From Cenococcum geophilum (taxonomy: Eukaryota), in the NCBI GenBank assembly GCA_050273025.1, contig CP158635.1, positions 20,460,001 to 20,524,000 on the forward strand: DNA of 64,000 bases. The letters are read 5' to 3'. Numbering within the stretch: the stretch's first letter is position 1; each line of letters begins with the position of its first letter. Position numbers and translations under genes: made by a program. Shown here in pieces: positions 1 through 64,000 of this stretch. The notes below the pieces were generated by a model. The model saw only the letters and a program-made list of their open reading frames with translations. It had not been told where the DNA came from and did not search any database.

Positions 1-3000
1 AACCTCTACTTATACAGACAAACTATTTATAGTTAATGCATAGCCTAAGTTTTCCATTCTTCTTTAGTACGAATAATACTAAATATCCTACTAATAACTG
101 CGATAGTTTAATATATCCCTTTTACAAGTTCTCTTAAACAAACTCTTTAAGTGCTCTTAACTCATCTTAAGTAAGCTTATAGGTTAGAAAGAACCTTAGA
201 CTTATTCCTAGTTCTACTTTATTTTATAGTTTTATACTATATAATCTACCAGCTTCTTACTTTTTAGGCTTAATAGTTTTTTGCTATACTTATAGTATCT
301 CTTTAGTATATAACTTAAGCCTTACTTAGTCTCTTTATATATTGCTCCGACTTAGTACTATACTAACTTAGTTTACTATTGTATTTTATATTATTAAATA
401 TCTCTAATATTAACTTAACCTATAATCCAATTAATCTTTAGATTATATTTTTATAACTAAGGTATTCTTAGTACTGCCTTATCCCGTCCTAATAGTAGGA
501 TATTAAAAGATATCTTAATTTATCTTTCTTTAATAGTTATCTAAATAGGTCCTATTTTAAGGTTAATAATCCCTCCTTTATAAGCTATTAGATCTTCTAA
601 AATTATAACTAATAGGTAAGGTTACTCCTTCTGTCTATAAGGTAATCCTATTTTTTTAACTACTACTAGTAAGATATAGTTCTATATTGCTCTACTATCT
701 ATTAGTACTTTAAACTACTAATTCTGCTAAATAACTCGTAAATTTAGGTATTATCCTTAAATTCCTTTAAGGGTCTAAGGCTCTACTACTAGCTCCTTTT
801 AATCCTATAGGCCTCTACTTTTCCTAACTATTAGCTACTTAATCTTATTATACTTAGCTTATTCTTTAGCTAATACCTAGTTTACTTTTTATTCTTAATA
901 TACTATAGATATATATTTTCTAGGTATTCCTACTACTATTATTTATCTAAGTATTTTTCTATAAGGAATCTTCCTAGTTAAAGTATTAAGTCTTCTAGCT
1001 CCTAAACTTCTGTTAGATGCTATCTATATATATACTTAGTATTTCTATACTATTGCTTATCTAGTACCTAATATATTCTTATAGGGTATTTCCAATTTTT
1101 CTCTTTTAGATTCTTATGCATTTCGCATATATTATCTACGTATATAATTTATAATAGCGTATAGTATACTAAGTACTTCGGGTTAACTCTTAACTTATCT
1201 TTATCTTTAAGTTTAAATATTTATCGCGTTAATCTAAACGTTATAACTTTATTCGCGGGTACTAAGATATATCTCTTACTTCTCTAGTCCTCTAATGATT
1301 CCTTTAGATCCTTTAACGTTATAATTAAGGCTCCTTTAATATAACTTATTACCTTTTCTATAATAGGGTGGTCTTAGATAACTTTCTCGTCTAACTATAT
1401 ATAGAAATCTTCCCACTTATCGTTATGTCGCTACCTATACCACTTTTAGTATAGCTACTAGAGTATATACGGCTTGTCTATAAGGAAATATCTTCTTATT
1501 ACTATATTATAACAGCCCTTTATATACCGTTCCTTAAACCTAGTAGAAATCCCTAGATCCTCTTTATTTTCTAGTTTAATAAGCTACTTAGCTCTTAACG
1601 TGCCTGCCCTAGGCCTATTAGTAATTCTTTATATAGGTGCTTTATTCCTTATACGACTTAGTATACTAGTTCTTTAATCTAGTTTCTATTCTTACTATAT
1701 AAGGATTCTCTGTCTAAATTCCTCTATATTTTCTTTTAGTTTTTACCTTATAAGTAAATCCTTAAAGTCTTCTTACTTCTTAATCTTAGTTTATTTAATA
1801 GTCCTTATTTATATCTAGAATTCTTAGTCCTATAGAATTCTTAGTCCTAAGCTTGCTTCTTTCTTAAGCTTTACTCTAGCCTTAGTTTAACTAGGCTTCT
1901 ATAGTATTCTTATATTATCTTAAGAGTTTTATACCTTTAAGAAACTTCGTCCTAAGCTTATTTATATATTACTAAACTAAGCCATTACTCTGCTCTATTA
2001 GTTATCGTCTATTATAGGTCCTTAAGCTTACCTTATCTTATTTTAAGAATCTTAGTTATCTTTTATCTCTTTCTAAGAATCTTAAGCCTGTAGCCTTTTG
2101 CCTTTATTAAGTGCTAAAGTAGTTTATTACTCTACTTTCCTTATATCTTATAAAGCAATAGACATTATATCTAGTAGGGTTTAAATCCCTACTAATATTC
2201 CCTATTCTATAGTGGAATTATCCTTTACCTCTTTTATAATATCTCTAAGGTCTATATACTCCTAATAAGCGGCCTTTATTACCTTATTATTACTAAATAT
2301 TTCGCCTATATTAAATTTATTATCCTTAATATCTAATCTATAAGATAGTTTATTAACTCCTTTAAACTTTAATAATTTTAGCTCCTATAGCTAATAGCTT
2401 ACGCTATACTTAGCGTCCTTATAAATTTAGTATACGTTATTATAATAAAACATACAGCTCTTAATTAAACATTCTTTTATTTCTTATAATATATTATTAT
2501 CCCTCTATATATATATATTATCTACTAGTCTTATTCCTTTTACTATATAGTAACTCTAACTACTTCTATAGTCTTTAATATAATAACCCTATTTTCTGTA
2601 ATTTATATAAGCTCCTTTTTTAAACCATTTTTCTTACTATAGAGTCCGCTTAAACATCTTCTACTATTAAAATCCCTGGTTTAGTCTCTACTCCTTAAAT
2701 CTTTAATTACTTAATTCTTATTCTCTAGGTTTTTATAATTTCTTATTTTATCTTTTAGATTCTTTAGTACTACTTAGGTCTATTAGCTCTGCGCTATACT
2801 ATAGTTTCTAACTCTAACTTTATCGTTATATGCTCTACGCCTTATATAACTATAGAACTCTATTTTAACTCTTTTTAGTTTACTCTCTTTAGTAGATCCT
2901 ATTATTAATCTTAATTACTTAGTTAATTAAATCCCTAAAAGTATCCGTATCTTCTATTAGGATAATTACGTCTTAGACTTTTACCTTAAGTCCTTACTTA

Positions 3001-3715
3001 TACTATACTATAAGCGCTTTATTGTTCTATTTAACCTATATTACTAATATTTAAAACTATATTATATACTTAATTACTAAAGTCATTTATACTAGGTTTT
3101 AAAGCTTTCTTTTTACCGTAGTAGTTACCTCTAAGTTTCTAAATATTTGCGTTAATTGTTTTATAAACCTATTTTAACTTAAGAATATATATACTATACC
3201 TTCTAGTTAGTAGTTGTTATACTATACTCCTATACCTCTATAAGGTAAGGTTTAAACTACTTAAGTGCCCTTCCTATTAAGAACAGTCCTATATAAGTAA
3301 CTTAATCTATAAGCGTTCCTAACTTTACTCCTTCTTATATAACTTTAAAGTGTATTTATATAAGAAATCCTTTAAGTTTTAACTTCTCCCCTAAAAATCG
3401 CTTAATTAAGGGTAACTTAACCTTAGCTGCTCTAATCCTATTAATCCTTTCTTTAAATATCCTATTGTTATCTATTAATTAATTAACTATTTCTTATAGC
3501 TATTTAATAGTAACTAATTGCGAGTTAGTATCTATTATACCAGTATTATTACCTAATCCTAAGGTAGTTGCTGCTGTAGACGCCGTTATAGCTACTACTT
3601 TTAGTAGTATATTATTTAACTTCCTTTACTATAACCTTAGTAGTAAATATATAATAAAGCCTTATAGAAAATACTACGGTAGACCTATTAATGGGCTAGG
3701 TATATAGGTAAACAG

Positions 3716-4087
3716 TATTACGGGACACCCCCGTAATACCTTATACACATTTACCTATTTCTACCAACTTAGCAATTAAAGACTAACTATAAAATAGCAA
3801 TTTAACGGTAATCTGATAGCAATCTAACGGCAAACTACGGCATTCTACTATATTCTACCAAGTTCCACTAAATTCTACTAAGTTCTGCTAGGACTATAAC
3901 CTAAACCCTATTCTGCCCTATATATATATTAACTAAATAACCAAGTTAACAATATATACCCTTTCTTCCCATTTTCCTACCTTTTTCTCCTTACGTAACG
4001 TCTTAACCTCCTTATATAGTTTATATACATAGCTTAATAATATCTACCTTACTATATATTATCGTCGCTTATACTTACTCCGTGACA
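3716..4087 (+). repeat. 5' LTR of Gypsy B (372 bp)
   Basis: T(G/A)TTACGGGACACCCCCG...CGTGACA, direct repeat of 9747-10474 once the MITE is removed. Confidence 0.92.
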
Positions 4088-7000
4088 CTACATTATATTA
4101 ACTATCTACACTATTATTAACATGTAGAACGAACCTAAAGCCCCTATAACGGCCGCTAGTATTATATTTATACTTTAAAAATAATTTGTAGGGATATAAA
4201 AGTCTTTTATAAACGCCCCTAAACAAAACTAAGCTACTTTAAATTAACAATAAGCTAAATAAGAAGCACGATACTAGCAATTAATTAAGGACCTCTAAGA
4301 AGAAGTCCGCGCCCTTAAGATGCCTACGCTAGGACCTTAAGACTAAATACTATCTCTAAAGATAAACACGCGGAACGCGAGCCCTAAACCCCTAGTAGCC
4401 ACTTACCCTAAGCTAACTACTATACTAAAACGATCTAAATAACTACTAAATCCCCTAGTATTTACTAGTAAACGATAAAAGCTCTAATTATTTCTAAGCT
4501 AGCTTAAAAATAAGCTAACTAGTAACGCTAACTGTTACCTAACTAAAGCTAACCGACTCTATTACGCCCTAAGTTAACTAGGAGGAGATATAGCTAACCT
4601 TATTAAACCTCTTTAGCCAAACTTAGTATAAAGCCTAGTTATACTTCTTAAAGCTATGTATAGTAACCTAAACCACTAAGCTATTGCTTAAAGAGAGATA
4701 AACTATATAACTTAAGGAACGAAAAGTTTCCCAGTATACTTATCCAAATTTAACTATTACGTAAAGGAAATAGGCTAGAACGACTCCGTACTAATTAACA
4801 GCCTTATTAAATCTCTAAGCCCTAAACTAAAAACCTCCCTAATAGGCGTAGACCTACTAGGAGCCCTTAATGCCTGCGTAAACGTTATTAATAAACGATA
4901 TAATAATATACTATACCTAACACCGAAGCCTGCTCCTTAATATAATACGGCAACCCCATAAATGTTTATTAAGTTATTATCTTAGCCTAAGCACCCTGAC
5001 GCTATAGATATTAACACTAGGACCCTAGGGTACGCCCTACTAGGGTCCTTTAAATAAGAACAACGTATTAAGCTAGGCCTTTGCTTTAAATATAGAAGTA
5101 GCTCTTACCTCTCTAACTACTGCTCCGTCCCTATACCTAAATATAATTTATAAACGGCTAACACCAGCAGCCGTTTACCGCATTAATCTTCTGGTTACCG
5201 TCTCTAATCTCTACTTAGTTCTAGCCCTATATCTAATAAGCACTATTTATAAGGATGAAGCTATAACTAATATCCTATAAGAACTCTACCCTAATTACCT
5301 CTAAAAGGAAGGTCCCGGAGCTAAGTCGCTCTTTAAAACAGCTCTACTATAGGATTTCGTTAAACGTATTTAACGTTATAAACTCTAACTCTTAGGACCG
5401 TAGCATAACTATTAACTACCGTCTTTAGTAGAATAGTTAATAGGCTAACGCTTAAATCCTAATTAATACAGGAGCCAGCGGTATAGGATTTATTAACAAG
5501 ATCTTTGCGTAAAATAATAGTTTTACCTTAACCCCCCTTAACCAGCATATTAACGTATTTGGATTTAATAGTAAACGCACCGTCTTAGGCCGTATTACCT
5601 ATATAGTATTCCTAAGACTCTAATACCTAAACCACAAAGAATTAATTAAACTTTTTATTACCACCCTAGGTTACTTAATAATCCTTAGATAACCCTAAAT
5701 AAAGCTATATAAGGTAACTATTAATTAGGACAACCTTAAGCTTCTATTTACCGCCTCCCGTTATAAGCAGAAGTGCCTTATAACTCACTACTTAGACCTA
5801 GAACTAAAATCTAAAAAATCTACTAGAATCCACTAGTCTAAAATTTCTATATCTACCCCGTACCTAAGGAATTTACTAGATTCTACCAACCTAGGAATTT
5901 CACTAAATTCTACTAACGTAAGATTTCCACTAATACCTACTCCACGCCTAAGAATTCTACCAACATCTACTAAGGATCCGAAAACTCTACTAAATTCTAT
6001 AAGTTATTACTAAGCATTACACCGCCCTAAGCTAAGTAGAAGCTTAAGCTCCATACACAAAAATACTAAAAAGACTAGTATTCTACTATAAAAAGTATTC
6101 TTAAAGAACCTAAACTTAAATCTAGTACTAATTCTATACCTAATACTAAACCTAAACCTAAATAAGAAACTATAGACAATCCGAGTAAGCTTAGCACCCT
6201 AGATATCCGTATAATTGGAGCTACCCCGCTAGCACAACTTGCTAAGAAACCCGAGTATACGATCTTCGCTATTACGATGGCCGATATTAAGAAGGCCTTA
6301 GCATTAAAGAAGCACACTAACCCTACCATAAAAGTACTAATAGAGTATTATTATCGCCTAAACGTATTCTTATAAAAGGAAGCTAATAAGCTACTGGAAT
6401 ACTAACTATATAACTATAAGATTATACTTAAAGAAGGAAAGTAGCCTAGATTTGGACCCTTATATAGGATGTCCTAAAATAAACTCTAAGTGCTATAAAA
6501 GTATTTAGACGAGAACCTAAGTAAAGGATTTATTAGAGTAAGCTTATCGCCTATAGCCGTATTAGTGATTTTCGTTAAGAAACCTAGCGGCGGTCTATAC
6601 TTTTATATAGACTACCAAGCTCTTAACACTGTTACTATTAAGAACTAATATCCAATCCCGTTAATATAAGAGACGCTAAACTAACTAAGTAAGGCTCGTT
6701 ACTACACAAAGCTTACTATTATCTCTATATTTAACCGTCTCCGTATTACAAAAGGGGATAAATAGCTTACTACGTTTCATACCTAATATAGACTATTTAA
6801 GTACTTAGTAATACCCTTTGGCCTTATAAACGCTCCGAGCTTGTTTTAACATTATATAAATAATACCCTACGCCCCTACCTAGACATCTTCTGCACTGCT
6901 TATATTAACGACATCCTAATATATAGTAATAACCTAACCAAATACTTAAAATATATTAAATTTATTCTATAAGCCCTATACGGAGCTAGTCTATAATTAG

Positions 7001-7831
7001 ATATAGATAAATGCAAGTTCTATAAAATGGAAGTCTTATACCTTAAACTCCTTATTTTTATAAATAGTATATAAATAGACCCAAAGAAAGTCAAAGTAAT
7101 TATAAACTAGCAAGAACCTAAGAACGTTAAGGACGTAAGAGCCTTTATAAGATTTGCTAATTTCTACTAATAGTTTATTAATAACTTCTTCGCCCTGGTT
7201 TTACCCCTTATAGCTCTAACCTAAAAGGATAAAGTCTTTATCTTTAATAAGAAATATAAGAAGGCCTTTACCTATCTAAAGGTTATATTTACTACTACGC
7301 CTATACTCTAATACTTTAACCTAAACTAAATAAGTGTTATAAAAGCCAACTTATCTAACTACGTTATTAGAGGTATCCTATCTCAATATAATATGGATAG
7401 AGTATTGCACCCTATAGCATACTTCTTAAAATAACTAAGCCTAGCTAAATATAACTACGAGATCCACAATAAGGAATTATTAGCTATTATTAGATGTTTT
7501 AAACAATGGCGACCTAAACTAGAAGGCACTAGATTTCTAATTAAGGTCCTTAACGACTATAAGAACCTATAGTACTTCACAACCATAAAACAGCTAAGTT
7601 ATTATTAGGCCTACTGGTTAGAATATCTGTCTTATTTCTAATTCTTAATTATATACTGCCCAGGCGTCTAAGAACAGAAGCCTAATACCCTAACCCGACG
7701 CTTATAAGACGCGCCAGCCCTAAAAGAAGCGCGCTTTTACTAAAATTAGACCCTACTTCGCCCTAAACTATTTAACCCTTCTACTAAAGATTTTATGGTA
7801 TACGTCCTTAAAATAACTAATTAATTAATTA

Positions 7832-8255
7832 ACGTAATCCACAAGCAAGCTAGCACCACAAGCATCCTGGCACCCTTAAAACTCACTAAAAGTTTAAAAA
7901 TCCATACTTTAATATCTTAATAACCACTTAATAATAAATTCTAATAATTTATATTTGGATTTTCATATACATTTTGCAGCTTCTATTAAAGTTGCATAGC
8001 ACTTAATTTAGTAGTTTTTAAGATATTATAATTTGGGGGCCAAAATAAGCCAAATTACCGTAATACGACTATATCTTAAGAACCACTAAACTAATTACTA
8101 TGCAACTTTAATAGAAGCTGTAGAGTGTATATAAAAGTCTAAATCTAAATTATTAAAAATTATTATTAAGTGGTTGTTGAGATATTAAAGTGTAAATTTG
8201 GTGGGTTTTAAGGGTGCCAGGATGCTTGTGGTGCCAGCTTGCTTGTGGATTACGT
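7832..8255. mobile_element. Foldback MITE (pogo/Fot1-type ACGT termini) inserted in pol of Gypsy B
   Basis: ACGTAATCCACAAGCAAGC...GCTTGCTTGTGGATTACGT, TA on both sides; nearly the whole element is an inverted repeat around a ~40-bp loop. Confidence 0.9.
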
Positions 8256-9746
8256 TAAATAGATTATAGTTAACGAATACACAAATAATAAGTTTATTTA
8301 AAAGACGCTTAAGCTAATATAAGATGGCATTAAACGCTTTAAAAAGATTTCTCTAAGTAAATATAAAGCCTATAGAAACCGCTTATATTACCAAAACCGT
8401 TTAGTTATCCCTAATTATAATAAGCTTAAGCTTAAACTCCTTAAATATATATACAATTTACCTATCGCCGGCTACCTAGGCTAAGGAAAGACCTTAGAAC
8501 TACTCTAATGGGAGTACTATTAGCCGAATATGCATAATATAATATAAAGGTACGTCTTTAGCTGCTATACCTACTAATAAGCTAAAGCCTCGCATAAGAC
8601 ATATAACGGTCTTTTAAAACCACTACCTGTTCCAGACTAAAGATAGAAGGATATCTTAATTAACTTTATTATTAACCTTCCTAAAAGCAGAGGCTGTATA
8701 AATATTATAGTAGTTATAGACCTACTATCTAAAATAAGACACTTAATAGCCTGCCCTAATATATTAACGCCTACCGTCGCCTAACTATTCCTAGATTACG
8801 TATAGAAACTCTACGGACTCCCTAAAACAATTATCTCCAATAAAGGCAGCCAGTTTGTCTCGGTATTCTAGAAAAAACTAACTACTTAACTTTATATTAA
8901 AGTACTATTATCTACTGCGTATTATTTAGAAACGGATAGTTAAATAAAATACGTAAATGTTATAATAGAATAGTATATTTAGATATACACGTCGTATTTA
9001 TAGGATAACTAGATTAACTAGCTTATATTTACTAAGTTTACTATAAATAATTCCGTCTCTCCGTTCCTAGCTAATTACGGCAAATACCTATAAATAGGTT
9101 TTAAACCCTTTAGTAATATTCCTTACCCCGCTTATTACGCCTTATAAGTTATAAAAGCAAATAAATTTATAGAGAAGATAGAGGAACTATAATAGTTCCT
9201 TACTAATAAGATAATATAGGCTTAATCTATCTATAAAGCCATAGCGAATAAAAAATAAACCCTAGCACCAGCCTACTAAATTAGTAATTTTGTTTAACTA
9301 GACACAAGAAATCTAAACACAAAACGACTTACTAAGAAACTTAATTAGAAGAACGCCGGCCCTTATAAGGTTAAAAAGGTTATCTTTCCTTATGCCTATT
9401 AACTAAAGCTCCCTAATACGGTTAAAATCCACCCCGTATTCTATACGTTAGTCCTCCGCCCTGCTACCCCTATATTAGACGCCCTACCTAAATAAATATA
9501 AGACCCTCCCCTACTAGTTAAAGTAGATAGTGAGAATAAGTACTTTATTAAAAGAATTAATAATATTAAGTATAATAAACGGAAACGCTAATATATATAT
9601 CTTATAAAATAAAAAGGCTTTATTAAGTCCTTATAGGAACCTATTAACTCTATAGGACTTATATAAGCCATAGAAAACTTTTATAAACTCTACCTAAAAC
9701 TACTATAGCCCTATCTCACAAAAGCTTAAGTTTAAAAAGGGGGTAC

Positions 9747-10474
9747 TATTACGGGACACCCCCGTAATACCTTATACACGTTTACCTGTTTCTACTAACT
9801 TAGTAATTAAAGACTAACCGTAAAATAGCAATCTTATCCCTTGCACCGATGGCGTCCTATAAAATGTGGCCTATGCACGCAGTTAAGAACATCAAAACTT
9901 TCTTGCGCACGCTGTGGACAAAAAAGTTGGCGAGATGCCTGCACCGACCTCTCCCTACCTAAATTTGTATGCGCACGCATAAATGCACTTATGCAGCTTA
10001 TAGTAATTAATTTAGTCGTTATTTTAAGGAGTATATAGGCGAGATATAGTGGTAATAGGTGCATTCATGCGTGCGCATACAAATTTGGGGTTGGGTGCGG
10101 AGTCCTGGTAATGCGGCAGAACGACTTACCGCCCATATATAATTGGTGCGCACGGGCCACATTTTATAGGACGTTATTATCGGTGCAAGGGATAGCAATT
10201 TAATAGTAATCTAATAGCAAACTACGGCATTCTGCTATATTCTACCAAGTTTTACTAAATTTTATTAAGTTCTACTAGGACTATAACCTGAACCCTATTC
10301 TGCCTTATATACGTATTAACTAAGCAACCAAGTCAACAATATATGCCCTTTCTTCCCGTTTTCCTACCTTTTTCTCCTTACGCAACATCTTAACCTCCTT
10401 ATACAGTTTATATATATAGCTTAATAATATCTACCTTGCTATATATTATTGTTACTTATATTTACTCCGTAATA
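9747..10474 (+). repeat. 3' LTR of Gypsy B, interrupted by a MITE
   Basis: Direct repeat of 3716-4087 with a ~354-bp insertion at 9838-10191. Confidence 0.92.
9838..10191. mobile_element. MITE with CCCTT...AAGGG termini (piggyBac-like ends) inserted in the 3' LTR of Gypsy B
   Basis: ~45-bp TIR cccttgcaccgat..cgtcctataaaatgtggcc; absent from the 5' LTR; internal inverted repeat ~9958-9992 / ~10055-10090; flanks TAT|CCC...GGG|ATA. Confidence 0.88.
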
Positions 10475-10833
10475 AACAGGAAGTTAATAACGTAATAATA
10501 ACTAGTAGAGTAGTTACCTAATAGATTAACTCTAATTATATTCTAAAATTTACTATAAAAAAGAGAAACTATCTATAGAGACCGTATGTCCTTAAATATA
10601 TAACTCCTCCTTATAGTAAAGGGTTTAGTACGTTAGTATATTAGTATATTGGTATATTACATTCCTATATTCCTATATTCCTACATTTCAAACTTATAAT
10701 ATAACTAGCTATATAACTTAGCTACCCCTTATTTAATAGCTTAATCGGTTTTAGCGCCTCCTATACTATCTTAATTAACCTATTTATATCTATTCTTAGT
10801 AGTCGCACTACTACTAATATAAGGTCCGTAACA

Positions 10834-11191
10834 CAGGCTCCTATTATATTAATTTATTTAACTAAGGAGTCCTCCTTAATAACTAAGAGCTTTTAAAGCT
10901 TTTAGTGATACTCCTTACTTAACTAGTGGCTGTTACAACAATAGTAAATAGAAGAAGGTGATAAACCGTATATTTAGGCAAGTAAACGGCTAGATTAATT
11001 AGGATTAGCTTCTAATAATTAAAGAACAATTTACATTCAATTTTCTTAGTTAAGCGATAGCAATTAGGGGGTAGTAGAGGACATAGTAGTAGTGTAGTTA
11101 AGGAGTATTTTAATGTTTTGATTTTGATTTTCGTAAGAGGCCCGTACACTGTCTTAGGTAGGTAGTTATCTCGTCTAGGTAGCGAAGACGT
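10834..11191 (-). mobile_element. 5' end of a pogo/Fot1-like DNA transposon interrupted by Gypsy A (remainder outside the window)
   Basis: Minus-strand terminus ACGT at 11191 flanked by TA. ATG at 11084; de-RIPed MSSTTPQLLSLNQENRMQIVLQLLEANPNQSSRLLAQIYGLSPSSI...KLSVIEEDSLVEWI resembles HTH-psq plus start of CENP-B HTH. Confidence 0.75.
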
Positions 11192-11410
11192 TAAATAAAG
11201 GTTAACAATAATTGTACACCCCCCAAATAATACGCATACACCCCCTAACTAATATGCATACACCCCCGTCTAAATAGGCTTAGATCCTGCCTGTTTAGGT
11301 TAGAAAATTACGTGAATTTGACTTGTTTGCATCTGCATTAACGCGCTACCGACGCGCGCCTATACCTAAAACATTACCTTGCATTTGCCCTACTATTCCC
11401 TATACTAACT

Positions 11411-13615
11411 ATGGCTCTTAACCTACCCCCGTTAAAGCTGTATAACTCTATAAAGCTTACCCTTAATAATATTTATAAGTTCGTTAAAGGGCAAGGCTAT
11501 ACGGTATTAGTTTTCCGTTTAAAAACTAATAAGCAGGTGCTACTAACTGTGCGCAAGATATGGCTTTGGTGTGCTAAAGGAAATAACTACACTAAGACTG
11601 CTAGGAAGCGGCTAACTAGCTCTTATATAACCAGCTGCCCCTTTACCCTTATACTTACTTATATAGTAATTAGGTAGCGGGTAAAGGTATAAAATCCTAC
11701 CTATAACTACTAGGAGTTCGCCTATACTAGAGCTCTACCGTATTACTAATAACGTACTAAGGAGATAAAGAAGACGATTGCTAATATATTGGCTAGTAGT
11801 ATTAACCTAGGCAAAATACTTATAAATCTACTTAAGAAGGACATTATAATTAGCATCTAAGATATCTATAACGAACGGTAAGTAAATAAGAAGAAGCTAC
11901 TTAGTGGGCTTTCCTCTATATAAGTATTACTTAAGGCTCTTAACAAACACGGAGGCGATAATCCTAAATTAAAATACTACTTCGCGTATAAGGAAAGCGA
12001 TCGCGATTACATTAAATACTTATTCTTTACTTACCTGGAGTCTCTTAAGTATTTCTAAAAAAAATCCTAACGTTTTATTAATTAATTATACCTATAAAAT
12101 AAACAAATTTAAGATGCCTTTTCTATATACTGTAGGAGTTAGCAATATAGGGCAAAACTTTAAGCTTATTTATTACTTCCTACCGAGTAAAATAAAAGCC
12201 GATTATAACTTTATAATTTAATAGATCTATCTTCTCTACTCCTAATATAATGTTACTTCTAAGGTTATAATTACTAATAAGGAATTAGCTTTTAAGAACG
12301 CACTACGCATATACTTCCCTTTAGTGCCTTAATTCCTCTGCCTATAGTACGTTACTAAGAACGTCCTTACGCATATATAGGATAACTAAGTAGTAAGGGC
12401 AGATTAATTAAATAAGGAAAATAAGAAGGTATAAGAGTACCGTAATAACTTTATAAAGCGCTAGGTCAATTACTATAGCTAAAAGTCCTTAGAGAAGTCC
12501 ATTATAGCCTAGTATTAACTTATAGAGGACTACTATAATTAAGAGCGGCTTACTAACTACTTACGTGACGAGTAGTGGCCATACAGGAGGGCGTTCGTAA
12601 CTTGCTATACTAATATTTAGATACACTTCAGAAATTAGTAAGTAAAAAGTCGCACTATATAGAATATCCGCGCAAGTTAATACGTCTTTAAAACACTATA
12701 ACGCCTTATAATATCTTTAAGCCCCTTTTAGAGCCTTAAAATCTATATATTTAAAAGCGCCTCCGCTATTTATATTACTAAAATTTATTATAGTTAAAGC
12801 TTACTATAATTACGCTAACGGGCATAGATAAAGCCACTAGTTCTTTATTTTCTTAGCTAACTTCTTCTAGTATTATATCGCGACTTAAGGGCGCCTATAC
12901 TAGATTAAAAGCCTTCCTTTAGATATCTACTAGTGACTTATTTAACGTAGTTAGGAATATTAAAAACCTCATTAAGAACGAGATAAATAACTATATAATA
13001 ACCCTAGTAAAGCACTAAGACCGCCCACTATATAACGTTCGCGAGCCGGAGTTTAATAATATCCTATATAAAGTAACGCCTTAGTACCTCCGCCACCTTA
13101 AGGCCTAACTAAAGCTTGTAAAGTCTTCTGATTACTAGCTAATCTATAGCGGCGCCTAAACTGCAGTATACGGCCTCCTATACTGCTATATACTCTACCA
13201 GCAGCTACATAAAAGCGCCACCTCCGTACTTAAGATTTAGCTTACCGAAATTAATAAACACTAGTGGTTTAATTGCCCTTAATTAGATCCTCTACTCCGT
13301 ATTTAAGAGCCTGTAATTATTAAGCGCCACTATAGCCGCCTAGCTGGCTCTATAAATATAAATTATATTAATACCTTAACTTGTTATAAGCTATTAGCAT
13401 TTAAATAAAATACCAGATATACTAGACGCGGGCGTAGGCGAGGGCGCGGGCGTGCCCGTGGAGGTAGTTCGCAGGCGTTAAGCAAAGGTAGCAGCACCTA
13501 AATTAGCTTACGCGGTACCTTATAGGCCACTACACAATCTAATTAATTAACTTAGGAGCAGCTAGGTAGTATTATAGGTCGTAAAAATAGTAGTAAGAAT
13601 AGTAATAGAAGTTAA
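11411..13615 (+). pseudogene. MULE transposase (RIP-inactivated; end approximate)
   Basis: FAR1/WRKY-like N-terminus (WCAKG...CPF...HNH). De-RIPed DVLLIDCTYKTNKFKMP ~12070, VIITDKELA ~12263, LCLWH ~12336, TSRLEGAH ~12875, GLPCCH ~13172. Probable intron starting gtaagt ~12638. Confidence 0.85.
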
Positions 13616-16600
13616 TGTTACGGACGCTTTAAGTACAATATTATAACTACTTGGAGAAGAGACGGAAGAAGCTAGTTGGTTAATTTAGGTACGGTCTAGG
13701 ATAGAGCCAATAGAGCTATATAACGAGGAATAGTAACTAAGGTTATATAACGTAATCTATATAATCTATAGGATCTATATAATCTGTAACAGAGTAGACA
13801 AAGCACACGTATATTACGTATAAGAAGGATTTTATAAGAGTACGGTTATATATTTAAGGACCCTTAATCCCTACCTAGATAGTTCCTTCCTTATAGTGAT
13901 TCTCAGAATATAATTAGAGTTAATCTATTAGGCAACTACTCCACCAGTTATTATTACGTTGTTAACTTTAACTTATATTACCTATATACCTAGCCTAATA
14001 ATAAGCCTACCGTAGTTCCTACTATAAGGTTCCGTTATATAATTACTACCTAGTTACAGTATTAAGTATAAAAAGTTAAACAATATGCTACCAAAAGCAG
14101 CCACTTACGCCATTGACGGCAGCAACTATATTAGGGTTAGTTAACGACACTAGTATAGCAGATACTAACTTACAGCAACCTATAACAGTTGGATAGTTAT
14201 AAGAGATAGTTGACCAGTTAATAGAAAATAATGTAATGTTAGAAAATAGGATTAACGGGATAGGCGTAGTAAAGGTTAAGTTACTATCAATCAAAAGGTA
14301 CTTAGGAGAAAGATTAAAGCTTAAAGGATTCCTTACGCAAATGCACTTTAAGGTCGCGCAAGAAGGAGCTAAGTTGGCAATACCTATGGATTAAATAGCG
14401 TACGTAGGATTGTTTTTAACAGGAAGAGCACTTAAATGGTTTAAGCCTTCCTTATAGAAATCTAGGTAAACGGAATAACAACTATAAACTAAGAGGTACG
14501 GTTTATATTTTTAAGCTAGAATAGATTTATAGAACGACTTATATAAATATTTGGAGACCTAAAGGCAGTAACTATAGCGGAAGGAAAACTCTAAGACATT
14601 ACGTAACAAACCTTAGCAATTAAGTATATAAACGTAGTTCCAGACGTTAGCAATATAAGTTAAGTAGAATAATAGGGCGCTTATAGCATAGTATAAACAG
14701 GCTAAAGTTTAGGACGTAATTATCCTAATAGAAGATGCGGATACCCTAAGGGAACTAATAGATTAAGTAATTAAGATTAATAATTGGATCTACTAAAGGG
14801 AATAGGCTAAGAAAGGTTAGGATAGAGTTCTATAGTTATATAAGGTATAAAGTACGCAATAACCTAAGCTAAGTTAGAAACTATAGTATGGCGTAGAGCT
14901 AATAGACCTAAGTGGTACTAAAGAAGCCTATAAGAGATAGAGTAGAAAACTGTAGAAACCTAGAGGATAAGAATTAAGTAATTAAAGGTCTAAGGAGCAG
15001 AGGCCAAACTAGGGATCTTAGTAGTAGAAGATGTTTAGGTAAACTCTATAACAAAGGCAATAGTTTAAAGAAGGAGCTTATATAAATTGCGGAAAATAAG
15101 GTTACTTTGCGAGGGATTATAAAGATAGTTAGAAGTACTATATAATAAAGGGAACTAGACTAATGGTAGACGATATATACGTATAGAGGGATAATAATAC
15201 GCTGCGAAGAACAAAAGAGTATTTAATTAAAAGTTTCGCGTTTTATTATAATAACGCATACCGAATTTATAAAGACGCTAAGTATAGTATAAGCTATTGG
15301 CTATAGGAGCCAGTACCTATAGGATATAGAAGAACTAATAAACTAGTTTACAGATCGGACATTAAGGATAATAAATTTAACGTAGGCAAAACATTTTATA
15401 ACGATAAGGTAATAAGAGCGGTTTACTAGGAACGCGCAGCTATTAGAGATGTTATACTAAAGGTAAAAGATAATTCTACTATAGAACAGGGAATATTAGT
15501 TAGGATTAAGACCCTACTAGATATAATGTTTATCGCTTTACGAGATATAAGAGAAGTAGGGTAGTAAACCACTTTGGTACTTAATAAAGGCAAAAGGCTA
15601 TAGGCTTAAGATTCTTATAGTAAGATAAGAGACAACTAAGATTCTTAAGATAAGATAAGGTAAGCTTAAGGACCTATAACGGACGATAACCGATAAAGTA
15701 GAGTAGTAGCTTAGTTTAAGAATATACGAATAAGCTTAGGATAAAGTTTCCCACAAGCACAAGATTCTTAAGACGAGATAAGTGAGATTTAAGACTTTTA
15801 AGATAAGATAAGAATACTAAAAAAGCCTAGTTGGACTAAGGCTAGAGCTAAGCTTAAGTTAGAAGTAAGCTTAGGATTAAAGAATCTAAGGAGTTAAGAA
15901 TTCGGGGTATAAATTAGGACACCTATAGATAAGAGGTAAGAAGCTTCTTTATAGATTAGAGAATCTGTAATATAAATAGTAACTAGACTAGAAGACAGAT
16001 ATATAAACTTAGAGGACTTACTAGTAGAACGTAGTGTTTAGACTAAAGATTAAAAAGTTAATACTAAGATTAAGAAGCAAGACGACTTTAAGGATTAAAG
16101 CACAAGATGCAAACTAAAGGAAACTATAGAGGAGTTTAGATAAAGAATTATTGTATAACAAGAATAGAAACTAGATAAGAGATCTAGTATATTAGGATAT
16201 ATAAAGGACAGAGCGCTAATACAAAGAATTACTAATAGGCCTAGGGTAGGTATACTAAGAGCTAAGTAGCTTACCGAACTAGAAAATAAAGAGGATTTAG
16301 GAATTTCTATTAGGTTCAAGGAACGATATATAAAGGGTTGTTATAACGTAGTAATAAGAAGATACTTCCTTATAGATAAGCCGTATACACTCCAGCAGCT
16401 ATACTAAAAGTGGTATAGGTAAAGACATAACGATAAATAGGAAGATTTCTATATATAGTTAGATAAAAAAGTTATCTAAGACTACCTAATTATAGAAAAG
16501 GCTATAACTTATATTAAGGGAGCCTTAATTATAATATTAAAAGATTTAAAGGAATAATTAGAGGACTAGAGAAGCGAGAGACATATTTTAGTACCTACAA

Positions 16601-19600
16601 ATAAAACCGTAACGTTTAGATCAGCACAATAGAGGTTTAAACTTAAGGATAAAGACAAGCCAAAAGTTAACCTAAAGCACCTAGCACACTATACGCTGTT
16701 ATAGATTATATATATAGACGACATATATAAAATATACAAAAATCTAAAGAAAAAGAATTAAAAATACCTTATAAGGATATATTAGATAATAAATAAGCAA
16801 TAATATAGAAATGCTAAATATATATATAGATAGCATCCAGCAGAGGTTTAAGAGGAAGGAGATTTAATACTTTAACTAGGAAGATTCCTTATAGAAGAAT
16901 GCTTAGACGGATAATAGTAGTGGAAGCCTAGAGAACACGTGTTTATAGTATATTAAAGACAAAAAGCGAACTAGGTATTGGCTAAAGAGTAAGCTAAGTA
17001 CAGTAGGATTAAGTAGCTAATAGTTAAGAAAAGTAGAGGCCTATAGAACCAGAGGGAGCTAGTGGTAAAGCCTTAGACCCTTAAAGGAATTTAAGGACGG
17101 CACCTAAATTTACGAGTTAAATAGCAAGATTAGTAGTTTAAAGCGCTAATAAATAGTAGAGTAACGCAAAACTATATCTTACTAGTAGTAGTTAAGAAAA
17201 TAGGACTACCTTATAGATAGAAGGAGTAATTTTACCTATTAGTTATAATTTTAGGAGATCCAATAGCCTACGGAGGAGGGATTATTAATCTTAAAATAGG
17301 GCCTATTTAGATAACTATTAAAGGGAAATAAATCGAGATATCTTTTAATATCCTACTATTGGGACAAAATAAGGCAGTATTAGGGATGCCTTAGTTACAG
17401 GAATATAATCTAAAGATTAATTAGATTATAGGTTAGGTCGATATTAGGGATACTTAACGCCATAAGATATAATAATAAGCTAAGTTAGTATAGTACTAAG
17501 TTGGAGTAATATATAAAGAGACTGAGCGAGGCTTAAGTTATATACTAAAAAGATACTATAAGTATAGTAAAAAACTATAGTTACCGGAAAGTAAAAAGCT
17601 GTTAGATTATATAGTATAGAACTATAAAATAGAATTAAAACCAGGAATAAGTTTAAGGTTCTTTTTAATCTATAAGCTTACTAAAGAAGAGGGTAGAGCA
17701 TTAAAAGAGTTTATCTAAAAAAATCTATAAAAGGGATATATTAGACTATTACAGTCATTAGCGGGTTATCCAATGCTATTTATACTAAAGAAAAATAGTA
17801 AACTAAGGCTGTGTATTAACTGTAGATAGTTAAATAGTATTATAAGAAAGAATAGGTATCCTTTACCCTTAATTAGCGAAATCTAAGATAGGATAGGCAA
17901 CGCGTAAATCTTTATAAAGATAGATCTAAGATAGGCGTACTATTAAATTAGAATTAAGGAAGGCAACAAATAAAAGGCAGCCTTTAGGTTAAAGGAAGGG
18001 CTATATAAACTATTAGTTATACAATTTAGGCTTATAAACGTACTAGTAACGTTTTAGAAGCGTATTAATAATATATTAGGAGAATACTTAGATGAATTTG
18101 TTATAGTATACCTCGATAATATTATTATCTACTTAATAACTAAGGAAAAATACGGGGAATATATTAAATAGGTTTTAAAGAGACTATAGGAAGAATAGAT
18201 GCTAGTAGCAATTAAGAAATACAAGTTCTTTACTAGGAAGACTAATTTTATTAGATTTATTATTAAACTAGGCTAACTTAGTATAGATCTAAAAAAGATT
18301 AAGGCTATAGTAAATTAGTAAGAACCAGAAAACGTTATATAGTTAAGATTATTCTTAGGGTTTTGCAATTACTATAGAAGGTTTATAGCGCAGTAGTTAA
18401 AGGATATTAAACCACTTACGCGACTAATAAAAAAAAGAAGAACTATGGGCATAAAAAAAGGAGCAGTAAGAACTATTTAAGAAAATTAAGGAATTATTTA
18501 CCTAGGAGCCAGTTCTTAAGATCTATTAACTAGGACTAGAAACGGTTATAGAAATAGATATATTAGACTATATACTAGGGGCGTGCTTTATATAGAAATA
18601 TTAAGATAGATAGCACCTAGTGGTATACTATAGTTAAAAGATAATACTACTAGAGTTAAACTATAACATTTATAATAAGGAGTTATTAGGTATAGTTATA
18701 GTATTAAAAAAATAGAGAGCATTCTTATAAGGTATAGAGAAACTATTTATAGTTAAGATAGATTATAAGAACCTAATAGGATTTCTAATAACAAAGGAAC
18801 TTAACTAAAGATAGGTTAGATAGGTAGAGATGCTTACAGAATACTATTTTAAGATTTAGTATATTAAGGGTATAGACAATATACAAGTAGATACTCTAAG
18901 TTAAAAAGCTAAACTATAAAATAAGGGAAAGCTATTAGGGGCTTTACTGCAAAAGGATATAGATAGATTAATTAGGTATAATTATCCAAAAATTATAGCA
19001 ACTTAAGAGAGTGACAAATTAGAGAAAGTCTATAAGATACTAGAAAGCTTTTAGGTATAAAGAATTTTAAAGGCATAGCTAGAAGATCTATAGTCGGATA
19101 TATATGAAAATTAAGAAGTAAAGTATATCCTAAAAAGCATAGCAGAGCAATTTATAGAGGAATTTATAAGGGATTAACCTAAGGACATAATAGAGCCATA
19201 GGCTTAGTGTTAAGACTCTAAAAGGAGTATATTATTAACAGAATTTAGAGAATAGCTAGGAAGGTTATAAAAGAATACCTAGATTGCTAAAGAAATAAAC
19301 TAATAAGGCATAAGCTATATAGAGGGCTATAACCTATTAAAATACTAGAGAGACTATAGGAGGTTATATTATAGGACTTTATTATTAAATTACTAAAGTT
19401 AAGAGATCCTATTACCGGATAAGATTATAACGTAATCTTAGTAATAGTAGACAAGCTTATAAAGTAGGGATACTTTATAGCATATACAGAAGAAATCTTA
19501 GCGGAAGATATCGCTAGAATTTAAGACATAGAGCACTAAGTAAAATTATATTAGATAAAGATCTAAGATTTATAGTAGTATTCTAGGAGGTATTTTTAGC

Positions 19601-19772
19601 GGAATAAGGAGTTAGAGCAGTAACTTCTACCACATATTATCCGTAGATAGACGGTTAAACGGAAAGATTAAACTAGATACTAGAGTAGTATCTAAGGCAT
19701 TATATTAATTATATATAGAATAATTAGGTATCGCTATTACTAGTTATATAGTTTATATATAATGCAACACCT

Positions 19773-22700
19773 CTAAAACCCATTTAAAGCCATAACAGCA
19801 GCAAAACCAGCTTAAAAACCACTTAATAAAGCAACCCAATATTAGAATCCTATTCCCCACACCAAGAAACCCTATAAAACCACGCCGCCCCCCATTTAGA
19901 GCATAGGGGACGACGGAGGGGCGTAGGCTCCCCACTAAAGTCATAAGAGTCGTAACGCGTAGGAGCCGAACCACAAACTAGGTAGGTAATAACGCGAAAA
20001 GGACAGCTGCTAGCAATAGTAAAAACTAAAGGAAATACTTAAACAAATTAAAGACAATCTTATAAAAGAGGAAAAAGAAACTCTATAGTACTAGATATTT
20101 ACCTTAGTCTAAGAGGCAATATAGTATATTAAAGCCCTCTTAACGCGTTTAGTTCCCTAAACAACCTAAGAATAAGAGACTAAGGCCCAGCTTAACCAAA
20201 TTAAAGCTAGTATTAAGAAAATCCAAAAAGAAACGCATAAAGGAGGACCCCTAGGCTTAGGAGTTCCCCTAGTATAGGTCCAAACCTAGGCAGCTATTGC
20301 TGCGTAGGCGGCCCGCATAGTAAACGCAGTCGCGGCACTATAGAGAGCGAGTGTACGCGTCCAGCTTAAGGAGCCCTAGGGCTATAAACTAGGGGAGCTT
20401 CTTAAGACTATTTAGAAAATAATATTAAGCGTATATACCGTACGCACCCTTAATAGTAGGGACGTAGATATCTATATCTCCTCCTAAATAATAAAAAACT
20501 AAATCCTAAATGGGCTAGACGCGCCAGAACTTAGGATACTAAGGAAAGATTATCTCCTAAAAGTACCGGGAGTCCTACTTAAGACTCTAATTAATAGTAA
20601 AAGGGATGTAGACAATTTAAAATTAACTTAATCTATTTATAAAGCTACAAAGCGCCTCATGCCTAGGATAGCTATTAGCCGGATCCAATAGCTACACGAC
20701 CCTAAAGCATAGGCAAAACGCTAGGTAAACTCCAGCAGCGCCTAGAGAGAACCTAAGAAGACTAGGGGAATAATTATAATTAGCATCCTAACCTAAGCAA
20801 TTTAGTAAAAGATTATAAAAAGCAGAATAGTTATTAAATCCTAGCTTTTTAAAACTAGGCTATTTAAAAATAGCGTAATTATAAAGTAATACTACCGCTA
20901 TAATTAATAGGGGTATATATAAAGCGTATACGGAAAGTAAATAAAATATAGGTAATATACGGGACTATATAACACTACAGATTGCCCTAAGAAAAGGGTA
21001 TCCTATACTAACTACGGTAAAGCCTATAAAGTATAGCAAAGAAAAGAGTATAGGACCTTTTAAAGCTACCTTAAAGGTATCTAAATAAAGAGGATGGCCC
21101 TCTTAACGCAGTCGCTCCGTATATAAGAAGCCGCAGAAATAATATACCAACCCTTAATACCAGGAAACCTTATAATTAGCACTAATAAGAAAAGAGGATA
21201 GGAAATATCTTACCTAGGGACCTAAAAATAACTACTTAAACAAAGACCAGGCAAACCATCTTTTATTAAAATAGTAAGTAGAAATAGATTATAATTAAGG
21301 CTCCGGCTTCGCGCCAATAGAGTAATAATAGTTAATAGCGAAAACGAAGAGGAATAGGATACAGACATAGATAAGCCTACACCCACTTTAAATAAGTAAG
21401 TGTATAATTATCTAGTATAACTGCGGAAATGCAAACTAAGGGGCGTGTCGCCCCTTCTTTAATAGCGTCACGCTGGCGGACTACTAGGTCCTTATAATTT
21501 AGGAGCTAGCATATAATAGATATACTAAATTAACATACTGCCCTAGGGGATTCACACTTATATACGACGCTCTCCCTATAACAAAGGTCTGCTTTATAAT
21601 TAGCTAGAATATTAACGCCGCGTATTAGAAGCGCAGATAGTACGGCCCCTTTACCGCAGCCCTTTAGGTACGCCTAAAGGGGCTAGAGGCCATAATTATC
21701 AATATCTATAACCCGCGCGAAGATGGCCCTTAGATTAGGGCATGGCCTAAGGTTAAAATAGCTATTAAGGAAGCCAAGGGAGAAATCATACTCTTAGGTG
21801 ACTTTAACGCCTACTACCCAATATAGGGCGGAAAGTATATAGCTAGTAAAGAGCAGGCGGAACGCCTTCTGGCCAAAACCGATGCTAGAGGCCTAGTACT
21901 CACTACACTAAAAGGAGAGCCTATATAGAAAAGAGGGCAATAGGAGAGTATAATAGACCTCATATTTATATCACCAGATCTATATAAAAAAGTTAACTTT
22001 TATAGTATAGTTGAGGAATGGGCCCTTATAAGAGACTATATACCAATCCACATCTAAATTAATAACGCCGGCTGTCCACTAGCGGAACGCCAGTGCCTCG
22101 CCCTTAAGAAGCTAAACTTATAGGGCTTTCTCCAAAGCATCTAGGAGCTTAACTGGACTATATCTAAAGACCCCTTTTAAGCCCTTTAGGAAGGGATTAA
22201 GTAAGTACTTAAAGAACACTACCTATAAGCACAGCCTAGCCGGCAGGCCCGTTAAAAATAGTCGCTATAGGCTATATAGCTCCACGCCAGCGCCTAATAG
22301 GCGCGATAATAGCTCTAAGCTTATAATAACCCCGAGGACCACTAAAGATATTTAGCATTAAATAACTAACTATAAAAAGAGACTAGGAGAGTTAATCGTA
22401 ATAACTAAAAACGCTTTATTTATAAACTTACTAAAGACTAGTTAAAACCATATAATAAGGGACTTTAGACTCTATTAAAATGGAGTAGAAAAGTAAGCGT
22501 AGTAAAGGCGAACCCCTATTTACTAGACCTTAGGAGGTCTACCAAGGATCCCTTAATAGACAATAATATTATAAAGGCTAATATCCTTGTAGCTAAGTTC
22601 TTTTCTAAAACTAGAATAGCAGACCTTAGCGATATAGAGATAATAAGGGAACAAAATATACTTAATATTAGCCCTACTATCTTAATAAAAGAAATCGGTA

Positions 22701-25045
22701 AGCTTATTAGGAGTCTTCTAAATAGAAAAGCCCTAGGGCTAGATGGTATACCAAATAAGGTCCTTAAAGTAGTTACCCTAATTATTATAAAAGATTTAGC
22801 AGAAGTAGCTAGTTATTACTTTGCCAGCGGAATAATACCAGAAAGCCTTAAAGAATCTATAACTATAGTGTTATATAAAGAAGGAAAGAAAGACTACTCT
22901 CTCCTAGGCAGCTATAGACCAATTACCCTTAAAAATACGCTAGTAAAAGTTCTAGAAAAGCACGTAGCTAATATTATATCTAAGGCTGCGGAGGAGTATA
23001 GACTACTCCCTTAGAACTAGATAGGAGCAAGGCATAAATGATCTATACTATTAGCGGTAGGACTACTTAGCTCTTGCGTATAAACGGCGTGGCGAATGCG
23101 CCGCGGGTATATAGTATTAATGCTAAGCCTAGACTTAGTAGGGGCATTTAATAACATCTCCTATAAAAGGCTCCTCTATATTCTAAAAAGAAAAGGCTTT
23201 TTAAAGTAGCTTATAAACTTTATATAAAGCTTCCTAACAGCATATAAAACCCGTATTAAGTTTATAGAATATAAAAGCAACTAGATCCAAACACAGATAG
23301 GTATCCCCTAGGGGTTACCCTTATTACTAATCTTATTCCTCTTTTTTATATTAGAGCTATTAAAGGAATTCTAGTGCCCCAATAGCAGTATACTAGGGTT
23401 TAGCTTTATAGACGATATAAACCTTATTACCTAGGGGGACTCCACGGCAGAGAACTGTCGATAATTAGAGGCCGCCTATAACTGCTGCGCTATATAGGCA
23501 AATCGATACAGGGCGGCGTTCGCCCCTAAGAAGTACTAGCTTATGCACTTTATAAGGCGACGGCGCCACGCCACTATAGACCTTGCGTCCACCGTGCGTA
23601 TTGCCGGCTGCGAGATAGCCCCCTAGAAAACCAGCATGCGAGTCCTAGGGATCTGGGTAGACCCTAAGCTCTAATGGAAAGAACAGGTTAAAAAGGCCGT
23701 AAGTAAGGGCTTAGTAGCCTTTAAAGCGATGTTAAGAATTACCGCGTCTATATGGGGCCTATTAATGCGCCGCTTACGCCTTCTATATACAGCCACCGTC
23801 CGACTAGCAATGCTATATAGCGCCTAAGTGTGGGGAGTATAAGACGACGGCGGAACGCTAGCAAAAAGCTTACTTAAACCACTACAGAAAGTCTAGAACT
23901 AGTGTCTCCGTAGGGTTATAGGAGCATACTAGTAAACACTAATAGCTATAATAGAGAAGGAAGCGGCTATTCCCCTAATCCAACTCTATATTAAAACGAT
24001 AGCCCTCTAAAGAGCCGCTAAGACGGCCTCTAATAGGGTAGAAAAGGAATTAGCAGAGGCACTTAACGGTATCTAGAATATATTAGTAAAGCGCCAGCAA
24101 AAAATAAAACGGCCACTAGTACTATTAGAAGCGCTTAGGGAACGCGTAAAGGACCATAAAAATAAGATATAAGGCTTCCTCGCGCACTAGAAGGACTATA
24201 TAGAGCAAAAAGCTATAATAAACCCCTATAAGCGTGGCCAGCAGAACGCCGGCAGAGCGTAGGCAGAGCGCCGCCACTGTATAGAAGGTCACCAGCACTA
24301 AAGGCAGGCAACTACCTTTATCGCGAAATAGGCAGATTTAGAATAGCGATAACGGTGGCAGGTAAAGGCTAAAGACCGCATAGAAACCATATAAAAGACC
24401 CTATAGGGGAAACCTATAATCCTATTATACAAAGGCCTAACAAAAGTAAAGGCTATAGTACTATTTCTCCTTTATATAGAGGTAATAGGGCTTAATATAT
24501 AGCTTACATCCGTTAGTGTACCAGCGGTTTTCCTATAGTGCGAATATAGCTAAATAAGGCAGATAGTCCACTATATGTTACTCCAGTGTCCACACTACTA
24601 AAGGGCGGACTTTATAGCAAAATGCGCCTCTAAACGCCTTTAGGATGTTTTAAATAATAAAGAAAGCGCCTAAGCAGTAGCAAAATGGCTAGTAGAGTTA
24701 GGTATTTTACCCCAGTTTTAGGCAGTAAAGGTAATAAATGCAGAGGATATAAGTAGATACTAGCCCTTTTAAAGCCTAGAGGACTAGTAAAAGAATAAGA
24801 ATAAAAGGATAAGGAAAGAAGGGGGTAAAGTAAGATTGTCCGCGAAGCGCGGCCAGTTAGCTTAATATGCAGACTTAAAGGTAGGTAGAAGGCAAGTCGC
24901 CAGCGCTCCAATGTCGGAACGCTGCCATCTCTCCAGCGTGGCCCGAGGTGGGGTTTTCTCTAAGTTAGAGTTTTTCCTATAGAAGGTATTAGCCTGTGTG
25001 GACCCACTAGGGGGACCGGGACGAGCGGTAAATTAAATTTATTAT
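19773..25045 (+). mobile_element. Full-length Tad1-like LINE inserted in the integrase region of Gypsy C
   Basis: 15-bp TSD TATAATGCAACACCT (19758-19772, 25046-25060); the empty site is present in copy D (~53846). ORF1 Cys/His knuckles ~20890; ORF2 endonuclease LLGDFNAHHP ~21790, RT PQGSPLSPILF ~23306 and F(V)DD ~23406; ATT-rich tail. Confidence 0.93.
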
Positions 25046-25610
25046 TATAATGCAACACCTTAAGAAGGTATAGGTATATTACTATTTAAGGCAAATTACG
25101 GATATAAGCTAAGAATATTATTATTACTATAATAAGCGAAGAAAATAAGTAGTATAGCTAAAGAGAGAATAAAGACGTTAATAAATCTTTATATAGACCT
25201 TATAGAATTAGTAAAGAAAGTATAAAAGAGAATAAAAAGGTACTATAATACTAAGAAATCTAAGGGACCAGATCTTAAGGAGGGAGATAAAGTATAGCTA
25301 CTATATAAAATTTTCAAGAGTTAACGATTAAGTAAGAAGTTAGACTATATTAGACTAGGACCTTTTAAAATTATAAAAAGAATTTTACCAGTTACGTTTA
25401 AGTTAAACCTACTAGCTAAAATAAAGATCTACCCTATATAGCATATCGTAATGCTAGAGCTAGCATACGGGAATATTAAGCTACTAGTTTATAAAGTAGA
25501 CATATATAAAGGGCAGGAAGAAGATAAATAGTAAGTTTTAAAAATCGTTAGTTATAAGGACATTAATAACAAAATATAGTATAAGGTTAAGTAAATAGGC
25601 TACACTAAGA

Positions 25611-26316
25611 CTACCTAGGAGCTACTAGAAAATTTAAAGAATGCTATAAGAAAGGTATAGGAGTATTAGAAGAAATTAGGTTAGGTAATATTAATAAAGA
25701 AGGATCGCTAAAGAATAAGTTACCTAAGGGGGACCTAAGAAGAGCAGTTGCCGAGCTACTTAGATCTATTTGATTCTCTATTAGAGAAAAATCTATTCTT
25801 TTATTACTAAGTTCCTATAAACCTTATTCTATAAGTTTCCACTCCTTAAAATAAACCTTCTTACGGACTTTCTTAAGACAGATTAACCAAGCGGACGCCG
25901 TAAGACGAGACTTAAGGGCCCGTTGCTAAGCATTAGTAGCCTCTTATTCTATATTATAGGAACGGCGTAACTTCGCTAGAGTAACAGACAGTTTATTATC
26001 TAGCCGCGTAGCAGTAGATTAAATACGAGACCCTAAGACAAACTAATTAGGGAACTAGACGACTATTAAGAGTAATAGGTTATATATATTTAGCATTAGA
26101 GATAGAGCGAACGTTATAGGACGAATAAACATTTACTTTAGTGTACTCTAAGTAAGAGGACAGTTATCGCGAAGATGGGTTTACTAACGCAATATAAACC
26201 AACCCCTCTTTTAAATAGTAAGAACATAGAGATGGTATAATTTTACCAAGAGACAGTATTATAGTAATAGTGCGAGTACGACGGACAGTTAAAGAAGAAG
26301 AAATTGCTTTAGGTAT
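25611..26316 (-). pseudogene. Antisense spliced accessory ORF of Gypsy C (Zn2Cys6-like plus coiled coil), RIP-inactivated
   Basis: Exon 1 26316-26088, 55-bp intron 26087-26033, exon 2 to ~25611; homologous and in frame with the copy D ORF. Confidence 0.7.
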
Positions 26317-27232
26317 AATAAGCAATAATATTAACTAAATTAATTAGACGGATATTATACTTCTAGTAAACAACTTAGAGATATTTTAAATCTTTAAGGA
26401 TAAAGATAGAAAGAAGGGAGATAGTGTTACGGACGCTTTAAGTACAATATTATAACTACTTAGAGAAGAGACGGAAGAAGCTAGTTAGTTAATTTAGGTA
26501 CGGTTTAAGATAGAGCCGATAGAGCTATGTAATAAGAAATAGTAACTAAGGTTATATAACGTGATCTATATAATCTATAGGATTTATATAATTTATAATA
26601 AAGTAGATAGAGTATATATATATTATATACAAGAAGGATTTTATAAGAGTACAGTTATATATTTAAGGACCCTTAGTCCCTACCTAAATAGTTCCTTCCT
26701 TATAGTAATTCTTAGAATATAATTAGAGTTAATCTATTGGGTAACCACTCCACCAGTTATTATTATATTATTGACTTTAACTTACATTACCTACACATCT
26801 AGCCCAATAACGAGCCTACCGTAGTTCCTACTATAAGGTTCCGTTACAGTTAAGATACTACTATAGATAACTTATCTTATATTAGCAGTAGTATCTAATA
26901 GGCTTTTAGGGGTTTTAGGGCTTTAGCCTTTTAGGAGAATTTTACTAAGGGGTCCTTTAGTACATTCCAAATTTAACTTAAAGTTTACTAGTTATATTAT
27001 AGTTTAAATTAAGACTTAATTATGGTATTGCAGTTATAAAAGTTATATTTTAATACTTTAATTTTTATAATGCAGATGCAAATAAGTTAAATTTACGTAA
27101 TGTTCTAACCTAAATAGGTAGGATCTAAGCCTGTTTAGATAGGGGTGTATATATATTAGTTAGGGGGTATATACGTATCATTTAGGGGGTGTATAATTAT
27201 TGTTAACCTAAATAAACTAACGAATTAAATTA

Positions 27233-27838
27233 GGCTAGCGGTAAATTAACACCCCCTAATTAATATGCGGACACCCCCTACTAATTGAGTTTAGTTCCTT
27301 CCTAATCAAGTTGGAATATCACGTAAATTTAAGTTATTTGCATCCGCATCAGTACGTGACCGTCGCGCGCCTATACCTAAAACATTACCTCGTATTTGCC
27401 TTACCTATTCCCTCCCAGCCTCTAACTGTTAAGGGCCGCCGCGGCTGGCTTTGTTCGCGTTAATATATCGACCTATTATAAGTTATTAGCATCCAAACAA
27501 AGTACCGGGTATACTACGCGTGGACGTGGGCGTGCGCGTAGATATAGGCGCGGGCGCAGGCGCAGGCGTAGACGCGAGGGCGGGCGTGCCTGCAGAGGCG
27601 GTTCGTAGACATTAAGCAGAGGGAGCAGTACCCAAATAAGTTCACGCAGTGCCTCACAGGGTACTGCGCAATTGAGGCATTACAGTTATAAGAGTTATGT
27701 TTTAACAATGTAATTTTCGCGATGTGGATGCAAACAACTTAAATTCACGTGATATTGTAACTTAATTAGGAAGGAACTAAACTCAATTAGTGGGGGGTGT
27801 CCGCGTATCAACTAGGGGGTGTCAATTTACCGCTAGCC
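27233..27838 (+). mobile_element. Non-autonomous MULE derivative (606 bp)
   Basis: ~115-bp TIRs GGCTAGCGGTAAATT... / ...AATTTACCGCTAGCC; 8-bp TSD TTAAATTA; interior homologous to the MULE transposase 3' end (RG-repeat region 13330-13540). Confidence 0.88.
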
Positions 27839-27849
27839 TTAAATTAAAA

Positions 27850-28750
27850 GTTTAGAACGTCCAAATAAGGTTCTATTAAGATGCTAGCTAGACCCTAACC
27901 TAGACCCTTTCTAGCCTATTAAATTCTAAAAATAATAACCTTTACTAAATTAAAAATTAACCTTATCCTTAATAAGCTATCTAATTAACGTAATCTACCC
28001 CCAAGCTGGCCCATACCCCCAAGCTGGCCACCTCAAAACTCACTAAAATCATACTTTAATATCTTAACAACCACTAAATAATAAATTCTAATAATTTAGA
28101 TTTGGACTTTTATATACACTCTACAGCTTCTATTAAAGTTGCATAGTAATTGGTTTAGTAGTTTTTAAGATATTATAATTTGGGGGCTAAAATAAAGCTA
28201 AATTACTACGAATTCGTATATCTTGAAAACCACTAAACCAATTACTATGCAACTTTAATAGAAGCTGTAGAGTGTATATAAAAGTCCAAATCTAAATTAT
28301 TAGAATTTATTATTTAGTGGTTGTTAAGATATTAAAGTATAAATTTTCTAATTTTTGGTGAGTTTTGAGGTGGCTAGCTTGGGGGTATGGCCAGCTTGGG
28401 GGTGGATTACGTTAGATTTAATAGTTCTTTATTATTTAAGATATAGCTAAAACTAACAAGGTATAGCAGTATATTAACCTATCTAAAAAGAAAAGATTAT
28501 CTTTTAAAGCTAGAACTACTAAGTTGGCCTATATTAAGGGATATACTACCTATAGCTATATTAATAGCAAACCTAAACCTAAACCGGCTTACTGCCTATA
28601 ATTAGCTTTACGCCAAATATAAAAACGATCTACGCGTATACTAGAAGTAAAAACAGGATATTAACAACTATATTATTCGCACTATATTAGTAGCCTACCT
28701 TCTACTTATTAATAGCCTTAGTAGTTAGTTACATTAAATATTTAAGGCGT
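27850..28750 (+). mobile_element. Degraded retroelement remnant, possibly Copia gag N-terminus (boundaries approximate)
   Basis: De-RIPed IAKTNKVWQYI(D)PS at ~28443 resembles the fungal Copia gag N-terminal motif; no LTR found. Confidence 0.35.
27988..28412. mobile_element. Foldback MITE (ACGT termini, TA TSD) with the same hairpin core as 7832-8255
   Basis: ACGTAATCTACCCCCAAGCTGGCC...GGCCAGCTTGGGGGTGGATTACGT, TA flanks, internal arms near-identical to the 7832 element. Confidence 0.9.
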
Positions 28751-29270
28751 CTCTACTACTATAGTAGCCACTGCAGTAATAGAGATACCCTATATTTTGG
28801 TAAGCAATTAAGCCCATCTTATACGAGAATCTTATACTATTAGTACTTACTAAATTACATACTTGTAGGGCCTTCTCCGTCTATAAATACTCCTTTATAC
28901 CTTCTTTTCTTCTTTTCTTCTTCCTTATAAGAGCTGGCGGTGCTTTAATACTCCTCCTCAGTCCCTACTAAGGGATTTATTGGTTAACGTAGTAATATAG
29001 ATAATATTAGACGAGGAGACGGGTAAGAGAGAAGATAGGAAGGACGGAGGAACCTCTAGTAAGTATTAGTTAAGTAACGTTAACGGCTGGTTTTTATTAC
29101 CTAAAAATTACGTTACGTAATAATATTTAGGAACGCAAATATATACCCTATCCTATACTTATACCACTACTAAATATTCTAAATTTTATACTTAGAGTTA
29201 CTTATAATAGGCATTCCTAAAAGATCTACCGGTTTAAAGCTCTATAATTAAATATTATTAACGTTTTATA

Positions 29271-31350
29271 TAATAATAATTCATTGCTTAACGTCCGATT
29301 CGGATCCCTATTAGGCCCACGCAGACTACTCCTTATGTACATGTAGGGAGAAAACTCTATTTGAGAAAACCCCGTAATCCATCTCCCTGCCTTTTAGGAC
29401 TCGCCTATAAGGCGCCTACGAGTCACCGGTGGTGCTCCTACTACCTTACTTTTTGACTTCCTTAGGAACCACTGCTGCCGTAATAAGCCTACGGGCGCGC
29501 TAGTATTGTAAACTTTACTCTACTACTATAGAGTTATTAGGGGGCGCCCGTTACTTACCCCCTTGCCCTTTATTGCTATTTCCTTTATAACCTAGAACTA
29601 GTTTAGTATATTTTAGCTAATAAGCCACTAGGTAACCGCCTTAAGGCCTTTTTATATTAAGAGCAGTGTCTTATAGTTCTTTATGCCAGCTACTAAGAGC
29701 ATTACTTCTTAGTTAGTGCGTAAGGGGCATAACAGTATTATATATTTTAGTGTCTATTTTAGCCAGCCATATTTATATCTTAGGCTACCTACTAGGACAC
29801 CTACCCAGTAGAGCCAGTCTTTTAGTCCTATTATTCCTATTCTTAAGAGTGTTACTATTATATTTTCTACCTTTATTAGGCCTTCTCAGAGCTTTAGAGT
29901 ATTTACCCCCTATAGCGTTAACCATACTATAGCTTAGGTTCCTCTTACCTTAGTTAGCCTTTGTACCTTTAACTCCTATACGCCTCTCCAGCGTTAGTTT
30001 AGCCAGTATTGTATTACGGTAGATGGTTTCCCGGCGTTCTTTTATACTTTACTTTAGCTCCTTTCTCTCTCTTACTATTATCTTTACTAGCCTCTTACGC
30101 GTCTCCCTTTCTCCTTTATATAGGCCTAGGCCCTAAAGCAGCGCTATTCTTCTTCTACTTTCTTTACCTGTTTCTCTAATATATCTTCCCTACTTTAGGG
30201 TTATTAGTTTGTTCTCCTATAAGGCGCCCTAGGGTCCCTCTATAGTTTATTTAGGCGTGTCTTAATATACTTTATAATATTAGAGTTGCGTTCCTTTTAT
30301 ACCCTTTATATTGCAACAGCTTCAATATATAGTTATAGGGGGGGAATATTAGCTTTCTTCTTAAGTAGTGCTGTAGCCGTTCGCTTATATCCGCCTATTA
30401 TGCTCTAGAGGCAAGCTATTTGGACCTTTTAGAGTAGTTTAAGGAGCGATTTAGGGGGGCCTTTCTTAGATTCTCTAATGGCCTAAATACTGGACCTATA
30501 CGTTATGGTTGGCCGGACAACTGCTATATATAGTAGGCGTGACCTCTAAAAGCATGGACCCTATGTAAAGTTAACGATCCTAGATAATATAATATACTAT
30601 ACTTAGCCCTTATAGGCCGCTTGCGCCGCATATACGCTCTACTAGAGCTTACTATACCCATCTCCTAATACTCTTAGGCTCTAAACTAGTTAACCCCTAA
30701 AGCCTTAGATATAAATTATATGCTAAAGATTTATAGATTGGTTACGTTTTCTTATAAAATAGATTAGCTGGTATTTCTTTGGTAAGAATTGGACTCTATA
30801 TTGTCTTGCCTATTCTATATAGGTATTATAAGCTTTCTCTAGTGTTCTATAATTCTCTGCGGCTATTAGCCCGTATATAATTAGGTTTGTATTATTAATA
30901 AAGCCTATCCCCTAGGTCGCCCCTTCTTTAAAGGAGTTAAGCAGGTTACTTATAAAGAAAAGGAAGAGTATAGGCGAGAGGGGTAATCCTTATAGTATTC
31001 CTGTTGCAACTATAATAGGGGGGCTTTAGTATCCGCTAAAGACTAATAATATTTCTTTTTGACCTATAAACCCTTAAACAAATTATATAATCCATTCTAG
31101 GAAGCCTTTTGCCCTAAGGATGTATAAGAGACGCTTATAGGGTACGTTATTGTAGGCGCCACTAATATTTAGGCTGAGCATTGATACTATAAAGTCCTTT
31201 TGCATCACCTATACAGATTTAATGGTGGCAGCGAGTAGCGTAAGTGTTAATAGTATTGAGCGGTTCTTTCTTACCCCTATTTGGCTTTATGGTAGTAGGG
31301 CGTGTTCCTTAGCCGTGTCTACTATGTAATCCGCTATTACCCTTTCTAAG
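29271..31350 (-). mobile_element. 5'-truncated Tad1-like LINE (second family), RIP-inactivated
   Basis: Minus strand de-RIPed MLSLDISGAY ~31180, GIPQGSPLSP ~31000, GF(V)DDT ~30900; (ATT)n tail at 29271; no TSD found. Confidence 0.85.
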
Positions 31351-32292
31351 TAGGTAGTTATATAGTAAAGTTTAACATACCTGCTTATCTAGGCCTCTAC
31401 CTTAGTTTTTAAGTAGCTTTCCCTTACTAAGCCTAAGGGCCTAGGGCTTTCTATAAGCAGTTAGCTGCCACCACTAATTAACGGGGAATTTTACTATTCT
31501 TTTAGGTATCTTATAATAGGATTAGCCTAAGTACTAAACCGCCCCCTAGTAGTCTATATAAGAGTTTTCTCCTAAAGTTAGTACGCTTTTATACGGCTTA
31601 AAAGCCTTCTATAGCCTCTAGTTTTATACCTTTCTTTATTATTTCTACCGGTATAGGTATAAGCTGCCATTTCTAGGGGTTGCAACTCCCTTCTTATATG
31701 CTTACTGGCGTAATCCTATAAGGGCGTTATGGCTGCATCCTATAATATAGAAGCCTTAGGTACCTTTTATAGTTAAGGCCTAAACTAAAAAAGCCTCCCT
31801 TACCTAAGTAACTCCTATTTACTCCTTAAGTATATTTTACTAGTAAGCCGCCCTAGAGGCGAACGGTTCTATCTATTAATATACTAATACGCGTATCCGT
31901 TCTTTTAAGTTATATAATAGTCTTCTCTAGCTAGGACGTAATCCTACCTATATACTAGGTGTACTAGGGGTTAGAGCTTAACTAAGGGGTAAGGTCCCTA
32001 GAGCTAGTAGTAGCTATTACGCACTACACCTTATAGGAGGCTAGTAGTAATATAGGGGCGTAACACCCTATACACTACTAGCTCCCGTTTCGCGTTACCT
32101 ATAAGGGTTTCCCTATAATAGGCTAACCGTGTCTTATAGGAGAGGGGCTATAGAGATACTAGGTCCTATACTAGATAACCTACTCTTCCCTCTCCTACTA
32201 ACTAAGCTTATATCCCCCCCTTTTATAAGCTAGCCTATATCTCTATTTATTAAGTCCTTATCTAACTAGCCTATATTTCCCTTATAGCCTCC

Positions 32293-32414
32293 CCTATATA
32301 TATATATTAGGTTACATATACTACGCCTATTAAGACCCTCTTATAAGTCGCCTTATATATATACGCATTAGGTTACATACACTACGCCTATTAAGACCCT
32401 CCTATAAGTCGCCT
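32293..32414. repeat. ~61-bp tandem repeat x2, plus a partial third copy at ~32557-32600
   Basis: ...attaggttacata(t/c)actacgcctattaagaccctc(t/c)tataagtcgcct repeated. Confidence 0.8.
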
Positions 32415-33503
32415 ATAAGTTAACTATAAGTTAAACGCCATAGGGCCGTTAAAGCTGGCCTATGTTTCCCTACCTAGAGCTTTGCCCGTGTTTCTACCTC
32501 GTTAGGCCATCTAGTTACCGTCGCGTTGCCGTTACAGTGCTATTGCGTCGCCGTCCCCTAGGTTGCGCGTACTACGCCTATTAAGACCCTCTTTTAAGTT
32601 ACCTAATTATACCAGATACCAGATAGGCCCTTATAAAGGGGCCTTAATAAGTTCTTTAGGCAGGGCCTTAATAAGTTCTTTGTGGTGGCCTTAGGGCCTT
32701 AATAAGTTTTGTATAAAGTATCTATAACGCGTTAACCTTAACAAGTTCTTATAAAAGGAGGATCCCTACACCCTTATTGCGCTTACTTTACGATCTTAGA
32801 GCTAGTATAAGCCTAAGGGTGTCCTGTTATACGCCTAGGACGCGTTTACGTTAACTAGCTAGATAAGGCTAGTTTTGGGCCTAGCTGCGAGCCAGGTAGT
32901 TGTATATTAGGCGGTTTTCGTATCCCAGTTTCCCTTAATAGGCCTCCCTAGATGGTAGAATAAGAGCTCTAAGCGGAGGCAGTAAGGCTCCTGGTGTTGT
33001 TAAGGGCGATACTTTACACGCGTCGCGGGCTCGTTACTACAGAGTCGAACGACAGCGCTACACGCGCTGCGATGGCTCTCTACCATTGCCTCTGCACTTG
33101 GCTATTAAGAGGAATAGGATTCCAGATGATGTTTCCACCCGCGGCGACGTAAACGCGTGCAGTAGGGCTTCGCGGGCTAACGTTTTATATAGGGGTCGTT
33201 AATTAAGCTCCCGGCACAATTTTTAAAGTTTAATACTATCCCTTTGTATGGCAACCATTTCAAGGACTTTTCGTATATGCACGCCTCATAAGCCAATCTA
33301 GAGGCTCTATACCGTATAGAGCTTGGTATTGAAGTACTAAGTCAGTACGGCAAGGGTGCTAGCGCCTTATTTAACGCTTAGATATTGCGGTGAACAGCAG
33401 TAACATGGCCAGGAAGCCTATAATATTTAGTGTAGTTGATTAAAAAGCTTCAATATTGTTGCCGTCTGTTTAATCATTAAATCATCAGTAAAATATCGTC
33501 CTT

Positions 33504-35771
33504 ATGCCGCCCAAAAAACGTCATACGTCTTCGGCTCCGAAGCCTCCAAAGCCTCCAAAAGCACCTCAAGCCTGGAAGTCCTATTCGCAGACCTTTTAAG
33601 CAACGCAGTATATACATAATAGCTCGTCGGCAGTAATTATACAGCCTCTAGAGGCTTCAGGAACTACGCAGCAGGCAGTGGTACTAATTAAAGATATTAA
33701 GGAGGCTTGGCCAAGCAGCCAAAGGGAGAATATTAAGGACGAATTAGGAGCCGTTTTTAAGGCCCGCGGCGAGACTGCTAAGGATAAGGCAGATGAGGTA
33801 GATAAAACTAAACTACCAGAGCTATCAGCTAAAGAAGTCACAAGAATGGGCCTTCCTGCTGTTCCTACTTCATGGGAGCCTATGGCCGCTGTCTCTAAAC
33901 TAAACCTTGAAGTTATTAACCTTCTAGATGAGTTGCTATTTGCCGCTCGGCGTGCTAGTGAGCCTATTGGTGGTGTTATCGCGGACGTTAAATCTAATAA
34001 CCTTCCTAATTAAAATAAGGATAATGAGCGTGCTGCTTATTGTATATTAGCGGATTAAATTTATATAGAGTCTAGTAGGTGTAGATCTAGATAGGACCTA
34101 CCAATTTGAGTATTCCTACTATTCTTTAATATTAGTGTATTTAAGAAGCTCGCGATTAATACAAACCTATATACAGCCTCTTAAAATGCTGGCGGATATT
34201 ACCAATCAGAACAATATGCGGGTAAACGATCACGGACGTGGAAGGAGACCTCTGCTGGTGAATTAATGATTTAGGTAGGACTTATTATCTATATAGGCGT
34301 CTTTAAAGTCACCCAGGTGCAAGACCTTTGGGCTACAGATCCTAAATATCCTAGACATTCGATTAGCTTATTTATAGGCTAAAAGAGATAGGAGTAACTT
34401 AAGCGCTTTTTCTATACCTTACTACCTCCACCAGAGGGTGTCAAACGTCACATTTTTAAGAAAATTGAGCCGTTAACAACTCCTTTAAGCGAGGCGTTTA
34501 GGAAGTACGTTATACCTAGATCTATAGTTAGCTTTAATAAGATAATGGTAAGGTTTACTAGACGATCTATAGCTATAATTAAATTGCCTGGTAAGCCAGT
34601 ACCTAAGGGCTTTAAGATATTAAGCCTTTGTTAATATAGGTATTGCTATAGCTTTATGTTTACCTCACCTAGCTACTTTTTTAGGCTTCCTTCTCAAATA
34701 AATTATTAAGATATTGTCCTCTTAAAGACCTCTAAGTACGTCCTCTACCTTACCCAATAGCTTCCTCTTCAGGCTCGTCGATTTTGCCTATTCTTAGATA
34801 ACTATTTTACGAATATTCCGTTGCTTTAGGTGCTTTAACGACTCGGAATTACTACAGCTAGTATAGCTCGATTAAACTTAAAGGACTATCTAGAGGTGCA
34901 TAAAAGGGCTAATAAAAGGAAGGAAAGGCTACCGTTTAATTTTATTACAGGAGTAGTTGTTAGGGTAGTTAATTTAGTACTTTTAATCATATGGTAGGAT
35001 AAGAATTTAGTACGGTTTTTAATAATAGCTTACTTATATAGCAATAAGGACGTTAATAAAGTTAATCGGCGTCGGCCGTGGGCATATAATTCCTTCCTTA
35101 AGAAGCTAGTAGCTAATATTTAGGGCAATAATCCAATTAAGAAGTTAACGCTCCCAAGGCTCTCTATTAACTACAATAACTAGATAGGCGGCGTTAATAT
35201 TCATAATCAGCTTCAAAGCTATTATACCACCCAGATCACTACTATGCGCACCTAGCTGCCCTTATTCTTCTAGGCGCTTAATGCGGCTATAATTAACACC
35301 TATATTATTAGCAAGAAGATCTTCCAAACGTTAAAGAAGCCCTTCCTCTAAACCCACCGCCGTTTCCGTATACAATTGGCATAGAACCTCGTTATTATAG
35401 GCAGTCGGCAGATAGGTCTAAATAAGCACAATACTAAGCGTCTTCTTCGTTAAAGCTCACTAAAATCTAGGCAATATTAATCTGGTATTAGGCCTAGTTA
35501 TAAAAATAGAACAAATCAAAAAACCACCTACGTTACCGCTAAAACCCCACTACCTGCAATTCAACGGTATAAGACGCGAACTTACCGTTCTATCAAAAGC
35601 TTTACAAGGAAATAAGGCCATAAGACCCTTTCGGGGTGCTGGATATATAGATAAAAAAAGGTAAAGAACCTTATAGTCAAAATCAGGCAAACGGTATATA
35701 AATGTAAGGCCTATAGGCTTCCTCTATATCTTCGGTGCTTTAACAATTTTTATTCAGTAGGCGACGACTAG
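33504..35771 (+). pseudogene. piggyBac-family (PGBD/DDE_Tnp_1_7-type) transposase, 755 codons in one frame with RIP stops
   Basis: De-RIPed VSFDEMMVRFTGRS ~34527, KLPGKPVPEGFKIL, FLDNYFT ~34791, WQDKN, YNNWMGGVDIHDQLRSYY ~35172, LFFWALDAAIIN, C-terminal Cys-rich CKACGLPLCLRCF. Confidence 0.88.
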
Positions 35772-35829
35772 GTGAGTATTTTAGGTCCTCTACTTTCTTA
35801 TGCCCTTGATATTAAGACTCCAAAGCTAA

Positions 35830-36141
35830 TTAAGCCTTTACTGCAGTGTCCTTCTTAGCCTCCTTCAAGCCCTCCTCTACTGCCTTTAATCGATCCTCTA
35901 TATTAAATAACCGCTAATTAAACCGTTCAATCACTTGTAACACTTAGTACACCTTATTTAATGTATACAGCACGTCCTCCCTTATAACCTTAAGCTGGTC
36001 CTTTATTAGCTTATCCTCATTAACATTAAGAACGCGTATAAAGCGGATATATGGCGGTGGTTCGGGGGAGGACTCTAACGGAGGATTTTCCTATATAATT
36101 AGCAGCTGGTTGGTAAAGGAAGGGCAGAAACATACAGACAT
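35830..36141 (-). pseudogene. Second, convergent spliced ORF inside the piggyBac-like element (small coiled-coil protein, ~88 aa or longer)
   Basis: ATGTCT|GTATGT...GCTAAT..TAG (45-bp intron 36135-36091)|GAAAATCCTCCG...; reads MSENPPLESSPEPPPYIRF...EDRLKAVEEGLKEAKKDTAVKA with two RIP-type stops. Confidence 0.6.
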
Positions 36142-37535
36142 AACGTCATATATCACGACTTTTGGCCCAACTTCCTCAAAAAAAAATTTATATAAGTGTT
36201 TTTAGTGGTAGCCGTAGTGGCCTTCTGCAGTATTTCATCAGCATCGCAATATTAACGCGTTTTGGTGAGGCTTACTAATAAAATCACGCTAGCTAGGGTG
36301 CCTGCAGCATGCTAACCCAAGCAGGAGCGCCCAAAGCGCCCAATACGAAAAGTCACATTTGCCACACGAAGGGATACTAATATTACAACCTTCTTACAGT
36401 AGCCGAGCTACCCCTAATCTCCTCCCCTCCTATTACTTGGCGCTAAGCTATTATATTATTACTAAGCCATTGTATTATTATACGTCCGAACTAGGTAGGT
36501 AATAACGTAGTTAATAGTTATTAGGTATTAAAAATATTTAGTATATAAAGCTTTAAATTGGAATTATAATCTACTATATTATATCCTACGTAGAGGGCTT
36601 TGTATTAAAGCTCTGCAGTCTAAATATATGCTATATTTGTGACCAATATATTCTTTAGGCCTGGCTTAAGTAGGGCGCCTCGGTTACTGTAGTAGATCCT
36701 TACCTAGCAGTAACTAAGGCGCTTTAATCTTACTACTACTTCTAAATTAAGCAAAAGCTCTATATAGGGGGGTCCTAGGGAGTCTCCCCCTGGAAAACCT
36801 TTATCTCTATATATATTAATTAAAGTTTATATAATAAAGCTCTAAATTAAAGCTTTGGGTTAACTAATTGGCTTATTACACTCGGGTTAAAATTTGCGTT
36901 GGGGGACTAACGTTCCGCATGTTATGCATCATTTGGCAGATAGTTTATCCGCCCCATTGCCCCTATATAGATTCAGAGGCAGCTATATTCCTGTTGACCT
37001 CTCCAGCAATCCTCTTGAGTCTCCACGACAGCCGTACGTAGCTATCAATTCTTCGAATCTGATGCTTGTTCATCTAGCGTTTGTATGTGATACTTCGTCA
37101 TCGTGACAGCAGGCACGGTTCTTGATTTTGCGGAGAAAAATCTAAGCCTCGTTTCGAATCTAGCATACGCAGATTGTTTTGTGGCTTAGAATTTGTCAGA
37201 TCACTAACTAGGCGTGGCGGAATGGATGTGAAAGGCTCTATGAGGAAGGACCTATGGAACTATATTAATAAGGTGGCCCGTGAACTGTCACGTACACATC
37301 GCCGAGCTCAAAGACTGCCTGACTACCCCCTGCCAACAGAATTTTGCATATCTGCATGACTTGCCTGATAAATATCTTCGATATTATAAGCCACTTGCGC
37401 TTGATTTCAGCCCTATTGCTACGGCCAAACAAAGAGAAAAGGTCATGCCCGCTTAAATTTCAGCCTCTGTACAGCCCTAAAGCACTGGTAGTACAAACAC
37501 CCCGGTCGTTTTCCACACATATCCAACTTCCCGCA

Positions 37536-39096
37536 CTACCTTCCTCCAGCCCCAACAGTTTCCTCAACAACCATTTCCCTCACCGATCCTACCTTTCCGG
37601 CAACTTGTAAAATGGCACCTTCAATGGCTTTCAGTGCCCCCACAAGCTCCCTCTGCTGATCCCTCCCACTTACGGCGTCACCGCCCCTAGCCATCATTAG
37701 CTCCTCAGTCCTTTGCATAGCGCCAGCTTCAACGGTTCTCAAGTGCGCCTCGATCTCGCGGATTTGGCGTCCGTATTCATCCAGTGTGTCACCTAGACCG
37801 TCTGCACGTTTCGAGAAGTAGCCAACGAGATCTACGGGTTTGCCGCTCGAGTCATCGTTAGCGCCGCTAAGAATTGCACTCGATCTTGGAGGCGCGGAGG
37901 GCGTGGAGCCGAGGCCGGTCATCCCCGCATAGTGGAACTGCTGCGGGAGTTTGAGGTTCTCGATGGCACGGAACGAGAGGCTTGCGTCGTCGGCGTCCTT
38001 CCTGCAGATGTCCTTCAAACGCCCTACGGTAGTGATGTCGTTATCGATTGCTAGTTCTACCGTGGCTACTCTGCCTTCTAAGAACTCGACATCTGGCGGA
38101 ATAGAGGTGACCGAGGCACTGTGCTTGGGAAGCATGCCTGAGCATTGAGTGCAGAAGTTGATTTGTTGCTGAATGAATTTATCAATGTCTTCTATTTGTG
38201 ATTGGAGAGACTCATGGAGGTCAGAGAAGCGTGTCGTGCCACGAATATTCGAAACGTCAATTTTGACGCCGGGAACAGTGCTAGTTGAACCAGAAAATGC
38301 TTGCGGCTGACTAGTGCTTTGGCCCAGAGTCAGGCTACCGCCAAAAGGGTTGGGCTGTGGATTCTGCTGTGCCATGCTGCCGAAGAGGGATGGTTGCTGC
38401 TGCTGGGGCTGCTGCTGGGGCTGCTGTGGTTGTTGAAGGGAGGAGCCGAACAAAGAAGGAGAGGGTTTAGGTTGAGTTGCAGTGGATCCGCTAGGAGGAA
38501 TGCTGTTAGTTTGTGGACAGATGCATATGAGTGAGGCAAGTGAATGCGGGTGGGGTCCCTTGCTTACAATAATGAGGGTGTGGCTGGCTTTTGCTGTTGG
38601 CCTAAATTCCCGAATAATCCACCAGATTGTTGGGATTGATTCTGATTCGGTTGTCCTAATGCTCCTCCAAAGAGGGAACTACTCTGTTGTGGCTGTGACT
38701 GAGTTGTAGAATTACCAAACAAGCCTCCCGTTTGTTGTTGAGCAGGTTTCTGTAGGTTGCCAAATAACCCTCCGCTTTGCTGCGGCTGTGATGTTGCGGG
38801 CTGACCAAATAATCCTCCAGTCTGTTGCGGTTGTGAGGTTGATTGTCCAAACATATTACCGCTTTGCTGAGGCTGGGATGTGTTTATTGAAGTGCCAAAA
38901 AGCCCAGCACTCTGCTGGCCCTGACTAACATTGGTGGAGCTACCGCTATGTAGAAGGCGCGAATTAGCAAAGTACCCTACTTATGGATTTAGATAGAGCT
39001 GCAGTGGTAACTTAGATAAAGCGATAAATTTCTTTCTTACAAGAGAGACCCTCCAGTGTTTATACTCAAAGAGTTTGACCTCCCAAAACCCGCCAT
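37536..39096 (-). CDS. NUP49: FG-repeat central-channel nucleoporin, Nup49/Nup58-like; exons 39096-39041, 38945-38568, 38490-37536 (462 aa)
   Basis: MAGFGRSNSLSINTGGSLF start, many GLFG/SLFG repeats, conserved VPGVKIDVSNIRGTTRFSDL and C-terminal coiled coil; GT-AG introns give a continuous 1389-nt frame. Confidence 0.85.
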
Positions 39097-40284
39097 CCTC
39101 TATTATCAGTCTGTCGAATATCCTCGCGCAGAGATCTTGCGACAGTAGTCTGGAAAAGCGAAGCACCCCGATACCCACCTATATACTAACAACTAGGGAG
39201 ATTATGCCGATAGGTTGATGATATTGAAGTAGAGGAACCAGCCCTTTATAGGTAATGTAGTAGACAGCCAGGCTCCAATAGAGGCAGCAGAACCTTAAGC
39301 CAGCTTGACTTGAGGACGGAATAAGGTAACCAATTATTATGCGGATATGTTCGGAGATTGGGTGGAGAGAGACTGTGAATTGGGCTTCGTGGACTTTGAG
39401 ATCAATGCGAAGATAGGGACGGACGTCGCTGTGAAGGAGACTGTGCTAAACTCAGCACACAGAAACAAGCTCCTAAATGGTCGCAGTTATATGTCCGCAA
39501 AGAGACGACGTAGATGAAGGGAAATAGAATTGTCTAGGTAAAGTTCTTGTCGGCCGTAGAAGGGAAACGCGCGTTTTTATATCGCGAGGTCTTCGCGTGG
39601 GTTTGCTGTTGGTGTTGGCCATAGAGTCGCTTCAGAAAAGGATGGGTTTATGTCAGAAACCATGATCTACTACAGAAATTTACCGAATCCTCACCTGTTT
39701 GAACCACCCACGCATGATACCACCCGCCCTCCATACTAACACATCGCCGTTACCTATTTTTTAAAGCTATTTAAAGCCTATATTTTTTTCCTATTGTAGT
39801 TAGCGCTATAGCACATAGGAGGAGAGCCAAAGCACCTATATTAGGAAAATATTCGCAGGATAAGATTTAAGTAGACTTTATTTAGCGCGTTTCGCGTAAT
39901 TAATATGTAATTTAACTAACTTAACACGCAATTAACCAACTTAATACGCAATTAACTAACTTAATATATTTAAAAGTTAAATAATACGCAGTTAACCTAT
40001 TTAATAACTTTAAAAGCTAACTGTATATTCCTTAATATGTAGTTAACCTATTTAATATATTTAAAGGTTGAATAATACGTAGTTAACCTACTTAATAACT
40101 TTAAAAGCTAACTATATATTTTTTAATATATAATTAAGGTAGAGTTATATACTATATATTTAACTATTATATATAATTTAATATAATCTTATACAATCTT
40201 ATATAATTTTATATAGTTTTATTACTTAAAGGCTTTATATAAGGCTCTATACAGAGCTTTATATAAAGCTCTATATATAGAGGC

Positions 40285-40511
40285 TGTTACAGCACTAGCA
40301 GAACTTGGCAGAACTACGCACCGGCAAGTTGCTACAGATTGCCGCATATTGCGGTCACGTGACACGAAGATTGTATATAGCTTCAAGCGGCGCTCCCCTT
40401 CTTCTCCTTTCCTTTCTTTAGCTTTAGATTCTCGTTTATAGACAATCCAATTGTATAGGCTTGCGCGACCCTTTTACCGTGCTTATGTCTTAATTAACTA
40501 AGTCGCTAACA
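40285..40511. mobile_element. Solo LTR (227 bp) of a third LTR family
   Basis: TGTTAC...TAACA with 5-bp TSD GAGGC (40280-40284, 40512-40516), inserted in a gaggctctat-type tandem array. Confidence 0.88.
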
Positions 40512-40780
40512 GAGGCTCTGCACGAAGCTCTATATATAAATACTTTATACGAAGCTTTACGTATAGAGGCTCTATATAAGGCTCTATATAAAGCTTTACG
40601 TATAGAGGCTCTACGCGAAGCTCTATATACAGAGGCTCTATATAAAGCTCTGCATTAAGTCCCCGCTATATTCCCAATAACCTCTATATATACCTCTACC
40701 GCCTTATTTTTTACCCTTCCTTCCCTATATCCTCTCTACCTAGGGAGGCACTAGAACGGCAGCTAGCAAAGGACCGTTGC

Positions 40781-40993
40781 TAGAACTAGATAACTATCGC
40801 TAGAACTAGACGACCGTTACTAGAACTAGACAACTGTTACCAGAACCAGACGACCGTCGCCAAAGCCAGACGACCGTCGCTAGAACTAGACAACCATCGC
40901 CAGAACTAGACAACTGTTACTAGAACTAGACAACCGTCACTAGAGCTAGATAACCGTCACCAGAGCTAAATAACCGTCGCTAGAAGTAGACGA
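40781..40993. repeat. 20-bp minisatellite (~10.5 units, tagaactagacgaccgtcgc)
   Basis: Directly visible tandem units. Confidence 0.9.
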
Positions 40994-41049
40994 TAATAAC
41001 TAGCCAGCGAACACTATAAACAATTTAATTGATTAATTAAATTAAGGTA

Positions 41050-41300
41050 GTATAGATAGGTAAATATAAACAGGTAAATGCTAATAGGTAAATAGATATA
41101 GATAGGTAGGCAAATATAAATAGGTAAGTAGATATAGATAGGTAAGTAGATATAGATAGGTAAGTAAATATAAATAGGTAAGTAGATATAAATAGGTAAG
41201 TAGATATAAATAGGTAAGTAGATATAAACAGGTAGGTAGATGTAGATAGGCAGGTAATATAAATAGGTAGATAATATAGATAGGTAGATATAAATAGGTC
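41050..41300. repeat. 18-bp minisatellite (taggtaagtagatataaa)
   Basis: Directly visible tandem units. Confidence 0.85.
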
Positions 41301-42346
41301 TATATTTACTACTCTTAGTAGCTACTTTTTAGCTATATATATTATTTAAAAAAGTATATATAATTTATCTTGCTAGCCTTTATTTATTATTTAAAATATA
41401 TTATTAGTATAAAAGAGGCAGATGGCTCTAAATATGCCAAATATATAGGTTGTATGTAGATTATATATAGGTTACGTGTAGGCTACGCGCAGGCTGCGTG
41501 TTAAAAAAACATAATATAGGCTAGTCGGTCAAGTTGCCAAATGCCCTTAACTACGCGCTAATTGCGTCAACCACTAACCATTGAGGCCATTGAGAGGGTA
41601 CTATATTTTGCTAATATTCTAGTATAGTTTTATAAAACTCTTAGTATAGGATTTAATATATATTATTATTATTTTATAAGGTAAGATATAAATAGGGAGC
41701 TCAATTAATAGAATAGTAGGGTATGTTACGAGAATAGACAAATCCTTAAGAAAAAGGAGGTGTTTAAGCGCGAGGTAAGGAAGGGGTTTCCCTAGATAAG
41801 TGCAGCGTACGAGCCTTATAGGCAAGTCACCCTTAGGTTGCCTATGCCCCCTATAGGAAAAAATTAGAGGGGAAAGAGTATTCTAATTTTGCGTATAAAG
41901 AGGTAGGTAGTATATATACGCGGCGTAGGTCCCTAAGTTTTGCTCGCGCTAAGTAATTTACCCCGCCAAAATGCTAATTTGCTAGTGTGTTTAAATCGAG
42001 TAAGACTTAGGGACCGAGCAGGACCCCCGTGTCCCACGTTAAAGGTTATTAATACTTTTAATTTAAAGGCTAGGGGACGTTAGAATTTGTTTCGTATCCA
42101 TAAGGATTATATAAGTAAGCTTAAAATAGAAGTACAGTAGCTATTTACTATAAGAGGGTATAAATAGTAGTAGTTTTCAAGATCTTACTACCTTGTGTAA
42201 AAACCTTTTTACTACCGCCCTAATGTCTCGACGACTACTAAATCCGAAGACTAGTAGATATGTAGCCGTTGCCTCGTACAGGTATAGGGGCCAATTTTGA
42301 CGGCCTTATATATATTATTGTTATTAAAATATTTATTTACAACTCT

Positions 42347-42437
42347 CTCTTGCACCGATATCTTGCATCCTTAGAACTGTGGCCCGTGCGCACCAATCAA
42401 TGAGGTGTATATACGGGCGGTAAGTTATTCTACCGCG
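42347..42437. mobile_element. Diverged single end of the CCCTT-terminus MITE family, upstream of CHO2
   Basis: cttgcaccgata..tcc..a.aa.tgtggcccgtgcgcaccaat...tata.gggcggtaagt..ttct.ccgc matches the reverse complement of ~10110-10191. Confidence 0.7.
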
Positions 42438-42787
42438 TCGCTTGACGCGAGGAAGTTAATGTTCTTGATCGCGTGCACGGGCCACATCTCTAAAGCGATG
42501 CAAGCCAAGTTCGCTACACGTCTTCGATTGATCACTCCTCCTTTCACTCAACCCAAGCAAGAGACTCCATGGCCTTTGTCGAGGAACCGCGAAAATTGCC
42601 TTTGTATATATTCCTTGCTAGGAAGTGGCTCGATTACTGCTTCGTTCTTGAGACCGACCCTTGAATCCACGCACATAACACCCTGCATAATAATCTCGAG
42701 AGAACATTCCTGTTACTGTGCGTCCAATTCTCGGCCTTTCGCTTCCGAATCTGCTCAATCTGAACAACTCAACTTGATAAGATTGCG

Positions 42788-45700
42788 ATGGGTGGTTTTG
42801 AGAGAGAAAGATTCGTCGAGAGCAGTGAACTCAGAGGAGGGGCACCACATTCAACTGTAACGTCACAAAAAAGAGAGAGCTCGGCAGATGCAAGAGAGAA
42901 AGTGCTGGAAGTGAATTCGGCAGAGGATATGAACGGAAAAGATGAAAAGGATAGGCGCACCTATGGCAGGACTCCTGATGGCACAGGTGAGTAGCTTGCC
43001 GCGCCAGCTGCTTGTGCTGTTACGTCTAGTCGGATGCGACGAGGAACGTCTGCCAATTGCTCACTAGATATAAAAGAGCATGCGGTCAAATCAAGCAAAC
43101 TCCTTGTGGAGAATGATAAGTGCTGATTCTATTCTCACTTAACTGCAGTATTTACCGTTCCACAGACTCATGACATGGTCTCGCAGCTCCTATCACCAAC
43201 ACAACCAAAGAACATCTCGGACCTCATTGTACTTTCTGTACTTGCTCTGATGATACTCACTCTATACTGGCTACCGCCAAGCCTTCGAGTTCCTGCATTC
43301 GCTGTCATTTTCCTATTCTGGCGCGCTTCATACAATGCCGGCATTGGATACCTTCTTCAGGTTCAGTCTGACCACCGGCGTTTGGTCATATGGGCAAAAA
43401 ATTCAAAGATCTTTGAACATCCATCTAAAGGCAAAAACCCTCATCCCTGGATCTATGCCATTTTGAAGAAGGAAATGGAAACCAAAATCCCCACAGACTA
43501 CAAATTCGAGGAGGCACCAATTGAGTACAACACTTGGCTAGTCTTCAGACGAGTGGTTGATCTAATTTTGATGTGTGACTTTGTTTCTTACTCCCTGTTC
43601 GCCATAGCTTGCGGTGGTAGACCTGCGGGAGAAGGAGTGGCAATGACAGTTGCTCGCTGGGTTGCCGGGATTATCCTGGTGCTCTTTAATCTTTGGGTCA
43701 AACTAGATGCTCATAGGGTTGTTAAAGACTATGCCTGGTACTGGGGAGATTTCTTCTATCTCATCGACCAAGAACTTACTTTTGACGGCGTATTCGAAAT
43801 GGCTCCGCACCCAATGTACTCTGTTGGATATGCTGGGTACTACGGCATCTCTCTCATGGCAGCAAGCTACAAAGTCCTATTCATCTCCATCCTCGCTCAT
43901 GCTGCTCAATTCGCCTTCTTGGCTCTCGTTGAAAACCCTCATATCGAGAAAACATACAACTCACCGGCGCCCCGAAAGCGACTACCCAAGGACACTTCCC
44001 GAGAAGACGAACGTCCAGATTCTAGAAGTTCAGACTCCGGATTTGGAGATGGCCTCCCACCTTTCGGATCCACAATCCAACCCTCGCCAGTCCACAATCT
44101 TATTGGTTTGCAAAACATCGATTTTTATCGATCGATTGACGTGACGGTTCTGCTCTTTCAATTCTATCTATTCAGTTTTGCGGCAATGACCCCATCAACA
44201 GGCCTTTTCCAGACTTTCTTTGTTGCAAATGCTGTGGTCTGGCGCCTCTGGTACTCAATGGGCATTGGATGCGTACTGGATCGGCAGTCCAACAAGAAGG
44301 AATGGACTCGTCATTTCATCAAGTATGGTGACAGCGCTGAAGAAGCTTGGCGGCAGTGGAAGAGTCTTTATCATCTTAGCATGACCATGTGTCATGCTAG
44401 TTTCATCTGTGCTGCTTGGAAGATGTACTCCTCGCCACCTGATTGGGATTATGGGCTGGTGCTTCTACGTCACATCATCGGGGTTGCTATGGTAGCCCTC
44501 CAGCTGTGGACTGTCGTTAGCATATACGAATCACTTGGAGAATTTGGCTGGTTCTTTGGCGACTTCTTCGATCAATCACCTAACAAATTGACGTACAGTG
44601 GCATCTATCGTTTCTTGAACAATCCAGAACGATTTCTTGGTTTGGCCGGCGTCTGGGGCGTTGCCATCATTACATGGAGCAAGACTATCTTCTTCCTCGC
44701 ATTACTGAGTCATAGCCTCACTCTTGCTTTCATTCAGGTTGTCGAACGTCCGCATATGCAAAAACTCTATGGTGAAGCCCTGCGTCAGACCTCAGGTCTC
44801 TCTAAAAGCCTTAAGCGCTCGCTGCCATTACCGATCCGGCAATGGCATGGTAGCGTCGATCGCGTGCTCGGCGAAACCGTTGAATTCGTTGAAGAATTGC
44901 TTGAATCCGCACGCCCCAAGCTCGCCGCGGGTGTTGGTACATTCGTTAAAGATTCCACAGCACTCTTTAAGTCATACCCGGCACGTATCAGTATCACTCG
45001 CTTAGCTCCCGATATTGCGGGTTTAGATCTCAGAGATTATTCCATCGAGATTGAAGGCACGCCAAGCGCTGCAATCGCAGAGAAGGACAAGAGCAGCGGT
45101 CGTGAGAGCGAGATGGCGCGTCTGCCGGCCAAGCGTACAAGCGAGTTTCGGACACTAATGTTCGAGTATGGTGCACTAATTAAGGTGCGATGGACTGCGC
45201 CACTAAACCACAGCAAAAAGGACTGGATTGGGCTTTACATGGTGGCAGATAGTGCATCTAGGGATGTTACACGTGTTGCTTCTAACGGGCGCTGGATTGC
45301 TACGAACCGTGGTGTCTATGACTCTACAAGACCAGACCAGGGTATTTTGGTCAGCGATGATCTTATTCCGGCGAAAGACAGAAAGGATGGTGAGAATAGG
45401 GATTGTTATCATGGTGAGATGGAGTTTTCTGGTGACAAGATTTGGTGGACTTCTGGTGTCTTTGAGTTTCGATACCATCACGATGGGAAACACAACGTTA
45501 TGGCCATCTCTCTGCCTTTCGAGATCCGTATCGCTCGATTCGATGAGGAAGATGTTGAAGTTGATGCGAATGGTTTCATCAGAGGTGCTGTAGAGACTGC
45601 TTTACTTCCAGTAGTCAGGAACTGCTTTGATAGAGACCCGGAGATTGCGCCTAGCACTGTCGATGAGCCGTTTGGTAGTTTGGTCGGGAGGGATGGGAAG

Positions 45701-46041
45701 TATGCAAAGCGTGTAGTCTTTGCGGTACATCAAATGCAAGTTTTCTTTTTTTTTCTTTTTTTTTTTTAAAATGGAAAGTAAGCCGGTTAGAAGACCACTA
45801 ACATCTTGTAGGTTTGGCATCGAACTCGCGCCCGAGGTGGTGCAGGCTGATGGAAATGTCAAGAATCTTGCATGGCGAATATGTAACGCAAAGAAGGTCT
45901 TGGTATGCACTGTCTCCCCACCCTTTTGGCCTGCAGGTAGCTCCGCATCTAGTGTACGAACATGTTGACTAACGTAACCTCTAGGCCCCATACAGCATGT
46001 CACCGTCAAAAGGTAGAAACACGCCGACAGGTGGCGGATAG
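42788..46041 (+). CDS. CHO2: Phosphatidylethanolamine N-methyltransferase; exons 42788-42986, 43149-45735, 45812-45902, 45985-46041 (977 aa)
   Basis: [66 protein letters not shown] motifs; the splice model gives a continuous 2934-nt frame, with intron 2 as GC-AG. Confidence 0.95.
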
Positions 46042-47677
46042 CAGCTGCGGGAAATGTAGTGCTAACAGAATTTTTCCTTAACTTAAGCCTTCCTAGACTT
46101 CGAGGCCCTGCTTTTTTCACCCCATGAACTTTCAGTGCAGTTTGATTCCTTAAATCTCACTGCTTACTGACGAACACCCGACCTCTATTTCAGTACCTCC
46201 TTTCCGCATGCGTACGTTCGAATACAACGCCGGTATTTCATTCATCAGATTGCGCATGTTTACTACAGAGGATTTTCTCCTTGATCATCATATGCATTAT
46301 CCCTTAACCCGCTAAAATTGGTCCCTTCGGTATCAATAAAAACCAACCAATAAGATTAGGACAGCGGTAGCGGGACACCCCCTAATTGATACACGGACAC
46401 CCCCCAATTGATACGCGGATACCCCCCACTGATTGAGTTTAGGTCCTCCTTAATTAAGTTAGAATATCACGTGAATTTAAGTTGTTTGCATCCGCATCAG
46501 TGCGCGACGGTCGCGAGCCTGTACTCAAATATTATGACCGTAACACCTCGATTGCGCGGTACCCGTGCCGCTGTCGCGATCCACTTACCTCGTTACCGAG
46601 GTAAGTGCCGGCCAGCTCAAACGTCAGATTTGCCAAGACCATGATTTTGAAGCCGCAGGGCTCTGCTAAAAAGTCGAATATTTAGAATCTTGTAGTGTAG
46701 TACTGGTTTCTTAATGGAAGGAGTCTCTATATACAATAGATCAAGGCTCTGGCCGCCTTGTGGCGTCCTAAAGAAGCTACTTCGCAGTTGCCCGTTCCTT
46801 CCTCAGTAATGCACGCGCAGCTTTTAGAGCCTCCTCCTGCTCGCGCTTTTGTACAATTGACCGTGCATTTGCTGTATATATAACCCCTCCCTTCTGTACA
46901 ACCTTTCTGTTACTTTTTTGGCGTTGCTGACAAGCTCTAGTAGCTGCTTATATATTTGCAAGCTCGCGTTCGGCTTATAGTCGTGCATGCATATTTACTA
47001 AACTACCTCTTACGAATTTTATAAAGATATCTATGGCCTCCTTATTATCTTTATATACCTCCTAAGCTAGCGGTAAAACTTTCTTCTAAACTATACGCAA
47101 AGATCTTAGTATATATGATGTAGATGGTGGCTTATAAGGTGGTAAAGGGGGGGGGGTAGTAGGACGCGCCTTACGTATAGAATTAAGGACAATTTAAGGG
47201 TTATAAGGAACGAGGCCTGCCTGCCAGAAGGCTAACTTAATTATACTTAATTTAAATGTTTGGTAATGAATTAATTTAATTACATAAAGGAATTTAACTT
47301 TATTAAAGTTGGTGCAGCCCGTTTATATCGCTTGTTTAACTACCTTACTATAGTGGTGTTTATACAGCTAAAATACAATAACATTAAGAGGCTGCAAAAG
47401 GTGGCTTATATGCGGAGGTAAGGTAAATAGTATAATCTTTTAATTATCGTAATACTTAATAAACTCCTTCATAAGGTAAGAGCCGTAGCTATTAAAAATT
47501 AAGAGCCTATATATACCTAACTAGCGCTAAGAACTATATACGTTAAAGTACTTAAGCTAATTAAAAGCTAATTTATTATTTAAATAGCCTATTTTTAATA
47601 GGCCTAATAGATAGTGGTTAGGAAGGGCTAAATTCTTAAACCACTAGTAAAAGAACTATGCGCCCGTAAGTATAATT

Positions 47678-50600
47678 TGTTACGGACGCTTTAAGTACAA
47701 TATTACGACTACTTGGAGAAGAGACGGAAGAAGCTAGTTAGTTAATTTAGGCATAGTCCAGAATGGAGCCAATAGAACCATGTGATGAGGAATAGTAACC
47801 AAGGTTATATAATGTGCTACGTATTAAACAAGAGGAATGAAAGGAACTTATATACCTTACGTATAAGACGTATATTATGTATAAGAAGGATTTTATAGGA
47901 GTATAGTTGTATATTTAAGGACCCTTAGTCCCTACCTAGATAGTTCCTTCCTAATAGTGATTCTTAGAATATAATTAGAGTTAATCTATTAGGCAACCAC
48001 TCTACCAGTTATTATTACGTTATTAACTTTTATACTTATATTTCCTATATACCTAGCCCAATAATAAGCCCATTATAGTTCTTACTATAAGGTTCTGTTA
48101 CACAATTACTACCTAGTTATAGTATTAATATAAGAAGTTAAATAATATGCTACTAAAAGCAGCCACTATAACGCTATTAACGGTAGCAACTACTTTAAGG
48201 ATAAGAGGTAACACTAGTATAGCGGATACTAACTTATAGCAACCTATAACGGTTAGACAGCTATAGGAAATAGTTAACTAGCTAACAGCTAATAATATAG
48301 TATTAGAAGAAAGACTTAACGGGATAAAAGCAGTAAAGATTAAGCTACTATTAATTAAGAGATTTATAGGAGAGAGGTTAAAGCTTAAAGGATTCCTTAT
48401 ATAGATGCATTTTAAGGTCTTACAGAAGGGAGTAAAGTTACCTACACCTATAGATCGGATAGCCTATATAGGACTATTCTTATTAGAAAAAGCACTTAAG
48501 TGGTTTAAACCTTACCTTATAGAGATATAGGTAAATAGAATAATAACCACTAACTAAGATATACGATTTATATTCTTAAGTTAGGAAGGATTTATAGAAC
48601 GACTAACGCAGATATTTAGAAACCTAGAAGAAACAACTATAGCGGAAAGAAAACTCTAGAACCTTATATAATAAACTTTAGCAATTAAGTATATAATATA
48701 GTTCTAGACACTAGTAATATAAGTAAAGTGGAATAATAGGGCGCTTATAGCATAGTATAAATAGGGACTTAAGGCTAAAGTTTAGGACGCGATTATCCTA
48801 ATAGAAGATGCGGATACCCTAAGGGAACTAATAGATTAGGTAATTAAGATTAATAATTGGATTTACTAAAGGGAATAGGCTAAGAGAGGCTAGGATAGAG
48901 TTCTATAGTTATATAAGGCGCAGAGTACGTAATAATAAAAGCTAAGTTAGAAACTATGGTACGGCGCAGAGCTAATAGACTTAAGTAGTACTAAAAAAGC
49001 CTATAAGAGATGGAGTAAACTATAAAAACCTAGAGAACAAGGATTAAGTAATTAAAGGTCTAAGGAGTAGAGGCTAAATTAGGGATCTTAACAGCAGAAG
49101 ATATTTAGGCGGACTCTATAACAAGAAAAATGGTTTAAAGAAGGAGCTTATATAAATTGCGGAAAATAGGGTTATTATATTAGAGATTATAAAAGTGGGT
49201 AGAGTTACTATATAGTAAAAGGTATAAGACTAGTAGACAATATATATGTATAAAGGGATAATAATATGCTATAAGGAATAAAAGAGTGTTTAATTAAAAG
49301 TTTTACGTTTTATTACAATAACGTATACTAAATTTATAAGGACGCTAAGTACGGCGCAAGCTATTAGCTATAAGAGCTAGCACCTATAGAATATAGAGGA
49401 ACTAATAAACTAGTTCACAGATCGGATATTAAGGACGATGAATTTAACTTAGGCGAAATATTCTATAATGATAAGGCAATAAGGGCCGCTTACTAGGAGC
49501 AAGCAGACCTTAGAGATATTATACTAGAGGTAGAGGATGATTCTATTATAGAATAAGGAATATTAGTAGGGATTAAAAACCCACTAGACATAATATCTAT
49601 CGCTTTGCGAGACGTAAGAAAAGTAGGATAGCGAACTACTTTAGTACTTAATAAAGACAAAAGGCCAAAGGCTTAAGATTCTTAAGATAAGATAAGAGAT
49701 AACTAAGATTCTTAAGATAAGATAAGGTAAGCTTAAGGACCCATAACAGACAGAAACCAATAGAGTAGAGCAGCAGCTTAGTTTAGAACTATATAAATGA
49801 GCTTAGGATAAAGTTTCCCACAAGTATAAGACTCTTAAGACGAGATAAGTGAGATTTAAGACTTTTAAGACGAGATAAGAATACTACAAACGCCTAGTTA
49901 GACTAAGGCGGGAGCTAAGCTTAAGTTAGAAGCAAGCTTAGGATTAAAGAATCTAAGGGGTTAAGAATTCAGGGTATAAATTAGGACACCCATAGATAAA
50001 AGGCAAGGAGCTTCTTTATAGATTAGAGAATCTACGGCATAAATAGTAATTAGACTGGGAGACGAATATATAAACCTAGAGGATTTACTAGTTAAATAAA
50101 GTATTTAGACTAAAGATTAAAAAGTTAATACTAAGATTAAGAAGTAAGATAACTTTAAGGATTAGAGCGCAAGGCGCAAACTAAAAGAAACCATAGAAGA
50201 GTTTAGGCAAAGAATTATTACATAGCAAGAATAGAAACTAGATAAGAGATCTAGTATATTAGGACGTATAAAGGATAGAGCACTAGTATAAAGAATCACT
50301 AATAGGCTAAGAGCAGGCATACTAAGAGCTAAGTGGCTTACTAAACTAGAAAGTAAAGAGGATCTAGGGATTTTAACTAGGTTCGAAGAACAATATATAA
50401 AGGGCTATTATAATGCAGTAATAAGAAGATACTTCCTTATGGACAAGCCGTATATACTCTAGCAGCTATACTAAAAGTGGTATAGGTAAAGACGCAATGA
50501 TAAGTAGAAAGATTTTTATATATAGTTAAATGAAAAAGTTATCTAGGACCACCTGATTACAGAGAAGGCTATAATGTATATTAAAGGAGCCTTAATTATA

Positions 50601-53600
50601 ATGTTAAAGGATCTAGAGGAACATTTAGAGGACTAAAGAAGTAAGAGGCGCATCTTAATACCTGCGAATAAAGTTATAATGTTTAGATTAGCACGATAAA
50701 GGTTTAAACTTAAGGATAAAGACGAGCTAAGAGTTAACCTAAAGCACCTAGCACACTATATAATATTATAGATTGCGTATATAGACAATATATGCGAAAT
50801 ATATAAGAATCTAAAAGAAAAGAATTAGAAATACCCTATAAGGATATACTAAATAACGGACGAGTAATAGTATAGGAATACCAAATATATATATAGATGG
50901 CATCCAATAAAAATCTAAGAGGAAGGAAGTTTAGTACTTTAACTAGGAAGATTCCTTACGGAGGAATACTTAGATGGATAATAGTAATGGGAATACCTAG
51001 AAAATATATGTCTATAGTATATTAAAGATAAAAAGCGAACTAGGTATTAGCTAAAGAGTAAGCTAAGTATACTAGGATTAAGCAGCTAATAGTTAGGAAA
51101 AGTAGAGGCCTATAGAACCAGAGGGAGCCAATAGTAGAGCCTTAGACCCTTAAAGGAATTTAAGGACAACACCTAAATTTATAGATTAATTGGCAAGATT
51201 AGTAGTTTAAAGCGCTAATAGATAGTAAAGTAACGCGAAACTATATCTTACTAGTAGTAGTTAAGAGAATAAGGCTACCTTATAGATAAAAGGAGTAATT
51301 TTACCTATTAGTTATAATTTTAGGAGATCTAATAACCTATAGAGGAGGGATTATTAATCTTAAAATAGGACCTATTTAGATAACTATTAAAGGGAGACAA
51401 ATTAAGATGTCTTTTAATATCCTACTATTGGGACAGAATAAGGTAGTATTAGGCATGCCTTAGTTATAGGAATATAATCTAAGGATTAATTAGATTATAG
51501 GTTAGGTCAATATTAGAGATATTTAATGCTATAAAATGTGATAATAAGCCAAGTTGGTATAATACTAAGTAGGAGCAACCTATAAAGAAATAGAAAAAGG
51601 ACTAAGCTATATACTAAAGAGATACCATAAGTACGGCAAGAAACTATAGTTACCGAAAAGTAAAAAGCTATTAGAATATATAGCATAGGACTATAAAATA
51701 GAGTTAGAACTAGGAATAAGTCTAAAGTTCTTTTCAATCTATAAGCTTACTAAAGAAGAGGGTAAAGCGTTAAAAGAGTTTATCTAGGAAAATCTATAAA
51801 AGGGATATATTAGACCATCGCAATCATTAGCGGGTTATCCAGTACTATTTATACTAAAGAAGAATAGTAAACTAAGGCTATATATTAACTATAGACAGTT
51901 AAATAGCATTACTAGGAAGGATAGGTATCCTTTACCCTTAATTAGCGAAATTTAAGATAGGATAGGTAATACGCAAATCTTTATAAAGATAGATCTAAGA
52001 TAGGCGTACTATTAGATTAGGATTAAGGAAGGTAACAAATAAAAGGCAGCTTTTAGGTTAAAGGAAGGACTATATAAACTATTAGTTATATAATTTGGGC
52101 TTATAAATGTATTAGTAATATTCTAGAAGCGTATTAATAATATATTAGGAGAATACTTAGATAAATTTATTATAGTATATCTTAATAATATTATTATCTA
52201 CTTAATAACTAAGGAAGAATATAGGGAACACGTTAAATGGGTCTTAAAGAGACTATAAAAAAAATAGATGCTAATAGTAATTAAGAAATATAAGTTCTTT
52301 ACTAGGAAGACTGATTTTATTAGATTTATTATTAAACTAGGCTAACTTAGTATAGATCTAAAGAAGATTAAGGCTATAGTAAATTAGTAGGAACTAAAGA
52401 ACATTATACAGTTAAGATTATTTTTAGGGTTTTATAATTACTGTAAAAGGTTTATAGCGCAGTGGTTAAAGGATATTAAGCCATTTACGCGGTTAATAAA
52501 GAAAGAAGAACTATAGGTATGGGGAAAAGAGCAAAAAGAACTCTTTAAGAAAGTTAAAGAGTTATTTACCTAGGAGCCAGTTCTTAAGATCTATTAACCA
52601 GGACTAGAGATAGTTGTAGAAATAAATGTATTAGACTATATACTAGGGGCATACTTTATATAAAGGCATTAAGACGGATAGCACCTAGTGGCATATTATA
52701 GTCGGAAGATAATACTACTGGAGTTAAACTATAACATCTATAACAAAGAGTTATTAGGTATAGTTATAGTATTAAAGGAATAAAAAGCATTCTTACAAGG
52801 CATAGAGAAACTATTTATAGTTAAAACGGATTATAAGAACCTAATAGGATTCCTAATAATAAAGGAACTTAACCGAAGACAGGTTAGATGGGTAGAGATA
52901 CTTATAGAATACTATTTCGAGATTTAGTATACTAGAGGTATAGATAATATGAGGGTAGATACTCTAAGCCGTAAAGCTAAACTATAAAATAAGGAAAAGC
53001 CATTAGGGGCTTTATTGCGAAAAGATATAGACGGATTGATTAGGTATAATTATCCGAAAATCGTAGTAACTTAAGAAGATGATGAACTAGAGAAAGTCTA
53101 TAAGATACTAGAAAGCTTTTGGGTATAAAGAATTCTAAAAGTATAGCTAGAAGATCTATAGACGGATATATACAAAAATTGAAAAGTAAAGTATATCCTA
53201 AGAAGTATAGTAGAGCAGTTTGTGGAGGACTTCTATAAGGGACTAACTTAAGGATATAATAGAGCTATAGGCTTAGTATTAAGACTTTAAAAGGAGTATA
53301 TTATTAATAGAATCTAAAGGATAGCTAGGAAGGTTACTAAAAAGTATCTAGATTATTAAAGGAATAAACCGATAAGGTATAAGCTATATAGAGGGCTATA
53401 ACCTATTAAAATACTAGAGAGACTATAGGAAGTTATATTATAGGACTTTATTGTTAAGTTGCTAAAATTAAAAGACCCTATTACTAAATAAGATTATGAC
53501 GTGATCTTAGTAATAGTAGATAAGCTTACGAAGTAGGGATACTTTATAGCATACACAGAAGAAATCTTAGTAAAAGATATCGCTAGAATTTATGTTAAAG

Positions 53601-55628
53601 AAGTATTTATAAAATATAGAGCACTAAGCAAGATTATATCGGATAGAGATTTAAGATTTATAGCAGTATTTTAAGAAGTATTCTTAGCGAAGCAAGGAGT
53701 TTAAGCAGTAACTTCTATTATATATTATCTATAGACAGATAGTTAAACGGAAAGGTTAAATTAGACACTAGAATAGTATCTAAGGTATTATGTTAATTAT
53801 ATATAGAACAATTAGGTATTGCTATTACTAGTTATACAGTTTACATATAATATAACACCTTAAGAAGGAATAGGTATATTACTATTTAAGGCAAATTATG
53901 GATATAAGCTAAGAATATTATTATTACTATAGTAAGTAAAGAAAATAAGTAGTACAGCTAAAGAGAGAATAAAGATATTAATAAATCTTTATATAGACCT
54001 TATAGAATTAGTAAAGAAAGTACAAGAGAGAATAAAAAAGTACTATAATGCTAAGAGATCTAAGGGACCAGATCTTAAGGAGGGAGATAAAGTATGGCTA
54101 CTATATAAAAATTTTAAGAGTTAATAACTAAGTAAGAAATTGGACTATATTAGACTAGGACCTTTTAAAATTATATAAAGGATTTCATTGGTTACGTTTA
54201 AGTTAAACCTACTAGCTAAAATAAAGATCTACCCTATATAGTATATCGCAATACTAGAGCCAGTATATAGGAATGTTAAGCCACCGGTTTATAAAGTAGA
54301 TATATATAGAGGATAAGAAGAAGATAAATAGCAAGTTTTAAAGATTATTAATTATAAGGACATTAATGATAAAATATAGTATAAGGTTAAGTAGATAGGC
54401 TATATTAAGACTACCTAGGAGCTACTAGAGAATTTAAAGAATGCTATAGGAAAGGTACAGGAGTATTGGAAGAGATTAGGTTAGATAGTATTAATAAAAA
54501 AGAATCGCTAAAGAACGAGTTATCTAAGGGGGACCTAAGAAGAGCAGTTACCGAACTACTTAGATCTATTTCCTTCTCTGTTAGAAGAGAATCCGTTCTT
54601 TTATTACCTAGTTCCTATAGACCTTATTTTATAAGTTTTTACTCCTTAAAATAGACCTTCTTATAAACCTTCTTAAGATAAAGCAGATAAGTAGATGCCA
54701 TAATTTAAGTATCTAGGGCCTTCTGTTCTGCGTTATGGGAATGTTTTAACTTAATAAGGGCTTGCGATAGTTTACTATCTAGCTGCGCAGTAGTAGATTA
54801 AATACGAAACCCTAAGATAAATTAATTAGGGAACTAGACGACTATTAAGAGTAATAGGTCGCGTATATTTAGCATTAGAAGTAGAGTGAACGTTATAGGA
54901 CGAACAAATATTTGCTTTAGTACACTCTAAGTAAGAGGACGGTTATTGCGAAGATGGGTTCGCTAACGTAATATAAACTAACCCCTCTTTTAAATAATGA
55001 GAATATGGAGACAGTATAATCTTACTAAGAGATAATATTGCAGCAATAGTGCGAGCACAACGTTGGGCGTGTAAAGAAGAAATTGCTTTAGGCATAATGA
55101 GCAATAATATTAACTAAATTAATTAGATAGATATTACACCTCTAGTAAACGACTTAGAGATATTTTAAATCTTTAAGGATAAAGATAAAGAGGAGGGAGA
55201 TGGTATTATGGACGCTTTAAGTATAATATTACGACTATTTAGAGAAGAGACGGAAGAAGCTAGTTGGTTAATTTAGGCACGGTTTAGAATGGAGCCGATA
55301 GAACTATGTAATAAGAAATGGTAACTAAGGTTATATAATATGCTACGTATTAAATAAAAGAAATAAGAGGAACTTACGTACCTTATATATAAGACGTATA
55401 TTATATATAAGAAGGATTTTATAGGAGTACGGTTGTGTATTTAAGGACCCTTAATCCCTACCTAGATAGTTCCTTCTTAGTAGTAATTCTTAGAATATAA
55501 TTGGAGTTAATCTGTTGGGCAACCACTCCACCAGTTATTATTACGTTGTTGACTTTTGTACTTGCATTTCCTACACACCTAGCCCAATAACGAGCCCATT
55601 GTAGTTCTTGCTATAAGGTTCCGTTACA
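47678..55628 (+). mobile_element. Full-length Ty3/Gypsy chromovirus copy D (family 1), RIP-inactivated
   Basis: LTRs 47678-48102 and 55204-55628 (425 bp); TSD TAATT (47673-47677, 55629-55633); gag ATG 48147; protease, RT, RNase H, integrase and chromodomain colinear with copy C. Confidence 0.95.
54411..55095 (-). pseudogene. Antisense spliced accessory ORF of Gypsy D (Zn2Cys6-like plus coiled coil, ~209 aa), RIP-inactivated
   Basis: Intact ATG at 55095; exon 1 55095-54867, 55-bp intron 54866-54812, exon 2 to ~54411 (true stop uncertain). Confidence 0.72.
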
Positions 55629-58274
55629 TAATTATAGGTAGTAGATTAACTCCGTTACTACTTATCGTTTCTATTATAATAACTAGCTCGCGATTTGTAT
55701 CTGTAGAGATATAAGCTTTTTAATAAGGCTCCCTTATAATAATCTACTAGTTCTTACTAATACCAACGCGGAATCCTAACTTATTAAAGTTATATATATC
55801 TATGGGCATAATTGCATACTTAATTATAATGTCGCGGTATTAATAAAACTACGCCTTAATATCCTTTAGCTCGTGTACCGCTGTGCGCTTAAGCTCCATT
55901 ATCTTCTACCTACGCTTATAATACTCTAGGTGGCGGCTAAGCCAGCGTTTAACAAAGTAAGAGCTAATAGGAGGTGGTGGCTAATCCGGATTTTTGTTAG
56001 CTTAATTTAAGATCTAATTTACTGCAGAACGTATTATTAGTAGTTAAGCGGCGGTATATAAGGAATCTAAGTAATTAATATAGCTACAAAGAGCAAGGTC
56101 TTAATCGTTAGTAAGCCTTCTACCTACTATAGGCCTCTCGCAACGCGATTAACGTCCTTTCCACCGAGCGCGGAGGCATGATTTAGGAACATCGTGTCGG
56201 CGCGCAGCCTCTGCAACATTGGGCTTAGTAGACTCTTGGAGTTCTTTAAGAGCCTCCTAGATCTTATTTTCGACGCGAATATACTCAGTAGTCATGGCGT
56301 TAATAATATATAATAAGAATATTGATAGTATTTGGGTGTCTTGGCAAATCTGACGTTGAGGTGGGCTCTACTCGTTGAGCTGGCCGGCACTTACCTCGGT
56401 AACGAGGTAAGTGGGTCGCGACAGCGGCACGGGTACTCTGCGAGGCGCCGCATGAACTTATTTGGGTGCTGCTGCCTTTGCTTGATGTCTACGAACTGCC
56501 TGTGAGTATGCCCGCACTCGCGCCCGCGCCTGCACCCGCACCCGCGCCCGCGCCCGCGACCATACCCACGCGTAGTATACCCGGTATTCTGTTCGAATGC
56601 TGATGGCTCGTGACGAGTCGATGTATTAACGCAAACAGAGCCAGCCGGGCGGCCGCGGAGGCGCTTAACAGTTAGAGGCTGGGGTGGGAATAGGTAAGGT
56701 AAATTTGATTTTCGCGATGCAGATGCAAACAACTTAAATTCACGTGATATTCTAACTTAATTAGGGAGGACCTAAACTCAATCAGTGGGGGGTGTCCGCG
56801 CATCAATTGGGGGGTGTCTGTGTATCAATTAAGGGGTGTCCCGCTACCGCTGTCCCTCGATTATCTGATACCGATTAAGGTATGGATTCAATCTTCATAT
56901 TTTTTCAAGGATAATGTTTCCTAATCACAGTTCCTTGATCGATAACTTGCTAAATGAGTCGGATTTTGTTCTCCTTTAGTGGCTCATGCCAGCTCTGCGA
57001 AGTCAGCCAGGGTTCTTTCTGAGTCATAGGGAAAGTTGTAAGCTAGATTGAGATAGCTGGACTTGGTGTTGAGAGATTGGTTGAACAGCTTTGTTTCCAG
57101 GGGCGCCCCCTGGGCACCCAGCCGATCCATAAGCCCGTAGCGGCCGCTAAACCCATGGGGCCTTGATTACGAAATATTCGGGATAACTACAAATGACTTT
57201 TTCCAAGATCAGAGCATTGCTCCAGGAAGTAGGTAGAACGGCAAGTTCAAAGACGTGAGTCAAAATCCCACGCGCGCTCGACCGCAAGTTCTGCGCTTCT
57301 ACACGCACAGTAACACCATAAACGTCGGCTTCCGTCTTACAGCAATCCTTGGCACCCCGGTTCAAAACGTACAAGGGGGTACCACGAACAGGGCAGATGC
57401 CTCCCTGCCAGTATGTTTCAAAATAAGCGAGCCCTTGCAAAATGGTTGGGCTGTATTATTCTGCTAGCATACTAGCAGGGAGGGCGTCTGCCCGTACGTG
57501 TTACCCCCCTGTATTTGTCAACCCTTGTCCGGCGCTGCTCATGACGATATCGTTGCTGCACCCCACACGCCACTAAAATCAAGAGACCAATTCCACAGAC
57601 GGCTAACCCCGGAGGCACAAGCGGCAAGCAGTATCGGGCAATGATTCGATAATCTTCTCCCCAAGTGGTCTGCCTGCCCTTGCATAGCTCGACCATATGA
57701 AGCTCTCTTTTCTCTGTCCACGATCTCCCGAAGCCAGGTGCGAGCGGTAATTGCATCCGTGCTCGTTGTGCAAGTCTTCAACGTCATCTGAGATGGGCAG
57801 ATGCGAGGCACTTTCAGTGTGTTCGGAATCCAGTAGGTGGAGTTTCCTACAGATCTACCCTATGTAGGCAAAGCTTCTGGGGACACGCCTTCGCACCACA
57901 GACGACCATTGTATGCGTTGATACCCAGCTCCACTGATATCTCAGCTGAAATATTTCTAATCCATGCTTGGCATACTAAAAGAGGCTGCGCGAGCACGTC
58001 AGACGCTCCCCTGCCGGCGTGTTTGCGGGGTAGCGCTTTATCAAAGGCCTCGCCTATTTTGAAAACTATACTAGCAGGGAGGGTGACTGCTCCGTTCGCA
58101 GTAACCCAAGCCCCCCTTGTGGACGAATGCTTATCAGCATCTTCCGAACGGCCCTTCGGCATATACACTGTGTTAATCACGGCTCGTCTAATTTACTTTC
58201 CATAAATACTCCGTCGGCTTCGTGCAATCTGCGTCGTCAAGCACGCAATACTTCTATATCCACATTCTTTCACA

Positions 58275-61237
58275 ATGGCCATTGAAACACCTCTACCTGG
58301 GGTTGGCCAGAAGACTGCCAACAAAAACAAGCTCACTGCTTCAATCTCAGGAATCAATATTCTTGACATTCGACACGCCCCCGGCAAGTTCGACACCCTC
58401 GTCGTCATTCGAGAAGGGCTTCGACCTGAGCATGGAGGGGAGAAAACTTTACCAACTCTTTTACTATATGACCAAATTGGATTGAAGCTCTTTGAAAAAA
58501 TCACATTCTTAGAGGAGTACTATCTCACAAATGCGGAGATCGAGGTTTTAGAGACTTACGCGGGTCGAATTGCTCAACGTATTCAGCCCGGGTCCATCAT
58601 CATCGAGCTTGGAAGCGGGTAGGAGCCTGCCTTCCGGATATTGACAGGACTGATAGTGGTGGAAGTCCACGGTACTAATACTCGCATAGCAATCTCCGAA
58701 AAGTCAGCATTCTCCTGCAAGCCGTTGAACGTCTTGAAAGAAATGTTGAATATTATGCTCTCGACCTCGATCTTGATGAGTTGAAGAGAACTCTTTCTGC
58801 CATTCCAACCGGCGGCTATCAGCACGTAAAGTGCTTCGGTCTATATGGCACTTACGATGATGGTTTGAATTGGCTTGCATCTCCTGAAATCAGCAACAAG
58901 CCTAAGACCGTTCTCTGGCTTGGCTCAAGCATCGGCAACTTCAAAAGACATGAAGCAAAGGCTTTTCTAGGCCGATTCGGCGATGCACTTCAGCTTGGAG
59001 ACGCAATGTTAATTGGTATTGATGCTTGCAAAAATCCAGATAGAGTTTTCCATGCCTACAACGATAAGAAAAATTTCACCCATGAGTTTATCCTGAATGG
59101 CCTCTCTCATGCCAACCGAATTTTGGGCCAGACAAACGCTTTCAAGCCAGGTGAATGGGAGGTGATTGGGCAGTTTAATGAAGAGGCTGGGTGTCATCAG
59201 GCTTTCGTCTCTCCTTTACTTGATGTTGTAGTTGATGATATATCCATTCCTCGAGGAGAGAAAATCCGTATCGAAGAGAGCTACAAATATTCTGCTTCCG
59301 AGACGGAGCAGCTATGGGAGAGCACTGGTCTCGTTGAAGGTTCCAGGTGGACTAACAAGAAAGGAGACTATGGTAAACTCTCTTTTTTTCTTCTCCTGGT
59401 TTTTTTTTCCTTCTCCTCTTCGTCTTTCCCGCCCTTTAAACCGAAATATCAGTTTATATCTCGGGTCATTTCTTTCCGATGTCAGCTTTACTCCGGTACT
59501 AAATTGGACATTCGATAACACCTTTTCTAGGACTACATCTGGTGTCCAAACCACGGGTGTATTTTCCTCTTTATCCCGAGGCATATGCGAATAGGCCTGT
59601 TCCCACTATGTCTGATTGGGATGGACTTTGGGTTGCGTGGGACGCTGTGACGCGGGACATGATTCCAAAAGAAGAGCTTCTTTCTAAGCCAATTAAGCTT
59701 CGCAATGTCTGCATATTCTATTTAGGTCATATCCCTACCTTTCTGGATATCCACATTACCCATGGAACACACGGTAAACCCACGAATCCAAGTTATTATC
59801 GCCAGATCTTCGAGCGTGGTATCGACCCAGATGTGGATAATCCAGAATTGTGCCATTCACATAGTGATATCCCAGACAGCTGGCCTCCGATAGAGGATAT
59901 TCTGAAGTTTCAGCATGCAGTCCGCGAGCGAGTCAGAAAGTTGTACGAATCTGGAATTTCACAAACAAATCGTCGTGTTGGACGAGCGCTTTGGATTGGT
60001 TATGAACATGAAATTATGCACTTGGAAACACTTCTTTACATGCTCGTACAAAGTGAGAAAATTTCGTCTCCACCCGGCACTGCCGTTCCAGATTTTGAGG
60101 CTCTGGCCCACCAGTCCTCTATGAATGCTGTTCCAAATGACTGGTTCATTATCCCAGAGACAGATGTTATACTCGGCCTCGATGATCCTGAGACGGACTC
60201 TGGCCCTGACCGCTACTTTGGATGGGATAATGAAAAGCCGAAACGCAGCGCTCATGTCCGTTCATTTTCCGCAAAGGCCAGGCCTATCACAAACAGAGAA
60301 TACGCAAACTACTTGACGCAGACTGAGTCCAAGGCTCTTCCAGCCTCTTGGTGTGATACTCCTTATACTGTGGGTTGCCGAGATGGCAACAAAAACGTAC
60401 CTCCCGTTAATGGCAGCAACGGACATACCGACGGCATCGTTCAAAACAGATACGTAAGGACGGTGTTCGGAGCTGTCCCTCTAGAATATGCTTTTGAATG
60501 GCCTGTGACAGCTTCCTATGACGAGCTTATTGGCTGCGCAACATGGATGGGGGGACGCATTCCGACCATGGAGGAAGTCCGGAGTATCTACTCCTACGTG
60601 GATCGGATGAAGTTGAAAGAAGTGGAACAAGCCCTTGGAAGGACTATACCAGCTGTGAATAGGTAGAGTTCGTTATAATCCCCCATTCTATCCATCTTCT
60701 AATATTTGCAGTCACTTGGTCAATAATGGTGTGGAAGAGTCGCCGCCATTGCAGTACTCAACAAACTTCTCCAACACAGTATCCAGTCCTAAGCTGCGTG
60801 ATATCTTCATCAATCTGGAAGGAACGAATGTTGGCTTCAAACACTGGCACCCAGTTCCTGTCACTCAGAACGGTGGTAGACTATCCGGTCAGGGGGATAT
60901 GGGAGGAGTGTGGGAATGGACTAGCACTGTATTGGAAAACTACGAGGGATTTAAGGCCATGGATTTGTATCCAGGCTACACAGGTATCTTTCAGGTACTT
61001 TTCTTGGAGTACCCCTAAACTGATTCGCTGTAGCTGATTTCTTTGATGGAAAACACAACATCGCACTTGGCGGGTCATGGGCTACCCATCCGAGAATCGC
61101 AGGCCGTAGGACTTTGTGAGTAAACTCGCTTGATCTTCGCGGCTAGGTCACTTATGGTACCTAAAACTAGTGTCAACTGGTATCAACGCAACTATCCCTA
61201 TGTTTGGGCTGGTGCTCGCCTGGTTCGCGACATCTAA
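58275..61237 (+). CDS. EGT1: Ergothioneine biosynthesis protein 1 (EgtD-like His methyltransferase fused to EgtB-like sulfoxide synthase); exons 58275-58618, 58690-59372, 59531-60662, 60712-60983, 61034-61115, 61171-61237 (859 aa)
   Basis: LPTLLLYD..GLKLFEKIT..EYYLT, IELGSGNLRKV, WLGSSIGNF, FYLGHIPTF, FERGIDPDVDNP, EHEIMHLETLLYM, FGWDNE, GGVWEWT, NWYQRNYPY; GT-AG introns give a continuous 2580-nt frame. Confidence 0.95.
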
Positions 61238-62139
61238 TCTCATTTTCATCTATTTTGAGAGCAAATTTTTGTCTTCGGCTGCTGCCTAACACAAATGCAG
61301 CTTACTAGCTGATTCTCTCATTTAAACCGGTAGTATGTCTCAGAATGAACCAAAGATGGAATAAATACCTTCATTGCGATCGTACGGTGTTTTTATTGGC
61401 CTTCTGTATAGCTACTAAATTTCTTGGCTCACTTTTATTAGCCAATCTTGTGAATTTCATGGCATTAATTCACTATTGCTGAAACATCACCTAGTCAACA
61501 AAAGTTGGCCACCCAAACAAACCATCCTCTCTAATGCCATGTCCAATTACCTTACGATCACTTCCGTTGTATATTCCTACCCTAATTCTTGGGAACTTTA
61601 CAAAGCTGCTTTCACCCTTGCTCGATAGTTCCATGAAACTCTATATTATTTCCCGTATCTTCCACCCAATGTTATCAGGCCCATTGCATCCTTAAAATAC
61701 CCCCAAGGATGTTCTTTTCAAGTGGGAGGGACCAGACTTTAATAAGTATCTGACTTTCCACCAATCGAGCTCCAATTTAGTAGTAAGGCGGCAAACTATA
61801 CTGCTCACGGAACGGCATGCCTCTGGTATGCCTTAAGCCGGATGTCGCATCATGAACAGTAAAAAAAAGGAGTAACAACGGAAGGCTCACCCTGGAGCTC
61901 CAATTTCCCATGATTTTACAGTCTGTCCTGCACACCAGTATATTGCGAACTAACGATTTGTATATAGAACACCACTATGGCGTGTGTAATAGACCGCTAG
62001 CCCGCCCAAAGGCGAAACTGCGAGCTGTGGTCATCATGCAGAGCCATATCGAAGATTTCATCAGCTGCTCTTTATAATTTGTAAGTTTTTACTTGGTTCT
62101 TTCTAATCCCAATCCTGCCTTCCTCTTAGTGATCTTTTT

Positions 62140-63109
62140 GGACTAGAGTAGAGTAGATCTAAGCTCAAATCCAGTCTATCTAGCTAGTAAACTGTTTAGC
62201 TCTAAGAGCTCCTTAAAGCTCTAGTACATTTATATACTAAAAATAAAAGGGCTTAGCATTGGTATAGTATTATAAAAGGAAGAGCAGATATAGGATACCT
62301 TACTAAAAGCTACCTATATTACTCTTCACTAATAACCTTAGTCTTATAGTTAATCTTAATAGCTATATATTATCCCTTCGGCTTCTCTTCCTTTTTATTA
62401 ATTATATTGTCTTCTACCTAAGTAGAGGCCCCTATAGTACCCATAGTAGTAAGCTAGGCTTTACCGCTTCCTTAATAGATACCCTTTTATAAAACTTTCT
62501 TATTAACTTATCTACTTCCTTATTATTAAATATACCTTTTAGCGGTAGCTTATAAAGAACTTTATTTATCTTAATTATATTTATATAAGGGATATTATTG
62601 CGGTCACCTTAGGTTGCCCTTAGGATAACCCCCAGATACCCCTTAAATAGCCATTAGTTATATATTAAAGATATATACCTATAATATATAGTTTTAATAA
62701 TCCTAAAGGCCTTACCTCCTTAAGAATTCGTCTCCTCTATAATCTATTCTATTTCTATAATTGTGCTTTATAACCCCTATCTATAAAGTCCCCTTACAAT
62801 TTATTTATAATTAAAAGTGCTAATTATTAAAAAGTTATTAATAATTATTACTTATAAAAGGTATAGCTAATATATTAAGTGTAAATTAAATAAAAGCTAG
62901 CTAGTTCTTATAGTAGTCCTATTAGTATTATAAAATATTAAAGTATGAGTTCTTAGTAAGAAATATATAGTTAATAGTAAGATATTCTTAAAAGTAATTA
63001 ATTCGCAGTAAGCTATTATATTTAAAGTAAGTTATCTTAAAGCGCTTATAATTAATTATATATTATAAGGTAAGGATATAAATAGGGAATCTAATTAATA
63101 GAATAATAG
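62140..63109 (-). pseudogene. RIP-mutated, apparently spliced coding remnant of unknown identity, into which Gypsy E inserted
   Basis: Minus-strand frame with only RIP-type stops (...GSGKAWLTTMGTIGASTWVED...KPKGQYIAIKINYKTKVISEEQYRQLL), then a GTAAG..GCTAAG..TAG intron-like segment; ~45 bp shared with 41674-41720. Confidence 0.35.
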
Positions 63110-64000
63110 TGTTACGGACCTTATATCGGCAGTAGTACAACTACTAAGGAAAGACATATATGGGTTAGTTAAGATAGTACGGGAGGCATTGGAACCGATT
63201 AAGCTATAGAATAGGGGGTAACCAAGTTATATAACTAGTTATGTTATAAGTTTAAAACGTAGGAATATAGGAATATAGAAACGCGATATACTAATGTACT
63301 AATATACTAACGTACTAAACCCTTTACTATAGGGAGGAGTTATATATTTAAGGACACACGGTCTCTATAGATAGTTTCTCTTCTTTATAGTAAATCTTAG
63401 AATATAATTAGAGTTAATCTATTAGGTAACTACTCCACTAGTTATATTTACGTTGTCGGCTATTTTATACCTATATACCTAGCCCATTAACAAGTCTACC
63501 GTAGTATTTCCTATAAGGCTTCGTTACACATTTACTACTAAGGTTATAGTAAAAGAAGCTAAATAACATGCCACTAAAAGCAATAGCCATAACGCCGTTA
63601 ACGGTAGTAACTATATTAAGATTAGGTAACAATACTAGTATAGTAGACACTAACTCTTAGCTAATTACTATTAGACAGCTATAGGAAATAGTTAATTAAT
63701 TAATAGACAATAATAGGATACTTAAAAAAAGAATTAATGGAATTAGAACAGTTAAGGTTAAGTTACCCTTAATTAAGCAATTTTTAGGGGAGAAGTTAAA
63801 GCTTAAAGGATTCCTTATATAAATGCACTTTAAGGTTATATAAGAAGGAGTAAAACTAGGGACGCCTATAGATTAAGTCGTTTATATAGGACTATTCTTA
63901 ACAGGAAGAGTACTTAAGTGGTTTAAATCTTACCTTACGGAGGTATAGGAATACGGCATAACAACTATTAACTAGGAGGTATAATATATATTCTTAAGTT
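63110..64000 (+). mobile_element. Ty3/Gypsy copy E (family 1, same LTR subtype as copy A): 5' LTR 63110-63528 and gag start; continues beyond the window
   Basis: TGTTACGGACC...TCGTTACA LTR; gag ATG ~63568 homologous to copies C and D. Confidence 0.9.

Follow-up and report, generated by a model that had tools for sequence, protein, structure and literature searches.

The window, a 64,000-nt stretch of the Cenococcum geophilum genome, contains two copies (D and C) of a RIP-degraded Ty3/Gypsy LTR retrotransposon, recognizable from its LTRs, its polypurine tract and the order reverse transcriptase, RNase H, integrase on one strand. In copy D, the 5' LTR (47678-48108, + strand), which begins TGTTACGG, and the 3' LTR (55204-55634, +) are 88% identical; between them lies a RIP-degraded gag-pol region (48300-54481, +) that closes with a TAG stop (54482-54484, +). 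The polypurine tract, AAAGATAAAGAGGAGGGAGATGG, was read by eye immediately 5' of the 3' LTR (55181-55203, +). LTR comparison placed the 3' LTR of copy C at 26425-26848 (+). Pfam domains of gag-pol were found in + frames of copy D: RVT_1, RT_RNaseH and RT_RNaseH_2 exceeded their cut-offs, and SH3_Tf2-1 (27.2 bits, cut-off 30) and Ty3_capsid (17.3 bits, cut-off 29.1) both remained below them. RVT_1, RT_RNaseH and SH3_Tf2-1 share + frame 47681, and Pfam detected no pol domain on the minus strand of copy D. Read by eye, the final ~60 pol codons of copy D look like a chromodomain; Pfam gave no Chromo match on this RIPed pol tail. The position of the pol stop reads CAG in 8 of the 79 DNA copies that we aligned.

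Between the end of pol and the 3' LTR, both copies carry a minus-strand gene consisting of two exons and one intron. Exon 1 of copy D (54867-55095, -; 229 nt) starts with an ATG at 55095-55093 and has a single RIP stop, at codon 51. It is followed by a 55-nt phase-1 spliceosomal intron (54812-54866, -), whose donor is now AT (ancestrally GT) and whose acceptor is AG, and by exon 2 (54447-54811, -), which codes for a long helix and a C-terminal tail, contains five RIP stops and runs to a TAG stop at 54446-54444 (-). Copy C has the same anatomy, with a 229-nt exon 1 (26088-26316, -) whose start codon is now ATA, a 55-nt intron (26033-26087, -) and an exon 2 (25647-26032, -) that includes a 21-nt insert and is followed by a stop at 25646-25644. 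The intron starts with AT and ends with ctaat...cttag in both copies. Apart from the 21-nt indel in exon 2, C and D are separated by 134 transitions and 22 transversions across ~960 nt. At its far end the gene meets pol tail to tail: in copy D, the antisense coding sequence and stop overlap the last pol codons and the pol stop at 54444-54484 (both strands).

This anatomy, together with the related copies and the spliced RNA contig described below, bears out the preliminary description of the locus, which had proposed an antisense, intron-bearing gene between pol and the 3' LTR, with exon 1 and intron lengths in both copies that we recovered unchanged. The frame had been said to start ~110 bp inside the 3' LTR boundary, with ATG in D and ATA in C; we measured 108-109 nt (D, 55095; C, 26316). 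The end of the gene had been put at 54411 and is corrected here, as the ORF ends at 54447. The TAG that follows is conserved (T79/A79/G78 in 79 copies), and less mutated relatives terminate at the same place.

Both window copies are RIP-killed pseudogenes: each has six in-frame stops, an AT donor and Tyr in place of five of the six Cys discussed below, and copy C has also lost its start codon. The raw window exons gave no Pfam match. Each of the 79 aligned DNA copies contains at least three stops, and an intact copy is absent both there and in the window; codon 51 of exon 1, a stop in D, is CAA in 50 of the 79. In raw copy D, the exon 1 frame has one stop, versus 4-9 in the other five frames, and the exon 2 frame has five, versus 6-14 in the others. 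Choosing the frame from stop counts in 300-nt bins of D and in a merge of the two copies was too coarse. Counts on a "least-RIPed" family call did not discriminate, with several exon 1 frames free of stops and one stop left in the exon 2 frame. The ease with which aggressive de-RIPing clears stops from several exon 1 frames, and the frequency of TAT in RIPed DNA, are what would be seen if the gene were no more than a fortuitous ORF in AT-rich RIPed DNA, its Tyr codons over-read as Cys. That explanation, to which we give almost no credence, is refuted by codon-position bias, in-frame indels, the codon spectra at Cys and Arg sites, intact relatives with six Cys and a splice junction in contigs from RNA libraries, each of which is presented below.

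The antisense gene is real at the level of the family. Its position is fixed: among 84 related copies of the ORF region, the antisense pol end adjoins the gene in 71 of the 71 with room downstream, and the LTR adjoins it in 72 of the 76 with room upstream. In the 79 aligned DNA copies, transversion polymorphisms at codon positions 1/2/3 number 11/4/26 for exon 1 (p=1e-4) and 20/17/44 for exon 2 (p=3e-4), and the same count in the intron (5/4/3) has no codon periodicity. As controls, pol gave 23/9/55 and the LTR gave 20/34/24 (p=0.14); the share of transversions at third positions is equally strong in exon 1 (26/41) and pol (55/87). Six of the seven indels common to at least two copies are multiples of three, among them a 21-nt indel in 33 copies and 3-nt indels in 23 and 13 copies. 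The subfamilies under this codon-level constraint differ by 11-28%, and the earlier suggestion of selection on a protein is upheld by both the codon-position bias and the in-frame indels that they share.

These data bear on two further explanations. The antisense RNA itself might matter, for instance if it paired with genomic RNA and the resulting dsRNA served silencing or regulation, with the frame incidental. A spliced antisense RNA is indeed present, and dsRNA-mediated regulation by antisense RNA is raised as a possibility in the part of PMC7264820 available to us. Against it stand a third-position transversion excess that matches that of pol, shared indels that keep the frame, conserved Cys codons and an intact 239-aa ORF, and we consider it quite improbable. 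Slightly more probable, and still unlikely, is a passenger origin, in which a single Gypsy lineage would have picked up a piece of a host gene that does nothing for the element. No function has been shown, and Ascomycota clusters of 190-215 aa in the ESM Atlas could be host genes; however, position and orientation are fixed in the related copies, codon-level constraint and in-frame indels extend across subfamilies 11-28% apart, and the end of the gene interlocks with the pol stop.

Relatives of the protein are encoded by 611 of 623 pattern matches in metagenome contigs. Protein relatives numbered 105 for exon 1 and 17 for exon 2, with 227 representatives at E<=1e-3. One of them, P0300, is an intact ORF of 239 aa with all six Cys. 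By BLASTP, exon 1 of copy D matches its residues 32-100 (E=4e-15) and exon 2 of copy C its residues 102-238 (E=3e-20). The C-terminus of the relatives reads ...PIPFL.

In copy D, the six-Cys motif occupies 54895-55005 (-), at codons 31, 34, 41, 55, 58 and 67, and is now translated as Y-Y-Y-Y-C-Y. The preliminary description had reconstructed the ancestral spacing as C-x2-C-x6-C-x13-C-x2-C-x8-C, and the same spacing is present in P0300, P0196, P0233 and the family columns. These three relatives have Cys at 6/6 positions; P0167, a nearly un-RIPed relative, has Tyr at Cys-3. Two Cys had been reported to survive as TGT and the other four to read TAT or TAC, which stands (Cys-5 in D, Cys-1 in C); we add two further TGT codons in D, at aa 13 and aa 64, which are Arg codons according to the family. 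The six Cys codons are TGY or TAY only in 79/79 DNA copies. Six Arg sites in the same copies show, by contrast, CGY, TGY, CAY and TAY, with CGA/CAA-type codons and stops also at four of the six. The codon spectra support the proposal that the six residues were ancestrally Cys, and the distinction between a Tyr/Cys and an Arg/Cys/His/Tyr spectrum offers a simple route through RIP to ancestral residues.

The intron is 55 nt long in 79/79 copies. The donor is GT in 4/79 and AT in 75/79, the GT rate equalling the rate of TGT at Cys-3; the acceptor is AG in 74/79, and the codon at the junction is TGG in 77/79. A donor 6 nt further downstream (C|GT) was rejected, its T being A in 25/79 copies, copy D included. 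In P0300 and P0268, one uninterrupted ORF reads through the predicted junction (...AEW|S(R/Q)V..., AEW|SRV in P0300), on contigs that may or may not be cDNA. In a metatranscriptome contig (X18 record 3), the match to copy D ends at 54867, and the next 30 letters match the start of exon 2 in copy C (26003-26032) with three mismatches, a result obtained in 0 of 100 shuffles. A second contig (X19 record 14) likewise breaks at 54867, and its arithmetic (97+228=325) fits removal of the intron plus the 21-nt insert. The GT copies and the spliced RNA support the earlier reading of the AT donor as a RIPed GT. With Cys rather than Tyr in the intact relative, a GT donor in the family and in-frame, codon-constrained change across its copies, we found none of the three things that had been named in advance as grounds for abandoning the proposal, namely a Tyr consensus, lack of a GT donor, and frameshifts or neutral change.

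The RNA contigs are only 83-90% alike to copy D and are therefore derived from other copies than those in the window. An antisense spliced transcript exists for these related copies, with the proviso that RNA libraries can also contain DNA. The spliced contig extends to 55213, at the inner edge of the 3' LTR, in agreement with the antisense transcription from the 3' LTR region that had been proposed. The predicted course is antisense initiation at the inner edge of the 3' LTR, or beyond it, followed by splicing; the intron would survive retrotransposition because only the antisense RNA presents GT-AG in the sense orientation. Among raw RNA reads (X22), 21 matched, 20 of them at <90%, and the first mate was on the + strand for all those inside the ORF region. 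This orientation would mean minus-strand RNA if the library were of the dUTP type; in the absence of a record of the library type, we give it no weight.

Taken with the spliced RNA, the position and the codon-level constraint, the locus is very likely to be a genuine accessory gene of a Ty3/Gypsy family, lying antisense to gag-pol between pol and the polypurine tract/3' LTR and encoding a spliced product with six Cys and a long helix. It would comprise a 229-nt exon 1, a 55-nt phase-1 intron and an exon 2 of ~365-390 nt, of which the last 12 codons and stop would run tail to tail into the end of pol. The predicted protein, of ~200 aa, would have a short basic N-terminus, a basic six-Cys motif, a linker of ~7 residues, a helix of ~100 residues and an acidic, probably disordered tail with the conserved end ...NTP-I/V-PFL.

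AlphaFold models are consistent with this outline. P0300 has a helix at residues 98-199 (pLDDT 94-98) that begins seven residues past Cys-6, P0167 has one at 47-109 (pLDDT above 93), and the Cys domain was modelled at pLDDT 50-60 in both runs. The net charge of P0300 is +5 in the Cys domain and -5 in the tail. Exon 2 had been described as helical with a coiled coil. The long helix is retained; a single-register heptad test of it gave no significant result, the observed value being reached in 271 of 2000 shuffles. The helix is rich in E, A and R, and instead of forming a coiled coil it may stand alone as a single alpha-helix.

The Zn2Cys6 consensus is C-x2-C-x6-C-x5-12-C-x2-C-x6-8-C, and Gal4-type factors consist of a basic Cys domain, then a linker, then a helix. 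The middle loop of the present motif (x13) is one residue above this range, and the remaining spacing agrees. Among 100 members, Zn_clus (PF00172) recurred more than any other Pfam family and was the only zinc family to recur, in 7 of them, always below threshold: its cut-off of 21 bits was reached neither by P0300 (8.1 bits, E=4), which had no Pfam match above cut-off at all, nor by the best of the 100 (14.1 bits, E=0.052). The match of P0300 covers profile positions 2-31; the sub-threshold matches of P0167, P0030 and P0055 put the first three Cys on the second half of the profile. A family profile had no match at E<=10 among PDB sequences, the similarity of P0300 to PPR1 (1pyi_A) was non-significant (E=4.4), and Foldseek with the P0300 model gave no match below E=7.3. 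The nearest ESM-Atlas cluster (score 0.92, 213/256 features) is an Ascomycota protein of 204 aa automatically named "Zn(2)-C6 fungal-type domain-containing protein". Membership in the Gal4-type Zn2Cys6 family, whose architecture had been read earlier from the Cys spacing and the helix, is not supported by these results, in which Zn_clus scored no higher than 14.1 bits against 21, PDB sequences yielded no significant match and the Cys domain reached a pLDDT of 53-58.

The Cys motif probably binds zinc. Whether the product would be a Gal4-like DNA-binding factor is a separate matter, on which we stop a little short of an even chance. The likeness lies in a fungal family, six Cys spaced almost as in the consensus within a basic stretch, and the short linker and helix that come next; the differences are Pfam scores of 8-14 bits against 21, a 13-residue middle loop, a size of ~200 aa and a fold that is not confidently predicted. 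A somewhat less probable alternative is that the gene is real and its product, rather than a transcription factor, a zinc-binding accessory factor of retrotransposition, which might chaperone nucleic acids or serve as an adaptor in nuclear import or integration, with a site of the zinc ribbon or treble-clef type and the helix as a spacer or single alpha-helix. The pairs C1-x2-C2 and C4-x2-C5, 20 residues apart, fit a pair of four-Cys knuckles, and such a factor would suit the sub-threshold Zn_clus scores of every member, the lack of a PDB sequence match, the non-significant heptad test and the E/A/R-rich helix, as well as the varied domains and unknown functions of the plant antisense genes described in extracts of PMC7264820. 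It is harder to reconcile with a six-Cys spacing that fits Zn2Cys6 save for one extra loop residue, with Zn_clus as the sole recurring zinc family and a nearest Atlas cluster named Zn(2)-C6, and with the Gal4-type succession of basic domain, linker and helix.

For the accessory gene as a whole, the HBZ gene of the human retrovirus HTLV-1 provides a plausible working analogy. HBZ is an antisense gene, transcribed from the 3' LTR and spliced, and encodes a bZIP protein of ~200 aa. The two would share an antisense, spliced origin in a retroelement, a size of ~200 aa and the combination of a DNA-binding-type region with a helical oligomerisation region; HBZ differs in having a bZIP rather than a Cys motif, there is no homology, and a regulatory role for the present protein is something we infer. 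The product may be a nuclear factor, probably oligomeric, that binds nucleic acid and influences expression or integration of the element, as a retroviral antisense regulator does. The DNA binding, autoregulation, targeting and anti-silencing suggested in the preliminary description are likewise conjectural. More speculatively, and with the balance tilted against it, many ascomycete chromoviruses might be "complex" retrotransposons that make their own antisense spliced zinc-cluster DNA-binding factor from the 3' LTR, a counterpart of HBZ that, by binding the LTR or the chromatin of the host, would adjust transcription, silencing or integration. If the product does bind DNA, it would be an element-encoded regulator, relevant to how fungus and transposon negotiate over silencing and genome expansion. 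The family is a tractable case, in which a small protein with a clear Cys motif and a long helix comes with hundreds of copies, intact relatives and direct evidence of splicing. It also bears on annotation, in which short antisense intron-bearing genes within RIPed repeats are systematically overlooked.

The layout of the antisense gene is already known from brtn of Boty and from plant aORF-3R. Reports of antisense accessory genes in LTR retrotransposons go back decades, with a function known for none, according to the sections of PMC7264820 at hand, a review that urges a search for antisense spliced transcripts. The same sections list Grande1 gene23, RIRE2, Retand ORF4 and PvRetro13 ORF2 as plant examples of aORF-3R and describe plant antisense aORFs with varied domains (SMC, transposase 28), unknown functions and a suspected nuclear or regulatory role. 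The present gene has what characterizes genes of the aORF-3R/brtn type: a location between pol and the polypurine tract/3' LTR, the opposite strand, coding conservation across copies and an antisense transcript. As far as those sections describe them, the plant genes share its position, orientation and conservation within a family and differ in their lineages, in their other domains and in having no sequence relation to it. A further difference lies in the spacer, which is only ~720 nt here, with the gene overlapping the pol stop; for Grande, an unusually long 3' internal region is named in the title of reference B10 in PMC7264820.

In Boty-like fungal Gypsy elements, brtn (Zhao et al. 2011, Virology 417:248) is an opposite-strand gene between pol and the 3' LTR, as summarized in passages of PMC8365987, PMC7264820, PMC4227169 and PMC5987419. 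The arrangement, an extra opposite-strand gene between pol and the 3' LTR of a chromovirus-type Gypsy element, is the same here, the likeness being one of the descriptions in those passages. The name BRTN did not appear among the protein matches of the antisense gene, and the present family comes from other sources, with >600 RIPed copies. In Monilinia, a passage of PMC5987419 reports one transcript with matches to BRTN as well as to a truncated Pol that bears a chromodomain, which fits the equally close neighbourhood of the gene and the pol end in the present element.

The Ty3/Gypsy element termed copy D is complete, and its plus-strand LTRs (47678-48108 and 55204-55634) are 88% identical to each other. 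RVT_1, RT_RNaseH and SH3_Tf2-1 lie in a single plus-strand frame, a polypurine tract stands immediately 5' of the 3' LTR, and no pol domain was found on the minus strand. The same element recurs as copy C (13616-26848), whose pol is interrupted by a 5.3-kb non-LTR (LINE-like) retrotransposon (19773-25045, plus strand; Exo_endo_phos_2 and RVT_1). A third family-1 copy, on the minus strand (21-3711 and 10481-10605), hosts a nested member of a second Gypsy family, B (3700-10620, plus strand; RVT_1, RNase H, Integrase_H2C2 and SH3_Tf2-1), with LTRs at about 3810-4083 and 10197-10470 and about 450-500 nt between the end of pol and the 3' LTR. The window ends within one more family-1 copy, of which it takes in the beginning (LTR and leader, 63338-64000).

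The preliminary description of copies C and D, with an intron-containing gene running antisense in the interval from pol to the 3' LTR, was confirmed. Counted inward from the LTR boundary, the minus-strand frame starts after 108-109 nt; its first codon reads ATG in D and ATA in C. Both copies have a 229-nt exon 1 and a 55-nt stretch that starts with AT and ends with ctaat...cttag, a 21-nt indel separates their second exons, and each retains one TGT among the six proposed cysteine positions. The end of the gene, placed at 54411, had to be moved to 54447; the stop codon TAG (54446-54444), where less mutated relatives also end, is invariant across an alignment of 79 copies (77 of 104 BLAST pieces, those with near-full cover of the 821-nt region, plus C and D). 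The two genes meet tail to tail: at 54444-54484, the final 12 codons of the antisense gene and its stop share sequence with the final codons and stop of pol. Among 79 related copies, eight have CAG in place of the pol stop TAG (54482-54484), so the pol frame of the ancestor may have reached deeper into the antisense gene than it does in copy D.

Searched against the protein collection, exon profiles built with X in place of stops matched 105 (exon 1) and 17 (exon 2) ORF fragments, all unnamed. An exhaustive HMMER search returned 227 representatives (E<=1e-3), 611 of 623 pattern matches in metagenome contigs encode relatives, and 79 metagenome loci were retrieved. The antisense pol end is the downstream neighbor in all 71 ORF-region copies with room, and an LTR is the upstream neighbor in 72 of 76 (84 copies in all); thus, the gene is part of the element. 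RIP changes are limited to C-to-T and G-to-A, so transversions and indels were taken as RIP-free markers. Neutral or frameshifted change across copies, the alternative to coding raised in the preliminary description, is not what we found. Transversion polymorphisms (minor class in at least three copies), tallied by codon position 1/2/3, are biased to position 3 in exon 1 (11/4/26, p=1e-4), exon 2 (20/17/44, p=3e-4) and pol, the positive control (23/9/55, p=5e-9); the counts were 5/4/3 in the intron and 20/34/24 (p=0.14) in the LTR, the negative control. In exon 1, codon position 2 varies least, in line with the minus strand as the coding strand. Indels common to at least two copies are multiples of three in six of seven cases, namely 21 nt (33 copies), 3 nt (23 and 13 copies), 6 nt (6 copies) and 12 nt twice; the sole out-of-frame case is a 1-nt insertion in two copies. 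The joined coding length is divisible by three in 70 of 79 copies. No intact copy was found among the 79 aligned, each carrying at least three stops, and within the window the gene survives as a relic killed by RIP.

The proposal that the AT donor was once GT, with splicing on the antisense strand, held up. The intron is 55 nt long in all 79 copies, with a GT donor in four and AT in 75, matching the survival of TGT at Cys-3 (4/79 each); both sites share TpG, the context favored by RIP. The acceptor is AG in 74/79 copies and the codon spanning the junction is TGG in 77/79. Two protein relatives, the intact P0300 (239 aa) and P0268 (138 aa), are single uninterrupted ORFs that read ...SDAEW/SRV... 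and ...SNAEW/SQV..., respectively, over the junction (slash). Residues 32-100 of P0300 align to window exon 1 (E=4e-15) and residues 102-238 to exon 2 (E=3e-20), which leaves just the junction Trp between them. An RNA-library (metatranscriptome) contig, X18 record 3, matches 54990-54867 and then continues into exon 2: its 30-letter loose end corresponds to copy C 26003-26032, the first bases of that exon, with three mismatches, and matches in 0/100 shuffle controls. Upstream, this contig extends to 55213, within the 3' LTR. A second contig, X19 record 14, likewise breaks at 54867, and its lengths would fit intron removal plus the 21-nt insert; set X20 seems to duplicate X19. Unspliced contigs also occur (X19 record 13), and RNA libraries can hold DNA, yet the intron is present in 79/79 DNA copies. 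Summed depth over 55204-55300 of the 3' LTR was ~1100 in two RNA-library contig sets, versus 10-30 for the internal region, which suggests plentiful LTR-only transcripts or solo LTRs. In two exon-1 relatives, P0226 and P0149, the cysteine motif is followed by a different common sequence (...SPSPTSRWKYLVVYSI...) rather than the intron or exon 2.

The six proposed cysteine positions show only TGT, TGC, TAT or TAC in the 79 DNA copies, whereas six arginine positions show CGY plus its RIP products TGY, CAY and TAY; the same contrast is seen in the 105 protein fragments. Because RIP is incapable of turning TAT into TGT, the ancestral residues were cysteines, as proposed, rather than tyrosines. Three database proteins, P0196, P0233 and the un-RIPed P0300, keep all six, spaced C-x2-C-x6-C-x13-C-x2-C-x8-C.

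These data support the structural reading of an antisense accessory gene with an intron, six cysteines and a long helix. AlphaFold models made with family alignments predict one helix of ~100 residues (pLDDT 94-98), rich in E/A/R and starting seven residues past Cys-6, flanked by a cysteine domain (pLDDT 50-60) and a C-terminal tail that are both of low confidence; net charge in P0300 is +5 in the cysteine segment and -5 in the tail. Of the coiled coil proposed to follow the cysteine motif, the long helix thus stands, but a heptad test in a single register gave no significant signal (271/2000 shuffles), so the coiled coil itself is still hypothetical. The searches did not establish the proposed membership in the Zn(II)2Cys6 (Gal4-type) family. 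The cut-off of Pfam Zn_clus is 21 bits; P0300 reached 8.1 (E=4) and the best-scoring of 100 members 14.1. The weak matches of three members (P0167, P0030 and P0055) lay their first three cysteines on the second half of the model. The family profile had no match among PDB sequences at E<=10, PPR1 was found only at E=4.4, and Foldseek found no match. Three leads point toward Zn2Cys6: Zn_clus is the only family recurring among members (7/100); the spacing differs from the Zn2Cys6 consensus by one loop residue; and the nearest ESM-Atlas cluster (score 0.92, 213/256 features common) is from Ascomycota, with a 204-aa representative auto-named 'Zn(2)-C6 fungal-type domain-containing protein'. We therefore do not class the product as a Zn2Cys6 member. 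That it works like a small Gal4-type factor is possible, if somewhat doubtful, and Gal4-type DNA-binding regulator is unproven as a functional label.

Antisense accessory genes of this kind are already known in related elements. Excerpts of published reports describe one such extra gene, brtn, which Boty-like elements of Botrytis and Sclerotinia carry in antisense downstream of pol and before the 3' LTR, and antisense genes of no assigned function at this place in the plant elements Grande1, RIRE2, Retand and PvRetro13 (PMC8365987, PMC7264820, PMC4227169, PMC5987419). The gene of copies C and D shares the position and strand described for brtn. A full-text literature search for Zn2Cys6 in antisense Gypsy genes matched only a Morchella genome report, by title. 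The interest of the present case lies in its large family, intact relatives and spliced RNA.

Across the window, which is fungal DNA, stretches with genes alternate with nests of RIP-degraded retrotransposons, clearly set apart by both RIP indices: TpA/ApT is 1.56-1.79 in elements versus 0.83-1.13 in gene regions, and (CpA+TpG)/(ApC+GpT) is 0.36-0.52 versus 1.06-1.22, judged against generally used thresholds. Stretches carrying housekeeping ORFs have 44-47% G+C. The host genes include a Nup49-type FG nucleoporin (37536-38980, minus strand) and a phospholipid methyltransferase (PEMT; 43127-45769, plus strand), along with an Egt1-like ORF set (58206-60666, plus strand; Methyltransf_33, DinB_2 and FGE-sulfatase). 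A 20-nt unit is repeated in tandem ~14 times in a gene-poor spacer (40747-41026).
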